Assembly: GCF_036507355.1 (NCBI RefSeq)
Contig: NZ_AP027877.1
Direction: 5' to 3' (one strand)
Source of the DNA: Escherichia coli
GTDB taxonomy: Bacteria; Pseudomonadota; Gammaproteobacteria; Enterobacterales; Enterobacteriaceae
Length of the DNA stretch: 64,000 nt
The position numbers and the translations under genes were made by a program. The notes under the pieces were generated by a model. That model worked only from the letters and a program-made list of their open reading frames with translations. It had not been told where the DNA came from and ran no database searches. How positions within the stretch are numbered: the stretch's first letter is position 1; each line of letters starts with the position of its first letter. Below are positions 1 through 64,000 of the stretch, piece by piece.

Positions 1-1204
1 CATCACCGATTTTTATCGCTCATGGCGCGGTGTTCGGGCAGCGACAGAATTTGCCCTGTTGTTACAAAACTGGACCTTAAGCGTGATTTTCAGCGCCGGA
101 CTGGTGGCGTTCAACAATGATTTCGACACGCAACTGAAAATCTGGCTGGCGTGGTATGGGCTGACCAGTATCGGACTGGTGGTTTGCCGTTCATGTATTC
201 GTATTGGGGCGGGCTGGCTGCGTAATCATGGCTATAACAAGCGCATGGTCGCCGTAGCGGGGGATTTAGCCGCCGGACAAATGCTGATGGAGAGCTTCCG
301 TAATCAGCCGTGGTTAGGGTTTGAAGTTGTGGGCGTTTACCACGACCCGAAACCGGGCGGCGTTTCTAACGACTGGGCGGGTAACTTGCAACAGCTGGTC
401 GAGGATGCAAAAGCGGGCAAGATTCATAACGTCTATATCGCGATGCAAATGTGCGACGGCGCGCGAGTGAAAAAACTGGTCCATCAATTGGCGGACACCA
501 CCTGTTCGGTGCTGCTGATCCCCGATGTCTTTACCTTCAACATTCTCCATTCACGTCTCGAAGAGATGAACGGCGTTCCGGTGGTGCCGCTGTATGACAC
601 GCCGCTTTCCGGGGTTAACCGCCTGCTAAAACGTGCGGAAGACATTGTGCTGGCGACGCTGATCTTGCTGCTGATCTCCCCGGTGCTGTGCTGTATTGCG
701 CTGGCGGTGAAACTCAGTTCACCTGGGCCGGTTATTTTCCGCCAGACTCGCTACGGCATGGATGGCAAGCCGATCAAAGTGTGGAAGTTCCGTTCCATGA
801 AAGTGATGGAGAACGACAAAGTGGTGACCCAGGCGACGCAGAACGATCCGCGCGTCACCAAAGTGGGGAACTTTCTGCGCCGCACCTCGCTGGACGAATT
901 GCCGCAGTTTATCAATGTGCTGACTGGCGGGATGTCGATTGTCGGTCCGCGTCCGCATGCGGTGGCGCATAACGAACAGTATCGACAGCTCATTGAAGGC
1001 TACATGCTGCGCCATAAGGTGAAACCGGGCATTACCGGCTGGGCGCAGATTAACGGCTGGCGCGGCGAAACCGACACACTGGAGAAAATGGAAAAACGCG
1101 TCGAGTTCGACCTTGAATACATCCGCGAATGGAGCGTCTGGTTCGATATCAAAATCGTTTTCCTGACGGTATTCAAAGGCTTCGTTAACAAAGCGGCATA
1201 TTGA
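1..1204 (+). CDS. wcaJ: Colanic acid undecaprenyl-phosphate glucose phosphotransferase, 5'-truncated by window start
   Basis: Frame open to position 1; C-terminal sugar transferase sequence; sits upstream of wzxC-wcaKLM as in the colanic acid operon. Confidence 0.85.
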   Translation, partial: ITDFYRSWRGVRAATEFALLLQNWTLSVIFSAGLVAFNNDFDTQLKIWLAWYGLTSIGLVVCRSCIRIGAGWLRNHGYNKRMVAVAGDLAAGQMLMESFRNQPWLGFEVVGVYHDPKPGGVSNDWAGNLQQLVEDAKAGKIHNVYIAMQMCDGARVKKLVHQLADTTCSVLLIPDVFTFNILHSRLEEMNGVPVVPLYDTPLSGVNRLLKRAEDIVLATLILLLISPVLCCIALAVKLSSPGPVIFRQTRYGMDGKPIKVWKFRSMKVMENDKVVTQATQNDPRVTKVGNFLRRTSLDELPQFINVLTGGMSIVGPRPHAVAHNEQYRQLIEGYMLRHKVKPGITGWAQINGWRGETDTLEKMEKRVEFDLEYIREWSVWFDIKIVFLTVFKGFVNKAAY

Positions 1205-1205
1205 T

Positions 1206-2684
1206 ATGAGCTTACGTGAAAAAACCATCAGCGGCGCGAAGTGGTCGGCGATTGCCACGGTGATCATCATCGGCCTCGGGCTGGTGCAGATGACCGTGCT
1301 GGCGCGGATTATCGACAACCACCAGTTCGGTTTGCTTACCGTGTCGCTGGTGATCATCGCGCTGGCAGATACGCTTTCTGACTTCGGTATTGCTAACTCG
1401 ATTATTCAGCGAAAAGAAATCAGCCACCTTGAACTCACCACGCTGTACTGGCTGAACGTTGGGCTGGGGCTTGTGGTGTGTGTGGCGGTGTTTTTGTTGA
1501 GCGATCTCATCGGCGACGTGCTGAATAACCCGGACCTGGCACCGTTGATTAAAACATTGTCGCTGGCGTTTGTGGTGATCCCCCACGGGCAACAATTTCG
1601 TGCGTTGATGCAGAAGGAGCTGGAGTTCAACAAAATCGGCATGATCGAAACCAGCGCGGTGCTGGCGGGCTTCACTTTTACAGTGGTTAGCGCCCATTTC
1701 TGGCCGCTGGCGATGACCGCGATCCTCGGTTATCTGGTCAATAGTGCGGTGAGAACGCTGCTATTTGGCTACTTTGGCCGGAAAATTTATCGCCCCGGTC
1801 TGCATTTCTCGCTGGCGTCTGTTGCGCCGAACTTACGCTTTGGTGCCTGGCTGACGGCGGACAGCATCATCAACTATCTCAATACCAACCTTTCAACGCT
1901 GGTGCTGGCGCGTATTCTCGGCGCGGGCGTGGCAGGGGGATACAACCTGGCGTACAACGTGGCCGTTGTGCCGCCGATGAAGCTGAACCCGATCATCACC
2001 CGTGTGTTGTTTCCGGCATTCGCCAAAATTCAGGACGATACCGAAAAGCTGCGCGTCAACTTCTACAAGCTGCTGTCGGTGGTGGGGATTATCAACTTTC
2101 CGGCGCTGCTCGGGCTGATGGTGGTGTCAAATAACTTTGTACCGCTGGTATTTGGCGAAAAGTGGAACAGCATTATTCCGGTGCTGCAATTGCTGTGTGT
2201 GGTGGGTCTGCTGCGCTCCGTAGGTAACCCGATTGGCTCGCTGCTGATGGCGAAAGCGCGGGTCGATATCAGCTTTAAATTCAACGTATTCAAAACATTT
2301 CTGTTTATTCCGGCGATTGTTATTGGTGGGCAGATGGCGGGCGCAATCGGCGTCACGCTTGGCTTCCTGCTGGTGCAGATTATCAACACCATTCTGAGTT
2401 ACTTCGTGATGATTAAACCGGTTCTTGGTTCCAGTTATCGCCAGTACATCCTGAGTTTGTGGCTGCCGTTTTATCTCTCGCTGCCGACGCTGGTGGTCAG
2501 TTATGCACTGGGCATTGTACTGAAAGGGCAACTGGCGCTGGGGATGCTGCTGGTGGTGCAAATAGCCGCAGGCGTGCTGGCGTTTGTGGTGATGATTGTG
2601 CTGTCGCGCCATCCGCTGGTGGTGGAAGTGAAGCGTCAGTTTTGTCGCAGCGAAAAAATGAAAATGCTTTTACGGGCGGGGTGA
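1206..2684 (+). CDS. wzxC: Colanic acid repeat-unit flippase (492 aa)
   Basis: Polytopic membrane protein; position and length match the colanic acid operon. Confidence 0.85.
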   Translation: MSLREKTISGAKWSAIATVIIIGLGLVQMTVLARIIDNHQFGLLTVSLVIIALADTLSDFGIANSIIQRKEISHLELTTLYWLNVGLGLVVCVAVFLLSDLIGDVLNNPDLAPLIKTLSLAFVVIPHGQQFRALMQKELEFNKIGMIETSAVLAGFTFTVVSAHFWPLAMTAILGYLVNSAVRTLLFGYFGRKIYRPGLHFSLASVAPNLRFGAWLTADSIINYLNTNLSTLVLARILGAGVAGGYNLAYNVAVVPPMKLNPIITRVLFPAFAKIQDDTEKLRVNFYKLLSVVGIINFPALLGLMVVSNNFVPLVFGEKWNSIIPVLQLLCVVGLLRSVGNPIGSLLMAKARVDISFKFNVFKTFLFIPAIVIGGQMAGAIGVTLGFLLVQIINTILSYFVMIKPVLGSSYRQYILSLWLPFYLSLPTLVVSYALGIVLKGQLALGMLLVVQIAAGVLAFVVMIVLSRHPLVVEVKRQFCRSEKMKMLLRAG

Positions 2685-2693
2685 ATGGTTGTT

Positions 2694-2900
2694 TTAGGCT
2701 CCGACAACGGTTGCCGGGTGCAGCGTAAAACGCCTTATCCATCCTACGGTTCTGTGCTCGGGACCTGTAGGCCTGATAAGACGCGTCAGCGTCGCATCAG
2801 GCACTGAATGCCGGATGCGGCGTGAACGCCTTATCCGGCCTACGGTTCTGTGCTCGGGTCTTGTAGGCCTGATAAGACGCGCCAGCGTCGCATCAGGCAA
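2694..2900. repeat. REP/BIME-type palindromic repeats, about two copies
   Basis: Near-identical GC-rich palindromic units (gcctgatgcgacgctg...cttatcaggcctaca) repeated in the wzxC-wcaK spacer. Confidence 0.55.
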
Positions 2901-2959
2901 AAAACGGCAACGAACACAACAAACACAGCCTCACCTGGCATCAAATTTATGAGGAAAAA

Positions 2960-4240
2960 ATGAAATTACTTATTCTGGGCAACCACACTTGCGGCAATCG
3001 TGGCGACAGCGCCATCCTGCGCGGCTTACTTGATGCCATCAACATCCTCAATCCACACGCCGAAGTGGACGTGATAAGCCGCTATCCGGTCAGTTCTTCC
3101 TGGCTGCTCAACCGCCCGGTAATGGGTGATCCGCTGTTCCTTCAAATGAAACAACACAACAGCGCAGCGGGCGTTGTCGGGCGCGTTAAAAAAGTCCTCC
3201 GTCGCCGCTACCAGCATCAGGTATTGCTCTCACGCGTCACCGACACTGGCAAGCTGCGTAATATCGCCATCGCCCAGGGATTCACCGACTTCGTGCGCCT
3301 GCTGTCAGGTTACGACGCCATTATCCAGGTCGGCGGATCGTTTTTTGTCGATCTCTATGGTGTGCCGCAGTTTGAACACGCGCTATGCACGTTTATGGCG
3401 AAAAAGCCGCTGTTTATGATTGGTCACAGCGTCGGTCCGTTCCAGGATGAGCAATTTAACCAACTGGCGAACTACGTTTTTGGTCACTGCGACGCGCTGA
3501 TCCTGCGCGAATCGGTCAGCCTTGAACTGATGAAACGCAGCAATATCACCACTGCAAAAGTTGAACATGGCGTCGATACCGCGTGGCTGGTCGATCACCA
3601 CACCGAAGATTTCACCGCCAGCTATGCCGTCCAACACTGGCTGGACGTTGCCGCACACCAGAAAACGGTGGCAATTACCCTGCGCGAACTGGCACCGTTC
3701 GACAAACGTCTCGGCACCACTCAGCAAGCGTATGAAAAAGCCTTTGCCGGGGTGGTCAATCACATTCTCGATGAAGGGTATCAGGTGATTGCGCTCTCCA
3801 CCTGTACGGGCATCGACAGCTATAACAAAGACGACCGCATGGTGGCGCTCAACCTGCGCCAGCATATCAGCGATCCTGCCCGTTATCACGTAGTGATGGA
3901 TGAACTCAACGATCTGGAAATGGGCAAAATTCTCGGTGCCTGTGAACTCACCGTCGGTACGCGCCTGCACTCCGCCATTATCTCAATGAACTTTGCTACT
4001 CCGGCGATTGCCATCAACTATGAACATAAATCCGCCGGGATTATGCAGCAGCTGGGACTACCGGAGATGGCAATTGATATCCGTCATTTATTAGACGGCA
4101 GCCTGCAAGCGATGGTTGCGGATACCTTAGGCCAGCTTCCGGCGCTGAACGCACGACTTAGCGAAGCCGTCAGTCGTGAGCGTCAGACGGGAATGCAGAT
4201 GGTGCAGTCCGTACTGGAACGCATCGGGGAGGTGAAATGA
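2960..4240 (+). CDS. wcaK: Colanic acid pyruvyl transferase (426 aa)
   Basis: Length and position in the wca operon. Confidence 0.85.
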   Translation: MKLLILGNHTCGNRGDSAILRGLLDAINILNPHAEVDVISRYPVSSSWLLNRPVMGDPLFLQMKQHNSAAGVVGRVKKVLRRRYQHQVLLSRVTDTGKLRNIAIAQGFTDFVRLLSGYDAIIQVGGSFFVDLYGVPQFEHALCTFMAKKPLFMIGHSVGPFQDEQFNQLANYVFGHCDALILRESVSLELMKRSNITTAKVEHGVDTAWLVDHHTEDFTASYAVQHWLDVAAHQKTVAITLRELAPFDKRLGTTQQAYEKAFAGVVNHILDEGYQVIALSTCTGIDSYNKDDRMVALNLRQHISDPARYHVVMDELNDLEMGKILGACELTVGTRLHSAIISMNFATPAIAINYEHKSAGIMQQLGLPEMAIDIRHLLDGSLQAMVADTLGQLPALNARLSEAVSRERQTGMQMVQSVLERIGEVK

Positions 4241-5457
4241 AGGTCGGCTTCTTCTTATTGAAATTTCCGCTGTCGTCAGAAACCTTCGTTCTTAACCAAA
4301 TCACTGCGTTTATTGATATGGGCTTTGAAGTGGAGATTGTCGCGCTGCAAAAAGGCGACACACAAAACACCCACGCGGCATGGACGAAATACAACCTTGC
4401 CGCCAGAACCCGCTGGTTACAGGACGAACCTACGGGCAAAGTGGCGAAACTGCGCCACCGAGCCAGTCAGACCTTGCGCGGCATTCATCGTAAAAATACC
4501 TGGCAGGCGCTCAACCTCAAACGCTATGGTGCCGAGTCGCGGAACCTGATTTTGTCTGCCATTTGCGGCCAGGTCGCAACACCGTTTCGCGCCGATGTGT
4601 TCATCGCTCATTTTGGCCCGGCGGGGGTAACCGCAGCAAAACTACGGGAACTGGGTGTCATTCGCGGCAAAATTGCCACTATTTTCCACGGCATTGATAT
4701 TTCCAGTCGGGAAGTGCTCAACCATTACACTCCCGAATATCAGCAACTGTTTCGACGTGGCGACCTGATGTTACCGATAAGTAATCTGTGGGCCGGAAGG
4801 CTGCAAAAAATGGGCTGCCCGAGGGAAAAAATTGCCGTATCGCGTATGGGCGTGGACATGACGCGTTTTAGCCCGCGTCCGGTGAAAGCGCCAGCAACGC
4901 CGCTGGAAATCATTTCCGTCGCACGCTTAACCGAGAAAAAAGGCCTGCATGTGGCGATCGAAGCCTGCCGGCAGTTGAAAGAGCAGGGCGTGGCATTTCG
5001 CTATCGCATCCTCGGCATTGGCCCGTGGGAACGACGCCTGCGCACCCTCATCGAACAATATCAACTGGAAGATGTGGTAGAGATGCCGGGCTTTAAACCG
5101 AGCCACGAAGTGAAAGCGATGCTCGACGACGCGGATGTCTTCCTGTTGCCATCGGTAACGGGCGCGGATGGCGATATGGAAGGCATTCCGGTAGCGCTGA
5201 TGGAAGCGATGGCGGTCGGCATTCCAGTGGTTTCTACTCTGCATAGCGGAATACCGGAATTGGTGGAGGCCGATAAATCCGGCTGGCTGGTGCCTGAGAA
5301 CGATGCTCGCGCACTGGCGCAACGCCTGGCGGCATTTAGCCAACTGGACACCGACGAACTGGCTCCGGTTATCAAACGTGCGCGCGAAAAAGTCGAACAC
5401 GATTTTAACCAGCAGATGATCAATCGAGAACTCGCCAGCTTGCTGCAAGCTTTATAG
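4237..5457 (+). CDS. wcaL: Colanic acid glycosyltransferase, GT4-like (406 aa)
   Basis: Overlaps wcaK stop by 4 nt; glycosyltransferase family 1/4 C-terminal motifs. Confidence 0.85.
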
Positions 5458-5467
5458 AGGAGAACGC

Positions 5468-6862
5468 ATGCCATTTAAAACACTCTCCCGACGCACCTTC
5501 CTGACGGCAAGCTCGGCGCTTGCCTTCCTCCATACCCCTTTCGCTCGCGCACTTCCCGCCCGACAAAGCGTTAACATTAACGACTACAACCCTCACGACT
5601 GGATCGCCTCATTTAAACAAGCCTTCAGCGAAGGGCAAACGGTCGTCGTGCCTGCTGGATTCGTTTGTGACAATATCAACACCGGCATCTTCATCCCTCC
5701 CGGCAAAACGTTACACATCCTTGGAAGCCTGCGCGGCAACGGCAGAGGGCGATTTGTCTTACAGGACGGCAGCCAGGTGACAGGGGAGGAGGGCGGCAGT
5801 ATGCATAACATCACCCTGGATGTGCGTGGTTCTGACTGCACCATCAAAGGGCTGGCGATGAGCGGCTTTGGCCCGGTAACGCAGATTTATATCGGCGGCA
5901 AAAACAAACGGGTCATGCGCAACCTGACCATCGATAACCTGACCATTAGCCACGCTAATTACGCCATCTTACGGCAGGGATTTCATAACCAGATTATCGG
6001 TGCCAACATCACCAATTGTAAGTTCAGCGACTTACAGGGGGACGCTATTGAATGGAACGTGGCGATTAACGACAGTGATATTTTGATCTCCGACCATGTC
6101 ATCGAGCGCATCAACTGTACCAACGGCAAAATCAACTGGGGCATCGGTATAGGCTTTGCGGGAAGCACTTACGATAATAATTACCCGGAAGACCAGGCAG
6201 TGAAAAACTTTGTCGTGGCGAATATCACGGGATCGGATTGTCGGCAGTTGATCCATGTTGAAAATGGTAAACATTTTGTTATTCGTAATATCAAAGCCCG
6301 CAATATCACGCCGGATTTCAGTAAGAAAGCAGGCATTGATAACGCGACAGTTGCTATTTACGGTTGTGACAATTTCGTGATTGATAATATTGAAATGATT
6401 AATAGCGCCGGGATGTTAATCGGCTATGGGGTAATTAAAGGCAAATATCTCTCGATACCGCAAAATTTCCGAGTGAATAATATTCAACTGGATAACACCC
6501 ACCTTGCTTACAAATTGCGCGGCATCCAAATCTCCGCCGGGAATGCTGTCTCCTTTGTGGCGCTGACTAACATTGAGATGAAGCGTGCCTCGCTGGAGTT
6601 ACACAACAAGCCGCAACATCTTTTTATGCGTAATATCAAGGTGATGCAGGAATCCTCTGTTGGACCCGCATTGATCATGAACTTCGACATGCGCAAAGAC
6701 GTTCGAGGCGTCTTTATGGCGAAAGAAGAAACACTGCTGTCTCTTGCAAATGTTCATGCGGTGAATGAAAGAGGGCAAAGCTCCATCGATATCGACAGGA
6801 TTAATCACCATATTGTTAATGTGGAAAAGATTAACTTTAGATTGCCGGAACGGAGAGAGTAG
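5468..6862 (+). CDS. wcaM: Colanic acid biosynthesis protein WcaM (464 aa), beta-helix type with signal peptide
   Basis: N-terminal twin-arginine-like signal ([13 protein letters not shown]); last gene of the wca operon before galF. Confidence 0.8.
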
Positions 6863-7036
6863 ATTTGCGACCATTCCTGGAAAAATGGAGCCATACTTAA
6901 GAACAATGCTACTGCAATCCACAACGAAGCGGCGTAACATCACAAGTAATTCAGTAATCAATTCAGGGTAATTGATGCTGGCGAAGAAAATCGAACAAGC
7001 TATAATTCAGCAACCATTTTACAGGTGGATGAAATA

Positions 7037-7930
7037 ATGACGAATTTAAAAGCAGTTATTCCTGTAGCGGGTCTTGGGATGCATATGTTGCCTGCCACTA
7101 AGGCGATTCCCAAAGAGATGCTACCGATCGTCGACAAGCCAATGATTCAGTACATTGTTGACGAGATTGTGGCTGCAGGGATCAAAGAAATCCTCCTGGT
7201 AACTCACGCGTCCAAGAACGCGGTCGAAAACCACTTCGACACCTCTTATGAATTAGAATCTCTCCTTGAACTGCGCGTGAAGCGTCAACTGCTGGCGGAA
7301 GTACAGTCCATTTGCCCGCCGGGCGTGACAATTATGAACGTGCGTCAGGGTGAACCTTTAGGTTTGGGCCACTCCATTTTATGTGCACGACCTGCCATTG
7401 GTGACAATCCATTTGTCGTGGTGCTGCCAGACGTTGTGATCGACGACGCCAGCGCCGACCCGCTGCGCTACAACCTTGCTGCCATGATTGCGCGCTTCAA
7501 CGAAACGGGCCGCAGCCAGGTGCTGGCAAAACGTATGCCAGGTGACCTCTCTGAATACTCTGTCATCCAGACCAAAGAGCCGCTGGACCGCGAAGGTAAA
7601 GTCAGCCGCATTGTTGAATTCATCGAAAAACCGGATCAGCCGCAGACGCTGGAATCAGACATCATGGCCGTTGGTCGCTATGTGCTTTCTGCCGATATTT
7701 GGCCGGAACTTGAACGCACTCAGCCAGGTGCATGGGGGCGTATTCAGCTGACTGATGCCATCGCCGAACTGGCAAAAAAACAGTCCGTTGATGCCATGCT
7801 GATGACAGGTGACAGCTACGACTGCGGTAAAAAAATGGGCTATATGCAGGCATTCGTTAAGTACGGACTGCGCAACCTGAAGGAAGGGCCAAAGTTCCGT
7901 AAGAGCATTGAGAAGTTGCTCGGGGAATAG
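7037..7930 (+). CDS. galF: UTP-glucose-1-phosphate uridylyltransferase paralogue GalF (297 aa)
   Basis: ATG at 7037 preceded by GGTGGA; protein begins [14 protein letters not shown]; conserved position before the O-antigen cluster. Confidence 0.9.
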
Positions 7931-8184
7931 ATCCAAGCCAATGTAACAATAATTTAGATAAATAGCGGCAGCTAACATTCCGGCGTCTATGCTTTAAACA
8001 AAGGAATGTTACTGTCGTTTTTCTTTTTAAAACAAAGAATAACAACGAGTTAACCTACTAAGTTTAATCTATTTTTTGTTGGATTTATCCTTGTTTCTGA
8101 CAGCATTTGGTAAGACAATTGGCGTTTGAATTTAAGATAGCTTTGCGATAGCTAGCGGGGCGGGGTACATCTTTGGCATTTTGC

Positions 8185-8223
8185 TAGTGCACTGGTAGCT
8201 GTTAAGCCAGGGGCGGTAGCGTG
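8185..8223 (+). promoter_or_regulatory. JUMPstart element with ops (GGCGGTAG) upstream of the O-antigen cluster
   Basis: Sequence cagtgcactggtagctgttaagccaggggcggtagcgtg; ops core at 8212-8219. Confidence 0.65.
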
Positions 8224-8322
8224 GTAAGATTGTGTTTATATGATGCGTTCTCAAAATAAGAAATAATAATCCTGACTATTTTTATACTATTGATAATATC
8301 TGAAATAAACTTAAGAGCAAAC

Positions 8323-9327
8323 ATGAAAGTAATTGTAAATAATTTTTTTGATGGTATTTTGAAAAGAGGAATACCGATCTATACTTCTGAACTTGTGCAA
8401 AAGTTAAGAGACAATAATGTTCAGGTTATTTATGTTGCATGTCCAAAAGCATTCCATAAGCTGCCTTCATGGTTTCTGAATGTTCTTTTTATAATAGTAG
8501 AGCAGCTTTTAATACCAATTATGGGTATATTTTATAGAACTAAGTATAATATATATCCCTATAATAGTAGTTCCATCATTGACTTGTTATTAGGTAAGGC
8601 AATTGTTATAATTCATGACTTCATTAGTCTTAAGAAAAATAAACGAAATCTTGCTGCCATTTATGTGAAAGTCTGTATTTATTTTTCATCTTTTTTAGCA
8701 AAGAAAGTAATATTTATTTCTCAAAGCACTCAGCGAGTATCTAAGAGAATATCGCTATTTAAGTGTATAGAATCTATCCTGCTCCCAAATCCATTTTTCT
8801 CATTTGAGAAAATTGCTAATGTTACCGAAATAAAAGATCTTGGATATTTACTTCTAGTTTCAGGTTTAGGGGATAATAAGGATCTAGGCACAGCTCTGGA
8901 CTATTATTTTTCAATCCCAAGGGAAGAAAGAATACCATTAAAAATATTAGGTTGTGGGAATGGTATTAGCAAGGTTAACGACTTAATTGATGGGCGGGAT
9001 ACAGATAAAGAAATTGAAATTATTGGTTTTGTTTCTTTAGAGGAAGTCGTCAAACTATATTGTAATTCTAAAATTGTTTGGGCTCATTCGCTTGCCGAGG
9101 GGTATGGGAGGACTTTAGCTGAAGCAAAACTCACATGCAAAAATGTTATATGCACACGGATCTCTGCTTTCCGCGAACAAAAGGATTCGAATATTTTCTT
9201 TTATACTTACTATTCTGAGTATTATGAAGTCTATTCATACTTGGTAGATAATTCACCCAGTGTCGAAAGGAAAGCTCTGCATGAACATATTTTATTTGAA
9301 AATGAATTGAGAAAGATTTATGAGTAA
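8323..9327 (+). CDS. Putative O-antigen glycosyltransferase (about 334 aa)
   Basis: Low-GC ORF, first gene after JUMPstart; ATG at 8323 (track start 8290 is TTG). Function inferred from context only. Confidence 0.5.
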   Translation: MKVIVNNFFDGILKRGIPIYTSELVQKLRDNNVQVIYVACPKAFHKLPSWFLNVLFIIVEQLLIPIMGIFYRTKYNIYPYNSSSIIDLLLGKAIVIIHDFISLKKNKRNLAAIYVKVCIYFSSFLAKKVIFISQSTQRVSKRISLFKCIESILLPNPFFSFEKIANVTEIKDLGYLLLVSGLGDNKDLGTALDYYFSIPREERIPLKILGCGNGISKVNDLIDGRDTDKEIEIIGFVSLEEVVKLYCNSKIVWAHSLAEGYGRTLAEAKLTCKNVICTRISAFREQKDSNIFFYTYYSEYYEVYSYLVDNSPSVERKALHEHILFENELRKIYE

Positions 9328-10522
9328 TATTGATATAAATAAGAAACAGATCTTAGTTTTGACTCCACGGTTCCCGTTTCCTGTCATTGGTGGGGATCGA
9401 TTACGTATCTATAAGATCTGTAAAGAACTGTCTAAGCATTATGATCTTACGTTGCTGAGTCTGTGTGATAAACGCGAAGAGCTCAACTATGAATATGATC
9501 GTGAAGTTTTTAGTAGTGTTCACAGAGTATATCTTTCAAAGAAAAAATCTATTTTAAATGTCATATTCTCTTTGTTTTCAAATACTCCCCTACAGATTGG
9601 GTATTATAAATCTAAAGAATTTGAAGATAAACTTAAGCAGTTATTACCTGAACATTCTGCAACTCTTTCACATTTGATAAGGGTTGGTGATTATGTGAAA
9701 GAGAATAAAGATATAAATTTTTTAGAGATGACCGATGCCATTTCACTTAATTATAAACGAGTAAAGGAAAAAGCATCTTTATTGAGTTTAAAAACATTTG
9801 TATATTCTTTTGAACAAAAAAGACTCGAACGATATGAGCGAACTATAAATAACAAGTTCAGCTTGACTACTTTAGTATCACAGGTTGACTCCGATTATTT
9901 ATATCCAGACCGTCCGAATAATGTATTAGTCTGTGGAAATGGTGTTGATGCCGTTAGCTTACCTTTTTCAGAACGAAAAATAGCTAAAGATAAAAAGATA
10001 ACCCTTGTATTTATAGGTAATTTATATTCTTTGCAAAATATGGATGGTGTGAGATGGTTCACCAAGGAAGTTTTACCATTTCTTAACAAGCATGGTAATT
10101 TTGAATTTAAGGTCATCGGACGTATTACAGATAAAGATAAGAGTTGGTTAGAAAGCCAGCCTGGCGTTGTTGTCACAGGTGAAGTTGATAGCATAACTTA
10201 TGCAGCAGCTGATGGGCATATTGGTGTATGTCCTATTAGATTAGGGGCAGGTATCCAAAATAAGGTACTTGAATATATGGCGTTGGGATTACCTTGTATC
10301 TCTTCTACTGTAGGCTTTGAAGGCTTGGGAGCAGAGGAGGGTAAGGAGATTTATGTTGCCAATACAAAAGAAGAATATTTACGTGTATTAAATTATTTTA
10401 TAACAAATCTGGATAAATATACCGAAACAGCATTAGTTGCGAAAAAGTTCATCGGTGAGAATTTTTCATGGGAAGCTAAATTGAGCCCATATATCCAGAA
10501 AATTAAGGAGTCTGTTAAATAA
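9320..10522 (+). CDS. Glycosyltransferase, GT4 family (400 aa)
   Basis: C-terminal GT4-type region (GxxE...E motifs); low GC; inside the O-antigen cluster. Confidence 0.7.
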
Positions 10523-10523
10523 A

Positions 10524-11939
10524 ATGATTATCCCAATTATTATGGCCGGTGGTTCTGGTACTCGCTTATGGCCTCTTTCGCGTTCGTTATACCCGAAACA
10601 ATTTTTATCATTGATTAATGAAAATAGTTTGCTCCAGGAAACGTTGAAGAGACTTGATGGATTAAATTGTTTGCCTCCTGTCATTGTTAGCAATAATGAG
10701 CATAGATTTATTGTTGCTGAACAATTGCGCCAGTTCGGTGTGGATGACTTCCAGATTATTCTAGAACCTGTAGGTAGAAATACTGCGCCCGCCGTTGCGC
10801 TGGCTGCTCTAAAGTCTCTAGAACTCCATGGCGATCATCATATGCTGGTTCTTGCTGCTGACCATGCTATTCAGGATATTGAAGCCTTCCATGCAGCTGT
10901 TTTAGCTGCAGAACAAGAGTCCGTTGACAATAAGTTAGTGACTTTTGGCATCGTCCCGACCAAACCTGAAACTGGGTATGGCTATATTAAAAAGGGCGAA
11001 CAAGTTAAAAACTCTGTATTTAAAGTAAATTCTTTCGTCGAAAAACCTGATTTAGAAACGGCTAAAAATTATCTCGAACAAAAATGCTATTTGTGGAATA
11101 GTGGTATGTTCATGTTCAAGGCGAGCGTATATTTAGATGAATTGAAAAAATTTCGCCCTGATATTTTAGCAGCGTGTAAAGAGTCGCTTTCCAGTGCTAG
11201 TACTGATCTAGATTTTATCAGATTAAATTCTGATGTCTTTGCAGAATGTCCCGATGAGTCAATTGATTATGCGGTAATGGAAAAAACTCAGGATTGTGTA
11301 GTTATTCCACTTGATGCTGACTGGAGTGACATCGGTTCATGGACATCACTTTGGGAAATATCAGAGAAAGATGAACATGAAAACGTATCGCATGGCGATG
11401 TAATTAACTATAACAGCAGGAACAACTACATTTACTCTGAAGGTTCACTGATCAGCACTGTAGGAGTTAATAACCTTATTATAGTTCAAACTAAAGATGC
11501 GCTCCTGGTAGCACAGCAAGACAACGTACAAGACATAAAGAAGATTGTCGAAATTCTTAAAAAGCAAAAACGTAGCGAACATGTATCCCATCGCGAAGTC
11601 TATCGTCCTTGGGGACGTTATGATTCTGTAGAACGTGGCGACCGTTATCAGGTAAAACGTATTACCGTTAAGCCTGGTGAATGTCTCTCAACACAAATGC
11701 ATCATCATCGAGCTGAGCATTGGGTGGTTGTCGCTGGTACTGCAAAGGTGACTTGCGGCGAACGCACTTTTTTCGTCACTGAAAATGAGTCAACTTTCAT
11801 ACCAATTGGCACAGTTCATACCTTGGAAAATCCAGGAAAGATACCATTAGAAGTAATTGAGATTCAGTCGGGTGTATATCTAGGTGATGATGATATTGTG
11901 CGCCTAAGTGATAAATATGGTCGTGTTGAGGATAAATAA
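10524..11939 (+). CDS. manC: Mannose-1-phosphate guanylyltransferase / mannose-6-phosphate isomerase (471 aa)
   Basis: N-terminal nucleotidyltransferase motif ([15 protein letters not shown]) and C-terminal cupin isomerase region. Confidence 0.85.
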
Positions 11940-11943
11940 TTAT

Positions 11944-13365
11944 ATGAATATTACCAATGATGTAATTAAAAATAGCGGAATTGCATTTGGTACAAGTGGT
12001 GCTCGTGGATTAGTGAAAGATTTTACACCCAACGTGTGTGCTGCATTCACTTATGCTTTTATCGATGTAATGATGAAGGATTTTTCTTTTAAAGAGGTTG
12101 CGCTCGCAATAGATAATCGGCCAAGCAGCTATGCTATGGCACAAGCTTGCGCAGCAGCATTGTTGGAATGTAGTATTAAACCTATTTACTACGGTGTAAT
12201 TCCAACTCCAGCTTTGGCAAATCAAGCGATTGCCGATGGGATTCCTGCAATAATGGTTACTGGAAGTCATATTCCATTTGATAGAAATGGTTTGAAATTC
12301 TATCGTCCAGACGGGGAAATTTCAAAAGAAAATGAGAACAGCATTATACATGCTGAAAAAGAGTATCCTGATGTAACTGTATTGCCAGAATTACAATGTT
12401 CAAAGCGTGCCGCTGATACTTATATCGAGAGAAACACTTCAATTTTTTCAAATATATTTAAAGGTAAACGTATCGGGATTTATGAACATTCAAGTGCGGG
12501 ACGGGATCTTTATTCAGAAATATTCAGTAAACTTGGTGCTGAAGTTGTAAGTATTGGTAGAAGTGATAAGTTTGTGCCTATTGATACTGAAGCAGTATCA
12601 AAAGAAGATGAAGAAAAAGCTTTACACTGGTCATCTGAGTATGACCTCGATATGATTTTTTCTACCGATGGTGATGGCGATCGTCCTTTGGTTGCTGACG
12701 AAAATGGCGTTTGGTTACGGGGTGATATATTAGGACTATTTTGCTCAAAGGCAATGAATATTGAAGCGGTAGCTGTACCTGTAAGTTGTAATACGGTTAT
12801 TCAGACTTGCGGGTGGTTTAATCATGTAACGCTGACTAAAATTGGTTCACCATACGTCATTTCAGCGTTTGATTCTCTGAATAATAGTTTTGATAGGGTT
12901 GCAGGGTTTGAGGCTAACGGTGGGTATCTTTTAGGTAGCGATGTAAATTATAACAGCGGTATGATTAAAGCGCTTCCAACAAGAGATGCTGTTTTGCCTG
13001 CTTTAATGGTACTGGCACTGGCTATAAAAAATAATGTGACTATTTCAAAACTCTTGGCGGAGTTGCCACCACGATTTACCTACTCAAATAGAGTTCAAAA
13101 TTTTGCAACAAGCAAAAGCAAAAGCATTATCGCGTCAGCTCAAGAAAATCCTCAAGAATTTATCGAAAGAATAGGCTTTGTCGATCTTCATGTACAATCG
13201 GTGGATACAATTGACGGGTTAAGATTGACACTAAGTGATGGTTCAATAATCCATTTGCGACCGTCAGGCAACGCACCTGAATTGCGATGCTATGCAGAAG
13301 CAGATAACATAATAAAAGCTGAAAAATTAGTGTTAGAAGTTTTGCATAAAGTTACTCTTTTGTAA
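11944..13365 (+). CDS. manB: Phosphomannomutase
   Basis: Phosphohexomutase motifs ([22 protein letters not shown]); start set at ATG 11944. Confidence 0.85.
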
Positions 13366-13547
13366 AAAATATAAACTTTTTTCTACTCTTGAGCGGTTTG
13401 TCATTTAACCGCTCAGTAATAGATTGTTTATAAATTGTTTATATTTAGCATTGGTGTTTTTATTTGCGTTCATCCCGAATAAGAGATTGTAAAATTAACT
13501 GTTTCTTATTTTTCAAATGAGTTACTTCACTAGTAAAGCTAATTACT

Positions 13548-14879
13548 ATGCATAAGCAATATTATTTATTATTGTGCAATAAAATACAGTTTAAACATCT
13601 GGCTATATATTTTTCTGTATTTCTTTCACTATCCTCATGTTTCTTGTGGGGAGGGGCGGATACATTTGTATCGCAAGTGTATATTGATATTTTAGCCACT
13701 ATATCTACAGCGCTATTAGTTATTTTGATGTTCTATTATTATATTAATAGAGTTCGCTATTTATCACTAACCTTACTTTTTGCATTCGTTTTTTCTTTGA
13801 TTATTGGTTTGCCATCGATTTATCTTTACTATTTTAAAAACGCAAATCATGGGTTTGAAATAATTTGTATCTGGGGGATGTTGATCAATTCCATCCTTTA
13901 CTTGCAAACAACAGAGACTGTCATAAAAGAAGAAAAAAGATATTTAACTAGTTTATTTTATATTTTGTTTTCTATTGTTGCACTGTGTCAATTATACAAA
14001 ATATTAATTTATCTTATGTTTATATTGAATTCAGGAGAAGGGCATTTAGCAATTTATACTGAAAGCGAAGAATTGCTATCCCAAGTTCCATTTTTTATTC
14101 GTGCTATTAGTGGTTTTGCAGTTGTAATGTCATTGTCCACTTTTTATTTTAAAACACCGACCTACATTAAAGTTATTGCATTTGTTTTACTTGCATCTGA
14201 TTTAGCTATTGGAATACGTAATAAGTTTTTCTTTTCAGTGATTTGTATTTTTATACTATATATGTACTCTAATGAGTATAGAGTAAGAAATTTATTTAAG
14301 CAGCTCTCAAAACCAATATTTCTCATCGCCGGTTTTTTATGCTTCTCGATGGTATCGTATTTCCGTGAAGGGTACCAAATCGATTTTATGATTTATATTG
14401 GCATTGTTTTAGATTCGCTATCCTCTACTCTTGGGGGGATGCAGAATTTGTTTGATATGCAATCATCAGGATGGGATCAACTTCATCCCGCTGTGGTATT
14501 CACACAAGTATTACCGCTAAGCGGTCTTGGTTTTCTTGATGATCAACAAATCGCAAAAGATTTTTCAATAATTGTTTTAGGTGATGTATCCTCTGGTATT
14601 GCGTTGTCATCTTCAGGATTGTTAGAGTCATCGTTGCTGAGTCTAAACTTGGGAGTGATTATTTATTTACTGTATTTATCAGGGGTGATGCTATTTATTA
14701 AATGGGGACTAAATAATCAACGGATAATAATAAACTTTGTTGCCATCTCCATGATATCTGGATTTTTTTATGCTGTTCGTGGTGAACTGATTTTGCCATT
14801 GGCTTTTCTTCTAAAATCATTGCCGATTGTTCTTATATCTCCATTACTTGTTAAAAATAAAATTTATCATGGTCAGTAA
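13548..14879 (+). CDS. wzy: Putative O-antigen polymerase (443 aa, polytopic membrane protein)
   Basis: Very hydrophobic, low-GC, many predicted TM segments, located in the O-antigen cluster; assignment by context. Confidence 0.5.
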   Translation: MHKQYYLLLCNKIQFKHLAIYFSVFLSLSSCFLWGGADTFVSQVYIDILATISTALLVILMFYYYINRVRYLSLTLLFAFVFSLIIGLPSIYLYYFKNANHGFEIICIWGMLINSILYLQTTETVIKEEKRYLTSLFYILFSIVALCQLYKILIYLMFILNSGEGHLAIYTESEELLSQVPFFIRAISGFAVVMSLSTFYFKTPTYIKVIAFVLLASDLAIGIRNKFFFSVICIFILYMYSNEYRVRNLFKQLSKPIFLIAGFLCFSMVSYFREGYQIDFMIYIGIVLDSLSSTLGGMQNLFDMQSSGWDQLHPAVVFTQVLPLSGLGFLDDQQIAKDFSIIVLGDVSSGIALSSSGLLESSLLSLNLGVIIYLLYLSGVMLFIKWGLNNQRIIINFVAISMISGFFYAVRGELILPLAFLLKSLPIVLISPLLVKNKIYHGQ

Positions 14880-14920
14880 GTGGTTTATTTTTCGACCAGG
14901 ATCTCACCAGTAGGCATGAC

Positions 14921-16156
14921 ATGATCAAAGAAATTTTCTCCGATGGCATTTTTTCGCTATTTAATAAAATATGTTACTTCGGTTTTAAAACACTTGCAAT
15001 AATTCTGATTACTCGTTCCTTAGGAGAAGATGTAGGCGGAGAGTTCATTTTTTTAGTTGGTTTTCTCGAAGTCCTTCGGGTGGTTACTGATTTTGGTGTG
15101 GATCTGTTTGTTATAAAAAAATATAATGATTCTACAGATAAAATAAAACTATTAAATGTAACGTTTGCACAAAAAATTCTTTCTGGAGTAATTGTTTTAC
15201 TACTGTTTTGTTTGTATTCTTTTGTTCAGGGTTATCAATATAATGTCTATATTCCTATTGTGTTAGCCTTACCTGTTGCTTTATTTTTTAATTTCTCAAA
15301 TAGCTATTTTCAATCTCTAAATTCCAATAAATCTCTCACGTTTCCGATCGCAATTGCATCTATTGCAACGTGTACGATCTTCGCTATTCAGTATTTTTTC
15401 AACGTTAAATTTAACGCATGGGATTACCTGTGTGTTGAACTATTATTCGTATCGCTGGTTACACTAAAACTATTCGTTAGTGTCAAGTTTAGGTTTATTA
15501 GAACGTCAGCTTTTGATGTGCTAATGTCAATTCTTTCTTTATATAAATATACATTAAGTATAGGTCTTACAGCTGTTGTTGTAATTATTTATAGCCGTAT
15601 AGATAATTTTTATCTCAAGACATTTGCCCCAGGGGATCTTGCAGCATATGGCCAGATATTTAGGATGGTTGATCCACTGGTTATGGTTTCTTCTGTATTT
15701 TCTACAGTTGCCTATGCAAGATTTTGCCGAATTAACTTACAAGAAAAAAATACTTTTACTAAGGTGTTTCAGTTCCTGTTATGTATTGTGGCATATGGCG
15801 TGCTGAGTTCATTAGTTTATTTCTTTATAATAAAATACCTGGGTCATTTTGTATTGATTTCTAATGTTAATAATGATTTCTTGATAATGATGTTCTTGAT
15901 TGTTGCATGTGTGAAATGTATCAATGGTGGTACAACTGCAATAATTCAGTCACAGGGGTTTTATAAAGTGGGTTTGTATGTTTCGTATGTTTGCATTTTG
16001 ACATCGATACCAACTATGTATTTCTTAATAATGAAGTACGGTGTTAAAGGTGCTGCTATGACGATTCTGCTTGTAGAGTGTATTAGTTTCATATTACTTC
16101 TCTGCAGCTTTTTTATGATAAAAAAGATGCGTCCTAAAAAAACATTCGAAATGTAA
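14921..16156 (+). CDS. wzx: Putative O-antigen flippase (411 aa)
   Basis: Polytopic membrane protein with polysaccharide-biosynthesis-protein-like N-terminus; last gene before gnd. Confidence 0.55.
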   Translation: MIKEIFSDGIFSLFNKICYFGFKTLAIILITRSLGEDVGGEFIFLVGFLEVLRVVTDFGVDLFVIKKYNDSTDKIKLLNVTFAQKILSGVIVLLLFCLYSFVQGYQYNVYIPIVLALPVALFFNFSNSYFQSLNSNKSLTFPIAIASIATCTIFAIQYFFNVKFNAWDYLCVELLFVSLVTLKLFVSVKFRFIRTSAFDVLMSILSLYKYTLSIGLTAVVVIIYSRIDNFYLKTFAPGDLAAYGQIFRMVDPLVMVSSVFSTVAYARFCRINLQEKNTFTKVFQFLLCIVAYGVLSSLVYFFIIKYLGHFVLISNVNNDFLIMMFLIVACVKCINGGTTAIIQSQGFYKVGLYVSYVCILTSIPTMYFLIMKYGVKGAAMTILLVECISFILLLCSFFMIKKMRPKKTFEM

Positions 16157-16308
16157 TCAATGAGTCCTCTTTGAATAGAATTAGTTTGTTCTATTTATGA
16201 ACACTTAGCTTGAGTAAGTTCTAACATAGATTACTAATTGTTTGATACTATCTGCTTTACAAGCATAACCGCGTATGTCGCGGTGACCACACCTGACAGG
16301 AGTATGTA

Positions 16309-17715
16309 ATGTCCAAGCAACAGATCGGCGTCGTCGGTATGGCAGTGATGGGGCGCAACCTGGCGCTCAACATCGAAAGCCGTGGTTATACCGTCTCCGT
16401 CTTCAACCGCTCCCGCGAAAAAACTGAAGAAGTTGTTGCCGAGAACCCGGGTAAGAAACTGGTTCCTTATTACACGGTGAAAGAGTTTGTCGAGTCTCTT
16501 GAAACCCCTCGTCGCATCCTGTTAATGGTGAAAGCAGGTGCAGGCACGGATGCTGCTATTGATTCCCTCAAACCATATCTCGATAAAGGTGACATCATCA
16601 TTGATGGTGGTAACACCTTCTTCCAGGACACTATTCGTCGTAATCGTGAGCTTTCAGCAGAGGGCTTTAACTTCATCGGTACCGGTGTTTCCGGCGGTGA
16701 AGAGGGGGCGTTGAAAGGGCCTTCCATCATGCCTGGTGGGCAGAAAGAAGCCTATGAACTGGTTGCACCAATTCTGACCAAAATCGCCGCAGTAGCTGAA
16801 GACGGTGAGCCATGCGTTACCTATATTGGTGCCGATGGCGCAGGTCACTATGTGAAGATGGTTCACAACGGTATTGAATACGGCGATATGCAACTGATTG
16901 CTGAAGCCTATTCTCTGCTTAAAGGTGGTCTGAACCTCACCAACGAAGAACTGGCGCAGACCTTTACCGAGTGGAATAACGGTGAACTGAGCAGCTACCT
17001 GATCGACATCACCAAAGATATCTTCACTAAAAAAGATGAAGACGGTAACTACCTGGTTGATGTGATTCTGGATGAAGCAGCAAACAAAGGTACCGGTAAA
17101 TGGACCAGCCAGAGCGCGCTGGATCTCGGAGAACCGCTGTCGCTGATTACAGAGTCTGTGTTTGCACGTTATATCTCTTCTCTGAAAGATCAGCGCGTTG
17201 CCGCTTCTAAAGTTCTCTCTGGCCCGCAAGCGCAGCCAGCAGGCGACAAGGCTGAGTTCATCGAAAAAGTTCGTCGTGCGCTGTATCTGGGCAAAATCGT
17301 TTCTTACGCTCAGGGTTTCTCTCAGCTGCGCGCAGCGTCTGAAGAGTACAACTGGGATCTGAACTACGGCGAAATCGCGAAGATTTTCCGTGCTGGCTGC
17401 ATCATCCGTGCGCAGTTCTTGCAGAAAATCACCGATGCTTATGCCGAAAATCCACAGATCGCTAACCTGCTGCTGGCTCCGTACTTCAAGCAAATTGCCG
17501 ATGACTACCAGCAGGCGCTGCGTGATGTCGTTGCTTATGCAGTACAGAACGGTATCCCGGTTCCGACCTTCGCTGCTGCGGTTGCCTATTACGATAGCTA
17601 CCGTGCCGCTGTTCTGCCTGCGAACCTGATCCAGGCACAGCGTGACTATTTCGGTGCGCATACTTATAAGCGCATTGATAAAGAAGGTGTGTTCCATACT
17701 GAATGGCTGGATTAA
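16309..17715 (+). CDS. gnd: 6-phosphogluconate dehydrogenase, decarboxylating (468 aa)
   Basis: N-terminal Rossmann motif [15 protein letters not shown]; conserved position after the O-antigen cluster. Confidence 0.95.
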
Positions 17716-17744
17716 TCCGATTTAACCAACAATAAAATTGAGGC

Positions 17745-17775
17745 CCGGCGTATATTGCACCGGGCTTTTTTTTTG
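17745..17775 (+). terminator. Rho-independent terminator after gnd
   Basis: Hairpin ggcccggcg...caccgggc followed by a T9 run. Confidence 0.55.
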
Positions 17776-17955
17776 CCAATTATCTTATAGACTAAATGTC
17801 ACTGCTTAATATTAACTTAATAAATATCAGCTATTCTTATAAAGAAAATCTGAATTGTTTTTCGTTGCGTTGACCATCGAACAACGTAGCGTTAAAACTT
17901 TTAGCTCTTATCAGGATGCTAAAAACATCATGATTCACAGTTAAGTTAATTCTGA

Positions 17956-19131
<1,176 letters not shown>

Positions 19132-19273
19132 CATCTTGTTATCAGGGCTATTTACGCCCTGATTGTCTTTTGTTACTTACGCAACAATTCATTATTTTTA
19201 TCACTTATCCTATAGCATTCGCGAGGATTATCGCTAAACTATGCGGACTTGGAAATTTCCGTCAGTTAGGGTA

Positions 19274-20254
19274 ATGATGAGAGTAGAAAATAATAATGTT
19301 TCTGGGCAAAACCATGACCCGGAACAGATTGATTTGATTGATTTACTAGTGCAGTTGTGGCGTGGCAAGATGACAATCATCATTTCCGTCATTGTGGCTA
19401 TTGCCCTGGCTATTGGATATTTGGCAGTAGCGAAGGAGAAATGGACGTCAACAGCAATTATCACTCAGCCCGACGTGGGGCAAATTGCTGGCTATAACAA
19501 TGCCATGAATGTTATCTATGGTCAGGCTGCGCCGAAAGTATCGGATTTACAGGAAACGTTGATTGGTCGCTTCAGTTCTGCCTTCTCTGCATTAGCAGAA
19601 ACGTTGGATAATCAGGAAGAGCCAGAAAAACTTACCATCGAACCTTCTGTTAAGAACCAGCAATTACCATTGACTGTTTCTTATGTTGGGCAAACTGCAG
19701 AGGGCGCACAAATGAAGTTGGCCCAATACATTCAGCAAGTTGACGATAAAGTGAATCAAGAGCTAGAAAAGGATCTCAAGGACAACATTGCTCTGGGACG
19801 GAAAAACTTGCAGGACTCTTTAAGAACGCAGGAAGTAGTCGCGCAGGGGCAGAAAGATCTGCGTATCCGTCAGATTCAGGAAGTGTTGCAGTATGCGAAT
19901 CAGGCGCAGGTGGCAAAGCCACAGGTTCAGCAGACTGAAGATGTGACGCAAGATACGTTGTTCCTTTTGGGTAGCGAAGCGCTGGAGTCGATGATTAAGC
20001 ATGAGGCGACCCGTCCGTTGGTGTTCTCATCAAACTACTATCAGACACGTCAAAACCTGCTGGATATCGAAAGCTTAAAGGTTGATGATCTTGATATTCA
20101 TGCTTACCGCTATGTGATGAAACCGACGTTACCTATTCGTCGCGATAGCCCGAAAAAGGCAATTACCTTGATTCTGGCGGTGCTGCTGGGTGGCATGGTT
20201 GGCGCGGGGATTGTCTTGGGGCGTAACGCTCTGCGTAATTACAACGCGAAGTAA
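19274..20254 (+). CDS. wzzB: O-antigen chain-length determinant (326 aa)
   Basis: Two TM segments flanking a coiled periplasmic domain; start set at ATG 19274 rather than track start 19241. Confidence 0.85.
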   Translation: MMRVENNNVSGQNHDPEQIDLIDLLVQLWRGKMTIIISVIVAIALAIGYLAVAKEKWTSTAIITQPDVGQIAGYNNAMNVIYGQAAPKVSDLQETLIGRFSSAFSALAETLDNQEEPEKLTIEPSVKNQQLPLTVSYVGQTAEGAQMKLAQYIQQVDDKVNQELEKDLKDNIALGRKNLQDSLRTQEVVAQGQKDLRIRQIQEVLQYANQAQVAKPQVQQTEDVTQDTLFLLGSEALESMIKHEATRPLVFSSNYYQTRQNLLDIESLKVDDLDIHAYRYVMKPTLPIRRDSPKKAITLILAVLLGGMVGAGIVLGRNALRNYNAK

Positions 20255-20350
20255 TCTTTTCGGTTTTAAAGAAAATGGGCAGTGTGGTGACACCTTGCCC
20301 ATTTTTTTGGCCGGATGCGACAACAATATCGCATCCGCTTACCCCGCAAC

Positions 20351-20955
20351 TCACTGATGCCGTTTACGCAGGTTTTCAATTACCGTCGTTAAATCCAGAT
20401 CCTGATCCTGCAACAGCACCAGCAGGTGATACATCAAATCAGACGCCTCGTTGGTCAGCTCAAAGCGGTCATGTACAGTCGCGGCCAGTGCGGTTTCCAC
20501 GCCTTCTTCGCCCACTTTCTGCGCAATGCGTTTGGTGCCGCTGGCATACAGTTTGGCAGTGTAAGAGGTTTCCGGGTCGGCAGATTTGCGTTCGGCGAGC
20601 AGTTGTTCCAGTTGATACAGGAACAGCCACTGGTGAGCGGTGTCGCCGAAGCAGCTGCTGGTGCCTTTGTGGCAGGTCGGGCCGATGGGATTCGCCAGCA
20701 CCAGTAAAGTGTCGTTGTCGCAGTCCGGCGCAATATTTACTACGTTGAGGAAATTGCCCGACGTTTCGCCTTTGGTCCACAGCCGTTGTTTAGTGCGCGA
20801 GAAGAAGGTGACTTTGCCGCTTTCGATGGTTTTGTCTAAAGCTTCCGGGTTCATATAGCCCAGCATTAGCACTTCGCCGGATACCGCGTGTTGCACAATC
20901 ACCGGCATAAGTCCGTCGATTTTTTCCCAGTCCAGTTCGCGACGTTGTTGTTCTG

Positions 20956-20962
<7 letters not shown>
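20351..20962 (-). CDS. hisI: Bifunctional phosphoribosyl-AMP cyclohydrolase / phosphoribosyl-ATP pyrophosphatase
   Basis: 203 aa; last gene of the his operon. Confidence 0.95.
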
Positions 20963-23040
<2,078 letters not shown>

Positions 23041-23041
<1 letters not shown>

Positions 23042-24107
23042 TACAGCACTCCTTTCGACGAGGGCAGGGTGTCGCCTTCCACGCGGATGGCCTGGCGCAG
23101 AGTGCGACCAAAGGCTTTGAACAGGCTCTCTACACGGTGATGATCGTTTTTACCTTTAGTTTTCAGGTGTAGCGTCACGCCCATGGTGTAAGAGAGCGAA
23201 CGGAAGAAGTGCTCGATCATCTCGGTGCTGAGATCGCCCACGCGCTGGTAGGTAAACTCGGCTTTATATTCCAGGTGCGGGCGACCAGAGATATCCAGTG
23301 CACAGCGGGCAAGGCATTCGTCCATCGGCAGCACAAAACCAAAGCGGCAAATACCGCGTTTGTCGCCGAGGGCGATTTTTAATGCTTCGCCCAGCGCCAG
23401 GCCGGTATCTTCGACGGTGTGGTGATCGTCGATATAGAGGTCGCCTTTGACGTTGATTTCCATGCGGAAACCGCCGTGGGTGGCGATCTGATCCAGCATG
23501 TGATCAAAGAAGCCAACGCCGGTATTAATCTTGCTGCCACCTTCACGATCCAGCCACACCTGGACGTCAATTTGCGTCTCTTTGGTGTTGCGCACTACAT
23601 GGGCGTAACGGTCTCGTTTAGTGAGTTGCTCACCAATCATCGGCCAGTTCAGGGTTTCGCGGTCGTAGCGTAAACCAGTAATGCCCATGTTTTCAGCGAG
23701 TTGAATATCGGTCGCGCGATCGCCAATCACATAACTGTTGGCACGATCCATCGCTTGCTCAGCAAGGTAACGCTCCACCAGTTTTACTTTCGGCTTACGG
23801 CAGTCGCACTCATCGGCGGGCAGGTGCGGACAAATCAGCACTTCATCAAACTGCACGCCTTGCGAGGTGAAGATCTGCATCATCAGGTTGTGCGGGCCAT
23901 CAAAATCCGCCTGCGGGAAACTTTGTGTTCCCAGACCATCCTGATTAGTGATCATCACCAGCTTGTAGCCCGCTTTTTGCAGCTTCAGCAGCTCCGGGAT
24001 CACGCCCGGTTCAAAGGCGAGTTTGTCAAAACGATCCACCTGAAAATCACTCGGCGGTTCGCTAATCAGGGTTCCATCGCGATCGATAAAAAGATACTTC
24101 TGACTCA

Positions 24108-24108
<1 letters not shown>
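23041..24108 (-). CDS. hisB: Bifunctional histidinol-phosphatase / imidazoleglycerol-phosphate dehydratase
   Basis: 355 aa; operon position. Confidence 0.95.
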
Positions 24109-26479
<2,371 letters not shown>

Positions 26480-26484
26480 GGCGA

Positions 26485-27384
26485 TCACTCCATCATCTTC
26501 TCAATCGGCAGGACCAGAATCGAACTGGCACCCAGCGCTTTCAGTTTTTCCATCGTTTCCCAGAACAGGGTTTCGCTACTGACCATGTGCATCGCTACGC
26601 GCTGTTGATCACCCGCCAGCGGTAGAATAGTTGGGCGTTCGGCACCTGGCAGCAGGGCGATGACTTCATCCAGACGTTCGGTCGGTGCGTGCATCATGAT
26701 GTATTTTGATTCGCGCGCCTGGATCACACCCTGAATACGGGTCAGCAGTTTGTCGATCAGTTGCTGTTTGGATTCTTCCATTTCGCCATCGCGTTGTATC
26801 AGGCAGGCTTTCGAGCGATAGATAACTTCGACTTCGCGCAGGCCGTTTGCTTCCAGCGTGGCACCGGTGGAAACCAGATCGCAAATCGCATCCGCCAGTC
26901 CGGCACGCGGGGCGACTTCAACAGAACCGTTCAGTAAGCAGGATTTAAAAGAGATGCCTTTCTGGTCGAGATAACGCTTGAGCAGGTGAGGATAAGAGGT
27001 GGCGATACGTTTACCGTTTAAGGAGAGCGGGCCATCCCAGGCTTCATCAACCGGCGTTGCCAGTGAAAGTCGGCAGCCGCCGAAATCCAGACGACGCAGG
27101 GTAAAGTAGCGCGGATCTTCACCTTGGGCGCGGCGATTAAGCAACTCTTCTTCCAGCACGTTTTCGCCGATAATCCCAAGGTCTACCACGCCATCCATTA
27201 CCAGACCGGGAATGTCGTCGTCACGCACGCGCAGAATATCAATCGGCATGTTTTCTGCCATCGCGATCAGGCGCTGGGTGTGAAGATTGATTTTAATGCC
27301 ACAGCGCGCCAGCAATTCGCGTGAGTCATCACTTAAACGGCCGGATTTCTGCATAGCTATGCGTAAACGAGTGTTGTCTGTCAT
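26485..27384 (-). CDS. hisG: ATP phosphoribosyltransferase
   Basis: 299 aa from [17 protein letters not shown]; first structural gene of the his operon. Confidence 0.95.
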
Positions 27385-27431
27385 TTTCTTATTCCTCTTT
27401 AAACCTGTCTGAACCGTTATCAACCGCGCAA

Positions 27432-27466
27432 TAAAAAAGCCCCCGGAAGGTGATCTTCCGGGGGCT
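27432..27466 (-). terminator. his attenuator terminator hairpin
   Basis: Minus strand reads gcccccggaag-atcac-cttccgggggc followed by a T-run, between hisL and hisG. Confidence 0.85.
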
Positions 27467-27529
27467 TTCTCATGCGTTCATGAACCACTGGAAGATCTGA
27501 ATGTCTTCCAGCACACATCGCCTGAAAGA

Positions 27530-27580
27530 CTAGTCAGGATGATGGTGATGATGGTGGTGTTTAAATTGAACGCGTGTCAT
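27530..27580 (-). CDS. hisL: his operon leader peptide (MTRVQFKHHHHHHHPD)
   Basis: Minus-strand 16-codon ORF with seven consecutive His codons, read directly from the sequence. Confidence 0.95.
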   Translation of the reverse strand: MTRVQFKHHHHHHHPD

Positions 27581-27789
27581 AAAAGTCTCTGTGAATGTTT
27601 ATTCAACTGATGTCTTTTAACCTAAACCACTTTCACGTTAGAAAGCAAGGGCTTTTTTATATATTTTATGGCGATGGATTTGTTTAATGAATGAGCGGGG
27701 AAAGGAGGGGGCTAAGAGTGACTAGGTTAAAAAAGTAATCGTGAAAATATGTCATTAAACCCTCAAGAACATTGTGTTCTGTAACTAAA

Positions 27790-27900
27790 GTGGGCTTTGT
27801 TCCTGCCGGATGCGGCGTGAATGCCTTATCAGGTCTACAAATGTTGCCTAAATTCAATATATTGATGTTTTTGTAGGACTGATAAGCGGAGCGCATCAGG
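27790..27900. repeat. REP/BIME palindromic repeats in the hisL-yeeZ spacer
   Basis: gccggatgcggcgtgaa...cttatcag units in inverted arrangement. Confidence 0.5.
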
Positions 27901-28005
27901 CAATGGTATATTTGCTAACAGTTTCGATTTCATTCATAGAATGAATTGTCAGTTTTGATACGCTAGCGTAGCCTTATAGATCTAAGGTGTATCAGGAGAT
28001 AACGG

Positions 28006-28830
28006 ATGAAAAAGGTCGCAATTGTCGGGTTAGGGTGGTTAGGCATGCCGCTGGCGATGTCACTTTCAGCGCGAGGCTGGCAAGTCACCGGGAGTAAAAC
28101 CACACAAGATGGTGTCGAAGCGGCCCGAATGAGTGGCATTGATAGCTATCTGCTTCGCATGGAGCCTGAGTTAGTTTGCGATTCTGACGATCTGGATGCC
28201 CTGATGGATGCCGATGCGCTGGTCATTACGCTTCCGGCACGTCGTAGCGGCCCCGGCGATGAGTTCTATTTACAAGCGGTACAAGAGTTAGTGGATAGCG
28301 CGCTGGCCCATCGTATTCCCCGAATTATTTTTACCAGCTCAACATCTGTCTATGGCGACGCGCAAGGCACGGTGAAAGAAACCACCTCGCGTAATCCGGT
28401 AACCAACAGTGGACGAGTATTAGAAGAACTCGAAGACTGGCTGCACAATTTACCCGGTACTTCGGTCGATATTCTGCGTCTTGCGGGCCTGGTCGGACCG
28501 GGACGTCATCCCGGACGCTTCTTTGCCGGAAAAACCGCGCCTGATGGTGAACATGGTGTTAATTTAGTCCATTTAGAAGATGTTATTGGCGCTATCACTC
28601 TGTTGTTACAGGCACCTAAAGGCGGACACATCTATAATATATGTGCGCCATCTCACCCTGCGCGTAATGTTTTCTATCCGCAGATGGCCCGTTTACTGGG
28701 GCTGGAACCTCCGCAGTTCAGAAATAGTCTGGACAGCGGCAAAGGTAAGATTATTGATGGCAGTCGGATTTGTAATGAACTGGGATTTGAATACCAGTAT
28801 CCCGATCCGCTGGTAATGCCGCTGGAGTAA
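28006..28830 (+). CDS. yeeZ: NAD-dependent epimerase/dehydratase family protein (274 aa)
   Basis: N-terminal Rossmann GxxGxxG (VGLGWLGMPLA); conserved position next to his. Confidence 0.85.
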   Translation: MKKVAIVGLGWLGMPLAMSLSARGWQVTGSKTTQDGVEAARMSGIDSYLLRMEPELVCDSDDLDALMDADALVITLPARRSGPGDEFYLQAVQELVDSALAHRIPRIIFTSSTSVYGDAQGTVKETTSRNPVTNSGRVLEELEDWLHNLPGTSVDILRLAGLVGPGRHPGRFFAGKTAPDGEHGVNLVHLEDVIGAITLLLQAPKGGHIYNICAPSHPARNVFYPQMARLLGLEPPQFRNSLDSGKGKIIDGSRICNELGFEYQYPDPLVMPLE

Positions 28831-28875
28831 ACGATCACGCCAGCAGGACGCCGCATGCACTGCAAGGGGGCGTGT

Positions 28876-29805
28876 ATGAAACCACTGCTGGATGTGTTGA
28901 TGATCCTCGATGCCTTAGAAAAAGAAGGCAGTTTTGCGGCGGCGTCGGCCAAACTCTACAAGACGCCGTCCGCTCTGAGTTACACCGTTCACAAGCTGGA
29001 AAGCGACCTTAATATTCAATTACTTGATCGTAGCGGTCACCGCGCTAAATTCACCCGTACCGGAAAAATGTTATTAGAGAAGGGGCGGGAAGTTCTGCAT
29101 ACCGTGCGAGAACTGGAAAAGCAGGCGATCAAACTGCATGAAGGCTGGGAAAACGAGCTGGTGATTGGCGTGGACGACACGTTTCCTTTTTCTCTGCTTG
29201 CGCCACTGATTGAAGCTTTTTATCAACATCATAGCGTGACGCGCCTGAAGTTTATCAATGGCGTACTCGGTGGTTCCTGGGATGCCCTGACTCAGGGGCG
29301 AGCGGATATTATTGTTGGCGCGATGCATGAGCCACCATCTTCCAGTGAGTTTGGTTTCTCGCGGTTGGGCGATCTGGAACAAGTCTTTGCGGTCGCGCCT
29401 CATCATCCGTTAGCCCAGGAAGAAGAACCGTTAAACCGTCGTATCATTAAACGATATCGGGCGATTGTGGTGGGGGACACTGCGCAGGCCGGCGCTTCTA
29501 CGGCCTCACAACTTCTCGACGAACAAGAAGCCATTACCGTTTTCGATTTTAAAACCAAGCTGGAGCTGCAAATTAGCGGCCTCGGCTGCGGCTATTTACC
29601 CCGTTATCTGGCGCAACGTTTTCTCGATAGTGGCGCGTTAATCGAGAAGAAAGTGGTCGCCCAAACTCTCTTTGAACCCGTCTGGATTGGCTGGAATGAA
29701 CAGACCGCAGGGCTTGCCAGCGGCTGGTGGCGGGATGAAATTTTAGCAAATAGTGCGATCGCCGGTGTTTATGCAAAATCTGATGACGGAAAATCAGCCA
29801 TTTAA
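28876..29805 (+). CDS. yeeY: LysR-family transcriptional regulator (309 aa)
   Basis: LysR HTH N-terminus plus substrate-binding domain; position. Confidence 0.85.
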   Translation: MKPLLDVLMILDALEKEGSFAAASAKLYKTPSALSYTVHKLESDLNIQLLDRSGHRAKFTRTGKMLLEKGREVLHTVRELEKQAIKLHEGWENELVIGVDDTFPFSLLAPLIEAFYQHHSVTRLKFINGVLGGSWDALTQGRADIIVGAMHEPPSSSEFGFSRLGDLEQVFAVAPHHPLAQEEEPLNRRIIKRYRAIVVGDTAQAGASTASQLLDEQEAITVFDFKTKLELQISGLGCGYLPRYLAQRFLDSGALIEKKVVAQTLFEPVWIGWNEQTAGLASGWWRDEILANSAIAGVYAKSDDGKSAI

Positions 29806-30071
29806 AGAAAAATTATTATGACAAGCCTCTCATTCTCTTGTCATTCCCCCCCCATTTAGGCACAATGCGCCGCTGTCAAAAAATGACTAAAAACCGACGT
29901 TTCATCAGCGTCGGTTATTTTTTGCTTCAAACCAATCATTCATACCAAGAGGCCGGGCTTCGTACCGGATAGATATTTACTAAAAATCGACAGTTGTTGT
30001 CGCTGAGGAATCCAAAAAAATGGGGCAATTTTTTGCTTACGCGACGGTTATCACCGTAAAGGAGAATGACC

Positions 30072-31430
30072 ATGTCGCATAACGTTACTCCAAACACCTC
30101 TCGCGTGGAATTGCGTAAAACGCTTACGTTAGTTCCGGTTGTAATGATGGGTCTTGCCTATATGCAGCCGATGACGCTGTTTGATACTTTTGGTATCGTT
30201 TCAGGCCTCACGGATGGTCATGTGCCGACAGCCTATGCGTTCGCATTGATTGCGATCCTGTTTACGGCTCTGAGCTACGGGAAGCTGGTTCGCCGCTATC
30301 CTTCTGCTGGCTCTGCATACACTTACGCCCAGAAATCCATTAGCCCGACTGTCGGCTTTATGGTGGGTTGGTCTTCTCTGCTCGACTATCTGTTCGCGCC
30401 GATGATCAACATTCTGCTGGCGAAAATCTATTTTGAAGCTCTGGTGCCTTCCATCCCATCGTGGATGTTTGTGGTGGCGCTGGTGGCCTTTATGACCGCC
30501 TTTAACCTGCGTAGTCTGAAATCCGTAGCGAACTTCAACACTGTAATCGTCGTGTTGCAGGTAGTGCTGATCGCGGTGATTCTGGGCATGGTTGTTTATG
30601 GCGTATTTGAAGGTGAAGGCGCTGGTACGCTGGCGAGCACTCGTCCATTCTGGTCTGGCGATGCGCATGTTATCCCGATGATTACCGGGGCGACAATCCT
30701 GTGCTTCTCCTTTACCGGCTTTGACGGCATCAGCAATCTGTCGGAAGAAACCAAAGATGCAGAGCGCGTGATCCCGCGTGCGATTTTCCTGACCGCGCTG
30801 ATCGGCGGCATGATCTTCATCTTTGCAACTTACTTCCTGCAGCTGTACTTCCCGGATATCTCTCGCTTTAAAGATCCGGATGCGTCACAGCCTGAAATCA
30901 TGCTGTACGTTGCGGGTAAAGCGTTCCAGGTTGGCGCGCTGATCTTCTCCACCATTACCGTACTGGCGTCCGGTATGGCGGCGCATGCAGGCGTAGCGCG
31001 TCTGATGTACGTAATGGGTCGTGACGGCGTATTCCCGAAAAGCTTCTTCGGTTATGTACACCCGAAATGGCGTACTCCGGCGATGAACATCATCCTGGTT
31101 GGCGCGATTGCCCTGCTGGCAATCAACTTCGACCTGGTAATGGCTACGGCGCTGATCAACTTTGGTGCGTTGGTGGCGTTCACCTTCGTTAACCTGTCGG
31201 TCATCTCGCAGTTCTGGATCCGTGAGAAGCGTAATAAGACGCTGAAAGATCACTTCCAGTATCTGTTCCTGCCGATGTGTGGTGCGCTGACCGTTGGTGC
31301 GCTGTGGGTTAACCTGGAAGAAAGCTCAATGGTTCTGGGTCTGATCTGGGCTGCTATCGGTCTGATTTACCTGGCTTGCGTCACCAAGAGCTTCCGTAAC
31401 CCGGTTCCGCAGTACGAAGACGTAGCATAA
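30072..31430 (+). CDS. plaP: Putrescine importer, APC family (452 aa)
   Basis: 12-TM amino acid/polyamine permease; position. Confidence 0.85.
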
Positions 31431-31608
31431 TCATCTTTTCTAATAATCAACCGGAGTCGAATGAATATTTGGCTCCGGTTTTTTTATTCTTTTTTATCGA
31501 AATCCTCATTAAGAACCATTTGTTCTAATTTAGAGAATTTGGTTATTGGTCTGCATTCCACCAGTCATGAATAATTTCCTCATTAACATTCATCTGGTTA
31601 ATTAATTT

Positions 31609-32667
31609 ATGTTTTCAATGATATTAAGCGGGCTAATTTGTGGTGCTCTGCTGGGATTTGTCATGCAGCGTGGGCGTTTTTGCCTGACTGGTGGTTTTCG
31701 CGATATGTATATCGCGAAAAATAATCGCATGTTTTACGCCTTGCTGATTGCAATTTCGGTACAAAGTGTGGGGGTTTTTGCGTTAATTCAGGCGGGCCTA
31801 CTGACTTACGAAGCCGGGGCGTTCCCGTGGCTTGGTACTGTTATAGGTGGGTATATCTTCGGGCTGGGAATTGTTCTGGCGGGTGGATGTGCCACCGGGA
31901 CCTGGTATCGCGCGGGTGAGGGATTGATCGGCAGTTGGATCGCGCTTTTCACTTATATGGTGATGAGTGCGGTGATGCGTTCTCCACATGCCAGTAGTTT
32001 AAATCAAACCTTGCAGCACTACAGTACTGAACATAACTCTATTGCTGAGACTTTTAATTTGTCTGTGTGGCCGTTGGTTGCCGTTTTGCTGGTGATAACG
32101 CTCTGGGTGGTGATGAAAGAGTTGAAGAAGCCAAAACTGAAAGTCGCGACCTTACCGCCGCGCCGAACCGGGATCGCTCATATTCTGTTTGAAAAACGCT
32201 GGCATCCCTTTGTCACTGCTGTACTCATCGGTTTGATTGCGCTTTTAGCCTGGCCCCTGAGTGAAGCAACCGGACGCATGTTTGGGTTAGGAATCACTTC
32301 CCCAACGGCCAATATTCTGCAATTTCTGGTCGCGGGTGACGTGAAATACATTAACTGGGGCGTTTTCCTGGTGTTAGGGATCTTCGTGGGGTCATTTATT
32401 GCAGCCAAAGCGAGCCGTGAGTTCCGCGTTCGCGCAGCTGATGCACGAACAACAGTACGTAGCGGGTTAGGTGGTGTACTGATGGGCTTCGGTGCCAGTA
32501 TTGCAGGTGGTTGCTCTATCGGTAATGGACTGGTTATGACTGCAATGATGACCTGGCAGGGCTGGATTGGCCTTGTATTTATGATTCTCGGAGTCTGGAC
32601 TGCGTCCTGGCTTGTGTATGTTCGACCGCAGCGTAAGGCGCGACTGGCAACTGCTGCGGCAAATTAA
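31609..32667 (+). CDS. yeeE: YeeE/YedE family inner membrane transporter, thiosulfate uptake type (352 aa)
   Basis: Polytopic membrane protein with paired conserved Cys-containing GGC motifs; followed by the TusA-like yeeD. Confidence 0.85.
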   Translation: MFSMILSGLICGALLGFVMQRGRFCLTGGFRDMYIAKNNRMFYALLIAISVQSVGVFALIQAGLLTYEAGAFPWLGTVIGGYIFGLGIVLAGGCATGTWYRAGEGLIGSWIALFTYMVMSAVMRSPHASSLNQTLQHYSTEHNSIAETFNLSVWPLVAVLLVITLWVVMKELKKPKLKVATLPPRRTGIAHILFEKRWHPFVTAVLIGLIALLAWPLSEATGRMFGLGITSPTANILQFLVAGDVKYINWGVFLVLGIFVGSFIAAKASREFRVRAADARTTVRSGLGGVLMGFGASIAGGCSIGNGLVMTAMMTWQGWIGLVFMILGVWTASWLVYVRPQRKARLATAAAN

Positions 32668-32680
32668 GTAAGGTGTAAAG

Positions 32681-32908
32681 ATGGCGATTAAAAAGCTGGA
32701 TGTGGTGACGCAGGTCTGTCCGTTTCCACTCATAGAAGCAAAAGCAGCACTGGCAGAAATGGCCAGCGGCGATGAGTTGGTAATTGAGTTTGATTGCACC
32801 CAGGCAACAGAAGCAATCCCACAATGGGCGGCAGAAGAAGGACATGCCATCACCGATTATCAGCAGATTGGCGATGCTGCGTGGAGCATCACCGTTCAAA
32901 AAGCCTGA
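32681..32908 (+). CDS. yeeD: TusA-like sulfurtransferase (75 aa)
   Basis: CPxP motif (VCPFPLIEAK) typical of the TusA family. Confidence 0.85.
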   Translation: MAIKKLDVVTQVCPFPLIEAKAALAEMASGDELVIEFDCTQATEAIPQWAAEEGHAITDYQQIGDAAWSITVQKA

Positions 32909-32950
32909 CCCAACATTGTCCTCCGCCGTACCAGCGGCGGAGGCTTCAAA

Positions 32951-34375
32951 TTAGACAATCTCTTCCGCGTACTGCCAAAGCGCTTTTAACAGCGCCACTT
33001 TTTCTTTATCGTCGGCATACTGCTGCGCCAGCATCTGAATCTCTTCTGCATAGCCTTGTAAAAACACGGGTGTGAATACCTGGCGGCGGTGTTCCAGCCA
33101 GCGTTGCTGCTCGGCATAATCCAGCGTCCCCGGGAAGTTGCGCGCCCGATAATTGAACAACAGCTTTTCAATCCGTTTATCGACAAAAGTGATATCCAGT
33201 GCCGGTAAATTACGTGGCTCGGTTTCCAGCACAATTTTCATTGCTGCACGATCGGCGTCACTGAAAAAGCCGTTATAAAGCTGTGCATCCACGTTATCTG
33301 AAGGCGTAAACGGTTCGGCTTCCGCGAATATCGCCACCACTTTTTCGCGCACTTGCGGATTTTCACGCAGAATTTTCAGGTTATCGAGGCAATGCTGACG
33401 ATTAATTCCCAGTCGGTCGGCATCTTCCGGGCGTAGCGTATTCGCCTGGGCCAGCACCGGACATTTATTGATATGCACCAGCTTAACCGGAACGGCGGCG
33501 TTATCGCCAAGATCGGTTTTTGCGGTATATAAACGCTCGCGCAATGTGTCGCTATCCAGTTCCAGTAATGGCGAAATGTCTCCTGCCAAATCCACCATAA
33601 TTACGGCATTGCGATTTTCAGGATGCCACGCCAGCGGTGCCACCCAGCTGGTATTGCCGCGCCATGCCCCAAACATTCCGGAAACGTGAACCAGGGGTTT
33701 CATCTGCGGAACATCAATCAACGCCATCAGTTTGTGTTTATTGCGATGGGTAAAGAGATAATCAAACAGGCGTGGCTGACGCGTTTTTACCAGCTTTGCC
33801 ATCGCAATAGTGGCGTACACATCAGCCATCGCATCGTGGGCGTTGCTATGTTCAATTCCATTCGCTTTGGTTAAATGCTCAAGGCGAAAGCTCGGTAGAC
33901 CGTCATCATTTTCAGGCCAGTTTATTCCTTCCGGGCGCAGGGCATAACAGGCACGCATAACATCAAGTAAATCCCAGCGCGAGTTATCATGCTGCCAGCT
34001 CCAGGCGTAAGGATCGTAGAAATTACGATAAAAAATGTTGCGTGTGACTTCGTCGTCGAAACGCACATTGTTGTAGCCCAGAATACAGGTCTTCGGTACG
34101 GTAAAAAGCGAGTGAATACGGGCGGTAAACGCGGCTTCGTTTTCTCCTTTCGCCCGTGCTTCCTGCGGGGTAATACCGGTAATTAATATGGCTCCAGGCT
34201 GGGGTAAATAGTCATCCGCAGGCTTGCAGTAAAAGACTTCGGGTTCGCCGATGACATTGAATTCGCTATCGGTGCGAATGGCTGCGAACTGTGCAGGGCG
34301 ATCTAACGCGGGGTGCGTGCCAAAGGTTTCGTAATCGTGAAAGAGGAAGGTAGGTTGTTTATCTGTGTCTGTCAT
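32951..34375 (-). CDS. sbcB: Exodeoxyribonuclease I (474 aa)
   Basis: DEDDh exonuclease N-terminus (FHDYETFG); position. Confidence 0.9.
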   Translation of the reverse strand: MTDTDKQPTFLFHDYETFGTHPALDRPAQFAAIRTDSEFNVIGEPEVFYCKPADDYLPQPGAILITGITPQEARAKGENEAAFTARIHSLFTVPKTCILGYNNVRFDDEVTRNIFYRNFYDPYAWSWQHDNSRWDLLDVMRACYALRPEGINWPENDDGLPSFRLEHLTKANGIEHSNAHDAMADVYATIAMAKLVKTRQPRLFDYLFTHRNKHKLMALIDVPQMKPLVHVSGMFGAWRGNTSWVAPLAWHPENRNAVIMVDLAGDISPLLELDSDTLRERLYTAKTDLGDNAAVPVKLVHINKCPVLAQANTLRPEDADRLGINRQHCLDNLKILRENPQVREKVVAIFAEAEPFTPSDNVDAQLYNGFFSDADRAAMKIVLETEPRNLPALDITFVDKRIEKLLFNYRARNFPGTLDYAEQQRWLEHRRQVFTPVFLQGYAEEIQMLAQQYADDKEKVALLKALWQYAEEIV

Positions 34376-34556
34376 TGTCTATCATTGTCCACTGTAGTTA
34401 ATTAACTGTCTGTTATAACTCGAAAAACAACCCTTTTTTCACCTGAGTATGTCTACGAACGTCAAATATAGTTGTTTACTGTGCGCTGTTGTCCATGTGA
34501 TATTGTGTACCAGATGTGTACCAAACTATTATTTCTGAGCGTACCAAATATTATTT

Positions 34557-34853
34557 ATGGCTATAAGCGACACAAAACTGCGTACTATTTATGGTAAACC
34601 ATATTCGGGCCCACAAGAAGTGGCTGATGCCGATGGCCTCAGCGTACGAATTTCACCGAAGGGGGTCATCCAGTTCCAGTACCGCTATCGCTGGCATGGC
34701 AAGCCTAATCGACTTGGGCTTGGTCGATACCCATCCCTGTCTTTGAAGGATGCCAGACAGATCACTGCTGACTTGCGAAAGCTCTATTTCTCAGGAACGG
34801 ATCCACGCACCTATTTTGAAGAGAAGGTGGAGAACTCCATGACGGTACGTTAA
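34557..34853 (+). pseudogene. Integrase N-terminal fragment (arm-binding domain only, 98 aa)
   Basis: Resembles the N-terminal arm-binding domain of P4-family integrases (SDTKLRTIYGKP...GLSVRISPKG...YRYRW); ORF stops before any catalytic domain. Confidence 0.6.
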
Positions 34854-34902
34854 TTTCTTCCGGTGTGAGCGTTGGGGAAGTCCATTCCTTGGGCGCGCGG
34901 AT

Positions 34903-35739
34903 TTGAATACTGTGGAGTTCATCAGTGAAGCACCTAAGTTTCTTATGTGTTTCAGTTCTAATTCACCTATAGACGTATGGGACACCGCTGATTTATTTAT
35001 TAGTGAATGCTCAATGTTTGCTGGAGATTTTGCGGTAAGAACACGCACAACACTTGGTGGGATGGGTGGAACAGACCAATTCGCGGGTTATCCGGTTATA
35101 ATTTCAAATAGCGTTTTTGATGCCATCAACGGTACTGCTTTTGATATGGAGAGTCTAGCTTACGCTACCATCAGCGGTAACATTATTAGTGCAGGGAGGA
35201 TAAACAATAGTCGTGGAATTAATATTAAAGGGGCAAGAAACCTAACATTTACAGGAAACACTATCACTTACTGTGGTGAGTTCGGCATGGTATTGGAAAA
35301 TGCTGAACAATGTTCTTTGTCTAATAATATATTCAACGGAAATAAGACTGGTGGGCTATCGTTGGTAAACTGTAAAGAAATATCTGTTATTGGCGGCTCT
35401 ATGGGTACGTCTTATATCAAAGGTGGGTACTACGTGCAACCACTTGGGATCACAGACCCTGCTGATAACTGTAACGGCATAACCATCAATGGCGTTTCTT
35501 TCGATAGCGATATGACAACCAAGATTTACCTTAATACATCGGAAGAGCGCAAAAACCGTATTATAGCTTGTCTAGGTGTTAATGATACTCAGACGACTTA
35601 TCAAAACCGTGGATCTACTGCGCAGCGCCCTACAGCACCAGTCAGTGGGCAGATGTATTATGATACAACGCTAGGTCTTCCAATATGGTATAACACAGTA
35701 TCATCTGAATGGAAGAGGGCGGATGGTACAAGTGTATGA
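34903..35739 (+). CDS. Phage tail fibre / tailspike fragment (beta-helix repeats), probably truncated
   Basis: Low-GC ORF with repeated NxxGxxxxG beta-helix-like segments; no credible N-terminus; directly precedes gtrC as in serotype-converting phages. Confidence 0.55.
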   Translation: MNTVEFISEAPKFLMCFSSNSPIDVWDTADLFISECSMFAGDFAVRTRTTLGGMGGTDQFAGYPVIISNSVFDAINGTAFDMESLAYATISGNIISAGRINNSRGINIKGARNLTFTGNTITYCGEFGMVLENAEQCSLSNNIFNGNKTGGLSLVNCKEISVIGGSMGTSYIKGGYYVQPLGITDPADNCNGITINGVSFDSDMTTKIYLNTSEERKNRIIACLGVNDTQTTYQNRGSTAQRPTAPVSGQMYYDTTLGLPIWYNTVSSEWKRADGTSV

Positions 35740-35770
35740 TAATGCGGGTGCTTAGCACCCGCTTATTTAA

Positions 35771-37237
35771 TTAATTGCAGTTGAATGTAATGTTTTTATC
35801 GTAAACAAAAATCTTCTTATCTCCGACGTCAATAACCTTTGATGGATTACCAATCTCTTTAATTGTTATATTTCTCATAACCTCATCATCTGTAATTATG
35901 AAATTTCCTCCGCGCTCATACCAATAGTTTTTTGACAACCATTTATTGCATGCAAGTATATTCAAACCTCGGTTTACATCAATCGGAGCAATTGATATGT
36001 CTCCATCTATACTTGCTGATGAAGCAAACCAGAAAGATGCATACCCGTTTGTGAGGTTATTCTGCCTTACAGTGTGTTTTATCTGATTTATAATATCATT
36101 AGAATTGTCTTTTTTTTCATGCATATAAATAGAACAAAAGAGAATAAATGTTGTAACAACCCCTAATGCGATGAATTTCCACCCTCTGGAGTTGTTAGAT
36201 CTGCCAATAACAACAGGTGCTAGTATAAAAAATGGAACGATATATCTTATAGTCCATTCATCTATTGGACGGTTACTTGCAAGGTATGCTGGTATCATTA
36301 TAATACAAGCTATACATATAGCCATATTGACCATGGAGGTTTTGAATATTTCCTTTACTGACATTGCAACTAATATAAGAAGTAAAATCATTACAACAAA
36401 ACAAAAAACAGAAATAAGCGCTGTAATATCAGAAGGTGGTTTGCCAAAGAAGAAAGCTCCACTGTATAGGAGGAATCCTTTTACGAATAAGTATAAATTA
36501 TTCAGGATATCATCAAATGCAACAAATGTTGGATCTGGAACGCCTGGCAAAATGTACCAGTTATGAGCTCTTGCGTACATGGTCATAATTTTTGATGCAA
36601 CATATGCAAATATAGTTGCAACTAGTATGATCAGATTTTTTTGGCTTTTGGTTTTTACTATAAAAATCACTGATGATATTGCTACTGGTGCAATAATGAG
36701 TAGCTTTATGATGTCATCACTGAAACAAGCTAGAACTAACACTAAAATATAAAGAGATAGAGAAATTAACGATCTTGTTTTGGAAAAATTGTCTAACATT
36801 ATGAAGCAAAACAACATGGATACATATGTGCCGACATGTATCACAGGTATTAATACGTTTAATACTGCAAACCCAGAAGGCAGCGCAACGCAAAATGAAA
36901 TGGCCCATAACGATGAAAGCCTTTCTTTTGAAAGATAAAATGTCATCAATGTAACCATTGAATACATAATTGCCGGTATGCAGTATGCTTGGTACTGTCC
37001 GTACCAGAATACCTTTGAAGCAAGTCCGTACCATATTATGTCTGTAAAATAGAATGATACTGTAGAGAGATACCATCCACTAAGCGTCCAATTTCCGTCC
37101 GCAATGTCCTTACCCTCAAGAAGTCCAGAAACAGCATCCGAACTTGGCAAAATCTGTTTTGAAATCGAGGCGTAGAAGAAAGTCAAGAATATAAATCCAA
37201 TGATATATATGGCTGTTTTTTTTATATTTAAAGTCAT
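35771..37237 (-). CDS. Serotype-specific O-antigen glucosyltransferase, GtrC-like (488 aa, polytopic)
   Basis: Large low-GC multi-TM protein immediately downstream of gtrB and gtrA in the same operon. Confidence 0.65.
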   Translation of the reverse strand: MTLNIKKTAIYIIGFIFLTFFYASISKQILPSSDAVSGLLEGKDIADGNWTLSGWYLSTVSFYFTDIIWYGLASKVFWYGQYQAYCIPAIMYSMVTLMTFYLSKERLSSLWAISFCVALPSGFAVLNVLIPVIHVGTYVSMLFCFIMLDNFSKTRSLISLSLYILVLVLACFSDDIIKLLIIAPVAISSVIFIVKTKSQKNLIILVATIFAYVASKIMTMYARAHNWYILPGVPDPTFVAFDDILNNLYLFVKGFLLYSGAFFFGKPPSDITALISVFCFVVMILLLILVAMSVKEIFKTSMVNMAICIACIIMIPAYLASNRPIDEWTIRYIVPFFILAPVVIGRSNNSRGWKFIALGVVTTFILFCSIYMHEKKDNSNDIINQIKHTVRQNNLTNGYASFWFASSASIDGDISIAPIDVNRGLNILACNKWLSKNYWYERGGNFIITDDEVMRNITIKEIGNPSKVIDVGDKKIFVYDKNITFNCN

Positions 37238-37238
37238 T

Positions 37239-38153
37239 TTACTTATCCTTTAGAATGTATCTTGGTCGTTGCTTAACTTCAACATAAATTCTTCCTATAT
37301 ACTCTCCAAGAACTCCTATGCCTATTAACTGAACTCCACCAAGAAACAATATTGATACAATGATAGAAGGGTAACCTGGAACACTATTTCCAAACATCAA
37401 TTTATCAGCAATCATCCATGTTCCATAAAGGAATGATAAGGTTGCCACAAACAGGCCTATATAAGTCCACATGCGCAAAGGGAAAGTAGAAAAGCTAGTG
37501 ATCCCTTCCAGCGCTAAGTTCCAGAGCTTCCATCCATTGAACTTTGTGCTTCCTGCAACGCGTTCTGCTCGCGCATATTCTACGACATCGGTTCGACCAC
37601 CAACCCAGCTCAGCACACCCTTCATAAACAGGTTTCGTTCTGGCATGAGCTTAATGTTTTCTACTACTTCGCGAGACATGAGCCGGAAGTCGCCAACATT
37701 TTCTTCTATCTTAGGGTTGCTGATTTTGTTATGAAGCTTATAGAACCACTCAGCAGATTTACGCTTCAGCCTGCTGTCAGTGGAGCGGTCAGAGCGTTTA
37801 GCCAGAACCATATCTGCACCGGCCTGCCATTTCTCTATCAAGTGAGGAATAACTTCGATAGGGTCTTGCAGATCAACGTCAATCGGGATAATTGCCTCCC
37901 CGGTAGCATGGTCCAGGCCTGCGAACAGGGCGGGTTCTTTGCCGAAGTTACGTGTGAACGACAGCGAAACAACAAGCGGGTCGGCAACAGCAAGCTCGTT
38001 GATAATTGATTCTGTAGCGTCTTTGCTGCCATCGTTTATGAAGACTATCTCGACTTCATGCTGCTGAAGCCCTTCAAATTCGCGCACGGTTTTATAAAAA
38101 ATAGGTATCGTGGCCTCTTCGTTAAAGACCGGAACGACTAAAGAAATTTTCAT
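37239..38153 (-). CDS. gtrB: Bactoprenol glucosyltransferase (GT2) GtrB (304 aa)
   Basis: GT2 N-terminal domain (VVPVFNEE...INDGSKD...DVDLQDP) and two C-terminal TM helices. Confidence 0.85.
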
Positions 38154-38512
38154 TTCGCATCCCTAAAGACAATGAACTTTGAATAGACGAAACCGCACAC
38201 CAGGCTGATGGCGGAGAAGGTGATAAGAGTGACAATTGGAGGAAGTGAACATCTATCAGCAGCCCATCCAACAGTAGCACTGAGTGTTCCCATGAACCCG
38301 ACATATAACATGTAGCGCATCGTTGTAGTTGATGCTTTGAATGTGAATTTTGCATTCGCGAAGAAGCTAAAACTCACAGCCACAACAAAACCTGCGAAGT
38401 TTGCCAGAGCCTGATTGGTATGCGCGGCATAGATACAAACACCAAAAACCACCCAGTGTATAAGGGTGTTCAGCACACCAATAGAGGTGTACTTTGCAAA
38501 TAGCTTTAACAT
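38150..38512 (-). CDS. gtrA: GtrA-family flippase for UndP-glucose (120 aa)
   Basis: Small 4-TM GtrA-like protein; overlaps gtrB start by 4 nt. Confidence 0.85.
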
Positions 38513-38642
38513 TTCTTCTATCAGCTAATAATCAAAGGCATGAAGTCTATCATCCAAGTCTCAATCGATCGATACTTGCTGTAATTGCTGAGACAAAACT
38601 GAGACAAACAAAGCTTTGCACTGGTTTGCAAGTCTTTGTGTC

Positions 38643-38714
38643 ATTCGATAGTTAAGGTGGATCCCTCCACCTTTTCATCAAGCCAATCCGCCCACCACTG
38701 CATCATTTCTCTGC
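38643..38714 (-). pseudogene. Remnant of the 3' end of a P4-family integrase gene
   Basis: Minus-strand translation RREMMQWWADWLDEKVEG... parallels the C-terminus (RIEMMQWWSDYLDAN) of the intact integrase at 55789-57066; the upstream frame is closed by a stop. Confidence 0.5.
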
Positions 38715-39307
38715 GCTTAACGTAGCGGATGCCTCACTATCACACGGTGATGGTTCATTACTGCTTTGTAGAATGGATAGAGAACTGAGGATTAAAAGAT
38801 ATCCCAAAACCCCAAAATCTCATCTTTAGGATTTGCAGAAAGGGAGGCGTGAACAGATACCTGCGCATGAAGACGGAACTAGTCCAGATGTGATATTTGT
38901 GGTGATCACATACATCATCAACGATGCTCGTTATGGTGAGTTTGATGACTACCCGATGAAGTGAAAATTGTGTTGTGTACCAAATTGCGTACCAAACTAA
39001 AATTACAAATCATGAAACCCTTGTTCATGGCGGTTCTCAGGGGTGTTGCGCGTAATCGTGAAACAAAAAGGTAGATTGTTGCTTACCGTCATTCATCATT
39101 AGGTTAAATCCGTTATTTCTGCTGTCTGCCAGAGTATCAAATATCACCGTACTAATCAGCTTTAGCGCCACAATTTGGCAGCGAGTGGCAATAGATCATG
39201 TCAGATAAAAATGAGAGGGTAGTCACATTTTCTTGCACTTTATTCCAGCCAGTTCATAAGTATTTCCGTAAAAAGAACAGCTATTTGAAACTCCTGAGGG
39301 TTTGCTG

Positions 39308-40474
39308 TTGAAACGCCGTCTTATTATTGCTGCTTCTTTGTTCGTTTTTAACTTATCGTCTGGTTTTGCGGCGGAAAACATTCCTTTTTCACCTCAGCCT
39401 CCAGAGATTCATGCCGGGTCCTGGGTACTGATGGATTACACCACCGGACAGATCCTCACCGCGGGTAATGAGCATCAACAGCGCAATCCTGCCAGCCTGA
39501 CAAAGCTGATGACGGGTTATGTCGTGGATCGCGCTATCGATAGTCATCGCATTACGCCAGACGATATTGTCACCGTGGGGCGCGATGCGTGGGCGAAAGA
39601 TAATCCGGTGTTTGTCGGTTCTTCACTGATGTTTTTGAAAGAGGGCGATCGCGTATCGGTACGTGATTTAAGCCGTGGTTTAATTGTTGATTCCGGAAAT
39701 GACGCTTGTGTTGCACTGGCTGACTATATTGCCGGTGGGCAACGGCAGTTTGTTGAAATGATGAACAACTATGTCGAGAAGCTGCATCTCAAGGATACGC
39801 ATTTTGAAACAGTGCATGGCCTGGATGCGCCAGGTCAGCATAGCTCGGCTTATGATTTAGCTGTGCTTTCTCGCGCTATCATCCACGGCGAGCCCGAGTT
39901 TTATCATATGTACAGTGAGAAAAGTCTCACCTGGAACGGTATCACCCAGCAAAACCGTAACGGGTTGTTGTGGGATAAAACCATGAATGTTGACGGCCTG
40001 AAAACGGGTCATACTTCTGGTGCCGGGTTTAATCTCATTGCTTCGGCTGTAGATGGGCAGCGTCGTCTCATTGCAGTGGTAATGGGGGCTGACAGTGCAA
40101 AAGGTCGTGAGGAAGAGGCAAGAAAATTACTGCGTTGGGGGCAACAAAACTTTACTACGGTGCAAATTTTGCACCGTGGGAAAAAGGTCGGAACGGAACG
40201 CATCTGGTATGGCGATAAAGAAAATATCGACCTGGGAACGGAACAAGAGTTCTGGATGGTGCTACCGAAAGCCGAAATTCCACATATCAAAGCCAAATAT
40301 ACCCTTGATGGTAAAGAGCTCACCGCGCCAATTAGCGCCCATCAGCGGGTAGGGGAAATTGAACTTTACGACCGTGATAAACAGGTGGCGCACTGGCCGC
40401 TGGTTACCCTGGAATCTGTCGGGGAAGGCAGCATGTTTTCTCGCCTGAGTGATTATTTCCACCATAAGGCCTGA
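39308..40474 (+). CDS. dacD: D-alanyl-D-alanine carboxypeptidase, PBP6b (388 aa)
   Basis: SxxK, SGN and KTG motifs; start taken as TTG at 39308. Confidence 0.85.
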   Translation: MKRRLIIAASLFVFNLSSGFAAENIPFSPQPPEIHAGSWVLMDYTTGQILTAGNEHQQRNPASLTKLMTGYVVDRAIDSHRITPDDIVTVGRDAWAKDNPVFVGSSLMFLKEGDRVSVRDLSRGLIVDSGNDACVALADYIAGGQRQFVEMMNNYVEKLHLKDTHFETVHGLDAPGQHSSAYDLAVLSRAIIHGEPEFYHMYSEKSLTWNGITQQNRNGLLWDKTMNVDGLKTGHTSGAGFNLIASAVDGQRRLIAVVMGADSAKGREEEARKLLRWGQQNFTTVQILHRGKKVGTERIWYGDKENIDLGTEQEFWMVLPKAEIPHIKAKYTLDGKELTAPISAHQRVGEIELYDRDKQVAHWPLVTLESVGEGSMFSRLSDYFHHKA

Positions 40475-40592
40475 CCTTTCTTTTGCAGCAGACTGGCAGG
40501 AGTGCGAGTCTGCTCGCATAATCAACACTCATTCCTTGTGGTTTTAATATTACAACTATACTGTATATAAAAACAGTATTAATGGAGGCGTC

Positions 40593-41066
40593 ATGAACTA
40601 CGAGATTAAGCAGGAAGATAAACGTACCGTTGCAGGTTTCCATCTCGTTGGCCCCTGGGAACAGACGGTAAAGAAAGGTTTTGAGCAGTTGATGATGTGG
40701 GTAGATAGTAAAAATATTGTGCCGAAGGAGTGGGTTGCTGTCTATTACGACAATCCAGATGAAACACCCGCCGAAAAATTACGCTGCGACACCGTTGTGA
40801 CGGTACCGAATAACTTTACGCTTCCCGAAAACAGTGAGGGCGTCATTCTGACAGAAATTTCAGGTGGTCAGTATGCGGTGGCGGTGGCTCGTGTAGTCGG
40901 TGATGATTTTGCTAAACCCTGGTATCAGTTCTTTAATAGCCTCTTGCAGGACAGTGCTTATGAAATGTTACCAAAGCCCTGTTTCGAGGTTTATTTGAAC
41001 AATGGCGCGGAAGATGGGTACTGGGATATCGAAATGTATGTTGCGGTGCAGCCAAAACATCACTAA
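40593..41066 (+). CDS. sbmC: DNA gyrase inhibitor (157 aa)
   Basis: Length and sequence consistent with SbmC/GyrI; position after dacD. Confidence 0.85.
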
Positions 41067-41263
41067 TTCATCTCAGGGCGGTGTGTTAACGCGATGACCA
41101 CTCTTTTTTTGAAAGCGAAAAGAGTAAGATGCGCCTTTCAAATTTTTCGCTCCTGCCGGGAAATTACACTGTTCCCGGTATGTCAGTCGGATAACTCAGA
41201 GGCGCGCCTTCTGGCCGACAGATGTGTTATGAGCGCTTTTAATCTTCATTACGGAGTTTCTGC

Positions 41264-42322
41264 GTGCGTGCCGATAAGTCATTAAGCCCGTTTGAAATCC
41301 GGGTATACCGCCATTACCGCATTGTGCATGGTACTCGGGTCGCGCTGGCATTCCTGCTCACTTTTCTCATTATCCGCCTGTTTACTATCCCGGAAAGCAC
41401 CTGGCCGCTGGTCACCATGGTGGTGATTATGGGGCCAATCTCGTTCTGGGGTAACGTTGTCCCTCGCGCCTTCGAACGTATTGGCGGTACGGTGTTGGGT
41501 TCGATTTTAGGTCTTATCGCTCTGCAACTGGAGTTAATTTCGTTACCGCTGATGTTAGTCTGGTGCGCGGCGGCTATGTTTCTTTGCGGTTGGCTGGCGC
41601 TGGGCAAGAAACCGTATCAAGGATTATTGATTGGGGTGACGCTGGCAATTGTTGTGGGTTCCCCTACAGGTGAAATTGATACGGCGTTATGGCGAAGCGG
41701 CGATGTGATCCTCGGCTCTTTACTGGCAATGTTGTTTACCGGTATCTGGCCACAACGGGCGTTCATCCACTGGCGTATTCAACTGGCGAAAAGTCTGACC
41801 GAGTATAATCGGGTCTATCAATCTGCATTCTCACCGAACTTACTCGAACGCCCACATCTGGAAAGCCATCTACAAAAACTCTTGACCGATGCCGTGAAAA
41901 TGCGTGGGCTGATTGCGCCCGCCAGCAAAGAAACTCGTATTCCAAAATCGATATATGAAGGTATCCAGACCATTAATCGCAATCTGGTTTGTATGCTGGA
42001 GTTGCAAATCAATGCGTACTGGGCCACGCGCCCCAGCCATTTCGTGTTATTGAACGCGCAAAAACTTCGTGATACCCAGCACATGATGCAGCAAATACTG
42101 CTGAGCCTTGTTCATGCGCTGTACGAAGGTAATCCGCAGCCGGTTTTTGCCAATACGGAAAAATTGAACGATGCTGTGGAAGAGCTGCGTCAGTTGCTCA
42201 ATAACCACCATGACCTGAAGGTAGTGGAAACACCAATCTATGGTTATGTGTGGCTGAACATGGAGACGGCACATCAGCTTGAGTTGCTATCGAATCTGAT
42301 TTGCCGGGCCTTGCGCAAATAA
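41264..42322 (+). CDS. yeeA: FUSC-family inner membrane protein (352 aa)
   Basis: N-terminal TM bundle plus cytoplasmic domain; position. Confidence 0.8.
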   Translation: MRADKSLSPFEIRVYRHYRIVHGTRVALAFLLTFLIIRLFTIPESTWPLVTMVVIMGPISFWGNVVPRAFERIGGTVLGSILGLIALQLELISLPLMLVWCAAAMFLCGWLALGKKPYQGLLIGVTLAIVVGSPTGEIDTALWRSGDVILGSLLAMLFTGIWPQRAFIHWRIQLAKSLTEYNRVYQSAFSPNLLERPHLESHLQKLLTDAVKMRGLIAPASKETRIPKSIYEGIQTINRNLVCMLELQINAYWATRPSHFVLLNAQKLRDTQHMMQQILLSLVHALYEGNPQPVFANTEKLNDAVEELRQLLNNHHDLKVVETPIYGYVWLNMETAHQLELLSNLICRALRK

Positions 42323-42493
42323 TTCCTGAACTTCAGAATCATCTTGCTGCTGCTTCGATTCAGCAAGGATAAAGGGTATGATAGTGAAAAGGGATAAAAG
42401 CATTGTCATCTGCGGCAGCTATGAGTAATGTTGGCCCTAACGAATAGCGGTTGCTTAAACGAATCCGACTCTCACATTATCAGGGGTATAAAA

Positions 42494-42823
42494 ATGGAAA
42501 CTACCAAGCCTTCATTCCAGGACGTACTGGAATTTGTTCGTCTGTTCCGTCGTAAGAACAAACTGCAACGTGAAATTCAGGACGTTGAGAAAAAGATCCG
42601 TGACAACCAGAAGCGCGTCCTGCTGCTGGACAACCTGAGCGATTACATCAAGCCGGGGATGAGCGTTGAAGCAATCCAGGGCATCATCGCCAGCATGAAA
42701 GGTGACTATGAAGATCGCGTTGACGATTACATTATCAAAAATGCCGAGCTCTCCAAAGAACGCCGCGATATCTCCAAAAAGCTGAAAGCTATGGGCGAAA
42801 TGAAAAACGGCGAAGCGAAGTAA
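42494..42823 (+). CDS. yeeX: DUF496 family protein (109 aa)
   Basis: Starts [14 protein letters not shown]; the upstream extension in the ORF track lacks a ribosome-binding site. Confidence 0.8.
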
Positions 42824-42840
42824 TTCCTGTTTTATTCAAT

Positions 42841-42870
42841 GAGGGTTGCCCGGCAACCCTCATTGCTCAT
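42841..42870 (+). terminator. Rho-independent terminator after yeeX
   Basis: Perfect hairpin gagggttgcc-cggcaaccctc, T-rich downstream. Confidence 0.45.
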
Positions 42871-42923
42871 TGATTCTTTTCTGTGTATCACAGTCATCAT
42901 TCCCATCTGATAACCTATCGAAA

Positions 42924-43097
42924 TTAGCGACAGACATCTTCTGTATGCAGCAAGGCAAAAAATTCTGTAACTCCATTGTTATTAACCGCATTGGTTACTA
43001 ACACGTTGTGCGCTCCGGCTTCCCGTAACCAACATTTCACCAAAGATATTTGTTCCATGCTGGCTAAATCTGCTTTGGTGACTACTCCAATGATCGG
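42924..43097 (-). pseudogene. C-terminal fragment of a GTPase gene (yeeP-like scar)
   Basis: Minus strand encodes ...IIGVVTKADLASMEQISLVKCWLREAGAHNV... (TKxD G4 motif) preceded by an in-frame stop; no intact N-terminus. Confidence 0.45.
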
Positions 43098-43281
43098 ACG
43101 TTAACACGAGGAAGTCTGGCTATTCCACAATGCCATCTTCTTTCGTAATGGATTGAGAATGCTGGATTTTTAATTATATTACGCGCAGTATTAATCGCGT
43201 AAATGTTTTGTGGTCAGCAACGGTGGGGGATCCATTGTTCTGTTCAATGAATACCATCATACAATTGAATCAGGAGTCGGT

Positions 43282-43827
43282 ATGATGATTTTGGTGACAG
43301 GTGGAGCACGGAGCGGGAAGAGTCGCCACGCAGAGGCGCTTATTGGGGACTCTTCACAGGTTCTGTATATCGCCACCTCGCAAATCCTTGATGATGAGAT
43401 GGCTGCACGGATAGAACATCATCGGCAAGGCCGCCCGGCGCACTGGCACACAGTGGAGCGCTGGCAACATCTTGATGAATTAATTCATGCAGACATTAAC
43501 CCGCATGAGGCTGTGTTGCTGGAATGCGTTACAACAATGGTGACTAATCTGTTGTTTGATTATGGCGGCGATAAAGACCCTGATGAATGGGATTATCAGG
43601 CGATGGAACAGGCGATTAATGCTGAGATTCAGTCGTTGATTGCTGCCTGCCAACGTTGCCCCGCAAAGGTTGTATTAGTGACTAACGAAGTGGGAATGGG
43701 GATTGTGCCGGAGAGTCGTCTGGCACGTCATTTTCGTGATATTGCCGGGCGGGTAAATCAGCAGCTGGCCGCTGCGGCTAATGAAGTATGGCTGGTGGTT
43801 TCGGGTATTGGAGTAAAAATCAAATGA
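43282..43827 (+). CDS. cobU: Adenosylcobinamide kinase / adenosylcobinamide-phosphate guanylyltransferase (181 aa)
   Basis: P-loop GGARSGKS near the N-terminus; start at ATG 43282. Confidence 0.9.
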
Positions 43828-44567
43828 GTAAATTATTTTGGGCGATGCTCTCATTTATTACGCGTCTGCCTGTACCGCGTCGCTGGTCCCAGGGACTGGA
43901 TTTCGAGCATTATTCTCGCGGTATTATTACTTTTCCTTTAATTGGATTATTGCTTGGCGCGATTAGCGGGCTGGTCTTCATGGTGCTGCAGGCATGGTGT
44001 GGCGTACCACTGGCGGCACTGTTTAGCGTACTTGTGCTGGCGCTGATGACCGGGGGATTCCACCTGGACGGCCTCGCCGATACCTGTGATGGCGTATTTT
44101 CTGCACGTAGCCGCGATCGCATGTTGGAAATCATGCGTGATAGCCGTTTAGGCACCCACGGCGGTCTGGCATTGATTTTTGTTGTACTGGCAAAAATTCT
44201 GGTGTTAAGCGAGTTGGCTCTGCGTGGCGAACCGATCCTTGCATCGCTGGCGGCAGCATGTGCGGTCAGCCGCGGGACTGCCGCATTATTGATGTATCGT
44301 CATCGTTATGCCCGGGAAGAAGGGCTTGGCAATGTATTCATTGGCAAAATTGATGGGCGACAAACCTGCGTCACACTCGGCTTGGCCGCTATTTTTGCTG
44401 CCGTATTATTGCCGGGTATGCATGGTGTGGCTGCTATGGTGGTGACGATGGTGGCGATTTTCATCCTCGGTCAGCTTCTCAAACGTACGCTGGGCGGGCA
44501 AACCGGCGATACGCTGGGAGCTGCTATAGAGCTTGGTGAACTGGTCTTCCTGCTGGCACTGCTATAA
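43824..44567 (+). CDS. cobS: Adenosylcobinamide-GDP ribazoletransferase (247 aa)
   Basis: Polytopic membrane protein; overlaps cobU stop; start MSKLFWAML. Confidence 0.9.
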
Positions 44568-44578
44568 AGAGACGTGAC

Positions 44579-45658
44579 ATGCAAACACTTGCCGATTTAC
44601 TGAATACGATCCCTGCTATCGATCCTGCCGCTATGTCGCGTGCACAACGGCATATTGACGGGTTACTCAAACCTGTTGGTAGCCTTGGAAGGCTGGAGGC
44701 GCTTGCCATACAACTGGCAGGAATGCCGGGGTTGAATGGCATACCGCATGTGGGCAAAAAAGCGGTACTGGTTATGTGTGCCGATCACGGCGTCTGGGAG
44801 GAAGGGGTCGCTATTTCCCCAAAAGAAGTGACAGCCATTCAGGCTGAAAATATGACCCGCGGAACAACCGGCGTGTGTGTGCTGGCAGCACAAGCGGGCG
44901 CTAACGTCCACGTAGTTGATGTTGGTATTGATACTGCTGAGCCTATCCCCGGGCTTATCAACATGCGTGTCGCACGAGGTAGCGGCAATATTGCTTCAGC
45001 TCCGGCAATGAGTCGCCGTCAGGCTGAAAAGTTGCTTTTGGACGTCATATGTTATACGCGGGAGCTGGCAAAAAACGGTGTCACGCTGTTTGGTGTAGGT
45101 GAACTGGGGATGGCAAACACGACACCGGCAGCAGCAATAGTCAGCACAATCACTGGCCGGGATCCTGAAGAAGTGGTTGGGATTGGCGCAAACCTGCCGA
45201 CAGATAAACTGGCTAATAAAATTGATGTTGTGCGCCGGGCGATTACGTTGAATCAACCAAATCCGCAGGATGGCGTTGATGTTCTGGCAAAAGTGGGTGG
45301 ATTTGATTTGGTCGGAATGGCTGGCGTGATGTTAGGCGCTGCTTCCTGCGGTTTACCCGTGTTGCTGGATGGATTTCTTTCTTATGCTGCTGCGCTCGCA
45401 GCCTGCCAGATGTCTCCTGCAATCAAACCGTATCTCATTCCTTCTCACCTGTCGGCAGAAAAAGGGGCGCGTATAGCGCTGTCGCATTTGGGGCTGGAGC
45501 CTTATCTCAATATGGAGATGCGTTTAGGTGAGGGGAGTGGCGCAGCTCTGGCGATGCCCATCATCGAAGCTGCCTGTGCGATATATAACAACATGGGCGA
45601 ACTTGCTGCCAGTAATATTGTTCTACCGGGGAATACGACTTCTGATTTGAACAGTTAA
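44579..45658 (+). CDS. cobT: Nicotinate-nucleotide:dimethylbenzimidazole phosphoribosyltransferase (359 aa)
   Basis: Length and position in cobUST. Confidence 0.9.
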
Positions 45659-45722
45659 AAACGAAAAGTCTGATAAAAGCTATACTTAACGGATAGCTTT
45701 CGCGACTTAGGAAAGGGACATG

Positions 45723-46655
45723 ATGCGTCGTGTAAATATTCTTTGCTCATTTGCTCTGCTTTTTGCCAGCCATACTAGCCTGGCGGTAACTTATCCATTA
45801 CCTCCAGAGGGTAGCCGTTTGGTGGGGCAGTCGCTTACTGTAACTGTTCCTGATCACAATACCCAGCCGCTGGAGACTTTTGCCGCACAATACGGGCAAG
45901 GGTTAAGTAACATGCTGGAAGCGAATCCGGGCGCTGATGTTTTCTTGCCGAAGTCTGGCTCGCAACTCACCATTCCGCAGCAACTGATTTTGCCCGCCAC
46001 TGTTCGTAAAGGGATTGTGGTTAACGTCGCTGAGATGCGTCTTTATTACTACCCGCCAGACAGTAATACTGTGGAAGTCTTTCCTATTGGTATCGGCCAG
46101 GCTGGGCGAGAAACCCCGCGTAACTGGGTGACTACCGTTGAACGTAAACAAGAAGCTCCAACCTGGACGCCAACGCCGAACACTCGGCGCGAATATGCGA
46201 AACGAGGGGAGAGTTTGCCCGCATTTGTTCCTGCGGGGCCCGATAATCCCATGGGGCTGTACGCGATTTATATTGGCAGGTTGTACGCCATCCACGGTAC
46301 CAATGCCAATTTTGGTATTGGGCTCCGGGTAAGTCAGGGCTGTATTCGTCTGCGCAACGACGATATCAAATATCTGTTTGATAATGTTCCTGTAGGTACT
46401 CGTGTACAAATTATTGATCAGCCAGTGAAATACACCACTGAACCTGATGGCTCGAACTGGCTGGAAGTTCATGAGCCGCTGTCGCGCAATCGTGCAGAAT
46501 ATGAGTCTGACCGAAAAGTGCCATTGCCGGTAACCCCATCTTTGCGGGCGTTTATCAACGGGCAAGAAGTTGATGTAAATCGCGCAAATGCTGCGTTGCA
46601 ACGTCGATCGGGAATGCCTGTGCAAATTAGTTCTGGTTCAAGACAGATGTTTTAA
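45723..46655 (+). CDS. ldtA: L,D-transpeptidase (310 aa)
   Basis: YkuD domain with catalytic SQGCIRL motif; signal peptide. Confidence 0.9.
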
Positions 46656-46680
46656 GAGCGTTGGTAATTAGAAAGCAAAA

Positions 46681-46705
46681 AGCCTGCTAGAAAGCAGGCT
46701 TTTTT
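46681..46705. terminator. Bidirectional rho-independent terminator between ldtA and tRNA-Asn
   Basis: agcctgct-agaa-agcaggc hairpin with T-runs on both strands. Confidence 0.6.
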
Positions 46706-46710
46706 GAATT

Positions 46711-46786
46711 TGGCTCCTCTGACTGGACTCGAACCAGTGACATACGGATTAACAGTCCGCCGTTCTACCGACTGAACTACAGAGGA
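46711..46786 (-). tRNA. asnV: tRNA-Asn (GUU)
   Basis: Minus strand is a 76-nt tRNA with anticodon loop CTGTTAA and CCA end; identical to the copies at 57216 and 59041. Confidence 0.95.
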
Positions 46787-47111
46787 ATCGTGTGAACGGG
46801 GCGCATATTAATGGCAGTGCATGGTGATGTCAAAGGGTGAAATGCATTTTTTTGTTTGTTTGCTGTCAATTTCAACAAAGTGGTGAGCTTTCAATCTTAT
46901 TGGCAATGAACCATCGTGGTGCATACCCTCCTTTTATTGGGCAGGGGAACGCGACTGCTGATAAAAAGTACCTATGACGAATCTATCATAATCTCTTATT
47001 TGACAGTTGGTTAGCTTGTACATCAACGCCAAAGCAAAACTGGCAAGCATCTTGCAGTCTGGTTGTAAGTAATGGCGGCACTTGGGCCGATTCTCAAAAA
47101 CCGGAGGCAAC

Positions 47112-48029
47112 ATGAACTTCAGACGCCTGAAATACTTCGTAAAAATTGTAGATATTGGTAGCCTGACTCAGGCTGCTGAAGTATTGCATATCGCACAACC
47201 AGCGCTCAGCCAGCAGGTTGCCACACTGGAAGGTGAGTTAAATCAACAACTTTTGATTCGCACAAAACGGGGCGTTACGCCAACAGACGCCGGAAAAATT
47301 CTCTATACCCATGCGCGGGCCATTTTACGTCAGTGTGAGCAGGCCCAACTGGCGGTGCATAACGTTGGTCAGGCATTATCGGGGCAAGTCTCGATTGGCT
47401 TTGCGCCAGGAACCGCTGCGTCATCTATCACCATGCCCTTATTACAAGCGGTTCGCGCTGAATTCCCGGAGATCGTTATCTATCTTCATGAAAATAGCGG
47501 TGCAGTGCTTAACGAAAAACTGATAAATCACCAACTCGATATGGCGGTGATTTATGAGCATTCCCCTGTGGCTGGTGTATCCAGTCAGGCTTTGCTGAAA
47601 GAAGAGCTTTTCCTGGTAGGAACTCAAGATTGCCCGGGGCAAAGCGTTGATGTTAATGCTATTGCGCAAATGAACCTCTTTCTCCCCAGTGATTACAGTG
47701 CTGTTAGACTTCGTGTTGATGAGGCGTTTTCCCTACGGCGACTCACGGCGAAAGTCATTGGTGAAATTGAGTCTATTGCCACGCTTACCGCAGCGATTGC
47801 CAGCGGCATGGGCGTTGCAGTATTACCCGAATCGGCCGCGCGTTCGTTATGTGGCGCAGTAAATGGGTGGATGTCACGCATTACCACGCCTTCCATGAGT
47901 CTCTCTTTGTCATTAAATTTACCCGCCAGAGCGAACTTATCGCCACAGGCACAGGCAGTGAAAGAGTTGTTAATGTCAGTGATTAGTTCTCCAGTGATGG
48001 AAAAAAGGCAGTGGCAATTGGTGTGCTAA
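47112..48029 (+). CDS. nac: Nitrogen assimilation control protein, LysR family (305 aa)
   Basis: Starts MNFRRLKYFVKIVDIGSLTQAAE; LysR HTH. Confidence 0.9.
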   Translation: MNFRRLKYFVKIVDIGSLTQAAEVLHIAQPALSQQVATLEGELNQQLLIRTKRGVTPTDAGKILYTHARAILRQCEQAQLAVHNVGQALSGQVSIGFAPGTAASSITMPLLQAVRAEFPEIVIYLHENSGAVLNEKLINHQLDMAVIYEHSPVAGVSSQALLKEELFLVGTQDCPGQSVDVNAIAQMNLFLPSDYSAVRLRVDEAFSLRRLTAKVIGEIESIATLTAAIASGMGVAVLPESAARSLCGAVNGWMSRITTPSMSLSLSLNLPARANLSPQAQAVKELLMSVISSPVMEKRQWQLVC

Positions 48030-48130
48030 GCGTTATATCGGGATGGAATAAGATGCGGGTTTTTATTATTTGTTATGCCGGGCGTTAGACTTTAACAATA
48101 ACGGGATATCAGAACTGCCCGGAGTTTACC

Positions 48131-49081
48131 GTGAATTTCCAACAACTAAAGATAATCCGCGAAGCTGCACGTCAGGATTACAACCTGACAGAGGTTGCGA
48201 ATATGCTTTTTACCTCACAGTCAGGCGTCAGCCGTCATATTCGGGAACTGGAGGATGAGCTTGGCATCGAAATATTTGTTCGACGAGGTAAGCGACTGCT
48301 GGGCATGACTGAACCGGGCAAAGCATTACTGGTCATTGCAGAACGTATTCTGAATGAAGCCAGTAATGTTCGTCGGCTTGCAGACCTGTTTACCAACGAT
48401 ACGTCTGGCGTTCTCACTATTGCAACGACGCATACTCAGGCACGTTATAGCTTGCCAGAGGTCATTAAAGCTTTTCGCGAACTTTTCCCGGAGGTTCGGC
48501 TCGAGCTAATCCAGGGGACGCCACAGGAAATTGCGACGTTGTTGCAAAATGGTGAAGCTGATATTGGTATCGCCAGCGAGCGTTTGAGTAATGACCCGCA
48601 GCTCGTCGCCTTCCCGTGGTTTCGTTGGCACCATAGTTTGCTTGTTCCACTCGATCATCCCTTGACGCAAATTACACCATTGACGCTGGAATCAATAGCG
48701 AAGTGGCCATTAATCACTTACCGACAGGGTATTACGGGGCGCTCACGCATTGATGACGCATTTGCCCGCAAAGGTTTGCTGGCAGATATTGTATTAAGTG
48801 CGCAGGATTCTGATGTCATTAAAACCTATGTTGCTCTTGGGCTTGGGATCGGAATAGTTGCCGAACAATCCAGCGGCGAACAAGAGGAAGAGAATTTAAT
48901 CCGCCTGGATACGCGGCATCTTTTCGATGCTAATACTGTCTGGTTGGGACTGAAGCGAGGACAACTTCAGCGTAACTATGTCTGGCGCTTTCTGGAACTT
49001 TGTAATGCAGGACTGTCAGTTGAGGATATCAAGCAGCAGGTGATGGAAAACAGTGAAGAGGAAATTGATTATCAGATATAG
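48131..49081 (+). CDS. cbl: CysB-like LysR-family regulator (316 aa)
   Basis: Starts MNFQQLKIIREAARQDYNLTEVA; CysB-like. Confidence 0.9.
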   Translation: MNFQQLKIIREAARQDYNLTEVANMLFTSQSGVSRHIRELEDELGIEIFVRRGKRLLGMTEPGKALLVIAERILNEASNVRRLADLFTNDTSGVLTIATTHTQARYSLPEVIKAFRELFPEVRLELIQGTPQEIATLLQNGEADIGIASERLSNDPQLVAFPWFRWHHSLLVPLDHPLTQITPLTLESIAKWPLITYRQGITGRSRIDDAFARKGLLADIVLSAQDSDVIKTYVALGLGIGIVAEQSSGEQEEENLIRLDTRHLFDANTVWLGLKRGQLQRNYVWRFLELCNAGLSVEDIKQQVMENSEEEIDYQI

Positions 49082-49118
49082 CAAAAAGCCCGCTATAAAA
49101 GCGGGCTTTTCAGAAATC

Positions 49119-49135
49119 TGGCTCCTCTGACTGGA
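49119..49135 (-). other. 17-bp fragment of the tRNA-Asn 3' end (island boundary repeat)
   Basis: tggctcctctgactgga matches the 3' end of tRNA-Asn; with the 5-bp flank aaatc it is a 22-bp direct repeat of 57211-57232. Confidence 0.8.
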
Positions 49136-49808
49136 TGCGGATTTTGTTGTAGTTTATTGAATTTAAATGATTTTTATGAGTAGAATAAAAATAAGGCCCT
49201 TAGAAAGGCCCCTCAGATATTTTTGCTTAAAAAGATGATGTAAGTCACATTTTCAGGGGCTGTTACCTGGAGGTCTTAAAACCAACGAGAGGTCGTCATT
49301 CCTGGCGTATAGCGGGAATGCACCAGACATACAGAAACAGGGACTTGCACCAGCTTTAATATAGCTGGCTGCACCAGATCCTGGCGCTGCAAAAGTCCAT
49401 GATTGCGCCAGATTCTGAGGGATTACATCGATCTGAGCCAGAGTTGTCCCTTTGGGTTATAGCCTTTTCAGGTCAGGTGCTGTTACCCTTAGCTGGCCTT
49501 TACCCTTTTCCTTTTGACCGTCGGCTATGTGCCAAAAGCGGAATTCCAGTGGTTCTAGAAAAGCTATCATTCCATGGTCAAATTTTGTCGATCACTGCAC
49601 TTATGGAACCGCCATAACATAGGTAGATAGTTGAAGATAGCTAGAACGATGATAGATGATTTTCTTTACAGGGCTGACTTCTAGTCTATCTCATGTAATA
49701 CTCTATATTATATCTAATGTACAATATTAATAGCATTGTGATGTATCGACAACATGGATAGTCCACTGCTATTAAAACTATAATGACATTTAATTGAGAA
49801 ATATAAAA

Positions 49809-50826
49809 ATGACTCTATTAGAAAAATTGTTATCAAAAGGATACTTTCCTAAAGAAGCTCTCCCTCCTTTCTCTACGGAAAAATATGCACGCGCAATTGT
49901 GAATGGATACGATAATCTTCCCCAATTATTTAGAACCGGAAAATTCATAAGTAAGTGCGCTATTCATAATATTTCCAGAAAAGGTACATTACGGAGAAAA
50001 CTTGGAATACCTAATCCCATCAACTTCTTTAGATTAAGTGAGGCAATAACTGAAAATTGGTACGATATATATGAATGCGCAAGTGAATCAACAATATCGT
50101 TGACAACTCCAGACCCTGCCAGCAATGGCGGAAGAGCATTCAACCCAAAGCATTCATTAAATGAGCTTCCAGATATTCATGCAAAACTTAGAAGTAAACA
50201 TAAATATATACTTAAAACCGATATAAGCAGATTTTACCACTCAATATACACTCATAGTATTGCATGGACTTACCATACAAAAGATATTTCAAAAAGAAAC
50301 AGAAGCAATAGTTTATTTGGCAATGTATTAGACAAGCATTCGCAAGATTCGCAAGATGGACAAACAATAGGGCTCCCCATTGGTCCAGATACATCACTTA
50401 TCATAGCAGAGTCTCTGTTATCAAATATTGATCTTAAGCTTAGCGAAAAAGGCATTAGCAATGGCTTACGTTATATAGATGATTATTTCCTAGGGTTCAA
50501 TACAATTGGGGAAGCAGAATCTGCATTAACAATAATGCAGGAACTGTTAAACGAATATGAGTTAGCATTGAACCCCTTGAAAACAGAAATCATACAATTA
50601 CCAATTGAATTCGAGCCATTAGCAATTTCAGAACTAAGGGCATTTTCATTTAGAGATACAGCTGGCGGTCAGAAATCAGATTTAATGCATTATTTCAACA
50701 TAGCTTTCAAGGCAGCAAAAGATTTACCAACGGAACCAATATTAAAATATGCAGTATCAAGGACATTTGAAGTAAATGTTACTGCTGAAAACTATCCTGT
50801 TTTTGAAAATTTTATATTACAATGTG
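49809..50826 (+). pseudogene. Reverse transcriptase, N-terminal 339 codons, interrupted by IS1
   Basis: RT motifs DISRFYHSIY, GLPIGPDTSL, YIDDYF (YxDD) and LNPLKTEI; the frame runs straight into the IS1 end at 50827. Confidence 0.8.
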
Positions 50827-50881
50827 GGTGATGCTGCCAACTTACTGATTTAGTGTATGATGGTGTTTTTGAGGTGCTCCA

Positions 50882-51157
50882 GTGGCTTCTGTTTCTATCA
50901 GCTGTCCCTCCTGTTCAGCTACTGACGGGGTGGTGCGTAACGGCAAAAGCACCGCCGGACATCAGCGCTATCTCTGCTCTCACTGTCGTAAAACATGGCA
51001 ACTGCAGTTCACTTACACCGCTTCTCAACCCGGTACGCACCAGAAAATCATTGATATGGCCATGAATGGCGTTGGATGCCGGGCAACAGCCCGCATTATG
51101 GGCGTTGGCCTCAACACGATTTTACGTCACTTAAAAAACTCAGGCCGCAGTCGGTAA
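50882..51157 (+). CDS. insA: IS1 InsA (91 aa)
   Basis: Zinc-finger N-terminus CPSC...CSHC; canonical IS1 ORF. Confidence 0.95.
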
Positions 51158-51579
51158 CCTCGCGCATACAGCCGGGCAGTGACGTCATCGTCTGCGCGGA
51201 AATGGACGAACAGTGGGGCTATGTCGGGGCTAAATCGCGCCAGCGCTGGCTGTTTTACGCGTATGACAGGCTCCGGAAGACGGTTGTTGCGCACGTATTC
51301 GGTGAACGCACGATGGCGACGCTGGGGCGTCTTATGAGCCTGCTGTCACCCTTTGACGTGGTGATATGGATGACGGATGGCTGGCCGCTGTATGAATCCC
51401 GCCTGAAGGGAAAGCTGCACGTAATCAGCAAGCGATATACGCAGCGAATTGAGCGGCATAACCTGAATCTGAGGCAGCACCTGGCACGGCTGGGACGGAA
51501 GTCGCTGTCGTTCTCAAAATCGGTGGAGCTGCATGACAAAGTCATCGGGCATTATCTGAACATAAAACACTATCAATAA
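51076..51579 (+). CDS. insB: IS1 InsB (transposase catalytic part, made as InsAB by frameshift)
   Basis: Canonical IS1 second ORF overlapping insA. Confidence 0.9.
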
Positions 51580-51602
51580 GTTGGAGTCATTACCTACAAT
51601 GT

Positions 51603-51881
51603 GTTACAGCTGACAGTAGCACATTAAAATACACCGTCAATCAGCTTATAAAATACAAAAGAATAGGTTATGTTCAGAACGTTGAGAACATTTCGCATAT
51701 TTTGAGACAATTAGCAATAACTGAAAGCTCACTTGGCCATGGACACGAAGTTGCTTATTGCCTATGGCTTTATTTGATACTACGCATCCCCATACCAGAA
51801 GTCGTCGTTAAAAATGTGGTACCAATGAGAGATCCATTTGTTGCAATTTTGTTATGCGATTGCAGGCAAAAAACCTCATGA
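51603..51881 (+). pseudogene. Reverse transcriptase C-terminal 92 codons displaced by IS1
   Basis: With one copy of the 9-bp duplication removed, the RT frame continues without stops from 51603 to TGA at 51879-51881. Confidence 0.7.
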
Positions 51882-52171
51882 CTTTTATACCTGATTTCTC
51901 AATTTATGAGCAAATGATGGTGATGGAAGAGCTATCGGGCGATATGTAGATTTTTGTCTATGAGATGCTTGCAAAAGGATGGTTTCAACCATTATCAAAC
52001 CAAAATCCAATTAGTCAAAATGAGTGTTATAGGTTCCTATTGAATTCAGGTGTTTTTTTCTATAATGAACATCTCTCATTAACTATTATGGCTGAAAGTC
52101 CAATTGATACAGATGGCTCGGCAGAGGGATTCAGTGGTTGAAATTAAAAATTATCTGTAAATAACTAACCC

Positions 52172-52210
52172 CCCTCCCTTTAATTTAATATTAAGGGAGG
52201 GTTGTGTTTC
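52172..52210 (+). terminator. Hairpin terminator downstream of the RT gene
   Basis: ccctccctt-(12 nt)-aagggaggg perfect 9-bp stem followed by ttgtgtttc; also marks a GC-content transition. Confidence 0.4.
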
Positions 52211-52449
52211 GATATACATATATGGGCTTTGGTGAATAAATCAGATTTGGGATAAACATCCCTGGAGACAGTTGCAGCTGTCAGGTAATACGCACGCTTT
52301 TTGCTCAGAACCCCATCAATGCGCCGCCAGCACTTTTGCAGCCAGCCCAGTCGGGTTACGCCGTCTGGACTCCCAACTTTTGATGATATCGACGCTGGTT
52401 CCTTAGGGTTATTGCGTAACGATTTATTCTGCGCCAGTCATGAAAGCCG

Positions 52450-53409
52450 TTATTCCTTCTTCCATTCGTGCGCGTAAACCTGCTTCACCCAGCGACCGCG
52501 CCCGTCGCCATGCCCCAGGTCCATCGCCACCATTGCCAGCGCCTCTTTTTCGCTGAATCCCTGCGCCAGATACCGGCGAATATCGTCCTGCGCCAGATAC
52601 CGGCGAATATCGTCCTGCGCCCAGGCGTAACGCAGCGAATGTGGGGAGTATTTGCCCGTCAGCCCCATACGCAAAGTCTGGTTGCGCCAGTATTTCATTG
52701 CCTGTTTAAGGCTTGCCGCATCAATCAGCCTGCCGTTGCGCAGTCCTGCCACCACAATGGCATTATCGAGCGCCCGTTTAACTGCGCCAGCATTCTGAAT
52801 AAGGGTATCGCGGGGCCGCCCGCCTTTGGTGCCAAACACGATGGTTAGCCGGGTGGCTCCACGTTCAAGCGACTGCCGCCACGTCAGCAATGAACGTGAA
52901 CAGCGTACCGCCTCCTGTGAACGTAACCCCATCAGCCGCGCCAGCTCCAGCGCTGCCGCCAGTCCTGCGTCTTTCAGCCGGGCAGTCTCTGCCATCTGTT
53001 GATAATATTCCGGCGTGATGGCTTTCCGTGTACCATTGCGGGATACGCCAGCCAGCCCCAGCGATTTATTCGATATCCGCTCACTCTGCGCCAGTTTTTC
53101 GCGCCCGGCCTGCGTCAGTATTTTACGGATAGCCGCCGTTTCGTTATGCAGCGTCTGTTTCTGAATACCCTGCGCCAGTCGCATCTGAATATACGCCTCA
53201 ATATGCTTCGCCTTTAAATGATGGACATAGCGTATCTGAACGTTCAGTTCCGTCAGTCGTTCGCAGAACCGTTCTGCCATGGCGATACGGTCATGGACAG
53301 TCTTGTGCGCCCCGCCAGCCTGCCGCGCCAGGTTTTTCATCTCTCTTTCCAGCATACCCATTTTGCTTTTCCTCTTATCTCGCTCCTGATTTTCACAAAA
53401 CCACAACAC
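52450..53409 (-). CDS. Tyrosine recombinase / phage-integrase-family protein with internal 9-aa tandem duplication (319 aa)
   Basis: C-terminal HSLRY...LGHGDGRGRWVKQVYAH resembles recombinase box II with catalytic Tyr; DDIRRYLAQ is duplicated through a 27-bp tandem repeat at 52561-52614. Confidence 0.6.
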   Translation of the reverse strand: MLWFCENQERDKRKSKMGMLEREMKNLARQAGGAHKTVHDRIAMAERFCERLTELNVQIRYVHHLKAKHIEAYIQMRLAQGIQKQTLHNETAAIRKILTQAGREKLAQSERISNKSLGLAGVSRNGTRKAITPEYYQQMAETARLKDAGLAAALELARLMGLRSQEAVRCSRSLLTWRQSLERGATRLTIVFGTKGGRPRDTLIQNAGAVKRALDNAIVVAGLRNGRLIDAASLKQAMKYWRNQTLRMGLTGKYSPHSLRYAWAQDDIRRYLAQDDIRRYLAQGFSEKEALAMVAMDLGHGDGRGRWVKQVYAHEWKKE

Positions 53410-54253
53410 ACAACGGATACAGCTTTCCCCGGCGCATAGGCCGATAGCCCCTGATTTTTGTCGGGGCTGCGAGCAGTACCTGAGCGCCGGGGCGACGGCT
53501 GTTGAGGTTTTGCGGGGTATCGGTTGTGCTCTCAGAGCAGCCGCCAGCGTGAGCTGGTCATCCCCCGGACCGTCCTGGTGGTCCCCCTCCGGTACTGGCT
53601 CATGTTCTCCTTTGGTGAATGAATGGTTGAAATAAATGCTGAAAAGCGACGTCAGAAGCTCGCCTGTGGCTGGAACAGTTGATATGACTGGTGCAGATGA
53701 AAATTTCTGCGGGCGTCAGTCTCTCACTCTGCGTGAGCGACTGACGCCCTGGTCTGGCGCAGGCGCTGAAAATTACACTCTGGTGCAGGATGGCGGCCAC
53801 GCGGCAGCAAATGCCTTCGGCAAATGCAGGCCGCAGCCCGTCATGTAAAGGGCGCTGGTAATCAGCAGGGTATAAGTGGGCCGGAGAAATTCCGGCAAAG
53901 AGAAACCGTGCAGCCGGTGAAGGCTGTTGCCGTTAAGCGATGACGATGAAGCCGTCCAGTGTATGTACTCTTAGCCTCAAACGCTTTCGCGTTCCGGTAT
54001 TGCGGAGGTCGTACCGGTAGCAGGGGGCTGGTCGTCCTGATAAATCAGGGGCTTCTTGCAGACCATGAAGCCAAAGGGGCTGTCAACCGACAGCTTATTG
54101 CAGGAGAGAGATTACACCGTAATTTCTGGCGCAGAAAGGGGAAACTCATTTTTCTGGAAATTGAGTTTCCCCCTGAATTTATGGAAAGTTTGTGAATGGA
54201 ACACTGCCGCGCTTCGCTTGTCGTCTCCCGGTGTGCGATTTGCTGTATCAGGA

Positions 54254-54502
54254 TCATCGCTTTCGCATGAACCTTTCCAGGCGATTACCTTTGCCGTCGA
54301 AGTATCTGGAAGGCCAGATGATCTCTGGAGCTATCTCCAGCGCATCTGCAATAAGTTTTTCTCCGCGCGGCCACGGGCGGGAAAGTGCATTTGCCAGTGT
54401 GGAAGAACTCAACCCTGCTTTACGCGATACCTCAGCCAGTGAGGTCCCTTTCTTTCTTAATCCGGCAATGATATCTGCCGGATGCCAGTCATCTTTATTC
54501 AT
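54254..54502 (-). CDS. Ner/Nlp-family DNA-binding protein (82 aa)
   Basis: DWHPADIIAGLRKKGTSLAEVSRKAGLSSSTLANALSRPWPRGE closely matches the Ner/Nlp family signature. Confidence 0.8.
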   Translation of the reverse strand: MNKDDWHPADIIAGLRKKGTSLAEVSRKAGLSSSTLANALSRPWPRGEKLIADALEIAPEIIWPSRYFDGKGNRLERFMRKR

Positions 54503-54614
54503 TGTTTTCCCCTGTTTCCAAATCTGGTTTTTCTGACTTTAGGAACTCTAAAGGCAATGAATCTTAAGGAATGCTAAAGATGGTGTCAATGTAACTATTA
54601 ACCAAACAGGTTAT

Positions 54615-54914
54615 ATGATCCCTGAACGACTCAAGGCAGCGAGGTTGCGGGCTAATCTCACCCAGGAACAACTGGGCGTTCGTGCAGGCATCGCCGAAGA
54701 TACGGCCTGCTCCCGGCTTTCTCAGTACGAAAGTGGAACACACAAGCCCACATTCAAAATGGTTTGTGCCTTTGCTCGTGTTTTGCATGTTCCTGAATGT
54801 TACTTCTATGCACAGGAAGACACTTTCGCCGAAGCGATTTTAAGGCTGTATGACGGTGAAACTGTGCAGTGGAATATAAAAACAGAGATCGTTCATCATA
54901 CTGAACGGGTATAA
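54615..54914 (+). CDS. XRE-family HTH regulator, copy 1 (99 aa)
   Basis: HTH region LTQEQLGVRAGIAEDTA...YESGTHKP; paralogue of the next gene. Confidence 0.7.
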   Translation: MIPERLKAARLRANLTQEQLGVRAGIAEDTACSRLSQYESGTHKPTFKMVCAFARVLHVPECYFYAQEDTFAEAILRLYDGETVQWNIKTEIVHHTERV

Positions 54915-55013
54915 ACCTCTTGCCTCATCCATCCTCTTTATGAACTCTAAAGAAAAATGCTCTTGAGGAATGCTAAAGATTACCGTCATAAATTCAAACT
55001 GATGGTAATTTCA

Positions 55014-55283
55014 ATGATCCCCAAACGCTTAAAAGAAGCCAGATTGCGGGCTAAACTCACTCAGGAAAAATTGGGGGTACTGGCGGGTATTGAAGAAGCC
55101 ACGGCTTATTCGCGTCTGTCACATTACGAGAGTGGTACGCATAAACCAACTTTTGATCTCGTTTGTGAGTTTGCCCGAGTACTCAATGTACCAGAATGCT
55201 ATTTCTATACGGTGGATGATGATTTCGCGCAGGCGGTGTTGGATCTTCATGCCAGGTGGACAAAGAGAACTACGGAAAGATAG
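55014..55283 (+). CDS. XRE-family HTH regulator, copy 2 (89 aa)
   Basis: MIPKRLKEARLRAKLTQEKLGV... about 60% identical to copy 1; start aligned to copy 1. Confidence 0.65.
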   Translation: MIPKRLKEARLRAKLTQEKLGVLAGIEEATAYSRLSHYESGTHKPTFDLVCEFARVLNVPECYFYTVDDDFAQAVLDLHARWTKRTTER

Positions 55284-55304
55284 ATCGCAGAAAATAAAAA
55301 ACCC

Positions 55305-55390
55305 CGCTGGTGAGGCAGGGTTCTTTATTTTTCGTTCTCAGACTGCTTATAGCGACCTGAGCAACGTTGCGCGACAATACAATCCTAGCA
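55305..55390 (-). ncRNA. Candidate antisense sRNA antitoxin (Orz/IstR-like), predicted from promoter, repeat and terminator
   Basis: Minus-strand promoter-like elements (-35 ttgcaa, palindromic, at 55419-55424; -10 taaact from 55396-55401); transcript would begin inside repeat 55369-55392 and end at a hairpin plus T-run near 55300-55335. Confidence 0.3.
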
Positions 55391-55418
55391 GAATAAGTTT
55401 AACCCGCTTTGTTTCCCG

Positions 55419-55448
55419 TTGCAAACAAACGCTCCCGGTCTTTATAAT
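55419..55448 (+). promoter_or_regulatory. Sigma70-like promoter for the toxin mRNA (-35 TTGCAA, 18-bp spacer, -10 TATAAT)
   Basis: ttgcaa at 55419-55424 and tataat at 55443-55448 on the plus strand; gives a 5' UTR of roughly 180 nt. Confidence 0.45.
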
Positions 55449-55634
55449 GCCAGACGCTGGGTTTATCACGTTTCAGGCCAGACCGATTTCAAGCCCTGAC
55501 TGCCGGACGGGTGGTGCCGCAGGCAGTGCCCCGGTCTGGAGCGTGATAATACAATCCTAGCAGATGTGATCCTGCGCCGACAGGCAATGTAAGGGTAAGG
55601 TGCAGGCGTTGCGCTCCTTTCATAAGGAGAGCGG

Positions 55635-55724
55635 ATGGACATGTTGACGCGAAAGCTGATCGTGCTCATCGCCGTACTGGAGCTTTTGCTGGCTCTGCTG
55701 CGGTTGATTGATCTGTTGAAATAA
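55635..55724 (+). CDS. Candidate type I toxin, 29-aa hydrophobic peptide MDMLTRKLIVLIAVLELLLALLRLIDLLK
   Basis: ATG at 55635 five nt after AGGAG; single predicted TM helix; similar in length and composition to ZorO/DinQ/TisB-type toxins; followed by a hairpin terminator. Confidence 0.55.
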   Translation: MDMLTRKLIVLIAVLELLLALLRLIDLLK

Positions 55725-55744
55725 TTCTCAGATTGAAACGCACC

Positions 55745-55770
55745 AAAGGGGAAACACCCGTTTCCCCTTT
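55745..55770. terminator. Bidirectional hairpin terminator between the toxin ORF and the integrase gene
   Basis: aaaggggaaac-accc-gtttccccttt with A/T runs on both sides. Confidence 0.6.
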
Positions 55771-55788
55771 AATAAATACGCTGCTTTG

Positions 55789-57066
55789 TTACGACGCCTG
55801 TTTCAGGCGGCGGGCATACTGGTAAGCTGAAACATACCCGTCACTGTTTGCATCAAGATAATCTGACCACCATTGCATCATCTCGATCCGCTCTTCCAGA
55901 TATTCAGCCTTGTGAATATACGCAGCGCGGACGCTGTTTCTTTCCTGGTGACTCATTTGTTTTTCAATCGCTTCTTTGCTCCACAGCCCCGATTCACTCA
56001 ACGCACTACATGCCATCGCCCGGAAGCCATGCCCGCAGACGTCTTTTTTGGTGTCATAGCCCATCACCCGCAGCGCTTTATTCACGGTGTTGTCGCTCAT
56101 GCACTTATCCTGGTCGTACTCGCCGGGAAAGATAAAGGCCAGATGACCGGAGAGGGCTTCGATCTGTTTCAGGATCGCAATTGCCTGATCCGACAGCGGC
56201 ACGATATGTTGAATTTTCATTTTCGACCCCCGGTAAGAGAAGCGCACATTTTCGATCTGCTCGCGTTCTTCCGCGATCACCCACAGCTTTTGCTGCCAGT
56301 CGATTTCACTCCAGCGAGCAAAGCGTAGCTCGCTGGAGCGCACAAAAAATATCAGTGACAACTTAAGGGCGTATTTCGTCAGCAGCCTGCCGCAGTAGTT
56401 ATCCGTACGGGTTAAAAGCTCTGGCAGCCTGTCCAGCGACAGGGCCGGGTAATGATTAGTCTCTGGCGCAGCAAATTCACCATCCAGATACAGCGCGGGG
56501 TTCGCTTTGAGCAACTGCTTTTTCATCGCGTAGTGCATGATGTCGGTGACATAGTTTTTCAGCCGGGCGGTGATCTCCAGAAAGCCTTTGCTCTCCACCT
56601 TACGCAGCGTGACCAGCAAATCCTCTGTTTCGATCTCCCCGATAAGGCGATCCCCGATATCCGGGAAAACATACATTTCCAGTCTGCGCATAACCGTTTT
56701 CGCGTAATGTTCAGACCAGCGTTTATGCTCGCCATGCCAGTTAGTGGCGACCTGGCTGAACGTCTGTCCGTTTTTCTTCTTCTGTTTCTCCGTCTGCTTC
56801 ACCGCAGCAGGATCGACGCCTGCATGAATGTTATTGCGTGCCGCTTCCCGTAAACGGCGAGCCTGCAACAGCGAGATCCCCGGGTAGGGGCCAAAGGCCA
56901 GCTTTTTCTCTTTCCCGTCGATACGGTACTTCATGTACCAGAGTTTTGAGCCATTAGGTTTGATCAACAGGTACAGTCCGGAACTGTCTGTCATTTTGAA
57001 AGGTTTGTCGGAGGGTTTGATCTTGCGAATCGTGGTATCTGTTAATGCCATAGCGGGGGGCTCCAT
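55789..57066 (-). CDS. P4-family tyrosine integrase (425 aa)
   Basis: N-terminal arm-binding domain (LTDTTIRKIKPSDKPFKMTDSSGLYLLIKPNGSKLWYMKYR) plus C-terminal catalytic domain; adjacent to the tRNA-Asn 3' end. Confidence 0.9.
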   Translation of the reverse strand: MEPPAMALTDTTIRKIKPSDKPFKMTDSSGLYLLIKPNGSKLWYMKYRIDGKEKKLAFGPYPGISLLQARRLREAARNNIHAGVDPAAVKQTEKQKKKNGQTFSQVATNWHGEHKRWSEHYAKTVMRRLEMYVFPDIGDRLIGEIETEDLLVTLRKVESKGFLEITARLKNYVTDIMHYAMKKQLLKANPALYLDGEFAAPETNHYPALSLDRLPELLTRTDNYCGRLLTKYALKLSLIFFVRSSELRFARWSEIDWQQKLWVIAEEREQIENVRFSYRGSKMKIQHIVPLSDQAIAILKQIEALSGHLAFIFPGEYDQDKCMSDNTVNKALRVMGYDTKKDVCGHGFRAMACSALSESGLWSKEAIEKQMSHQERNSVRAAYIHKAEYLEERIEMMQWWSDYLDANSDGYVSAYQYARRLKQAS

Positions 57067-57215
57067 TTGCTCACCGAACCGTGAGGCCCCCGATTAAGCC
57101 CACAAAAACTATGGATGTCAAGAAACCCGGTAGCCTCTTGTGAGACAACCGGGTAAAGATAAGTTCTTGTTTTTTAACTATCTCGAGACTCATAGAGATG
57201 TCTCAAAACTAAAAT

Positions 57216-57291
57216 CTGGCTCCTCTGACTGGACTCGAACCAGTGACATACGGATTAACAGTCCGCCGTTCTACCGACTGAACTACAGAGG
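57216..57291 (-). tRNA. asnU: tRNA-Asn (GUU), island integration target
   Basis: 76-nt minus-strand tRNA identical to the other copies. Confidence 0.95.
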
Positions 57292-57452
57292 AATCGCTGT
57301 TGAGGCACATCTTAACGGCGAAAAATCTTTTGTCAAACCCGATTTTTAAATTCCCCAACTGTTTGCCGTTTCTATCAACAGTTTGTTGCATTTGCAGACA
57401 ATTTGTTGGCGAAAATCTTTGCAGCTTTGCTGATTCTCCCTCATTATTTGAA

Positions 57453-58940
57453 ATGTGGTTTCACTTTCTGCAATTAAGGTCGGCTTTGAATATCTCCTCT
57501 GCTTTACGCCAGGTTGTTCACGGCACTCGCTGGCACGCTAAACGCAAGAGCTACAAAGTGTTGTTCTGGCGCGAGATAACCCCGCTTGCTGTTCCTATCT
57601 TCATGGAGAATGCCTGTGTCCTGTTGATGGGGGTTCTGAGCACTTTTCTGGTCAGCTGGCTGGGAAAAGATGCGATGGCCGGCGTGGGATTGGCGGACAG
57701 CTTCAATATGGTCATTATGGCTTTTTTTGCTGCTATCGATCTTGGTACTACTGTCGTTGTGGCATTTAGTCTCGGTAAGCGGGATCGACGACGAGCGAGG
57801 GTGGCGACGCGGCAGTCATTGGTGATCATGACGTTGTTTGCCGTACTGTTGGCAACGCTTATTCATCATTTTGGCGAACAAATTATTGATTTCGTCGCGG
57901 GTGATGCCACGACAGAAGTTAAAGCACTGGCGTTGACTTATCTGGAGCTGACGGTACTCAGTTATCCAGCAGCTGCCATCACTTTGATTGGTAGCGGGGC
58001 ACTTCGTGGTGCAGGGAATACGAAAATACCGCTACTGATTAACGGTAGCCTGAATATTCTTAATATTATTATTAGCGGCATATTGATTTACGGCCTTTTC
58101 TCCTGGCCGGGACTGGGATTTGTCGGGGCTGGGTTGGGTTTAACCATTTCTCGTTATATTGGCGCAGTTGCAATTTTGTGGGTGCTGGCGATTGGTTTTA
58201 ATCCTGCGCTAAGGATTTCGTTAAAGAGCTATTTTAAACCGCTGAATTTTAGCATTATCTGGGAAGTCATGGGGATTGGTATTCCCACGAGTGTCGAATC
58301 AGTGTTATTTACCAGTGGTCGGTTATTAACCCAAATGTTCGTTGCCGGGATGGGGACCAGTGTTATTGCCGGAAATTTTATCGCGTTTTCAATTGCGGCT
58401 CTTATCAACTTACCCGGAAGTGCGCTCGGCTCTGCTTCTACGATCATTACAGGCCGAAGGTTGGGGGTAGGGCAGATAGCGCAAGCAGAGATTCAGTTGC
58501 GGCATGTGTTCTGGCTGTCCACTCTTGGATTAACGACCATCGCCTGGCTAACGGCTCCCTTTGCCGGGGTTATGGCATCGTTTTACACCCAGGATCCACA
58601 GGTTAAACATGTCGTTGTGATTCTGATTTGGCTAAATGCTTTATTTATGCCTATTTGGTCCGCCTCATGGGTGCTACCCGCTGGATTTAAAGGTGCTCGT
58701 GATGCCCGTTACGCCATGTGGGTTTCGATGTTGAGCATGTGGGGTTGTCGGGTTGTCGTCGGTTATGTGCTGGGAATCATGCTTGGCTGGGGTGTGGTTG
58801 GTGTCTGGATGGGAATGTTTGCCGACTGGGCTGTGCGGGCCGTGCTGTTTTACTGGCGAATGGTTACTGGACGTTGGCTATGGAAATACCCTCGATCCGA
58901 GCCGCAAAAGTGTGAAAAAAAGCCAGTTGTGTCGGAATAA
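57453..58940 (+). CDS. yeeO: MATE-family efflux transporter (495 aa)
   Basis: 12-TM MATE protein; start set at ATG 57453 because the track start 57300 abuts the tRNA. Confidence 0.8.
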   Translation: MWFHFLQLRSALNISSALRQVVHGTRWHAKRKSYKVLFWREITPLAVPIFMENACVLLMGVLSTFLVSWLGKDAMAGVGLADSFNMVIMAFFAAIDLGTTVVVAFSLGKRDRRRARVATRQSLVIMTLFAVLLATLIHHFGEQIIDFVAGDATTEVKALALTYLELTVLSYPAAAITLIGSGALRGAGNTKIPLLINGSLNILNIIISGILIYGLFSWPGLGFVGAGLGLTISRYIGAVAILWVLAIGFNPALRISLKSYFKPLNFSIIWEVMGIGIPTSVESVLFTSGRLLTQMFVAGMGTSVIAGNFIAFSIAALINLPGSALGSASTIITGRRLGVGQIAQAEIQLRHVFWLSTLGLTTIAWLTAPFAGVMASFYTQDPQVKHVVVILIWLNALFMPIWSASWVLPAGFKGARDARYAMWVSMLSMWGCRVVVGYVLGIMLGWGVVGVWMGMFADWAVRAVLFYWRMVTGRWLWKYPRSEPQKCEKKPVVSE

Positions 58941-59040
58941 ACGACAAAATGCAGATTATTTCAGCAAACGATTTCAAATTTAAAAAACAGGCTTTGACAT
59001 TGTGGGTGGGCATCGCTAATATTCGCCTCGTTCTCACGAT

Positions 59041-59116
59041 TCCTCTGTAGTTCAGTCGGTAGAACGGCGGACTGTTAATCCGTATGTCACTGGTTCGAGT
59101 CCAGTCAGAGGAGCCA
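59041..59116 (+). tRNA. asnW: tRNA-Asn (GUU)
   Basis: tcctctgtagttcagtcggtagaacggcggactgttaatccgtatgtcactggttcgagtccagtcagaggagcca. Confidence 0.95.
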
Positions 59117-59564
59117 AATTTTAGTTTTGAGACATCTCTATGAGTCTCAAGGCAGTTAAAAAATAAAAATTATTTTTACCCGGTCACTTTGTAAAAAAGC
59201 GACCGGGTTTTTTGATATCTGTGTTTCGTGCGCTTAATCGAGCCTCACGCTTCAGTGAGCAAATTGCCCTCCCCAACAGACATCACGATTTGCAAGGTCA
59301 AAATCTCTGTTCCATGAAGTACCGTACAAAGATAAAGAGAACAATGCTTTATGCGGGATGTTGCTGTCGTGTCTTTATCGGGAAACTATACGTAATTACC
59401 ACTTGCCTTCTGTAATCAGAAAAAGAAGACCTGGAATTTTAATAAATATTATTTCTCTGGGGGAATTTTTATAATCAATATGACGAGTTGAATATTATAT
59501 TTTTTATAAGGATTATATGAGATTAAAGAAATCTGCCATAAAGACAGATTTCTTTAAAATATAA

Positions 59565-60281
59565 TTAGAGATTTGCGACGTTATGATAAACTTTTTGTAC
59601 ATCGTCGTCATCTTCAAGGGCATCAACAAGCCCTTCAAAGATTTCTAAATCTTCTGGGGAAAGCTCAACTTCTGATTGAGCAATCATTTCTAATTCTGTT
59701 GTTGAGAACTCAGTGATTCCAGCTGCTTTTAGAGCCGCGATTCCTTTATGAAGGTCAGTAGGTTCAGTATAAATAACAATGTTACCTTCTTCTTCAGTCA
59801 CATCACGAACATCAACTTCAGCTTCAAGTAAAATTTCAAAAATATGGTCAGGGTCTGTTCCTTTAAATACAATCACACCCGTATTGTCAAACATATAGCT
59901 GACAGAACCTGCCGCTCCGATATTGCCGCCTTTTTTATTGAAAATTGTGCGAACGTTAGCAATCGTACGGTTAACATTTGAAGTTAATGTCTCAGCGATA
60001 ATCATTGAGCCATTAGGACCAAAGCCTTCATAACGTCCCTGCACGAACGTTTCATCTCCGCCGCCTTTAGCTTTATCAATTGCTTTATCAATAACGTGCT
60101 TTGGAACTTGTGCCTGCTTTGCTCGTTCAATAACGAATTTTAAAGATGTGTTTAATTCTGGATCGGGTTCACCTTGTTTGGCAGCAGCATAGATTTCTAC
60201 ACCGAATTTTGCATAAATTTTAGACGTTGCACCGTCTTTAGCCGTTTTTTTAGCAACAATATTGGCCCATTTACGTCCCAC
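59565..60281 (-). CDS. yeeN: YebC/PmpR-family transcriptional regulator (238 aa)
   Basis: Family signature and position next to amn. Confidence 0.85.
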
Positions 60282-60623
60282 TGGAATGATCTCCTCGAAA
60301 ATTTATTTACATTACTGGTAAATCGTTAACATGTGTTAATTCGGCATATTATATCATAACAGGAAAAATCTCGTCTATTAGAAATAAAAATATTCTAAAG
60401 TCATAATCTCATATTTAATTTTATAAAAACTTATATTGTTGGCGGGATTTTTTATAATTGTGTTTTGAAAGCATACTTGCTTTTAATATGTGGAAATCAT
60501 TAAGACGATAATAAAACTCGTATCCGCCCAAGGAAGCAAACAGCCCGCGTTTATTGCGGGCTATTTGCCAGATGTCTTACTTAATCCTTCACATCTATTT
60601 TTGATAAGAAGGTTCAGAACTTA

Positions 60624-62078
60624 TTATCGGAACGGCGGCTCATTAAAGGTTCGTAATTTACGTGAATGCAGTCGGTCGCCTTCTGCGCGCAGCAAATCGA
60701 TCGCCCGAATGCCAATTTGCAGGTGTTCGGAAATAGCACCTTCATAAAAACGGTTAGCCTGGCCGGGAAGTTTAATCTCGCCATGCAACGGTTTATCTGA
60801 AACACACAGTAGTGTCCCGTATGGCACGCGGAAACGATATCCTTGCGCGGCAATGGTTGCACTTTCCATATCAATTGCTACGGCCCGGCTTAAGTTAAAA
60901 CGAAGTGCAGAAGCTGAGTAACGTAATTCCCAGTTCCTGTCATCAGTGGTTACTACAGTGCCAGTACGTAGCCGCTGTTTAACTTCCTCACCGGGCCTGC
61001 CGCTCACCAGCTTGGTGGCGTCATAAAGCGCACGTTGCACTTCAGCAATGCTCGGAATAGGAATATCGGGCGGCAGAACCGCATCAAGAACGTGGTCATC
61101 GCGTAAATAAGCGTGTGCAAGTACATAATCGCCAATGGCCTGACTTTCACGTAATCCGCCACAGTGACCAATCATCAACCAGACATCCGGGCGTAGCACT
61201 GCCAGATGATCGCAGATGGTTTTAGCATTTGACGGTCCCACGCCAATATTCACCAGAGTAATACCCTGACCATCGGCGGTAATTAAATGCCATGCTGGCA
61301 TCTGGTGTTTTTTCCATGCAAGGTCGGAAATGGCTTCTTCTGGCGCTTCGGTTTCGGCGGTGATCCAGTTCCCGCCAGCACAAGAAAGGGCAATGTAGGG
61401 ACTATCAGGATCGAGGATCTGGCTGCATCCCCAACGAACGAATTCATCCACATAACGTGTGTAGTTGGTAAACAAGACGAACGGCTGAAAATGTTCAACT
61501 GGCGTACCGGTATAATGGCGCAACCGTGCGAGGGAAAAATCGACGCGGCGCGCATCAAAATGCGATAGCGGGGAGAATTCAGTTGGATGATAAATGCCGT
61601 CTGCAGTTTCATCGCCAATTTGCGCCAGTTCTGTTGTCGGGAAGTAGCGAGTTAACCCAGCGCTCATTGAGCGATCAAGTGTCAATTCAGAGCCATCGAT
61701 GACATAAGGATAAGGGATTTCATGCTGCGAGGGTTGCACCGAGATATGCGCACCATAATCCTGATACAGCAACGTAAGTTGTTCATTAAGATACGAACGA
61801 AAGAGAGTAGGGCGAGTAATCGTGGTGGTGTAGCTGCCTGCGTGAGTAAAACGACCAAATGCGCGCGTTTTGGGGGGATTGGTTGTGCTACCGTCCCAGG
61901 TTACGGTCAGTGATGGATAGACAAAAAGACCTTGTTTGCGGGCGTTTTCATCAGGTAATTCGCCACTTGTAATATAGTTGCCAATGGCGTTGCGTAATGC
62001 GACTACAGATTGCTCATACAGCGCGTCGAGTTTATCCAGTGCCTGAGCTGGGGTCAGACCGGAGCCCTTATTATTCAT
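60624..62078 (-). CDS. amn: AMP nucleosidase (484 aa)
   Basis: Start at MNNKGSGLTPAQALD; the longer ORF in the track is an upstream extension. Confidence 0.9.
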   Translation of the reverse strand: MNNKGSGLTPAQALDKLDALYEQSVVALRNAIGNYITSGELPDENARKQGLFVYPSLTVTWDGSTTNPPKTRAFGRFTHAGSYTTTITRPTLFRSYLNEQLTLLYQDYGAHISVQPSQHEIPYPYVIDGSELTLDRSMSAGLTRYFPTTELAQIGDETADGIYHPTEFSPLSHFDARRVDFSLARLRHYTGTPVEHFQPFVLFTNYTRYVDEFVRWGCSQILDPDSPYIALSCAGGNWITAETEAPEEAISDLAWKKHQMPAWHLITADGQGITLVNIGVGPSNAKTICDHLAVLRPDVWLMIGHCGGLRESQAIGDYVLAHAYLRDDHVLDAVLPPDIPIPSIAEVQRALYDATKLVSGRPGEEVKQRLRTGTVVTTDDRNWELRYSASALRFNLSRAVAIDMESATIAAQGYRFRVPYGTLLCVSDKPLHGEIKLPGQANRFYEGAISEHLQIGIRAIDLLRAEGDRLHSRKLRTFNEPPFR

Positions 62079-62179
62079 GTGTGTCTCCTGTTCCATACAA
62101 TTACCGCACATCCGATAGTATGTCACAGGAATGTGAAACAAAAGTGTAAGGCGAAGATCGGATGATCTTCGCCAGGCTA

Positions 62180-63496
62180 TCAAGCGCGTTGATTGTCTTT
62201 CATCAACAAAGCGGTTATTGCGGAAATCAGGCATCCAGCCAGCAAATAAATGGCGACGCTATGCCAGTTCCCGGCAAAGTAAGTGATGAGTGCAGCGGCA
62301 ATAAAAGGTGTAAATCCACCACCAACCACACTGGCAACCTGATAACCGACTCCAGCGCCACTATAGCGATAACTGGCACCAAACATTTCGGTAAACATCG
62401 GTTGTTGCACACACACCACCATGTCATGCGCAATGTTTGCCAGCATTATGGAGAAGAAAACTATCCAGAAAATAGATTGTGCTTCAAGCGCCATAAAGAA
62501 AGGAAATGCGCTCAACGTTCCGATCAACGCGCCTGTGATATAAACCCTGCGGCGACCAAAACGATCGGCAAGCCAGGCAAAACAGGGAATTGTCAGGCAG
62601 CTTAATCCACCTACCAGCAAACCAATATTAAGGAAAAGTTCGCGCGGTAACCCCATATTCTGAGTTGAATAATTAAGTGCAAAGGCGGTAACGATGTACA
62701 TTGTCAGCAACTCGCACAGTCGTAGCGCAATAATCTTCAGGAAAGCACCGGGATGTCGTAACAGAGCTTCGATAACCGGGATACGTTTTTTCGCGGCCGC
62801 TTGATTATGTTGCTGTTGTTCGAATTCCGCGGACTCCTCCATGCCATTGCGCACCCACAATGCTCCCAGTACCAGTACGATGCTAAACAGGAAAGGAATA
62901 CGCCAGCCCCAGCTTAAAAACTGTTCGTCAGTCGTCATCATACTGATCAATGAAACTAGTCCGGTTGAAAGCAGTAAACCTACACCGTAGCCAACTTGTA
63001 CACCGCTACTGTAAAAGGCTTTTTTATTTTTTGGTGCACTTTCAACGGAAAGCAACGCCGCGCCTCCCCATTCGCCGCCGACGGCAAATCCCTGAATGGC
63101 ACGCAGCGTCACCAGTAAAATAGGTGCCCACCACCCAATGGTCGAGAATGAAGGAAGAATACCAATCAAGGCTGTCGCGATGCCCATCATCCAGACGGTC
63201 AGCATTAACATGCGCTTACGTCCCAGTCGGTCGCCAAAGTGACCGAAAATGACACCGCCGAGCGGACGGAAAAGGAATCCGACGCCAAAGGTAGCAAATG
63301 CGGCGAGCGTTCCCATCGCCGGGCTTACTTGCGGGAAAAACTCGCGATTAAACACCAGTGCGGCGGTAATGCCATAGAGTAAAAAATCATACCAGTCGAC
63401 GACGGCACCAGCGAAACTGCCTAACGCAGCTCGTCGGGCGCGACTTAACGAAACCGTCCTTTCATCGGGACGAGTGGAGATGAGCGTGGAGTCCAT
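62180..63496 (-). CDS. shiA: Shikimate transporter, MFS (438 aa)
   Basis: 12-TM MFS sugar-porter-like sequence; position next to amn. Confidence 0.85.
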   Translation of the reverse strand: MDSTLISTRPDERTVSLSRARRAALGSFAGAVVDWYDFLLYGITAALVFNREFFPQVSPAMGTLAAFATFGVGFLFRPLGGVIFGHFGDRLGRKRMLMLTVWMMGIATALIGILPSFSTIGWWAPILLVTLRAIQGFAVGGEWGGAALLSVESAPKNKKAFYSSGVQVGYGVGLLLSTGLVSLISMMTTDEQFLSWGWRIPFLFSIVLVLGALWVRNGMEESAEFEQQQHNQAAAKKRIPVIEALLRHPGAFLKIIALRLCELLTMYIVTAFALNYSTQNMGLPRELFLNIGLLVGGLSCLTIPCFAWLADRFGRRRVYITGALIGTLSAFPFFMALEAQSIFWIVFFSIMLANIAHDMVVCVQQPMFTEMFGASYRYSGAGVGYQVASVVGGGFTPFIAAALITYFAGNWHSVAIYLLAGCLISAITALLMKDNQRA

Positions 63497-63587
63497 AATG
63501 ATCCTGTTTGTACTGTCTTTTTATAATTAGTATGGAAAAGGTAACTCACATTGCCGTCGATCTATAAACTGAATCGCCACGGATAAT

Positions 63588-64000
63588 CTAGACACTTCCG
63601 AGCCGTTGATAATACTGGTTTTCATATTCTGTCGGTGACATCTGATCGCTGGAACCATGCCGACGCTTACTGTTATAAAACATTTCGATGTAATCAAAAA
63701 TATCGCTGCGGGCTTCTTCCCGCGTTCCGTAGATCTTTTTCTTTATCCGTTCGCGTTTCAACAACTGGAAAAAGCTTTCTGCAACCGCATTATCATGGCA
63801 GTTACCGCGACGGCTCATGCTGCCCTCCAGGCCGTGTGATTTCAGGAACGACTGCCACTCATGGCTTGTGTACTGACTGCCCTGATCCGAATGAACCAGC
63901 ACCTGTTTTTGGGGATTACGGCGCCATACAGCCATCAGCAGTGCGTTCAGGACAATGTCCTTTGTCATCCGGGATTGCATGGACCAGCCGATAATTTTGC
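63588..64000 (-). mobile_element. IS3-family insertion sequence, transposase OrfB C-terminal part (runs off window end)
   Basis: Integrase-core sequence (HSDQGSQYTS...RRGNCHDNAVAESFF...); frame is open to position 64000. Confidence 0.75.

Follow-up and report, generated by a model that had tools for sequence, protein, structure and literature searches.

The segment between cbl and the tRNA-Asn gene asnU at positions 49136-57211 of the window (the whole stretch of 64,000 nucleotides of Escherichia coli DNA analysed here, from contig NZ_AP027877.1) is inserted DNA, polymorphic for presence and absence, with precise empty sites. We consider it very probable that it is a 7.3-kb mobile genomic islet placed there by its integrase and later joined by a 768-bp IS1, and that it combines a backbone for maintenance and control with a swappable defence cargo, dead in this copy. 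Islands of this family occupy four tRNA-Asn genes, their cargo is modular, and the cargo of the window copy has decayed.

The islet is bounded by two exact copies of the 22-mer AAATCTGGCTCCTCTGACTGGA, at 49114-49135 and 57212-57233, which enclose 8,076 bp; a match was found in 0/100 shuffles. The initial annotation had the left copy in place and set the right one 1 bp off, at 57211-57232, and its reading of the latter as the 3' end of an intact tRNA-Asn agrees with the gene found at 57217-57292 (-). Given this tRNA position, the right copy consists of the last 17 nt of the tRNA and the 5 nt downstream. The other two tRNA-Asn(GTT) genes of the window, at 46711-46786 (-) and 59041-59116 (+), have near-copies of the 22-mer (2 and 1 mismatches). 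The features of the two ends are as follows:

49114-49135, no strand: attL, the displaced original asnU 3' end (17 nt) plus 5 nt; left repeat copy, abutting the cbl terminator
49136-49543, no strand: left arm of the island, non-coding and presumed to be the P' arm of attP, kept in relatives with unrelated cargo
55789-57066, minus strand: P4-type tyrosine integrase (Pfam Arm-DNA-bind_3, Phage_int_M and Phage_integrase; PHROG 1, 3e-64)
57212-57292, minus strand: attR (repeat 57212-57233) and the intact tRNA-Asn gene asnU (57217-57292), the island supplying the last 17 nt of the tRNA

Counted from the ATG at 57051, the start annotated in the genome G4/9, the integrase has 420 aa; it carries an arm-binding domain at its N-terminus and a tyrosine-recombinase catalytic domain at its C-terminus (Arm-DNA-bind_3 7e-25, Phage_int_M 5e-23, Phage_integrase 1e-17). 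Its gene (55789-57051/57066, minus strand) had already been placed at the tRNA-proximal end by the initial annotation; it begins some 150 bp away from the 3' end of the tRNA, and its promoter-like site at 57177-57206 adjoins the att core. The islet would have entered asnU by site-specific recombination carried out by this enzyme, with a crossover within the 17-nt tRNA-Asn 3' end common to attP and all four asn tRNA genes. Integration would then have given the tRNA a new 3' end from the island (attR) and left the old one beside cbl (attL). What attP and attB have in common is the 17-nt tRNA end and AAAT, separated by a variable base; that the repeat is an exact 22-mer in the window is due solely to the C found at that base in both copies. 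In the genome A30, at the base preceding the 17-mer, the chromosomal T was kept in the attL copy and the island C is found in the attR copy; the crossover in A30 therefore took place inside the 17-mer. The left arm is 88% identical to that of A30 and 85% to that of AMSHJX01. It contains a minus-strand terminator-like hairpin (49193-49212) and four direct copies of TGCRCCAG within 49319-49411, and from its sequence it may be the P' arm of attP.

The reconstructed cbl-asnU-yeeO junction was searched for in 5,426 complete E. coli genomes, and in 5,177 of them (95%), K-12 derivatives included, nothing interrupts it. In 3FA, a K-12-like strain, asnU lies 37 bp from the end of cbl, in agreement with the K-12 layout given by the initial annotation, and its view of the roughly 8 kb at asnU as inserted accessory DNA, rather than backbone conserved in all close relatives, is borne out. 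At least 80% of the island is present in one genome only, G4/9, whose copy lacks IS1 and is 5 SNPs apart. The flanks are near-identical too, thus a single insertion was inherited vertically by both. The cargo has a GC content of 35-39%, versus about 49% in the flanks. All of the contents first listed for the segment (P4-type integrase, RT, IS1, tyrosine recombinase, Ner-like gene, HTH pair and ZorO-like toxin ORF) were located.

The same backbone with its own att duplications is found at asnV (A30, SC477), asnT (CREC-2), asnW (FEX669) and asnU (SC434). Since these related islands have their own tRNA 3'-end repeats at several asn genes, insertion was site-specific and repeated. The compact gene order, with intact integrase and att repeats, recurs at four different tRNA-Asn genes, and one genome has it two times; the island family is rare. 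The cargo is located between the second recombinase and attL, and that of the relatives is LmuA and LmuB (Lamassu), a CBASS cyclase with a 2TM effector, a Tmn-like protein or unrecognised genes. This space would thus be a cargo slot holding anti-phage systems in this asn-tRNA island family, a tendency and not a rule, because two of the six sampled cargo types have no recognised defence function. In strains of the AMSHJX01 type, a larger asnT island associated with a T6SS has the same attL arm, cargo slot and recombinase/EFASI module as its far end. At asnW, E. coli carries a fixed fossil of this integrase lineage, about 220 bp long.

In the window, the slot is occupied by a reverse transcriptase (RT) gene and the IS1 inserted in it:

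49809-50826, plus strand: 5' part of the RT cargo gene (codons 1 to about 339), DRT4/DRT6-class (Abi/UG class 1)
50827-51594, plus strand: IS1 (InsA/InsB ORFs 50882-51579), inserted in the RT gene
51604-52141, plus strand: remainder of the RT; the first frame stops at 51881 and the C-terminal domain lies in another frame from 51878

Judged by its sequence, the RT, whose gene has a promoter-like site at 49755-49784, is a single-gene system of the DRT4/DRT6 class. Its full-length matches to the PADLOC models are tied (Drt4 2e-148, Drt6 4e-148), and among PDB structures 9wy8 (1.6e-60) is ahead of UG15, AbiP2 and AbiK, the UG15 structures reaching only 1e-19. With 209.6 bits, it stays below the curated Drt4 cutoff of 450 (NCBIfam NF041749). 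IS1 (768 bp) is flanked by a 9-bp target duplication, TACAATGTG, at 50818-50826 and 51595-51603, and it is a later simple insertion, missing from the G4/9 copy. A frameshift after an A6 run, common to the window and G4/9, splits the protein into 431 + 87 aa, and the window copy alone has a nonsense codon (TGG>TAG at 51947-49, W24*). An intact single ORF of about 510-540 aa, with the RT domain and the C-terminal helical domain, is present neither in the window nor in G4/9. The gene is thus a pseudogene, dead three times over through IS1, the frameshift and the nonsense codon.

The conserved backbone begins at about the NadS-family fragment and continues with a second recombinase and an RNA motif:

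52316-52402, minus strand: NadS-family gene fragment (RefSeq annotation of G4/9 and A30)
52450-53361, minus strand: second tyrosine recombinase (Pfam Phage_int_SAM_2 and Integrase_1, 5.6e-58 and 9.4e-34)
53470-53603, minus strand: EFASI RNA (Rfam RF02957; 112.4 bits versus a gathering score of 51.2)
53604-54137, minus strand: structured, highly conserved non-coding stretch upstream of EFASI

Candidate catalytic residues of the second recombinase (R, K, HxxR, H, Y) were read by eye from its own sequence, and an in-frame 27-bp tandem duplication at 52560-52613 adds 9 aa between the HxxR and Y motifs, which may impair the enzyme. EFASI is on the strand of the recombinase gene, 108 nt 5' of its annotated start (53361); it is present in 7/7 loci, each of the six relatives scanned having it immediately 5' of the recombinase gene, and the STAXI motif is absent from the window island and from these relatives. 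The stretch at 53604-54137 is 90-96% identical in relatives, versus 87-92% for the remaining backbone; it has a fold z of -4.0 and no conserved ORF, and may be a long leader.

This module could bear on how the islet spreads. It is invariant across the island family, and the same 1.8-kb module, its boundaries matching (~52409-54210), is also found in a T6SS island at tRNA-Asp. A homologue is encoded by 50 of 72,556 plasmids, and 13 of the 50 are conjugative. According to the Rfam entries as quoted in PMC12370729, EFASI is often near STAXI and integrases, and STAXI is linked to ssb, topoisomerase and antirestriction genes. The islet could then be an IME-like hitch-hiker on a conjugative plasmid or ICE, linked to it for instance by cointegration with, or recognition by, elements bearing related STAXI/EFASI/XerDC-type modules. 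We regard this as unlikely, since no family member has a relaxase, STAXI or a coupling-protein gene, the homologues are rare on plasmids, and each island has one EFASI for which no partner site was identified.

The mobility genes of the island are the two recombinases only, IS1 being a secondary passenger. Neither phage genes nor genes for replication or transfer were revealed in the island by the ORF inventory, PHROGs, NCBIfam or PADLOC, and no AlpA/Hef/Xis-type excisionase was found among its ORFs with the inventory, NCBIfam and PHROGs. A scan of metagenome contigs for the attP junction gave a single match, which is chromosomal, and neither that junction nor an excised circle came to light. 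The present excision competence of the islet and its route of transfer between cells are thus points on which we infer rather than observe. It might be a deletion remnant of a larger island that has lost independent movement and spreads solely through homologous recombination between flanking core genes; spread by flanking recombination is reported for the HPI (PMC2606025). The larger asnT island of AMSHJX01-type strains, which shares the attL arm, slot and recombinase/EFASI module, and the fossil at asnW would both fit, yet flank recombination cannot yield a compact order, integrase and att intact, that recurs at four tRNA-Asn genes and in two copies within a single genome, and we find this origin quite improbable.

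We give still less credence to a pared-down phage satellite, which a helper phage would package once the integrase has excised it, a possibility raised by Hochhauser et al. for integrase-only islands (PMC10121019). With its small size (7.3 kb), P4-type integrase, repressor-like module and defence cargo, the islet does resemble P4-like satellites and PICIs. However, primase, capsid-redirecting, packaging and cos/pac-related genes are absent, and PHROGs match its integrases and regulators only. The P4 satellite genes (alpha primase/helicase, Sid/Delta/Psu) have no match in PHROGs or NCBIfam, and no spare ORF is large enough. Among 50,697 phage records, the second recombinase is all but missing, and the integrase matches in IMG/VR lie at contig edges only, without the backbone. 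That the segment is ancestral DNA lost from most strains is a formal possibility and nothing more, effectively refuted by the counts of precise empty junctions and by the duplicated tRNA end with its adjoining integrase, and further opposed by the GC content of the cargo.

An integrase-inserted islet remains the reading we favor, and the rest of its backbone carries regulators and a putative type I toxin-antitoxin:

54254-54502, minus strand: Ner/SfsB-like HTH regulator whose gene diverges from the XRE pair (NCBIfam SfsB 118.6 bits; PHROG 769 repressor)
54615-55283, plus strand: tandem pair of paralogous HTH regulators, XRE/C-protein-like (54615-54914 and 55014-55283; PADLOC control protein 2e-22 and 8e-24)
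55296-55392, minus strand: candidate OrzO-like antitoxin sRNA (Rfam RF02083 match 55296-55371; terminator 55301-55316)
55419-55724, plus strand: zorO-like type I toxin gene, its 29-aa ORF (55635-55724; MDMLTRKLIVLIAVLELLLALLRLIDLLK) preceded by a long 5' UTR

The SfsB score of the Ner-like protein is under the cutoff of 150; its gene has a promoter-like site at 54561-54589 and a terminator-like hairpin at 54138-54172, and a copy of a 45-nt repeat lies ahead of each XRE gene. This divergent Ner-like/XRE switch probably controls the recombination genes. The toxin ORF shares 25/29 residues with ZorO (PMC6669753), including the ALLRL motif, and is preceded by a promoter-like TTGCAA-18-TATAAT at 55419-55448. 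The sRNA scores 47.8 bits against RF02083, under the gathering score of 60. The segment adjoining its match (55369-55392) recurs at 55541-55564 in the toxin 5' UTR with 22/24 bases, which would provide the sRNA with an antisense target. Like zor-orz, the pair combines a 29-aa toxin that keeps the essential ALLRL motif with a long 5' UTR, a candidate sRNA in divergent orientation and a repeated segment that would allow antisense pairing. Unlike zor-orz, it is carried on an island and not at the yehL-yehK locus, its sRNA falls below the Rfam threshold, and it is a diverged paralogue whose DNA identity, about 79%, is confined to the toxin part. It probably serves to keep the backbone in the lineage.

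The islet belongs to a kind already known, that of the asn-tRNA islands (HPI, pks) and the integrase-only defence islands. In HPI and pks, a P4-type integrase lies beside the tRNA, the 17-nt tRNA-Asn 3' end is duplicated and any identical asn tRNA is usable (PMC8209727). The attachment site, the 17-nt direct repeats, the choice of asn genes and the integrase by the tRNA are alike here, whereas the island is 7 kb long instead of 36-54 kb, it carries phage-defence cargo instead of siderophore or genotoxin synthesis, and it has an additional EFASI/Integrase_1 module and a type I toxin-antitoxin. Its integrase lineage is also distinct, other E. coli integrases matching partially with about 68-77% DNA identity. 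The P4 genes include alpha, sid, delta and psu, with cos, and the P4 slot lies between psu and int; none of the five is found here, and the slot is between a recombinase gene and attL. For the hotspots of P4-like satellites and P2 prophages, Rousset et al. 2022 (PMC9122126) report the exchange of diverse anti-phage systems at one locus, and on that account these elements and the islet both have a conserved mobile backbone, a single variable defence locus and a P4-type integrase.

Integrase-only islands at E. coli tRNA hotspots were described by examples, their mode of mobilisation unknown, by Hochhauser 2023 (PMC10121019). The islet shares with them the tRNA hotspot, the recombinase gene(s), the defence system and the lack of further mobility genes: it has recombinases only, and its family carries a DRT4/6-class RT (inactivated here) or, in relatives, Lamassu, CBASS and Tmn. 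The main text of that paper does not mention yeeO/cbl, and an asn-tRNA island family with a fixed backbone and an EFASI module was not found in it.

As for the cargo of the window copy, DRT4 (UG15) and DRT6 (UG12) enzymes carry out protein-primed, template-independent ssDNA synthesis and act by abortive infection (PMC12783706). The island RT resembles them in its PADLOC matches of about 1e-148 and in its AbiK/Abi-P2/UG15 structural class, and it differs in falling short of the NCBIfam Drt4 cutoff, in its better fit to 9wy8 and in being a pseudogene. If intact, it would make ssDNA in the same protein-primed, template-independent manner, leading to abortive infection.

The feature at asnU is an ordinary insertion at an asn tRNA gene, textbook in kind. 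The 22-mer AAATCTGGCTCCTCTGACTGGA, which the initial annotation had placed at both borders, occurs there exactly, at 49114-49135 (attL) and at 57212-57233 (attR), the second position having been one base off. These are its only two exact copies in the window, near-copies lie at two other tRNA-Asn genes, and none of 100 shuffles of the sequence contained a match. The intact tRNA-Asn claimed for the right border was recovered by ARAGORN.

tRNA-Asn(GTT) genes predicted by ARAGORN
46711-46786, minus strand: tRNA-Asn(GTT)
57217-57292, minus strand: tRNA-Asn(GTT), asnU, at the right border
59041-59116, plus strand: tRNA-Asn(GTT), asnW-like

The gene order of the window (tRNA-Asn, nac, cbl, island, tRNA-Asn, yeeO, tRNA-Asn) corresponds to the K-12 region asnV-nac-cbl-asnU-yeeO-asnW in reversed orientation. 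As the initial annotation stated for K-12, cbl lies directly beside asnU in a K-12-like genome, its end being 37 bp from the tRNA gene with nothing between. A query joining 500 bp of left flank, up to and including attL, to the 500 bp right of attR found a contiguous empty asnU site in 5,177 of 5,426 complete E. coli genomes (~98% identity), which establishes the segment as inserted accessory DNA. At least 80% of the island was present in only one of these genomes, that of the human commensal G4/9, at the same site and with 99.9% identity. Since the empty junction is common and the island is found in G4/9 only, the 8 kb are clearly not a conserved backbone lacking empty alleles, and the island interpretation is supported. 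The GC content of the cargo part is 35-39%, against ~49% in the flanks.

The P4-family integrase announced for the tRNA-proximal end is the first gene inward, and its 420 aa comprise Arm-DNA-bind_3, Phage_int_M and Phage_integrase domains. The 17-mer of the asn islets is reportedly also the core found in the HPI. The 17-bp repeats of the pks island have this same core, and integrases of the P4 type classically target asn tRNA genes, the pks island and the HPI being examples (PMC8209727). The junctions give attP as AAAACTAAAAT[C/T]-TGGCTCCTCTGACTGGA-TGCGGATTTT and attB at asnU as TTTTCAG[A/G]AATT-TGGCTCCTCTGACTGGA-CTCGAACC. The attP junction of an excised circle is predicted to read ...CTCAAAACTAAAATC-TGGCTCCTCTGACTGGA-TGCGGATTTTGTTG..., and the restored attB would be cbl terminator-AAAT[T/C]-tRNA. 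Strain A30, which carries a related islet, has the chromosomal T just ahead of the 17-mer in attL and the island C in attR, which puts the A30 crossover inside the 17-mer; the window repeat is an exact 22-mer because both copies have C at this position.

Everything listed in the initial annotation (RT cassette, IS1, tyrosine recombinase, Ner-like gene, duplicated HTH genes and type I toxin candidate) was found, in the following arrangement.

Order of the islet (49136-57211) from the tRNA inward
P4-family integrase
55290-55740: zorO/orzO-like toxin-antitoxin locus
two tandem, paralogous XRE/C-protein-like regulators, with a Ner/SfsB-like regulator divergent from them
53604-54137, minus strand: structured non-coding region
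EFASI RNA motif
52450-53361, minus strand: second recombinase (Integrase_1 type)
NadS-gene fragment
49809-52141: cargo, DRT4/DRT6-class reverse transcriptase (RT)
left arm, non-coding, ~400 bp, adjoining attL
49114-49135: attL

Five SNPs and a 768-bp IS1 at 50827-51594, flanked by a 9-bp target duplication, TACAATGTG, set the window island apart from that of G4/9. The absence of IS1 from G4/9 and its target duplication identify it as a later simple insertion into a native islet of 7.3 kb, and rule out an IS1-mediated deletion of the RT 3' end. The conserved left arm contains four direct copies of TGCRCCAG (49319-49411, 24-34 bp apart), and three or four inverted copies lie upstream of EFASI (53688-54133); those inside the recombinase gene are accounted for by their coding for Leu-Ala-Gln. 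Only two of the four left-arm copies are kept in relatives, which speaks against recombinase sites; they could be protein-binding sites or due to chance. By analogy with known families, the Ner and XRE regulators probably form a bistable switch that controls the recombination genes.

No AlpA/Xis-type gene was found in the islet, nor any relaxase, primase, capsid or packaging gene in its ORF inventory searched with NCBIfam and PHROGs. In IMG/VR the relatives of the integrase are confined to the margins of predicted proviruses and lack the islet backbone, and the islet fails the membership tests for P4-like satellites, which makes a phage satellite unlikely. Few plasmids encode the second recombinase (50 of 72,556), and phage records essentially lack it. 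The search of metagenome contigs for the attP circle junction returned a single match, an attL-type junction in another enterobacterial chromosome, and the attL-junction pattern, searched in one genome per species, turned up nothing beyond short remnants, in E. albertii and in a Citrobacter.

The islet belongs to a family sharing the gene order Int, HTH, HTH, divergent Ner-like HTH, EFASI, Integrase_1 recombinase, cargo, attL. Of the 5,426 complete genomes, 84 have its integrase lineage (DNA identity and length coverage both at least 80%) and 25 its close backbone. The members at other sites and in another sub-lineage each have their own duplication of the tRNA end, and the data support an integrase that can use any asn tRNA gene for insertion, the four 3' ends being identical.

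Family members and their cargo
asnU, window and G4/9: DRT4/6-class RT
asnV, A30 and SC477, own tRNA-end duplication: in A30, a Tmn-like 1,210-aa NTPase
asnT, CREC-2 and ~23 similar genomes, own tRNA-end duplication: a 438-aa protein with no matches (L004:6439-7755, the CREC-2 locus)
asnW, FEX669, own tRNA-end duplication: CBASS cyclase, 2TM effector and TPR protein
asnU, SC434, different sub-lineage and different cargo, own tRNA-end duplication: three small unknown proteins (L007:2865-4553, the SC434 locus)
AMSHJX01 type: Lamassu LmuA and LmuB

SC477 has two members at adjacent asn genes, and in A30 asnU is empty and asnV occupied. In the SC477 locus (L008:1-12800) the integrase and the second recombinase of the asnV copy are frameshifted and the asnU copy is intact. 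A RelE-type toxin/antidote pair of A30 lies outside the slot, between the HTH genes and the integrase. Four of the six cargo types sampled are recognised defence systems. The CREC-2 and SC434 cargo genes have no PADLOC match, and the 438-aa protein of CREC-2 has no Pfam match and nothing above 16 bits in NCBIfam; because the same slot holds Lamassu, CBASS, Tmn or DRT in relatives, both are candidate unrecognised defence genes. The data support a modular cargo that is exchanged next to attL. Its left boundary is similar in two relatives (~49534-49543), the right one varies (52305, 52413, 52473), and the left arms of more distant members differ. Site-specific, integron-like cassette boundaries are unsupported by this pattern, and the unsharp boundaries on the recombinase side favour homologous or illegitimate recombination over integron-like capture.

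The RT matches the PADLOC Drt4 and Drt6 models over its full length (~1e-148); it scores under the curated NCBIfam Drt4 cutoff and, when tested for membership, did not qualify as a genuine, intact DRT4. Among solved structures 9wy8 comes nearest (1.6e-60), ahead of UG15, Abi-P2 and AbiK. Together, these profile and structure-sequence matches place the RT in the Abi/UG class-1 group. DRT4 and DRT6, characterised members of the group, carry out protein-primed, template-independent ssDNA synthesis and abortive infection (PMC12783706), and judging from these families an intact RT would act in abortive-infection defence. G4/9 and the window share a break at an A6 run (caaaaaacc, within window 51870-51949), which divides the gene into pieces of 431 and 87 aa. 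Against the Drt4 profile the two are exactly colinear, and one added A would fuse them, so that the split is most simply read as a frameshift. Two more lesions are found in the window alone: IS1 interrupts the gene near codon 339, and a TGG>TAG change creates a nonsense codon at 51947-49 in the C-terminal piece. With frameshift, IS1 and nonsense codon combined, the defence gene of the window is dead. This gene also holds two of the five SNPs relative to G4/9. An RT-associated ncRNA, as in DRT2, DRT9 and retrons, was considered for the upstream non-coding region and rejected: Rfam gave nothing significant there, and the first ~400 bp (49136-49543) are 85-88% conserved in relatives with Tmn or Lamassu cargo and, being conserved beside unrelated cargo, belong to the backbone.

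The toxin candidate is a 29-aa ORF with 25 of 29 residues identical to ZorO and with the essential ALLRL motif kept (PMC6669753). Ahead of it lie a promoter-like TTGCAA-18-TATAAT and a long 5' UTR. A divergent sRNA with its own terminator scores 47.8 bits with the Rfam OrzO-P model, short of the gathering score (60), and a 24-nt segment that recurs in the toxin UTR would provide the antisense pairing site. Compared with canonical zor-orz (locus L010), which in O157:H7 lies between yehL and yehK, the island locus is ~79% identical in the toxin part only. Matches to this part occur in 3,398 of 5,426 genomes, the island version in 25. As in known families, such a toxin probably stabilises the islet post-segregationally.

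The EFASI motif (RF02957) scores 112 bits, against a gathering score of 51, and the second recombinase (Pfam Phage_int_SAM_2/Integrase_1) follows 108 nt downstream on the same strand. All seven loci examined have the motif directly 5' of the recombinase gene (105-112 bits). STAXI, which according to the Rfam statement quoted in PMC12370729 often accompanies EFASI, is absent from these seven loci. No functional study of EFASI or PF12835/PF12834 was found in the literature, and a PDB sequence search with the recombinase gave no match. Its gene contains a perfect 27-bp tandem duplication (52560-52613), common to G4/9, which adds nine in-frame residues (AQDDIRRYL twice) in the stretch that separates HxxR from the presumed catalytic Tyr; the A30 homologue is shorter (294 aa vs 303), consistent with no duplication there. 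The duplication may impair the enzyme. The ~530 nt upstream of EFASI (53604-54137, minus strand) are non-coding and 90-96% conserved, against 87-92% for the flanking backbone genes, and as RNA they fold far better than shuffles (z = -4.0). A hairpin with a 17-bp perfect stem lies at 53711-53749, with one of the five G4/9 SNPs (53733) inside it. The "hypothetical proteins" annotated between EFASI and the Ner-like gene vary in length, with 25% identity between sub-lineages, and probably correspond to no gene.

The 1.8 kb of recombinase, EFASI and leader (window ~52409-54210) recur elsewhere (85-95% identity), ending at almost the same positions.

Other copies of the recombinase/EFASI/leader segment
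L006:8960-10525: strain VTB96777v, T6SS island at tRNA-Asp, beside a different P4-type integrase
L003:10879-12653: far end of a larger T6SS-associated island at asnT

These copies suggest a discrete, exchangeable module, and the matching boundaries in the tRNA-Asp T6SS island fit a functional unit. Within the family the EFASI/recombinase pair is invariant and directly beside the variable slot. One scenario, which we consider improbable, is that the pair forms an uncharacterised recombination module that would load or exchange defence cassettes, or would serve transfer by joining the islet to a conjugative element or to a different island. If true, it would account for the movement of "integrase-only" defence islands and assign a function to the orphan EFASI motif.

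A trace of the same integrase lineage also appears to be widespread in E. coli. The 3' flank of asnW (window 59117-59340; L005:5962-6148 in the K-12-like locus) is ~81-84% identical to the attR arm and first integrase codons (window 57016-57216), with a 10-bp deletion across the integrase start codon, and is matched in thousands of E. coli genomes, K-12 derivatives and G4/9 included. It looks like the fixed fossil of an island of this lineage.

Variable defence slots in the mobile backbones of P2 and P4 were reportedly described by Rousset et al. in 2022, and "integrase-only" defence islands at tRNA hotspots, their mobilisation unexplained, have been described as a class (Hochhauser et al. 2023, PMC10121019). 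The asnU islet belongs to known kinds and, as a member, is new and apparently undescribed. What it adds is descriptive: a compact, rare asn-tRNA islet family defined by a fixed backbone and a defence-cargo slot, a specific place for the orphan EFASI motif within a defined mobile element, just 5' of an Integrase_1 recombinase, two sampled cargo types of no known function as candidate new defence genes, a clear case of in-place defence-gene decay by three independent lesions, and, in the asnW flank of K-12, an apparent fossil of the same island lineage.

Follow-up and report, generated by a model that had tools for sequence, protein, structure and literature searches.

A reverse transcriptase (RT) gene split by an insertion sequence raises the questions of what enzyme it once encoded and whether removal of the insertion would give a working gene. 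The gene lies in the window, the 64,000-nucleotide stretch of Escherichia coli DNA analyzed here. A sequence-only reading had described it as an RT of about 431 residues that is restored by deletion of IS1 and one copy of the flanking repeat. The most probable answer, with a probability of close to 0.9, is that the gene once encoded a stand-alone anti-phage RT of class 1 UG/Abi, closest to DRT6, and is now a pseudogene, broken three times, that forms a self-contained cassette in an integrase-bearing tRNA-Asn island.

Reading frame and lesions of the RT gene

The RT ORF opened with the ATG at 49809 and was matched by the Pfam RVT_1 model with an E-value of 1.6e-14. Its translation contained all of the motifs quoted in the sequence-only reading, namely DISRFYHSIY, GLPIGPDTSLIIAESLL, YIDDYF, and LNPLKTEI. 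The catalytic residues were D138, the aspartate of motif A, and Y222-I-D224-D225, the YxDD of motif C. In an alignment of 52 homologous sequences, residues R63, D138, D224, D225, and K258 were invariant and N255 was near-invariant, and the C-terminal part contributed the invariant residues W455, E460, W466, and F492.

The proposed split of the RT gene at 50827 by an IS1 flanked by 9-bp repeats was confirmed (Table 1). The element was identified as IS1 by its length of 768 bp, its terminal inverted repeats (18 of 23 bases matching), the intact insA and insB' frames, the 9-bp duplication, and the empty site in relatives. Like the known IS1, it carried insA/insB' with an A6C frameshift site and lay in AT-rich DNA, and nothing unusual was seen in it. 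Four E. coli assemblies, G4/9 and three others (L005–L007), had an uninterrupted site in which TACAATGTG occurred only once, and this empty site in related E. coli indicates a real transposition of IS1. No second IS1 copy was found in a search of the window. The insertion looks recent, since the duplication was perfect and the IS1-truncated product of 340 residues was found on one contig only.

When IS1 and one repeat were removed, the frame was free of stops across the mended junction until the TGA at 51879-51881, which gave 431 codons. This part of the earlier description held, whereas the whole ancestral gene was longer and consisted of 518 codons (49809-52141). The intact alleles, including those of the Enterobacter type, had a length of 1557 nt, compared with 1556 nt in the IS1-free window allele. 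When the latter was aligned with the intact allele from the same island (L005), exactly two differences were found in 1557 nt, a gap in an A tract and a G-to-A change at 51948. The alignment to intact alleles identified the TGA at 51879-51881 as a premature stop that arose from the deletion of A7 to A6, and this deletion divided the 518-codon gene into ORFs of 431 and 87 codons overlapping at ATGA. The base at 51948, where the window carries a nonsense codon, was G in E. coli G4/9 and in L005–L007.

Table 1. Positions of the RT gene, its lesions, and the surrounding elements in the window
Feature	Position	Strand	Remarks
Left 22-bp direct repeat, AAATCTGGCTCCTCTGACTGGA	49114-49135		Exact match to 57212-57233; bounds the tRNA-Asn island of ~8.1 kb
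RT cassette leader, conserved, ~95 bp	49711-49808	+	Homology with Enterobacter-type loci L002 and L004 begins at 49711-49716
Promoter-like site, TGGATA-18-TATAAT	49755-49784	+	10/12 match; consensus match only
RT gene, 5' part	49809-50826	+	Codons 1-339 and first base of codon 340; fingers, palm, and first alpha-repeat helices
Left 9-bp target-site duplication, TACAATGTG	50818-50826		Single copy in uninterrupted alleles
IS1, 768 bp	50827-51594	+	Same orientation as RT gene; insA 50882-51157, insB' frame 51076-51579
Right 9-bp target-site duplication, TACAATGTG	51595-51603		Matches the left copy
RT gene, middle part	51604-51881	+	From within codon 340 through codon 429, then out-of-frame Thr-Ser-stop
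A6 tract, site of 1-nt deletion	51868-51873	+	A7 in intact E. coli alleles; single gap relative to L005–L007
RT gene, 3' part	51878-52141	+	Codons 432-518 of the intact gene, now in another frame; last alpha-repeat helices
TAG nonsense codon	51947-51949	+	TGG to TAG (G to A at 51948); replaces invariant W455
Terminator-like hairpin, CCCCUCCCUU...AAGGGAGGG then UUGUGUUU	52172-52209	+	Inside the conserved cassette
Island integrase gene	55789-57066	-	Beside the right repeat
Right 22-bp direct repeat	57212-57233		Covers part of tRNA-Asn (57217-57292, minus strand) at its 3' end

The homologues agreed with a gene of 518 codons. The closest homologues were 518 residues long with a coverage of 100%, and all 51 aligned homologues were single proteins with a conserved C-terminus. 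The 87-residue ORF aligned to positions 443-507 of the PADLOC Drt4 profile and to positions 425-489 of the Drt6 profile. When all three lesions were undone, the RT was identical in 518 of 518 residues to the intact E. coli protein P0126, which other strains (for example GCA_029366585.1) encode in the same island.

It is very unlikely that the gene encoded an RT of 431 residues that was inactivated by IS1 alone and would work again once IS1 and one repeat had been precisely excised. Such a gene would explain the unbroken frame over the mended junction and the 431-residue annotation in E. coli G4/9. However, the intact alleles carry one extra A in the tract, the 87-residue "hypothetical protein" corresponds to the C-terminal end of this RT, and the window has a stop codon in place of W455. 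In addition, the related UG15 loses its immunity when 38 C-terminal residues are removed (PMC9226505). The deletion of IS1 and one repeat leaves the frameshift and the nonsense codon, both of which the sequence-only reading had missed. Because of the three lesions in the window copy, the removal of IS1 would not restore the RT. With its three independent lesions, the gene in the window is a pseudogene that cannot act in defence.

Two side observations concern annotation and sequence variation. RefSeq lists the 431-residue product in E. coli G4/9 as an "RNA-directed DNA polymerase", and the 3' part goes under an 87-residue hypothetical protein in annotation elsewhere. A candidate missense change specific to the window, M67I relative to G4/9, was rejected, as Ile67 was the family consensus and G4/9 held the variant.

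Fold and family assignment of the repaired RT

The RT was matched by profile models of defence RTs, with E-values of 1e-171 (570 bits) for the PADLOC Drt4 model (PDLC02177) and 6e-166 (551 bits) for the Drt6 model. The labels of these two models overlap for this RT clade. The matches supported the earlier view of a single-gene RT of the UG, DRT, or Abi type that is not a classical retron. Models of other RT groups scored far below their cut-offs, with 39.6 bits for the NCBIfam retron St85 model (cut-off 235) and 44 bits for the group II maturase model TIGR04416 (cut-off 300), and the fold matches of the latter group reached TM-scores of only 0.34–0.40. Weak RT-domain matches are all that would speak for an RT of a retron, group II intron, DGR, or CRISPR-associated system, and such an origin is hardly credible. 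Apart from the low scores, the protein has an alpha-repeat C-terminus and no maturase or X domain, no retron or group II intron RNA was found in the window by an Rfam scan at gathering thresholds, and no partner genes are conserved.

The AlphaFold2 model of the repaired 518-residue RT had a pLDDT of 91.6, with values of ~95 up to residue 500. The modelled protein was composed of strands and helices up to approximately residue 280 and was all helical in residues ~285–500. The model superposed on DRT6, with an alphaRep domain taking the position of the thumb. In the window allele, IS1 interrupts this domain at residue 340, the frameshift at residue 429, and the stop codon at residue 455.

When the RT was compared with known structures, the 'hexameric DRT6' structure (PDB code 9wy8) was matched by phmmer with an E-value of 2.3e-68 and 234 bits over residues 3–499. 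It was also the first match in Foldseek, with an E-value of 3e-34, TM-scores of 0.89 and 0.93, and an r.m.s.d. of 2.1 Å over 506 columns. The DRT4/UG15 structures came second, with an E-value of 2e-19, 73 bits, a TM-score of 0.80, and an r.m.s.d. of 3.9 Å, and were followed by AbiK and Abi-P2. Sequence and fold comparisons together place the RT in class 1 UG/Abi as a DRT6/UG12-like protein, which is predicted to be closer to the reference DRT6 than to other RT groups. The class, which the sequence-only reading had left broad, is thereby given more precisely.

The RT is unlikely to be a DRT4 (UG15) rather than a DRT6 (UG12). The Drt4 models were the best matches in both PADLOC (570 versus 551 bits) and NCBIfam, but the NCBIfam Drt4 model (NF041749) gave 211.5 bits, which was far under its equivalog cut-off of 450, and the structures favoured DRT6 over DRT4/UG15 in both sequence score and fold. 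The priming Tyr125, which is absolutely conserved in DRT4, was not conserved either. In the phmmer alignment, N124-Y125 of DRT4 lay opposite K114-H115 in a loop aligned with low confidence, and in the stretch from R109 to A125 the alignment of 52 sequences had no Tyr, Ser, or Thr at an invariant or near-invariant position. The DRT4 label, taken from the names of the top PADLOC and NCBIfam models, was dropped for DRT6 on the PDB sequence and fold comparisons.

The assigned relative, DRT6 (UG12) of Sphingopyxis sp. (PHR10625.1; PDB code 9wy8), is likewise a single gene that encodes RT fingers and palm with YxDD, followed by an alpha-repeat domain. The two proteins are similar in length, at about 510–560 residues. 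The Sphingopyxis protein and the RT shared only about 31% identity in the structural alignment, and the RT, unlike its Sphingopyxis counterpart, lies in an E. coli tRNA-Asn island and is a pseudogene in the window.

The architecture and class of the RT are also those of DRT4 (UG15) from E. coli 12-c8-a (WP_031606642.1; PDB codes 9vdo, 9ltm, 21ou, and 9l9s), which presumably shares the same chemistry (PMC12783706). Residues R63, D138, D224, D225, K258, and N255 of the RT probably correspond, by motif position only, to Arg75, Asp149, Asp240/241, Lys274, and Asn271 of DRT4 (PMC12783706). The identity between the two proteins was 22%, and the priming Tyr125 of DRT4, which faces His115 of the RT, was not conserved in the RT clade.

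The AbiK, Abi-P2, and AbiA proteins, in which a helical repeat domain likewise follows the RT, belong to class 1 UG/Abi as well and carry out protein-primed, template-independent DNA synthesis. They were more distant from the RT, with identities of 12–19% and TM-scores of 0.54–0.70 for AbiK and Abi-P2 and 0.33–0.39 for AbiA. They also differ in their oligomeric states, have N-terminal priming sites (Y44 in AbiK), and are encoded by plasmids or by P2 prophages. When phage genomes were searched with tblastn for a copy of the RT, only distant RTs of the Abi-P2 type were obtained, with an identity of 30% or less and partial coverage.

The cassette and its genomic setting

The RT gene appears to form a stand-alone cassette of ~1.8 kb that includes a leader and a terminator-like hairpin, judging from the extent of the conserved sequence. 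When compared with the loci L002 and L004, homology between genera was limited to 49711-52300, and those loci had a different genomic context. The terminator-like hairpin gave a folding energy of -18.9 kcal/mol and a z-score of -1.95 in a direct fold, which is modest, and a simple terminator scan did not pick up the hairpin 3' of the RT gene. No ncRNA, msr/msd, or intron RNA was found in the cassette.

A conserved partner gene of the RT was sought by comparison of the neighbours in seven related loci and of the homology boundaries, and none was found. The RT had GmrSD as a neighbour in the L002–L004 loci, of which L004 is from Enterobacter asburiae, whereas cbl and an Integrase_1 gene were its neighbours in E. 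coli. The earlier statement that no effector gene flanks the RT is consistent with this variation between loci. The cassette had a GC content of 35%, compared with 47% for the window. This low GC content, the 22-bp repeats, and the integrase gene bear out the description of a low-GC cassette in a tRNA-Asn island.

Proposed function and order of decay

The function of the intact enzyme is proposed from its characterized relatives. DRT4 and DRT6 both carry out template-independent, protein-linked DNA synthesis and provide defence by abortive infection; ORF55 activates them, and they are toxic to cells in which sbcB is knocked out (PMC12783706). Protein-primed synthesis of this kind and a hexameric assembly are known for the Sphingopyxis DRT6 (PMC12783706; PDB code 9wy8). 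UG12 (DRT6) protects against T5 and ZL-19 (PMC9226505). The intact 518-residue RT consists of a fingers and palm domain and a helical alpha-repeat domain that replaces the thumb, and it would be hexameric by homology with DRT6 and DRT4. Using one of its own residues as the primer and no template, it would constitutively make random ssDNA, and the host 3'-5' exonuclease SbcB/ExoI would normally clear this ssDNA. On infection, a phage ssDNA-binding protein (ORF55 of T5) would shield the ssDNA, which would accumulate and lead to cell death and an aborted infection. The product, trigger, and phage range of the E. coli orthologue are extrapolated from these relatives, since its identity to the characterized Sphingopyxis DRT6 was only 31%. 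Phage resistance is not expected from the window allele.

The three lesions differed in their distribution among E. coli contigs. The 431-residue allele was present on 151+8+2 contigs and the 87-residue ORF on 172 contigs, whereas the 58-residue ORF that follows the TAG was found on two contigs only. Intact alleles were listed on about 43 contigs, compared with about 160 with the frameshift. The frameshift is taken as the oldest lesion because it is common to about 160 other E. coli contigs. These contigs are free of the IS1, and the RT gene was therefore probably impaired already before IS1 arrived. The 1-nt deletion in the A7 tract removes the last 87 residues, the TGG-to-TAG change strikes the invariant W455 in this lost part, and IS1 lies in codon 340 with the duplication of 9 bp. 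That the frameshift alone would abolish RT function is inferred from the deletion experiment in UG15.

The A6 allele could instead still be functional, through -1 slippage of tRNA-Lys on the A tract, a split enzyme made by reinitiation at ATGA, or a switch in the A tract, in which case IS1 and the nonsense codon would be the real inactivating events. Both ORFs are open and outnumber the listed intact alleles, with about 160 contigs against about 43, and they overlap at ATGA. In the model, the break between the two ORFs lies in residues 429–438, which are non-helical and sit between helices, and slippage by -1 after the AAA codon would yield exactly the intact QKNLM. Moreover, the further differences between the window and the intact allele are all disruptive and none is silent, which would be unusual for purely neutral decay. 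Nevertheless, a functional A6 allele is improbable. An A6 tract is short for efficient slippage, a stimulatory element was not identified, and the high contig count may reflect one successful clone. The Enterobacter-type alleles have CAAAAAGGG at the position of the A tract, and the A7 is thus not conserved, which argues for a mutational hotspot rather than a programmed site. The loss of UG15 function on C-terminal truncation (PMC9226505) also stands against it, and none of these considerations applies to the window allele with its two additional lesions.

As a speculative and quite unlikely extension, the A7/A6 tract may make a DRT6-type gene switchable or leaky, and the cost of residual untemplated synthesis would in that case have favoured the insertion of IS1 and the loss of W455. 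The open state of both ORFs on about 160–170 contigs, the position of the split in a loop, and the disruptive nature of all differences are compatible with such leakiness.

For the preferred reading of a triply broken DRT6-like pseudogene, the significance of the locus is limited. The DRT6/UG12 family has already been published together with its structure and likely mechanism, and the intact protein is present in public databases and is recognized by defence-finder profiles. The locus matters little beyond annotation as an ordinary decayed defence gene. It offers a small, clean case of how such a gene decays step by step in a tRNA island. For annotation, the RefSeq pair of a 431-residue RT and an 87-residue hypothetical protein in many E. 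coli genomes should be corrected to one frameshifted gene.

Reverse transcriptase gene and its lesions

The reverse transcriptase (RT) gene began with an open reading frame from ATG 49809, which encoded the motifs KTDISRFYHSIY, GLPIGPDTSLIIAESLL, RYIDDYF, and LNPLKTEI, and its product matched Pfam RVT_1 (E 1.6e-14). At 50827 the frame met an element of 768 bp that had intact insA and insB' frames and whose IS1-type inverted ends matched at 18 of 23 bases; the 9-mer TACAATGTG flanked it at 50818–50826 and 51595–51603. E. coli G4/9 (NZ_CP060073.1) showed 99.9% identity on both flanks and carried a single 9-mer and no IS1; therefore, the pair was not a chance repeat. The same empty site occurred in three further E. 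coli assemblies. No second IS1 copy was present within the window. The sequence-only reading, an RT frame split by an IS1 with a 9-bp duplication and an uninterrupted site to be sought in relatives, was thus borne out on each point.

When IS1 and one repeat copy were removed in silico, 431 codons were open to the TGA at 51879–51881, as had been read earlier. The further claim, that this TGA ended a restorable 431-aa RT, was rejected because homologues had 518 residues and a frameshift and a stop at W455 were also present. The matches of the 431-aa form to its best PADLOC profiles ended near positions 436 (profile length 541) and 417 (profile length 511), and 87 more codons followed in the next frame. 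The 87-aa piece alone matched the C-terminal positions of the same profiles, and the fused parts aligned to almost their whole length (E 1e-171 and 6e-166). The closest database proteins were single 518-aa chains at 100% coverage. RefSeq gave each of the two parts (in G4/9, L001 8210–9765) its own gene entry and no pseudogene label, and the 87-codon part was annotated in G4/9 as a 'hypothetical protein' that overlapped the RT at ATGA.

By nucleotide alignment, the gene had 1556 nt in the window and G4/9, one base short of the 1557 nt in intact alleles. Compared with the intact E. coli alleles in the same island (L005–L007), this lesion was a change of A7 to A6 at 51868–51873. A second point difference in the window, G>A at 51948, changed TGG to TAG and removed W455. 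This Trp was invariant in a 52-sequence alignment, and so were three other residues of the severed part, E460, W466, and F492. When all three lesions were undone, 518 of 518 residues matched P0126, an E. coli protein that is intact and was found on 14 contigs. Besides these lesions, window 49809–52141 showed zero differences in 1557 nt from the intact allele at L005 9001–10557. The changes were disruptive only, with none silent or missense, which may be chance or a hint of selection for inactivation. Ile67, which differs from G4/9, was rejected as a window mutation because it is the family consensus.

The frameshifted 431-aa product with the window sequence was found on 151 contigs, with variants on 8 and 2 more, and the 87-aa ORF on 172. 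The IS1-truncated 340-aa product (WP_338388290.1) was found on one contig only, and the 58-aa ORF after the TAG on 2. These numbers mark the frameshift as an old lesion with a wide distribution; by the same counts, IS1 and the W455 stop appear to be particular to this strain. The frameshifted allele (~160–170 contigs) was commoner than the intact 518-aa E. coli alleles (~43).

Class and inferred mechanism of the RT

The best profile matches were models labelled Drt4 and Drt6; UG30, UG14, AbiK, and UG31 came next, and these searches put the protein in the group of defence-associated UG/Abi RTs. Retron and group II intron models scored far under their cut-offs. The sequence match to PDB 9wy8 covered residues 3–499 (E 2.3e-68, 234 bits), compared with E 2e-19 and 73 bits for DRT4/UG15 entries. 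An AlphaFold2 model built from the 52-sequence alignment was confident (pLDDT 91.6, pTM 0.90) and had a mixed α/β RT core; beyond it, between residues ~285 and ~500, the fold was entirely helical. Its first Foldseek match was also 9wy8, 'Cryo-EM structure of the hexameric DRT6' (TM 0.89/0.93, r.m.s.d. 2.1 Å, 31% identity), ahead of DRT4/UG15 (TM 0.80) and then AbiK and Abi-P2. The NCBIfam Drt4 equivalog cut-off was not reached (211.5 bits vs 450). From the PDB sequence and fold matches and this shortfall, the RT was filed as a probable DRT6 (UG12)-like class 1 UG/Abi RT, which sharpens the earlier assignment to a non-retron, defence-type class, right in outline. The Drt4-labelled PADLOC models PDLC02177 and PDLC02179 scored the RT as high as or above the Drt6 model PDLC03748; these labels are inconsistent for the DRT6-like clade.

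DRT4 synthesizes template-free random ssDNA covalently primed on Tyr125, which is held low by a host 3'-5' exonuclease; T5 ORF55 shields the DNA 3' ends, leading to accumulation, cell death, and abortive infection (Wang et al., PMC12783706). DRT6 likewise shows untemplated protein-linked synthesis, ORF55 activation, sbcB-knockout toxicity, and abortive infection (PMC12783706). UG12 protects against T5 and ZL-19 and needs the RT active site, and UG15 lacking 38 C-terminal residues loses immunity (Mestre et al., PMC9226505). The intact RT would act as these homologues do. Residues R63, D138, D224, D225, and K258 were invariant and N255 nearly so in the alignment; by motif position they probably correspond to the dNTP- and metal-binding residues of DRT4. 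The priming tyrosine of DRT4 was not conserved in this family, and H115 was aligned opposite.

With IS1 at residue 340, the frameshift at 429, and the stop codon at 455, the window allele cannot form the α-repeat domain and should be inactive. It is improbable that the A6 allele retains some activity, whether by −1 slippage or as two pieces made at the ATGA overlap: its abundance among contigs, the position of the 431/87 split in a loop of the model, and the disruptive nature of every further window change are in keeping with this, but the A6 tract is short, the A tract is not conserved beyond E. coli/Yersinia alleles, and the spread of one clone could account for the abundance. The window RT is read as a decayed copy of an already known defence gene.

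Cassette and tRNA-Asn island

The RT gene in E. coli was flanked by cbl and an Integrase_1 gene, whereas its left neighbour in loci L002–L004 (L004, Enterobacter asburiae) was GmrSD. DNA homology between the two contexts was limited to 49711–52300, where a leader of ~95 bp carrying a promoter-like site preceded the gene and a terminator-like hairpin came after it. The cassette contained no Rfam RNA family, and no close RT relative was found in the phage collection searched. The changing neighbours and the limits of homology agreed with the earlier observation of no flanking effector gene. In other Enterobacteriaceae, the intact cassette lay directly 3' of GmrSD, a type IV restriction gene, at a distance of 118 bp, which is a typical defence-island arrangement.

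The 22-bp repeat pair bounded an 8.1-kb island, which also contained three small HTH genes. The repeats, the integrase, and the GC content (35% in the cassette vs 47% in the window) upheld the proposal of a low-GC cassette in a tRNA-Asn island. The window had three tRNA-Asn (GTT) genes, and the island used the middle one. The EFASI RNA, also part of this island, lay immediately 5' of the Integrase_1/Phage_int_SAM_2 gene. The other Rfam elements are ordinary E. coli chromosomal features with no bearing on the RT.

Coordinates of features in the window and in related loci
Feature	Coordinates	Strand	Remark
22-bp direct repeat, att-like	49114–49135 and 57212–57233		takes in 3' end of tRNA-Asn 57217–57292
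Integrase_1/Phage_int_SAM_2 gene	52450–53409	−	inside island
EFASI RNA	53470–53603	−	Rfam RF02957, 112 bits vs gathering score 51
P4-type tyrosine integrase	55789–57066		inside island
tRNA-Asn	46711–46786	−	
tRNA-Asn	57217–57292	−	
tRNA-Asn	59041–59116	+	
His operon leader	27431–27554	−	Rfam
JUMPstart element	8185–8223	+	Rfam
naRNA4	2770–2840	−	Rfam
STnc240	29851–29925	+	Rfam
GmrSD + RT locus, L002	821–2710		
GmrSD + RT locus, L003	446–2335		
GmrSD + RT locus, L004	5993–7882		

The island collects IS elements; in the E. coli locus L006, an IS21-family element (rve transposase and IstB, 11917–14219) was inserted with the Integrase_1 gene on one side and the HTH genes on the other. A NadS-family pseudogene fragment annotated by RefSeq just 3' of the RT cassette in G4/9 (L001 9940–10026, ~window 52316–52402) adds another remnant to the island.

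Follow-up and report, generated by a model that had tools for sequence, protein, structure and literature searches.

A perfect 27 bp tandem duplication within a tRNA-Asn island of Escherichia coli is a derived state, and the tract that it forms is an ordinary but unstable slippage polymorphism. It lies in a gene for a tyrosine-recombinase-fold protein whose family (PF12834/PF12835), judged by profile comparisons, is specifically related to SGI1 MpsA, more than to classical recombinases. We consider it rather probable that the whole picture holds together, namely that a derived slippage duplication produced an unstable tract in a gene for a MOB_M-type relaxase-like protein and that the variant is neutral or mildly damaging. 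Within this picture, the parts that we infer are the activity as a relaxase, where the cis site lies and what the extra residues do to function.

The repeat tract

The window, that is, the whole 64 kb stretch of DNA that was analyzed (64,000 nucleotides), was scanned with Tandem Repeats Finder. One array was reported at 52560-52621 (period 27, 2.3 copies, 100% matches, 0 indels), and this was the only 100%-identical tandem repeat within the window. By our own arithmetic, the chance of a perfect 27 bp tandem copy in 64 kb is ~64000 x 4^-27, or roughly 4e-12. Direct reading of the sequence located the unit ctgcgccagataccggcgaatatcgtc at 52561-52587 and again at 52588-52614, followed by ctgcgcc at 52615-52621. 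The two identical units and partial third unit of the original prediction were thereby confirmed, the partial unit being 7-8 bp long.

52561-52587, minus strand: 27 bp repeat unit, copy A, encoding DDIRRYLAQ (residues 259-267)
52588-52614, minus strand: 27 bp repeat unit, copy B, encoding DDIRRYLAQ (residues 250-258)
52614-52621, no strand assigned: third occurrence of the 8 bp microhomology CCTGCGCC, the others being at 52560-52567 and 52587-52594 (aligned at the DNA level with strains A30 and A34, which have single-copy alleles)

The minus-strand ORF translates across the tract as PHSLRYAWAQDDIRRYLAQDDIRRYLAQGFSEKEALAMVAMDLGHGDGRGRWVKQVY. The duplication is in frame and adds 9 residues, DDIRRYLAQ, between the HxxR and LGH...Y motifs, so that translation bore out the position claimed for it between an HxLR-like motif and the LGH...Y segment. 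The identical tract was present in E. coli G4/9, whose complete genome matches the window at 99.94% identity and does not have the window's IS1.

Origin and copy-number variation

A single copy was found in 170 of the 171 complete E. coli genomes that carry the gene, and these 170 align with a 27 bp gap; the remaining genome (1/171) has the duplication. No insertion occurred at the repeat site in any of 117 homologues, down to 32% identity, and close homologues were 289-301 aa in length (120 among the matches listed), compared with 303 aa in the window. The homologues proposed earlier as a check on the duplication have a single 9-aa unit, and the duplication is derived and not native to them; nor were the recombinase catalytic residues missing on alignment.

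In the alignment with A30 and A34, copies of CCTGCGCC bracket the unit in the single-copy alleles. A slippage origin fits because this 8 bp microhomology lies at the unit boundaries. Slipped-strand mispairing between two 8 bp microhomologies would have generated the 27 bp duplication, and the tract has since behaved as a small unstable repeat with one, two or three copies within one E. coli island lineage.

The exact 303-aa, two-copy protein was found in 158 contigs (173 index blocks), an otherwise identical one-copy version (P0125) in 29 contigs (58 blocks), and an otherwise identical three-copy version (P0285) in 1 contig. All three alleles occur in the same island at the same chromosomal site in closely related strains. 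The two-copy window and a one-copy locus (L018) have derived SNPs at 57102, 51948 and 49201 in common, and the other SNP haplotype includes one-, two- and three-copy alleles. Copy number does not track the flanking SNP haplotypes, and the tract therefore expands and contracts. Judged from 3-5 SNPs, a basis on which a short gene-conversion tract could mimic the pattern, copy number is homoplastic. The recent slippage event suggested originally is consequently upheld as to slippage, for which the microhomology speaks, but not as a single event. In the sampled lineage the two-copy allele was commoner than the one-copy allele, which is compatible with neutrality and is no proof of it.

The tract resembles microhomology-mediated tandem duplications and in-frame coding VNTRs in its perfect head-to-tail copy, in the short direct repeat bounding it and in its later copy-number variation among close relatives. 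It differs from bacterial coding VNTRs in having only 1-3 copies in one lineage, with neither phenotype nor selection in evidence. Perfect tandem duplications are intrinsically unstable even without selection, through RecA-independent slippage.

The host gene and its protein family

52450-53361, minus strand: CDS of a 303-aa tyrosine-recombinase-fold protein, an MpsA-like putative MOB_M relaxase (ORF list; equal to RefSeq WP_021570843.1 of G4/9; Pfam; MpsA homology)
52630-52641, minus strand: codons of H241-S-L-R244 (HxxR motif) at the N-terminus of the duplication-bearing helix (sequence reading; homologue conservation)
52474-52512, minus strand: codons from H284 (LGH motif) to the nucleophile Y296, a span that takes in the family-specific GHGDGRGR motif (sequence reading; homologue alignment)

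All homologues and RefSeq start at the ATG at 53361 (MGMLEREMK..., 303 aa); the GTG at 53409 (319 aa) that had been taken as the start lies too far upstream. The protein matched PF12835 (Integrase_1) at 195.5 bits and PF12834 (Phage_int_SAM_2, N-terminal SAM-like) at 117.2 bits, both above their gathering scores. PF00589 reached 15.3 bits, below its gathering score of 27.1 bits; the relationship can be seen only at the superfamily level. The RefSeq and Pfam label for the protein is integrase. A PDB sequence search with the single protein gave no match at E<=1, and weak Xer matches emerged there only with the family profile; NCBIfam gave only XerC/XerD matches, all sub-threshold, and PHROGs gave only a weak match to a generic integrase family. 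The PF12834/PF12835 family is rare on plasmids (50/72,556 records) and essentially absent from phages.

The catalytic residues R147, K179, H241, R244, H284 and Y296 (303-aa numbering) were invariant or >90% conserved in 117-118 homologues, among which H241 was nearly invariant and R244 invariant. The spacer from R244 to the LGH histidine is 30 residues and varies in length by no more than 1-3 residues among 117 homologues; the distance from the second catalytic arginine to the LGH histidine is ~22 residues in XerD, Cre and lambda Int. The duplication lengthens this otherwise fixed 30-residue Arg-II to His-III spacer.

Predicted structures of the one- and two-copy proteins

The AlphaFold model of the one-copy protein (pLDDT 96.3) had a continuous helix at 241-257. 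That of the two-copy protein (pLDDT 93.8) had a helix at 240-245, a low-confidence loop at 246-255 and a helix at 256-266; confidence fell below 50 at residues 248-251, and the remainder was confident and unchanged. The extra residues are thus predicted to fall inside the alpha-helix that carries the catalytic His241 and Arg244. The spacing modelling proposed originally accordingly showed a broken catalytic helix in the two-copy model but no change elsewhere; AlphaFold is guided by the family alignment and gives no basis for judging stability or activity. The 9-residue insertion may be tolerated because MpsA is naturally longer there, by ~29 residues at the C-terminal end of this helix. Foldseek returned a probability of 1.0 to lambda Int, XerH, Cre and Tn1549 Int, with TM 0.5-0.58 to lambda Int, XerH and Cre, in a two-domain fold (core-binding plus catalytic).

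Relationship to MpsA and to classical recombinases

The MOB_M class of atypical, tyrosine-recombinase-like relaxases includes MpsA of SGI1, MobK of pIGRK and TcpM of pCW3; our comparison with it was made with MpsA alone, taken from one Salmonella record in the plasmid collection. With the family HMM, SGI1 MpsA reached 70.8 bits, compared with 17-18 for Xer-like recombinases, 19.5 for the best PDB recombinase and less than 0 for P4-type integrases. Alignment of the family profile with MpsA by hhalign gave a probability of 98.7% and E 2e-16 over 241 columns. SGI1 MpsA itself matched PF12835 above threshold (43.5 bits), and its identity to the window protein was ~26%. These comparisons suggest that the protein is MOB_M-type relaxase-like.

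The likeness to MpsA includes the PF12835 match, homology extending to the N-terminal domain, the motifs GLRxxE, GTKGGRxR, HxxR(H/Y) and LGHG...Y, and a gene located in an integrative island with a separate integrase. A structured RNA element stands in a comparable place in both systems, with upstream non-coding DNA on one side and the gene on the other: sgm-sRNA in SGI1 (PMC9299015) and EFASI here. In contrast, the stretch from the HxxR helix to LGH is ~29 residues longer in MpsA, which needs a separate MpsB, whereas the window locus is without an MpsB-like gene, having only a NadS remnant downstream and a fused N-terminal SAM-like domain. SGI1 is located at trmE, whereas the window island is at tRNA-Asn via a P4-type integrase. 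The SGI1 primer arm gave no match in complete E. coli genomes. With XerC/XerD, lambda Int, Cre and XerH the protein shares the two-domain fold and all six catalytic residues; it differs from them in its sub-threshold PF00589 match, in a family profile score of at most 20 bits against any solved recombinase, in the 30-residue spacer, in the GHGDGRGR motif before the tyrosine and in a gene that is not beside the att site.

PF12835 serves as the signature of MpsA-like relaxases in PMC10484663. MOB_M relaxases have been described as abundant, chromosomal, located beside integrases and often mis-annotated as integrases, with 96% reported in an integrative element near a separate integrase and with a membership score of at least 84 bits for the CONJscan MOB_M profile (bioRxiv 10.64898/2026.01.13.699239). 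Tyrosine-dependent nicking and a requirement in conjugative transfer were shown for MobK (PMC8152469) and, by genetic means, for MpsA (PMC6414798). SGI-4 was first assigned a TraI relaxase (PMC6543542).

Two plasmids with a family member were examined, one of Citrobacter and one of Pantoea; both had mating-pair formation genes and no relaxase by MOB-suite. The Pantoea plasmid, of type MPF_G, also encodes a TraI_2 (MOB_H-like) protein and a UvrD helicase; together with the TraI of SGI-4, this pair implies that the family could have another role in such elements. Small Burkholderiaceae plasmids with a family member have a separate Xer-like recombinase as well.

The conserved upstream region

53470-53603, minus strand: EFASI RNA motif (Rfam RF02957) over its full length, scoring 112.4 bits (gathering score 51.2), 108 nt upstream of the start codon of the recombinase-like gene
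53711-53749, no strand assigned: hairpin with 17 bp arms in conserved non-coding DNA on the upstream side of EFASI; Klebsiella retains the hairpin, with differences in each arm
54254-54502, minus strand: Ner-like HTH_35 gene, conserved as the upstream neighbour of the EFASI/recombinase-like module; the Klebsiella counterpart is 73% identical

About 890 bp of conserved non-coding DNA, containing EFASI and the conserved hairpin, lies upstream of the recombinase-like gene. EFASI was present 93-118 nt upstream on the same strand in 7/7 Enterobacterales loci checked (the window and six others), and the window gene is an example of the "integrase" behind the motif's name. STAXI (RF01728) has no copy in the window island; it is present in both conjugative-type plasmids (Citrobacter and Pantoea). 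Neither motif has an assigned function in the Rfam text quoted in PMC12370729 or in PMC2864571, and a single-stranded DNA idea was raised for STAXI by Weinberg 2010 (PMC2864571). The promoter and terminator scan of 52300-54600 was no better than shuffles, and no paired recombination sites were seen around the recombinase-like gene. The upstream inverted repeats I3, I5 and I9 partly overlap the 3' half of EFASI and are not nested. A 158-aa ORF between the Ner-like and recombinase-like genes in Klebsiella was rejected as spurious, with in-frame stops in E. coli.

A bolder proposal is that EFASI and the PF12834/PF12835 protein form a widespread enterobacterial counterpart of the SGI1 sgm-sRNA and MpsA module, with the 27 bp repeat, in this lineage, as a reversible in-frame dial on relaxase activity. 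We regard this as distinctly unlikely. Homology between EFASI and sgm-sRNA is not supported, because the Rfam EFASI model found no match upstream of mpsA in SGI1.

The island and its decay

55789-57051, minus strand: P4-type tyrosine integrase, 420 aa (Arm-DNA-bind_3, Phage_int_M and Phage_integrase), the likely true integrase of the island, adjoining tRNA-Asn (RefSeq annotation)
57212-57233, no strand assigned: 22 bp att repeat AAATCTGGCTCCTCTGACTGGA, overlapping the 3' end of tRNA-Asn (57217-57292)
49114-49135, no strand assigned: second, identical 22 bp att repeat at the other island end
49809-52141, plus strand: Drt4/Drt6-like defence reverse-transcriptase (RT) pseudogene, convergent with the recombinase-like gene
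50827-51594: IS1 inside the RT pseudogene, with a 9 bp target duplication
52316-52402, minus strand: remnant of a NadS-family gene directly downstream of the recombinase-like gene (G4/9 RefSeq annotation mapped onto the window)

The island is ~8 kb in length, lies at tRNA-Asn and has intact 22 bp att repeats. The recombinase-like gene is probably not the island's integrase, because a P4-type integrase already adjoins the tRNA-Asn att site. The original identification of a tyrosine recombinase is therefore retained for the fold and the named catalytic motifs, which are conserved, but the gene probably does not integrate the island and its family is related to MpsA. Its convergence with the RT cassette, also noted originally, agreed with the ORF list and the RefSeq annotation.

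The island is decaying. Besides the IS1, the RT pseudogene has a 1 bp frameshift near 51874; in total, four independent lesions were found in the RT gene, which was inactivated in every strain examined. PADLOC matched no defence model to the recombinase-like, Ner-like or integrase proteins.

Interpretation and alternatives

In the interpretation that we favor, the protein would use Tyr296 to nick a site in cis within the conserved upstream region, and this nicking would let the ~8 kb tRNA-Asn island ride on a helper conjugation system. The repeat polymorphism would most likely be neutral or mildly damaging, under relaxed selection and not an adaptation, because the island decays and its RT cargo is broken in every strain sampled.

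The same duplication could have been a knockout, in which case the gene, though its frame is open, would be a pseudogene; we hold this to be possible but somewhat doubtful. The near-constant distance from R244 to the LGH histidine in 117 homologues would be consistent with such a loss, as would the discontinuous catalytic helix in the AlphaFold model, with its low confidence at 248-251, and the dead RT cargo next door. However, the nine extra residues can just as well be assigned to the C-terminal end of the helix, exactly where MpsA has its additional residues; the rest of the two-copy model is predicted with confidence to be unchanged, and the gene had no further lesion across >150 assemblies. 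It is unlikely, in our estimate, that the protein instead carries out true site-specific recombination, whether as a second integrase, as a resolvase or as an invertase, with duplex DNA or folded single-stranded DNA as its substrate; the duplication would in that case perturb recombination and not mobilization. A full R-K-H-R-H-Y active site with a fused core-binding-like N-terminal domain, as in complete recombinases, the integrase label of Pfam and RefSeq, and the TraI_2/UvrD pair alongside a family member in the MPF_G plasmid all point that way, and the nearby EFASI and STAXI motifs, being structured, might in principle act as folded DNA substrates. Set against this are the P4-type integrase already beside the att site, the separate Xer-like recombinase on the Burkholderiaceae plasmids, a family profile much nearer MpsA than any classical recombinase, the lack of paired sites seen around the gene and the near absence of the family from phages.

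Very improbable, in our view, is an adaptive, reversible contingency-type switch in which the 27 bp repeat tunes or silences the protein, for example by immobilizing the island or cutting the cost of nicking. The homoplastic variation between near-identical islands, changes that are always in frame, and the predicted position of the tract within the catalytic helix would suit a switch. Against it, the copies number only one to three, repeats at the site were found in no other lineage or homologue, and a decaying island (RT broken in four independent ways, NadS remnant, IS1) argues for relaxed selection; perfect tandem duplications would be unstable without selection anyway. We give practically no weight to an assembly or sequencing artefact or to a native feature of the family, and found no support for either. 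An assembly artefact was excluded because the identical sequence was found in the complete G4/9 genome; the tract also recurs in >150 assemblies and, at 54 bp, is shorter than one sequencing read, and its absence from all homologues refutes a native feature.

Significance

The duplication alone is an everyday type of mutation and carries little weight. The three natural alleles, with one, two or three copies of a 9-residue insert in a catalytic helix, could be used as ready-made probes of how much active-site spacing can be tolerated. The more useful outcome is the re-labelling of PF12835 genes, now called "integrase domain-containing protein" or "prophage integrase", as MpsA relatives. This concerns small islands of E. 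coli, Klebsiella and Salmonella, in which these genes are consistently preceded by the orphan EFASI motif. If EFASI and the protein do form one module, the orphan EFASI, and perhaps STAXI, would gain a function in conjugative DNA processing. If the proteins are relaxases, many small defence and cargo islands that are now held to be immobile would be mobilizable.

The 27-bp tandem duplication

Tandem Repeats Finder detected a single array within the recombinase-like gene, at 52560-52621, with a period of 27, 2.3 copies, 100% matching units, and no indels. Three tandem arrays in the 64-kb window scored at least 50, and this was the only perfect one. Reading of the sequence placed the repeat units as follows.

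52561-52587, first 27-bp unit
52588-52614, second 27-bp unit, then ctgcgcc

The minus-strand translation across the array was ...PHSLRYAWAQ-DDIRRYLAQ-DDIRRYLAQ-GFSEKEALAMVAMDLGHGDGRGRWVKQVY..., confirming the perfect in-frame duplication and the units of the original prediction. The GTG at 53409 proposed as the start of the reading frame lies 48 nt upstream of the true start; the ATG at 53361 is used in RefSeq and in all homologues and gives a 303-aa protein. E. coli G4/9 carried the same duplication on its chromosome (NZ_CP060073.1), which was 99.94% identical to the window and differed by an IS1 in the reverse transcriptase (RT) gene. The exact 303-aa protein was found on 158 contigs (173 index blocks), in the same island every time. 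An assembly artefact was excluded as the source of the duplication. Elsewhere in the window, 63570-64000 matched an IS3-family element of G4/9 that was inverted relative to the collinear flank, suggesting a structural difference between the two, and a 96-bp tandem repeat of REP/BIME-like sequence (1.9 copies, 90% identity) was present at 2712-2899.

Origin and copy number of the repeat

Only one of the 171 complete E. coli genomes with the gene, that of G4/9, carried the duplication. Among the 129 other genomes with query coverage of 80% or more, the full-length matches listed spanned 324 bp for the 351-bp query, a difference of 27 bp. The best 120 database homologues were 289-301 aa long, and alignment with 18 of them left a clean 9-residue gap at the duplication site. 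No insertion was seen there in any of 117 homologues with identities as low as 32%, and the distance from HxxR to LGH was fixed to within 1-3 residues. The other 170 of the 171 genomes have a single copy, and by these comparisons the duplication is the derived state. Short direct repeats bracketing a unit are a classical substrate for slipped-strand tandem duplication, and in single-copy alleles the 27-bp unit already had CCTGCGCC on either side. The slippage origin initially proposed was right.

De-duplicated and hypothetical three-copy proteins were sought by exact sequence. The one-copy form (P0125) was found on 29 contigs, in 58 blocks, and the three-copy form (P0285) on one 656-kb contig; both lay in the same island and at the same chromosomal site as the two-copy form. 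Haplotypes were compared in a 17-kb alignment around ten loci, with L017 and L019, both one-copy, as the outgroup. Derived island SNPs at 57102, 51948, and 49201 were common to the window (two copies) and L018 (one copy), and the haplotype with a derived T at 53733 included loci with one copy (L016 and L020), two copies (L014, L015, and G4/9), and three copies (L021). Because these haplotypes mix copy numbers, the repeat is unstable and either changed several times or was moved by short conversion tracts, a reading behind which few SNPs lie. Microhomology produced an ordinary in-frame duplication, now a small variable repeat of one to three copies in one E. coli lineage.

Island decay and the effect of the repeat

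The main features of the island were as follows.

49114-49135 and 57212-57233, identical 22-bp boundary repeats, the second overlapping the tRNA-Asn 3' end
49809-52141, plus strand, Drt4/Drt6-like defence RT pseudogene (intact length would be 518 aa)
50827-51594, IS1 with ORFs for InsA and InsB, inserted in the RT gene with duplication of a 9-bp target and absent from G4/9
54615-54914 and 54957-55283, plus strand, tandem paralogous Xre-type HTH genes (the second start varies by assembly, giving 89 or 108 aa)

The island encodes a P4-type integrase, the two Xre-type HTH proteins, a Ner-like HTH_35 protein, the recombinase-like protein, a NadS remnant, and the RT, with which the recombinase-like gene is convergent, as originally described. 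About 890 bp of non-coding DNA lies between the Ner-like and recombinase-like genes, and the module of these two genes with the DNA between them is conserved in Klebsiella and in E. coli islands whose cargo differs. Three tRNA-Asn genes occur within 13 kb (46711-46786, 57217-57292, and 59041-59116), and the island occupies the middle one. In strain A30, a related island at a neighbouring tRNA-Asn site carries other cargo, a 1210-aa hypothetical protein and a RelE/ParE toxin-antitoxin pair. At 55296-55371 (minus strand), between the Xre-type genes and the integrase, Rfam gave matches below threshold to two families of type I antitoxin sRNA, OrzO-P (47.8 bits against 60) and ohsC.

The RT was a pseudogene in every sampled member of the island lineage (the window and L014-L021), with four independent lesions. 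In most strains, including the window, loss of 1 bp near 51874 splits the protein into 431 and 87 aa; L017 and L019 instead had Y85* (window 50063), L020 had a further 1-bp deletion at 50500, and the window had the IS1. The RT lesions and the NadS remnant point to relaxed selection on the island, so the simplest reading of the repeat polymorphism is that it is neutral or mildly deleterious.

In the AlphaFold models, the extra residues break the helix next to H241 and R244. In the one-copy model, H241-A257 formed one unbroken helix (pLDDT about 97) whose N-terminal end holds H241 and R244, whereas the two-copy model had a helix at 240-245, a loop at 246-255 (pLDDT below 70, and below 50 at 248-251), and a helix at 256-266, the rest being unchanged. 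The insertion falls within a secondary-structure element, beside two catalytic residues, and in a spacer of constant length across the family, a position that suggests damage. An insertion located after the helix is, however, an equally valid reading of a tandem duplication, and it is exactly there that MpsA, the atypical relaxase of SGI1, has about 29 additional residues, with 60 residues from R250 to H310 compared with 31 here.

Relationship of the host protein to MpsA

In Pfam, the 303-aa protein matched PF12834 (117 bits) and PF12835 Integrase_1 (195 bits), with a score below threshold for the general model, PF00589. R147, K179, H241, R244, H284, and Y296 were invariant or almost invariant in the family, and the modelled fold (confidence 93.8 for the two-copy and 96.3 for the one-copy form) resembled lambda Int, XerH, Cre, and Tn1549 Int. 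"Tyrosine recombinase", as first proposed, is therefore correct for fold and chemistry, but the family is more specifically related to MpsA. Family members were found in just 50 of 72,556 plasmid records and in practically no phage records, which contradicts a "prophage integrase" label.

PF12835 has been taken as the signature of MpsA in genomic-island classification (PMC10484663). The SGI1 mpsA gene was retrieved via a published primer arm, and its product matched PF12835 at 43.5 bits (cut-off 23). Hhalign aligned the family with MpsA over 241 columns spanning both domains (probability 98.7%, E 2e-16). The family HMM gave MpsA 70.8 bits, compared with 17-18 bits for two Xer-like recombinases from plasmids, negative scores for P4-type integrases, and 19.5 bits for the highest-scoring recombinase of solved structure. 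By these profile scores, the family is a specific relative of MpsA.

Whether such proteins act as relaxases stands at an even chance or slightly better, the main alternative being a true recombinase role. A 2026 preprint reports that relaxases of the MpsA kind, MOB_M, abound on enterobacterial chromosomes, adjoin integrases, and often carry an integrase annotation themselves (bioRxiv 10.64898/2026.01.13.699239). The two plasmids examined that have family members, from Citrobacter and Pantoea, carry mating-pair formation genes and yet are typed "non-mobilizable", no relaxase being recognised, which fits a hidden relaxase. As caveats, the Pantoea plasmid additionally encodes a TraI_2 protein and a UvrD helicase, and a TraI of the TraI_2 type was originally assigned to SGI-4 (PMC6543542). 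Small Burkholderiaceae plasmids carry a family member together with a separate Xer-like recombinase. In two such plasmids, of 8 and 15 kb and both typed non-mobilizable, a small ORF follows and overlaps the PF12835 gene (regions L004 200-1298 and L005 4489-5614).

EFASI and the upstream non-coding region

Two elements were located upstream of the gene.

53470-53603, minus strand (that of the gene), full-length EFASI RNA motif (Rfam RF02957, 112 bits), 108 nt upstream of the start
53711-53749, hairpin (arms 17 bp, loop 5 nt) in the conserved non-coding stretch separating EFASI from the Ner-like gene

EFASI also lay 93-118 nt upstream, on the same strand, in all six other Enterobacterales loci examined that have a PF12834/PF12835 gene, including those of plasmid proteins only about 46% identical.

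EFASI in other loci
L002, 9037-9170
L003, 9044-9177
L008 (Citrobacter plasmid), 8719-8868
L009 (Pantoea plasmid), 8732-8881
L010 and L012, 9778-9908

EFASI owes its name to the company of STAXI motifs and integrase genes in which it occurs, and it has no assigned function (PMC12370729). In SGI1, an essential small RNA, sgm-sRNA, is encoded between oriT and mpsA (PMC9299015). The position of EFASI is strikingly analogous, but the Rfam EFASI model found no match in SGI1. STAXI motifs flank the PF12835 gene in L008 (8100-8277 and 18641-18786) and L009 (8154-8302 and 9943-10093), plasmids that also carry SPI-7-type (MPF_G) transfer genes, ssb, topoisomerase III, and antirestriction-like genes; none was found in the window's island. 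The hairpin is retained in Klebsiella with both arms changed, and the lineage SNP at 53733 lies where the loop begins to leave the stem, at the loop's base. At the EFASI 5' edge, a Shine-Dalgarno-like AAGGAG followed by ATG (53536-53605, minus strand) is kept in E. coli and Klebsiella; the ORF thus opened has 23 codons in E. coli and a different length in Klebsiella.

What this analysis adds is the identity of the host gene, which encodes an MpsA-like, probably mobilisation-related protein and is preceded by EFASI.

What the first reader, a model, noticed from the sequence alone, without database searches (positions are those of the whole stretch)
54540..55283. Tandem duplication of an XRE-family HTH gene together with its upstream region
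Two adjacent genes encode proteins about 60% identical (MIPERLKAARLRANLTQEQLGV... and MIPKRLKEARLRAKLTQEKLGV...). Their upstream regions also share blocks (gaactctaaag, ggaatgctaaaga). This is an old tandem duplication of a regulator unit of about 390 bp, located between the Ner-like gene and the toxin locus. They may be island repressors or antirepressors.
Basis: seen in the sequence. Interest (0 to 1): 0.35.

Follow-up and report, generated by a model that had tools for sequence, protein, structure and literature searches.

The report
Paired controller-type regulators with duplicated operators
Two neighbouring small DNA-binding regulator genes on a small E. coli genomic island are ancient duplicates related to the 'controller' proteins of restriction-modification systems; each keeps its own pair of operator sites, and together with a divergent Ner-like gene they form a portable switch cassette that many mobile elements share.

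Summary
XRE-A (54615-54914) and XRE-B (55014-55283) are 67% identical, and a 45-nt upstream block is 82% identical at a 399-bp period.

The shared blocks are operators: two 17-bp palindromes per gene (CTTTAG-N5-CTAAAG type), 26 bp centre to centre. They occur only at these four places in 64 kb (0.09 expected by chance).

Both proteins belong to the 'motif 8' controller-protein class. C.Csp231I is the best match by sequence (E 6e-19) and by fold (rmsd 0.9 Å). Its operator is CTAAG-N5-CTTAG.

No restriction-modification system is present. The constant partner is a divergent Ner-like gene whose predicted promoter overlaps box 2.

The Ner/XRE/XRE trio recurs in Salmonella asn-tRNA islands, Klebsiella conjugative elements, Pectobacterium and Brenneria. 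Synonymous sites are saturated and dN/dS is 0.01-0.07. Operator sequence co-varies with residue 32.

A near-identical E. coli island carries a different specificity cassette, so the pair here arrived by cassette exchange rather than by local duplication.

Most likely function: auto- and cross-regulating repressor/activators that gate the Ner-like gene. This is inferred, not shown.

Paired and orphan controller genes were already noted in 2009, so this is a new variant of a known kind.

The parts
54254..54502 (-). Ner/SfsB-like HTH gene (82 aa), divergent from XRE-A; the constant partner of the XRE genes
   Evidence: Pfam HTH_35 E 9e-34; NCBIfam SfsB 118.6 bits, below its cut-off of 150; PHROG 769 transcriptional repressor. 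A Ner-like gene lies divergently upstream of the XRE gene(s) in 41 of 51 assessable loci.
54561..54589 (-). Promoter-like site for the Ner-like gene (TTGACA-17-TAAGAT). Box 2 of unit A lies inside its spacer and -10 region
   Evidence: Consensus scan, 10/12 match. The TGTCAA and ATCTTAAGG stretches are invariant in all lineage-1 unit-A regions, and the equivalent TTGACT-17-TAACAT is present in lineage 2. Not mapped experimentally.
54537..54553 (.). Operator box 1 of unit A (O_A1): perfect palindrome CTTTAG-GAACT-CTAAAG
   Evidence: Invariant half-sites with a variable 5-bp spacer across 12 lineage-1 loci. Same 5-N5-5 architecture as the C.Csp231I operator CTAAG-N5-CTTAG (PMC4321490).
54563..54579 (.). 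Operator box 2 of unit A (O_A2): CTTAAG-GAATG-CTAAAG, imperfect left half; 26 bp centre to centre from box 1
   Evidence: The 26-bp box1-box2 offset is constant in every locus.
54615..54914 (+). XRE-A, motif-8 controller-protein-class HTH (99 aa; Cys32, Arg34, Gln37, His43)
   Evidence: PADLOC Control_protein PDLC03667 E 2.4e-22. C.Csp231I E 5.6e-19. AlphaFold model pLDDT 91, Foldseek to 4jcy/3lfp rmsd 0.9 Å over 80 columns, 49% identity.
54936..54952 (.). Operator box 1 of unit B (O_B1): CTTTAT-GAACT-CTAAAG
   Evidence: The G-to-T change at position 6 is found in all 10 lineage-1 unit-B copies from tandem pairs.
54962..54978 (.). Operator box 2 of unit B (O_B2): CTTGAG-GAATG-CTAAAG
   Evidence: G at position 4 in all lineage-1 unit-B copies, against A in all unit-A copies.
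55014..55283 (+). XRE-B, motif-8 controller-protein-class HTH (89 aa; Tyr32, Arg34, His37, His43); the better conserved paralogue
   Evidence: PADLOC Control_protein E 4.3e-24. 84-92% identical orthologues in Salmonella, Klebsiella, Citrobacter and Huaxiibacter. dN/dS 0.009-0.027.
54490..55290 (.). Swapped specificity cassette: 5' tip of ner, both operator pairs, XRE-A, and the DNA-binding part of XRE-B
   Evidence: Window against the island of E. coli E2 (L002): 93-99% identity outside, 37-76% inside. The last long identical run ends at 54489 and full identity resumes at 55290, with a 23-nt identical run at 55188-55210.
55296..55371 (-). Context: OrzO-like antisense RNA with a terminator that probably also ends XRE-B transcription
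   Evidence: Rfam OrzO-P 47.8 bits, below the gathering score of 60, E 3.8e-5. Terminator-like site 55316-55301.
55635..55724 (+). Context: ZorO-like 29-aa hydrophobic type I toxin ORF
   Evidence: Translation MDMLTRKLIVLIAVLELLLALLRLIDLLK. 24-nt repeat 55369-55392 / 55541-55564.
55789..57066 (-). Context: P4-type tyrosine integrase next to tRNA-Asn (57217-57292). The island is bounded by 22-bp direct repeats at 49114-49135 and 57212-57233

Best explanation
XRE-A and XRE-B are ancient tandem paralogues of the 'motif 8' controller (C)-protein class of HTH regulators (C.Csp231I / C.EcoO109I type). Here they are detached from any restriction-modification system.

Shown by sequence comparison:
- Each gene carries two 17-bp palindromic operators just upstream. 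Box 1 is distal and perfect or near-perfect. Box 2 is proximal with a degenerate left half. They are 26 bp apart centre to centre.

Inferred by analogy with C.Csp231I (distal operator activates, proximal represses):
- Dimers first fill the best site (box 1 of unit A) and the weaker sites at higher concentration.
- This gives homeostatic autoregulation of both genes and cross-regulation between them, because both units share the CTAAAG half-site and both proteins share Arg34 and His43. Residue 32 is Tyr in XRE-B and in every other lineage-1 protein, but Cys in the window's XRE-A.
- Box 2 of unit A lies inside the predicted promoter of the divergent Ner-like gene, and box 1 lies just downstream of its predicted start. 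Occupied operators should therefore shut off ner.

Inferred from the conserved Ner/XRE pairing, from a Photorhabdus precedent and from the cassette swap:
- The three genes form a self-contained switch or 'immunity' cassette of mobile elements.
- In a naive cell without XRE protein, ner fires. Once the XRE proteins accumulate it is silenced.
- Different cassettes (protein residue 32 plus matching operators) define non-cross-reacting types.

Why two copies are kept is not settled. The consistent differences between unit-A and unit-B operators and the Gln37/His37 difference suggest graded affinities and divided labour.
For: Family:
- PADLOC Control_protein, E 1e-22 and 1e-24.
- Best solved relative is C.Csp231I, E 5.6e-19.
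- Model pLDDT 91 superposes on the C.Csp231I-DNA complexes at 0.9 Å.
- Arg34 and His43, invariant in motif-8 proteins (PMC3115060), are kept.

Operators:
- Four sites only in 64 kb against 0.09 expected.
- Half-sites are invariant while flanks and the box-1 spacer vary across about 40 loci.
- The 26-bp offset is fixed, and no further site occurs within 8 kb either side in 34 loci.

Protein-DNA co-variation:
- Tyr32 proteins go with CTTTAG..CTAAAG.
- Arg32 proteins go with GTTCAG..CTAAAC.
- A Pandoraea homologue with Ser32/Ala33/Gln37, as in C.Csp231I, has the exact C.Csp231I site CTAAG-N5-CTTAG.
- Residue 32 contacts bases in the crystal structure (PMC4321490).

Selection and age: dN/dS 0.01-0.07 among orthologues with saturated synonymous sites.

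Ner link:
- Divergent Ner-like gene in 41 of 51 assessable loci.
- The only conserved neighbour besides integrases.
- Promoter TTGACA-17-TAAGAT overlaps box 2.

Regulatory logic of the class: C.Csp231I activates through OL and represses through OR (PMC4824078).

Precedents:
- Photorhabdus XreR1 (C.BclI-like XRE) represses the Ner-like xreR2, and the two form a bistable switch (PMC7905540).
- C.Csp231I-like Xre proteins are co-opted as repressors in I-F3b CRISPR transposons (bioRxiv 10.1101/2020.07.02.184150).

Cassette behaviour:
- Backbone 93-99% identical, cassette 37-76% identical to the island of E. coli E2.
- In three genomes with two typed modules, the modules are of different specificity types. 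These are Pectobacterium betavasculorum, Brenneria sp. 4F2 and Yersinia aleksiciae. A fourth, Dickeya oryzae, has a second copy that is N-terminally truncated.
Against: - No binding, transcription-start or expression data exist for these proteins. Promoter positions are consensus guesses, and the plus-strand XRE promoters could not be placed with confidence.
- Operator spacing (9-bp gap between 17-mers, 26 bp centre to centre) differs from C.Csp231I (18-bp gap). The two dimers would sit on opposite DNA faces, so the activation/repression logic may not transfer.
- The model shows helix 6 but no helix 7, which supplies much of the C.Csp231I dimer interface (PMC3115060).
- The Gln37/His37 rule of McGeehan et al. 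does not predict the operators here. Gln37 proteins of lineage 2 have the 'His-type' A14 half-site.
- The window's XRE-A has Cys32 where all relatives have Tyr32, and the island's cargo is decayed. This particular copy may be impaired.
- The Ner-like gene did not co-vary with the swapped cassette (96% identical to L002). Its target is therefore unknown, and so is the output of the switch.
- Orphan XRE genes on plasmids keep the minus-strand promoter-like element without a Ner gene.
Confidence: 0.65

Rival explanations
1. The XRE genes are controllers of an adjacent toxic or defence gene, as C proteins are for restriction endonucleases. They would delay or cap expression of cargo placed next to the cassette, and the Ner link would be secondary.
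For: - C proteins do exactly this (PMC2632904, PMC4824078).
- Outside the asn-tRNA islands, a variable same-strand gene follows XRE-B at 37-64 bp. It is an HNH nuclease with weak restriction-enzyme hits in Klebsiella conjugative elements, a PDC-S19/DUF3644 candidate defence gene in Dickeya, and unknown proteins elsewhere.
- The island family carries variable defence-type cargo: a DRT4/6-like reverse transcriptase here and KwaB and others in Salmonella.
Against: - In this window XRE-B is followed by a terminator and then genes on the other strand.
- No operator copy lies near the reverse transcriptase, the integrases or zorO, nor within 8 kb in 34 loci.
- Many loci (Rahnella and others) have Ner plus XRE in a conserved chromosomal setting with no such cargo.
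Confidence: 0.15
2. One paralogue works as a partner or antagonist of the other through heterodimers, in the manner of SinR/SlrR, or of a repressor and antirepressor. The active species would be an A-B heterodimer that reads the asymmetric boxes.
For: - Box 2 and the unit-B boxes are asymmetric, with a perfect right half and a variant left half.
- The paralogues differ at base-contacting residue 37 (Gln in A, His in B) (PMC4321490).
- In Photorhabdus the two regulators appear to interact (PMC7905540).
Against: - Klebsiella-type A proteins also have His37, and lineage-2 pairs are Gln/Gln, yet they show the same operator asymmetry.
- Single-copy modules work with the same two-box layout.
- Both proteins keep complete HTH domains and their own operators, which does not suit a pure antirepressor.
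Confidence: 0.12
3. The genes are inert remnants of a destroyed restriction-modification system, or an addiction (toxin-antitoxin-like) pair with the Ner-like protein.
For: - Sorokin et al. proposed that many orphan C genes are remnants of R-M systems (PMC2632904).
- NCBIfam gives weak hits to HipB/Y4mF-type antitoxins, E about 1e-3.
- The Ner/XRE duo persists in the Rahnella core genome without other mobile-element genes.
Against: - There is strong purifying selection on both genes and on four non-coding operators across genera.
- No R-M genes are consistently nearby.
- Divergent transcription is atypical for type II toxin-antitoxin pairs.
- Ner-family proteins are DNA-binding repressors, not known toxins.
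Confidence: 0.06

Closest known systems
C.Csp231I (Citrobacter sp. RFL231) and C.EcoO109I: 'motif 8' controller proteins of type II restriction-modification systems
   Same: - 47-49% identical core and the same fold (rmsd 0.9 Å).
- Invariant Arg34 and His43.
- Two palindromic 5-N5-5 operators upstream of the regulator's own gene, with the related half-site T.AG/CT.A.
- Residue 32 tracks operator sequence, as expected from the crystal contacts (PMC3115060, PMC4321490, PMC4824078).
   Different: - No endonuclease or methyltransferase partner.
- The gene is duplicated.
- Operators are 26 bp apart centre to centre, not about 33.
- The half-site is CTAAAG, of the T4/A14 type.
- Helix 7 is not predicted.
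- The partner gene is a divergent Ner-like regulator.
Paired and orphan C-protein genes catalogued by Sorokin et al. 2009 (for example the tandem motif-8 pair Bxe227/Bxe226 of Burkholderia xenovorans)
   Same: - Two same-motif C-type genes side by side, outside R-M loci.
- The authors already speculated that such pairs control more complex circuits.
- They found that only about 23% of new C homologues sit in R-M loci (PMC2632904).
   Different: That work listed loci only. It did not report the Ner-like partner, the duplicated and differentiated operator pairs, the spread in Enterobacterales mobile elements, or the cassette exchange. I did not compare the Burkholderia pair directly.
XreR1/XreR2 epigenetic switch of Photorhabdus luminescens
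   Same: A small C-protein-like XRE regulator (XreR1, closest to C.BclI) and a Ner-like protein (XreR2) are genetically clustered. XreR1 binds both promoters with sub-nanomolar affinity and represses the Ner-like gene. The pair gives bistability (PMC7905540).
   Different: XreR1 belongs to a different C-protein class. The genes are separated by a ccdAB-like operon and are not divergent. There is no tandem XRE duplication. The locus is chromosomal and controls cell-form switching. Homology to the present genes was not tested here.
Xre regulators of type I-F3b CRISPR-associated transposons
   Same: C.Csp231I-like proteins of about 100 aa co-opted by a mobile element. C.Csp231I-type motifs lie in their own promoter. 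They act as repressors, allowing a burst of expression on entry into a naive host (bioRxiv 10.1101/2020.07.02.184150).
   Different: Single copy. An additional operator lies in front of the tniQ-cas operon, so the target is defined. No Ner-like partner.
BswR (PA2780) of Pseudomonas aeruginosa, PDB 4o8b
   Same: Second-best solved relative (E 3e-15, 40% identity). A chromosomal regulator of this class that is not part of an R-M system (PMC3985676).
   Different: A longer protein that regulates rsmZ and motility. Single gene, different context.

Membership tests
Motif-8 controller (C) proteins (C.Csp231I / C.EcoO109I class) | Sequence and fold of the five-helix HTH core, with the extended recognition helix | tested here: met
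   phmmer to 3lfp, E 5.6e-19 over residues 2-77. PADLOC Control_protein 77-83 bits. Foldseek rmsd 0.9 Å, 49% identity, TM 0.78-0.84.
Motif-8 controller (C) proteins (C.Csp231I / C.EcoO109I class) | Invariant Arg34 and His43 on the DNA-binding face | tested here: met
   Both residues are present in XRE-A and XRE-B. Arg34 is invariant in 43 aligned homologues and His43 nearly so (PMC3115060).
Motif-8 controller (C) proteins (C.Csp231I / C.EcoO109I class) | Two palindromic operators (5-6 bp arms, 5-bp spacer) upstream of the regulator's own gene | tested here: met
   Boxes at 54537-54553 and 54563-54579, and at 54936-54952 and 54962-54978. The gap between boxes is 9 bp, against 18 bp in Csp231I and 25 bp in EcoO109I (PMC4321490).
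Motif-8 controller (C) proteins (C.Csp231I / C.EcoO109I class) | C-terminal helices 6 and 7 forming most of the dimer interface | tested here: inconclusive
   The model of XRE-A has helix 6 (residues 69-79). Residues 80-99 are coil with pLDDT 51-82, and XRE-B ends at residue 89. Only a monomer model was made.
Motif-8 controller (C) proteins (C.Csp231I / C.EcoO109I class) | Genetic linkage to a restriction endonuclease and methyltransferase (the functional definition of a C protein) | tested here: not met
   No R-M gene is present in the 8.1-kb island. No conserved R-M neighbour was found in 54 loci. These should therefore not be called C proteins in the functional sense; they are orphan homologues of that class.
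Motif-8 controller (C) proteins (C.Csp231I / C.EcoO109I class) | Concentration-dependent activation (distal site) and repression (proximal site) of its own promoter | not testable with these tools
   Needs reporter titration as in PMC4824078.
Phage-type CI/Cro (or Mu Repc/Ner) immunity switch | Two divergently transcribed regulators sharing an operator region with overlapping promoters | tested here: inconclusive
   Divergent ner and XRE-A are separated by 112 bp. The predicted ner promoter overlaps box 2. Start sites have not been mapped and Ner binding sites are unknown.
Phage-type CI/Cro (or Mu Repc/Ner) immunity switch | Residence in a phage genome and control of lytic genes | tested here: not met
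   No tblastn match in 50,697 phage records. The contexts are integrative islands, conjugative elements, plasmids and chromosomes.
Type II toxin-antitoxin HTH antitoxins (HipB / Y4mF / MqsA type) | Co-transcribed adjacent toxin gene | tested here: not met
   Only weak family hits, E 1e-3 to 1e-2, far below the cut-offs. No toxin-family gene lies in an operon with either XRE. The nearby zorO is a type I toxin with its own RNA antitoxin.
XreR1/XreR2-type Ner/XRE bistable switch (Photorhabdus) | A C-protein-like XRE regulator paired with a Ner-like regulator, the former repressing the latter | tested here: inconclusive
   The pairing is conserved, in 41 of 51 loci, and the operator overlaps the ner promoter. 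Repression and bistability cannot be tested here, and sequence relatedness to XreR1/XreR2 was not checked.

The most novel reading that the evidence does not exclude
The Ner/XRE-A/XRE-B unit is a portable two-repressor 'immunity cassette' that sets the specificity type of small integrative islands and conjugative elements.

In this reading, the DNA-binding halves of the regulators and their four operators are exchanged as one block between otherwise identical elements. Co-resident or incoming elements of a different type would then escape each other's repression. The switch would decide when the element expresses its transfer or establishment functions after entering a naive cell.
Probability: 0.25. 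Interest if true: 0.6.

Novelty: new variant of a known kind. Interest (0 to 1): 0.4.

Why it matters
Controller proteins are textbook timing devices of restriction-modification systems. Most of their homologues, however, sit outside such systems, and nobody knows what those do.

This locus offers a clean and widespread test case:
- Two diverged copies, each with its own tuned operator pair.
- A fixed Ner-like partner.
- Clear protein-operator co-variation.
- A natural cassette swap between near-identical islands.

If the proposed logic holds, it would explain how small defence-carrying islands and some conjugative elements control themselves and tell 'self' from related elements. It would also supply orthogonal repressor-operator pairs for synthetic circuits.

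If it does not hold, the finding remains an ordinary pair of paralogous HTH regulators.

Tried and rejected
1. Reading the Gln37 (A) / His37 (B) difference through the published rule (Gln37 goes with A4/T14, His37 with T4/A14) to predict a heterodimer on the asymmetric box 2. Rejected as a test. Lineage-2 proteins are all Gln37 yet have A14 half-sites, and Klebsiella-type A proteins have His37.

2. Taking the conserved GATGGT near the start codons as a C.Csp231I-like -10 box (TATGGC) for a leaderless mRNA. Its distance from the ATG (6-8 nt) fits a Shine-Dalgarno element better. I could not place the plus-strand promoters reliably.

3. Deciding between one ancient duplication and several. Bootstrap support for the deep nodes is only 18-51%. 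The question is left open.

4. Looking for further operators that would reveal target genes. None occurs at up to 1 mismatch in the window or in the 16-kb flanks of 34 loci.

5. Searching for a phage origin. No match in the phage collection.

6. Asking whether ner, the EFASI RNA and the Integrase_1 gene form one operon driven by the XRE-controlled promoter. A strong hairpin followed by a T-tract (54138-54172) after ner makes this unlikely.

7. Explaining the att-like 22-mer at 54520-54541 (17/22 match to the island's att repeat) as a trace of tandem island accretion. It does not fit the swap boundaries and is absent from relatives. It remains unexplained.

8. Heterodimer modelling was not attempted. 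The structure tool returns no interface metrics.
Full report

Yes. The region holds two same-strand genes, XRE-A (54615-54914, 99 aa) and XRE-B (55014-55283, 89 aa). RefSeq annotates both in E. coli G4/9, whose chromosome is 100% identical over 54200-55800. Across the wider region the window differs from G4/9 mainly by an IS1 insertion.

The proteins are 67% identical over 90 residues, E = 3e-43. The similarity covers the whole core and is not confined to the HTH motif.

A 45-nt non-coding block upstream of each gene (54537-54581 and 54936-54980) is 82% identical. The repeat period is 399 bp.

The motif CTTTAG-N5-CTAAAG, allowing one mismatch, occurs four times in the 64-kb window. All four are here, against 0.09 expected; 0 of 100 shuffles reached 4.

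**2. What the shared upstream blocks are**

Each block consists of two 17-bp palindromes.
- Unit A: CTTTAG-GAACT-CTAAAG (54537-54553) and CTTAAG-GAATG-CTAAAG (54563-54579).
- Unit B: CTTTAT-GAACT-CTAAAG (54936-54952) and CTTGAG-GAATG-CTAAAG (54962-54978).

The right half-sites are always perfect. The left half-sites are graded. The two boxes are always 26 bp apart, start to start.

**3. What the proteins are**

- Pfam sees only generic HTH_3/HTH_31 domains.
- The PADLOC 'Control_protein' model scores 77-83 bits, E 1e-22 to 1e-24.
- The best solved relative is C.Csp231I, the controller protein of a Citrobacter restriction-modification (R-M) system, E 5.6e-19. Next is BswR of Pseudomonas (4o8b).
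- An AlphaFold model of XRE-A (pLDDT 91) superposes on the C.Csp231I-operator complexes at 0.9 Å over 80 columns with 49% identity.

C.Csp231I and C.EcoO109I form the 'motif 8' class. The published facts about this class are:
- They bind CTAAG-N5-CTTAG at two operators upstream of their own gene.
- Ser32, Gln37 and His43 contact bases.
- Arg34 and His43 are invariant.
- The distal operator activates and the proximal one represses (PMC3115060, PMC4321490, PMC4824078).

XRE-A and XRE-B keep Arg34 and His43. Position 32 is Cys in A and Tyr in B. Position 37 is Gln in A and His in B.

**4. Comparative evidence**

*Where the genes occur.* Homologues of XRE-B at 85-92% identity are common in Salmonella, Klebsiella, Citrobacter and other Enterobacterales. 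Context look-ups show the same three genes in the same arrangement: a Ner-like gene on the minus strand, then XRE-A and XRE-B on the plus strand. This trio occurs in two settings.
- Salmonella islands next to a P4-type integrase, with variable cargo.
- Klebsiella conjugative elements.

A scan of one genome per species returned 54 loci:

| Configuration | Loci |
|---|---|
| Ner / XRE / XRE trio | 23 |
| Ner plus one XRE | 18 |
| Orphan XRE | 10 |
| Truncated contig | 3 |

Plasmids carry single copies, in 378 records. No phage record has a match. Clustering of neighbouring genes finds no conserved partner other than the Ner-like gene and integrases.

*Selection.* Synonymous sites are saturated between the paralogues and between most orthologues. 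dN/dS is 0.01-0.07.

*Operator conservation.* Upstream alignments show invariant half-sites in otherwise free-drifting intergenic DNA. Unit-A and unit-B operators also differ in consistent ways. In lineage 1, box 1 position 6 is G in unit A and T in unit B, and box 2 position 4 is A in unit A and G in unit B. Lineage 2 has analogous differences.

*Protein-DNA co-variation.*
- Tyr32 proteins sit behind CTTTAG..CTAAAG.
- Arg32 proteins sit behind GTTCAG..CTAAAC.
- A Pandoraea homologue with the C.Csp231I residues (Ser32/Ala33/Gln37) has the exact C.Csp231I operator.

This co-variation is the strongest computational evidence that the boxes are the binding sites of these proteins.

**5. History of the duplication**

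In a neighbour-joining tree, lineage-1 proteins group by position rather than by locus. This lineage includes the window, Salmonella and the Klebsiella elements. Bootstrap support is 80% for the B clade, 70% for A1 and 100% for A2.

Two further pair lineages exist. These are the Arg32 type (E. coli E2, Pectobacterium, Brenneria) and a third type (Cedecea, Citrobacter). Deep nodes are weak, at 18-51%. I cannot say whether there was one duplication or several.

Some single-copy modules look like collapsed pairs. In L038 and L041 the protein belongs to the B clade but the operators are of the A type.

**6. How the pair came to be in this island**

The pair was probably not created in this island. 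The island of E. coli E2 (L002) is 93-99% identical to the window through the EFASI RNA, the ner gene, zorO and the integrase. Between about 54490 and 55290 it is only 37-76% identical and carries the Arg32 type.
- The left breakpoint lies in the first codons of ner.
- The right side is mosaic inside XRE-B, around codon 60.

The DNA-binding parts and the operators have therefore been exchanged as a block.

In three genomes with two typed modules, the two modules belong to different types (Pectobacterium betavasculorum, Brenneria sp. 4F2, Yersinia aleksiciae). A fourth genome, Dickeya oryzae, has a second copy that is N-terminally truncated. The sample is small but fits the idea of specificity types.

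**7. Proposed mechanism**

What the sequence shows:
- Two operators per gene.
- All four operators share one half-site. Arg34 and His43 are the same in both proteins. Residue 32 is Tyr in XRE-B and in every other lineage-1 protein, but Cys in the window's XRE-A.
- A consensus promoter for ner on the minus strand (TTGACA-17-TAAGAT, 54589-54561). Its spacer and -10 region contain box 2. It is conserved in unit A of both lineages and lost in lineage-1 unit B.

What I infer:
- XRE dimers auto-regulate and cross-regulate xreA and xreB, by analogy with C.Csp231I.
- They repress ner by occupying its promoter.
- The graded operators give sequential occupancy.
- The three genes together make a switch.

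Two precedents support this. In Photorhabdus, a C-protein-like XRE (XreR1) represses a Ner-like regulator (XreR2) and the pair is bistable (PMC7905540). In I-F3b CRISPR transposons, C.Csp231I-like repressors are co-opted to give a burst of expression on entry into a naive host (bioRxiv 10.1101/2020.07.02.184150).

What remains unknown:
- What Ner controls.
- Whether the two XRE proteins form heterodimers.
- Where the xre promoters start.

Caveats:
- The 26-bp operator spacing differs from that of C.Csp231I.
- Helix 7 is not predicted.
- The window's XRE-A has Cys32 where all relatives have Tyr32.
- The island's cargo is decayed. The DRT-type reverse transcriptase is split in G4/9 and hit by IS1 in the window.

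**8. Comparison with what is known, and novelty**

By sequence, fold and operator architecture these are members of the motif-8 C-protein class. They fail the functional definition of a C protein, which requires linkage to an R-M system. I therefore file them as orphan homologues of that class.

Sorokin et al. (PMC2632904) had already reported two relevant points. About three quarters of newly found C homologues are not in R-M loci. Eight loci hold two C genes, including a tandem motif-8 pair in Burkholderia, and the authors speculated that such pairs act jointly.

I found no description of the following in the searched literature:
- The Ner/XRE/XRE trio.
- Its differentiated operator pairs.
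- The residue-32/operator co-variation.
- The cassette swap.

**Verdict**

This is a real, conserved and probably functional regulatory cassette. It is a new variant of a known kind and is of moderate interest.

Noticed in passing
window 53470-53603 (-), with 52450-53409 (-): A full-length EFASI RNA motif (Rfam RF02957, 112 bits, E 3.5e-23) lies directly upstream of a second recombinase gene (Pfam Integrase_1 PF12835 plus Phage_int_SAM_2). This gene and the Ner/XRE/XRE trio are conserved together in the Salmonella, Klebsiella spallanzanii and Brenneria islands.
   Followed up: partly
window 52560-52613: A perfect 27-bp tandem duplication inside the Integrase_1 gene gives an in-frame repeat of DDIRRYLAQ.
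   Followed up: no
window 49794-52141; IS1 at 50827-51594: The island's cargo is a DRT4/DRT6-like defence reverse transcriptase (PADLOC E 2e-148). It is already split into 431-aa and 87-aa ORFs in E. coli G4/9. In the window it is also interrupted by IS1 with a 9-bp target duplication. The defence gene is decaying.
   Followed up: partly
window 55296-55371 (-), 55635-55724 (+), repeats 55369-55392 / 55541-55564: A zorO/orzO-like type I toxin-antitoxin locus. It has a 29-aa hydrophobic ORF and an OrzO-P-like RNA (47.8 bits, below Rfam's gathering score of 60). A 24-nt direct repeat would let the antisense RNA pair with the toxin's 5' UTR.
   Followed up: partly
window 54520-54541: A 22-mer matches the island's att direct repeat (49114-49135 = 57212-57233) at 17 of 22 positions. 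It sits between the ner start codon and operator box 1. It is absent at this place in related islands. My rough chance estimate is about 0.003-0.006. Unexplained.
   Followed up: partly
window 49114-49135 and 57212-57233; tRNA-Asn at 46711-46786, 57217-57292, 59041-59116: The 8.1-kb island is bounded by 22-bp direct repeats. The right repeat includes the 3' end of the tRNA-Asn gene between cbl and yeeO. Related islands sit at another asn tRNA gene, next to mtfA.
   Followed up: yes
window 54138-54172: An 11-bp-stem hairpin (GGGGAAACTCA...TGAGTTTCCCC) is followed on the minus strand by TTTCTGC. It is probably the terminator of the Ner-like gene. The terminator scan missed it because its loop is 13 nt.
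   Followed up: no
L008 8295-9155; L026 8317-10304; L017 8306-9862; L018 8322-9641: Outside the asn-tRNA islands, XRE-B is followed at 37-64 bp by a variable same-strand gene. Examples are an HNH nuclease (weak restriction-enzyme hits), a PDC-S19/DUF3644 candidate defence protein, and proteins with no family. This looks like a cargo slot under possible XRE control.
   Followed up: partly
L042-L054 (Rahnella species): A Ner plus single-XRE duo sits at one conserved chromosomal position in about ten Rahnella species. Several neighbour gene families recur across these loci, and I did not annotate them. No integrase homologue was detected in these loci, so the module seems to persist on its own.
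   Followed up: no
L013 3925-3990 (pYE854); L014 3927-3990: Orphan XRE genes on Yersinia and Serratia conjugative plasmids keep both operator boxes. They also keep the minus-strand TTGACG-17-TAACAT promoter-like element, although no Ner-like gene lies upstream.
   Followed up: no

Follow-up and report, generated by a model that had tools for sequence, protein, structure and literature searches.

The window, by which we mean the whole 64,000-nucleotide stretch of Escherichia coli DNA that was analysed (contig NZ_AP027877.1), contains a compact set of features lying between an HTH gene and an integrase gene, an interval in which RefSeq carries no annotation. The features, with the evidence on which each was placed, are as follows.

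55291-55331, both strands: bidirectional terminator hairpin and T-run (stem 55316-55301, arms 55291-55331), from the inverted-repeat/terminator scan.
55296-55389, minus strand: predicted orz-like antitoxin sRNA gene of ~94 nt, with its start set by homology to the mapped OrzO +1; Rfam and fold.
55369-55389, minus strand: sRNA 5' seed of 21 nt complementary to the toxin mRNA, with 19 Watson-Crick and two G.U pairs.
55401-55396, minus strand: putative -10 TAAACT of the orz-like promoter, a weak match inferred from its distance of 17 nt to the shared -35, where canonical orzO has TATAAT.
55419-55424, both strands: palindromic -35 hexamer TTGCAA common to both divergent promoters, invariant in 8/8 family sequences with extracted promoter coordinates.
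55443-55448, plus strand: -10 TATAAT of the zor-like promoter, from the promoter scan.
55456-55634, plus strand: structured toxin-mRNA 5' UTR of 179 nt, with the +1 (G55456) set by alignment to the zorO start.
55456-55479, plus strand: mRNA 5' end, for which pairing with +78 to +106 is predicted, from an inverted repeat, the MFE fold and covarying pairs.
55538-55561, plus strand: counterpart of the zorO "EAP" region, a GGAGCG standby-like motif plus the 21-nt sRNA target, from position and consensus fold.
55614-55629, plus strand: SD-sequestering hairpin CUCCUU-UCAU-AAGGAG, in the MFE and consensus folds, all pairs family-invariant.
55635-55724, plus strand: zor-like toxin ORF of 29 aa plus stop, from ORF translation, identity to ZorO and codon comparison.
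55745-55770, plus strand: toxin-mRNA terminator hairpin, an inverted repeat that aligns with the zorO/zorP 3' hairpin.

The ORF lies exactly where the original prediction had placed it, behind an AAGGAG ribosome-binding site (55624-55629) with 5 nt between AAGGAG and the ATG, and encodes the peptide MDMLTRKLIVLIAVLELLLALLRLIDLLK. Alignment to ZorO, which had been proposed as a check on the prediction, gave 25 identical residues out of 29 at equal length, the substitutions relative to ZorO being T3M, Q6R, T9I and V19L; the peptide is none of the described ZorO, ZorP (T3S) and ZorQ (A20S) variants (PMC11264685). Overproduction of ZorO leads to inner-membrane depolarisation and growth arrest, and when residues D2, K7, E16, R23, D26 and K29 of ZorO were mutated and tested, substitutions at all but D2 could abolish toxicity (PMC9860968). 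The window peptide retains all six of these charged residues. Codon differences between the window ORF and its relatives are mostly synonymous (9 synonymous to 4 non-synonymous against zorO, 8 to 1 against the ECO95 allele, and 3 to 0 against the D7 allele), and this synonymous excess across alleles suggests selection on the zor-like ORF. No protein family in NCBIfam matched the 29-aa peptide at E up to 1.

The original prediction had noted a likeness to zorO-orzO, and this was borne out by the peptide, by the DNA and by the Rfam family (OrzO-P) that scored best against the minus-strand RNA. The zorO-orzO/zorP-orzP locus was first described by Fozo et al. in 2010, in the yehI-yehL intergenic region (PMC2887945), and zorO-orzO was characterised by Wen et al. 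(PMC3919570, PMC5397157); the data on overexpression toxicity, rescue by the cognate Orz and dependence on RNase III are for EDL933 zorO-orzO only (PMC3919570). Positions 55481-55776 of the window (296 nt, comprising UTR, ORF and terminator) are ~79% identical in DNA to the canonical zorO/zorP copies of O157:H7, which sit between yehL and yehK and encode MDTLTQKLTVLIAVLELLVALLRLIDLLK and its T3S variant. By sensitive BLASTN, 3,399 of the 5,426 complete E. coli genomes have a match, nearly all of these matches likewise being ~79% identical.

On the plus strand, the near-consensus promoter that had been predicted is present as TTGCAA-18-TATAAT at 55419-55448, with a score of 10/12, and it was the sole promoter-like site called by a scan of 54900-56000. 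TTGCAA is given as the -35 of the zor-orz family (PMC11264685); the spacer to the -10 is 18 nt in the window versus 16 in the canonical and D7 alleles. The 179-nt UTR that follows from the zorO alignment agrees with the predicted length of about 180 nt, and the UTR of zorO itself is 174 nt (PMC5397157). From G55456 to the terminator hairpin, which faces the 3' end of the integrase gene, the toxin transcript is predicted to be ~320 nt long.

The full-length zorO mRNA is inert, and removal of 28 nt from it opens the EAP region at +73 to +102, promoting translation, while OrzO binds the 3' end of that region (PMC5397157). Within the EAP region a conserved GGAG(T/A)G motif is required for full zorO toxicity (PMC11264685). 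Prediction gave the same MFE topology for the window mRNA and the zorO mRNA, with ~24 nt of the 5' end paired to +78 to +106 and the SD held in a local hairpin. The consensus fold of eight family UTRs comprised 48 pairs, and compensatory double changes were seen in six of these; the covarying pairs of the mRNA 5' end fall in columns 1-6/101-106 and 13-24/78-91, and the compensatory pairs in the 5'-end/target helix include columns 2/105, 4/103, 14/90, 20/82 and 23/79. The GGAGCG motif of the window (55538-55543) overlaps the start of the sRNA target at 55541-55561. The predicted arrangement, a long UTR in which the RBS is sequestered and a 5'-end helix closes the EAP/standby region, is that of the zor-orz family.

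On the minus strand, the original prediction had proposed promoter-like elements sharing the palindromic -35, and a short RNA of roughly 85 nt that would include the repeat segment and end at a hairpin plus T-run. Canonical orzO has its -10, TATAAT, on the minus strand 17 nt from the -35, and the mapped OrzO 5' end (GUUGGUACG...) lies seven bases after this -10. The window reproduces that geometry, with a 17-nt spacer and a +1 G seven nt after the -10, and from the OrzO spacing the sRNA start is most likely G55389. The shared -35 and canonical spacing therefore stand, but the -10 is weak: it reads TAAACT in the window and TACACT in the D7 allele, the canonical TATAAT being much stronger, and the TAAACT-type promoter fell under the cut-off of the scan of 54900-56000 and was not called. 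Given so weak a -10, the antitoxin could be poorly made. The proposed terminator is likewise present, although the RNA ending there would be ~94 nt long and, if it starts at G55389, would contain just 21 of the repeat's 24 bases. The hairpin at 55291-55331 would end the sRNA on the minus strand, and on the plus strand it probably also terminates the HTH gene at 54957-55283. The arrangement is that expected of zor-orz loci, namely a divergent sRNA whose putative promoter shares the TTGCAA -35.

The sRNA is predicted to have an unpaired 5' region available for pairing, then a hairpin in the middle, an A-rich linker and the terminator (fold energy -29.9 kcal/mol, z -2.5), and this layout is kept in the consensus with canonical Orz RNAs. 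The top Rfam family for the minus-strand RNA was OrzO-P (RF02083), which matched 55296-55371 along the whole of the model with 47.8 bits (E 1.4e-05), a score that derives partly from the terminator hairpin, which is also kept in the strain A30 island that has no orz. At the gathering threshold of 60 bits the RF02083 hit is absent, which marks the sRNA as a divergent relative beyond the current curated OrzO-P boundary; against the same model canonical orzP scores 99.9 bits and canonical orzO 88.8 bits.

The imperfect direct repeat on which the original prediction turned, 55369-55392 and 55541-55564, matches at 22 of 24 positions with a spacing of 172 bp. It goes well beyond what shuffling produces, since over 60 shuffles that preserved the dinucleotides of the region the best 24-mer match was 15.5 on average and 17 at most; moreover, the 21-nt target pattern, allowing up to three mismatches, occurs in the window at these two sites only, with 0 expected. 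At the RNA level, nucleotides 1-21 of the sRNA would pair without interruption with +86 to +106 of the UTR (55541-55561), in keeping with the earlier proposal of an RNA complementary in trans to the toxin UTR. The same analysis put the OrzO site in zorO at +85 to +102, the equivalent UTR position; the OrzO site in the zorO UTR has been defined experimentally (PMC5397157). For zor repression 15 continuous base pairs are sufficient, the stated requirement being 15 continuous or 17 discontinuous nt (PMC3919570), and by this measure of length the 21 contiguous pairs predicted in the window between the Orz-like 5' end and the zor-like UTR are ample.

The pairing sequence of the window is unrelated to that of OrzO or OrzP. 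The calculated duplex energy was -40.1 kcal/mol for the cognate pair versus -18.9 with OrzO and -28.0 with OrzP, and between island-type RNAs and canonical partners (OrzO/OrzP, zorO/zorP) we found no pairing of cognate length, only stretches of at most 11 bp lying off target, far short of what repression requires (PMC3919570). A pairing sequence private to the island-type lineage suggests that the module is insulated from canonical zorO/zorP. Such low cross-pairing matters because genomes with the D7 allele also carry matches at the canonical-locus identity level, each of those listed having two further matches of this kind (one genome has one); the E. coli G4/9 genome, which shares the window allele, has no further matches at that level.

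Comparison of the alleles shows that the complementarity has been kept while the sequence changed. The D7 allele has 20 bp between its own sRNA and target and the ECO95 allele 21 bp, both perfect, and an indel and substitutions occur in both repeat copies together in these two alleles. The two repeat mismatches of the window are both in the G.U-compatible direction and not A.C, and the window allele looks like an intermediate, with its sRNA side D7-like and its target side ECO95-like. The mRNA 5' end follows suit: in the window it begins GCUGGG..., the sRNA begins GCUAGG... and the target ends ...CCUAGC, where the canonical counterparts are GUUGGG, GUUGG and CCAAC. Given the compensatory pairs in the 5'-end/target helix, the mRNA 5' end, the sRNA 5' end and the target appear to change together across lineages, and with only three island-type alleles found each covariation event is carried by few independent lineages.

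Island-type copies are rare. The region 55250-55800 (551 bases) is 100% identical to the chromosome of E. coli G4/9, and positions 47001-63582 are ~99.9% identical to it except for one IS1 insertion elsewhere in the island. Near-full-length island-type copies were found in 25 of the 5,426 complete E. coli genomes, with only a short partial match in one more. The D7 allele was found in 24 complete E. coli genomes and also in four other public contigs, three from metagenomes and one from a MAG. The source of the ECO95 allele is a wastewater contig of 1.5 kb submitted as an unverified phage. We searched 100,044 genomes for exact copies of a 21-mer, the conserved UTR block GGCANTGTAAGGGTAAGGTGC. 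Apart from one contig of a MAG labelled Bacillota and one match in an Actinomycetota MAG, it turned up only in Escherichia (E. whittamii and an Escherichia sp.). The Bacillota contig has exactly the sequence of the E. coli D7 allele and is possibly a binning error; the Actinomycetota match was set aside as a chance hit. The ECO95 allele differs within this 21-mer, so the spread beyond Escherichia may be underestimated.

A scan of metagenomes with an island-specific 26-mer recovered three copies only, all of the D7 allele, and a scan of IMG/VR gave no matches. The plasmid search found canonical-type copies only, in E. coli records. Carriage by phage, suggested in the phage search by two tiny wastewater contigs marked "UNVERIFIED_ORG", was rejected, and these were treated as fragments of bacterial islands. 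A full-text literature search with the C-terminal 11-mer of the peptide, which is common to ZorO, returned nothing, and strings specific to the window variant were not found in one supplement of PMC11264685; these results support only weakly that the variant is undescribed, the search being incomplete.

The genomic setting also sets this copy apart. A 22-nt direct (att) repeat, with copies at 49114 and 57212, delimits an island of ~8 kb at tRNA-Asn. As cargo the island carries an antiviral reverse transcriptase of Drt4/Drt6-like type (493 bits against PADLOC Drt4), which in the window is broken by IS1 (50827-51594). The reverse transcriptase is followed by an atypical small integrase and then EFASI RNA, three HTH genes of which two match defence "control protein" models, the zor-orz-like module and a P4-type tyrosine integrase. 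The module thus lies between an HTH gene and the integrase at tRNA-Asn and not in the yehI-yehL location typical of the family, the only one given in the literature consulted (PMC2887945). In a related island, inserted at another tRNA-Asn gene and with different cargo, the D7 allele occupies the equivalent position.

Integrases at least 90% identical to that of the window are found in ~72 genomes, of which only 25 have the zor-orz-like module. In A30 and 2016C-3878 the slot beside a 90-92% identical integrase instead holds a type II RelE/ParE toxin and an "addiction module antidote", next to the last HTH gene in A30 and to other cargo in 2016C-3878; the neighbours in one sibling island are RHS-family proteins. 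When sibling islands are compared with the window, homology breaks at ~55327 and resumes at ~55733-55793, that is, at the two terminator hairpins, which would therefore bound the exchanged segment. That a type II pair can occupy the same slot speaks for a toxin-antitoxin function, as evidence that is independent though circumstantial. Judged by position alone, the most likely role of the module is stabilising the island.

Taken together, the data indicate that the locus is very probably a zor-orz-family type I toxin-antitoxin module by descent and mechanism, in a divergent, unannotated and island-borne form. That a module of the zorO-orzO kind lies here was the central claim of the original prediction, and homology, promoter geometry, Rfam and target position all favour it; the finding is less surprising than that prediction had implied. 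From the homology, anatomy, complementarity and covariation described above we infer a course of events running from transcription and processing to toxicity, repression and stabilising of the island. The plus strand would give an mRNA of ~320 nt for a 29-aa membrane-active homologue of ZorO. This primary transcript would be made but translationally inert, because the SD lies in a local hairpin and the first ~24 nt pair with +78 to +106, closing the GGAG standby region. By analogy with zorO, removal of the 5' end would open the standby region and make translation possible. The minus strand would give the ~94-nt sRNA from the promoter sharing the palindromic -35, and nucleotides 1-21 of this RNA would occupy +86 to +106 of the mRNA, blocking the standby region and ribosome loading; the resulting duplex would probably trigger RNase III cleavage, as shown for OrzO. 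Upon loss of the sRNA the 29-aa peptide would be made, leading, by analogy with ZorO (PMC9860968), to inner-membrane depolarisation and growth arrest.

It was reasonable to consider that the locus is instead a decaying or silent relic of zor-orz, in which the antitoxin promoter has degenerated and the toxin is kept off by the UTR alone or is not made. The weak minus-strand -10 (TAAACT or TACACT), beneath the scan cut-off, would fit such decay, as would the 18-nt plus-strand spacer and a neighbouring reverse transcriptase already IS1-broken in the window, and incomplete loci consisting of orz only are common in E. coli (PMC11264685). On the other hand, the ORF is intact with a synonymous excess across alleles, and compensatory changes maintain the pairing in three alleles. 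The locus also retains both terminators and the SD hairpin and, in its promoters, the shared -35, the spacing and the T-A---T core of the -10, and we therefore consider decay improbable. More improbable still is that the 24-nt direct repeat acts as DNA, for example as a pair of operator sites, bracketing the toxin promoter, for one of the adjacent HTH proteins. The three HTH genes immediately upstream, two of them matching defence control-protein models, and two repeat copies flanking the promoter region at a spacing of 172 bp are what such an operator might look like. Yet canonical zor-orz has the same repeat arrangement between yehL and yehK, away from any HTH neighbours, and there the repeat acts through RNA pairing, as mutagenesis has demonstrated (PMC3919570). 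Furthermore, both differences between the copies are G.U-compatible, the upstream copy begins where, by homology, the mapped 5' end of OrzO lies, and the mRNA 5' end covaries with the same target, which is sensible only at the RNA level.

What a zor-orz-family type I module does for its host or its island is less clear-cut than its identity. Stress or aminoglycoside tolerance, or phage defence alongside the DRT cargo, would be an alternative role for the same module. Strains with multiple zor-orz copies grow better in aminoglycosides (PMC9860968, PMC11264685), the island cargo is a Drt4/Drt6-like defence reverse transcriptase, and the HTH genes match defence control-protein models. However, an unrelated type II pair fills the slot in sibling islands, in one case with RHS-family neighbours, which argues for generic maintenance tied to the integrase end and not to a particular cargo; we consider a role of this other kind unlikely, though by no means implausible. 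Tentatively, we propose that a zor-orz lineage has turned into a mobile and exchangeable "addiction cassette", bounded by terminators and swapping with RelE/ParE pairs at the integrase end of small tRNA-Asn defence islands, that might stabilise those islands by post-segregational killing and whose private 21-nt code, copied in the mRNA 5' end, might have evolved against cross-talk with resident zorO/zorP. This proposal is possible but doubtful; if true, it would make the window copy the first of the zor-orz family to have a clear role on a mobile element.

RefSeq, Rfam OrzO-P at its threshold and NCBIfam all miss the locus, and such gaps in annotation and models suggest that small toxin genes of this kind are undercounted. 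The three island-type alleles, each with its own matched sRNA and target, add to the O, P and Q alleles already known, and the three-way covariation of sRNA 5' end, mRNA 5' end and target is in line with the published model of an antitoxin competing for a region exposed by 5' processing. A concrete hypothesis for the physiological role of zor-orz comes from its place here in a mobile-island slot used by type II addiction modules as well. The known zor-orz mechanism is unchanged by the window copy. This copy differs from described members in the peptide variant, a longer and private pairing code, a weaker sRNA promoter, a sub-threshold sRNA and residence in a mobile island.

Among known systems, tisB-istR1, shoB-ohsC and dinQ-agrB share with the window a divergent sRNA, complementarity of ~20 nt and a long structured toxin 5' UTR, as well as an inert primary transcript and the logic of a standby site. 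The original prediction had drawn a parallel with tisB-istR and dinQ-agrB, and it holds for architecture but not for sequence, where no relationship was found; membership of the tisB, dinQ or shoB groups was accordingly rejected, no peptide or UTR homology having been detected. The Rfam ohsC family (RF02495) reached 32.1 bits (E 0.047) at the terminator end of the RNA, short of its gathering threshold of 50. The RelE/ParE-antidote pair of A30 and 2016C-3878 shares the slot and the addiction annotation, but it has a protein antitoxin and an mRNA-interferase-type toxin and is unrelated in sequence and mechanism. The closest systems are zorO-orzO, zorP-orzP and zorQ-orzQ of E. coli, Shigella and E. 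fergusonii. With these the window has in common a homologous 29-aa toxin in which the charged residues are unchanged, a homologous UTR (~175-180 nt) predicted to form the same helices, a sequestered SD and homologous terminators, and a divergent sRNA with a shared TTGCAA -35 whose 5' end is directed to the same EAP/standby position. It differs in having 21 bp of pairing in an unrelated sequence where the canonical loci have 18 bp, and in an sRNA that is ~11 nt longer at its 5' end than canonical Orz RNAs in a MAFFT alignment. Whereas canonical orz genes have a stronger -10 and score above the Rfam OrzO-P threshold, the sRNA of the window has a weak -10 and scores below it, and whereas canonical zor-orz lies in the yehI-yehL region, the copy in the window is rare and sits beside a tRNA-Asn island integrase.

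A 22-nt sequence, AAATCTGGCTCCTCTGACTGGA, occurs twice in the window as a direct repeat. One of the two copies overlaps a tRNA-Asn gene at the gene's 3' end, and together they are the probable att sites bounding an integrative island of approximately 8 kb. Three tRNA genes that lie within 13 kb of sequence all match genes annotated as tRNA-Asn in the near-identical record of strain G4/9. The integration site varies among related islands, which use different tRNA-Asn copies; the island carrying the D7 allele of the zor-orz-like type I toxin-antitoxin module, for example, is integrated at the tRNA-Asn adjoining mtfA.

Features of the island and its surroundings
46714-46786, 57220-57292, 59041-59113: tRNA genes, with identical Rfam scores
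49114-49135 and 57212-57233: 22-nt direct repeat
49794-52141: Drt4/Drt6-like antiviral reverse transcriptase, island cargo (PADLOC Drt4, 493 bits)
50827-51594: IS1 insertion within the reverse transcriptase region
52450-53409, minus: atypical small 'integrase domain-containing' gene
53470-53603, minus: full-length EFASI RNA (Rfam RF02957, 112.4 bits versus a gathering threshold of 51.2)
54254-54502, minus (opposite to the HTH pair): third HTH gene, SfsB-like
54615-54914, plus: HTH gene 1 of a tandem paralogous pair (PADLOC 'Control_protein')
54957-55283, plus: HTH gene 2 of the pair (PADLOC 'Control_protein')
55291-55331: sRNA terminator, a symmetric hairpin with flanking A-runs and T-runs

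The reverse transcriptase is already broken into ORFs of 431 and 87 aa in the G4/9 record, which lacks the IS1, and in the window the insertion disrupts it further. By this difference the window derives from a very close relative of the G4/9 record rather than from that record itself. The EFASI RNA lies immediately 5' of the start of the integrase-domain ORF, in which a 9-aa motif, AQDDIRRYL, is tandemly duplicated close to the C-terminus. The paired HTH genes score 77-82 bits with the 'Control_protein' model, and both also match an RstR-type repressor model weakly.

Given the symmetry of the sRNA terminator hairpin and its A-run and T-run flanks, it probably also ends the second HTH gene of the pair. 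The hairpin is kept in the E. coli A30 island, which lacks orz, the antitoxin sRNA gene, and thus a lone match to the orz 3' end need not signify an antitoxin gene.

The ECO95-type allele is found in two 'phage' records, both of them unverified 1.5-kb wastewater contigs that look like fragments of bacterial islands. One (OR851665.1, a 'Salmonella phage S.Kent 1-2-1' fragment) carries at approximately 197-514 a precise deletion between the two 21-nt repeat copies, the sRNA pairing region and its target; both promoters are lost, and the distal zor UTR now follows directly on the 3' portion of orz. Recombination between the repeats could account for this, or else the contig, which has 2.5x coverage, was misassembled.

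In the islands of A30 and 2016C-3878, which have a 90-92% identical integrase, a type II pair stands in the place of the zor-orz-like module.

The pair in each island (own coordinates)
E. coli A30, 6248-6877: type II RelE/ParE toxin and antidote
E. coli 2016C-3878, 6248-6877: type II RelE/ParE toxin and antidote

Given this replacement, and that homology to the window breaks at approximately 55327 and 55733-55793, at the two terminator hairpins, the comparison suggests that toxin-antitoxin modules are swapped as cassettes.
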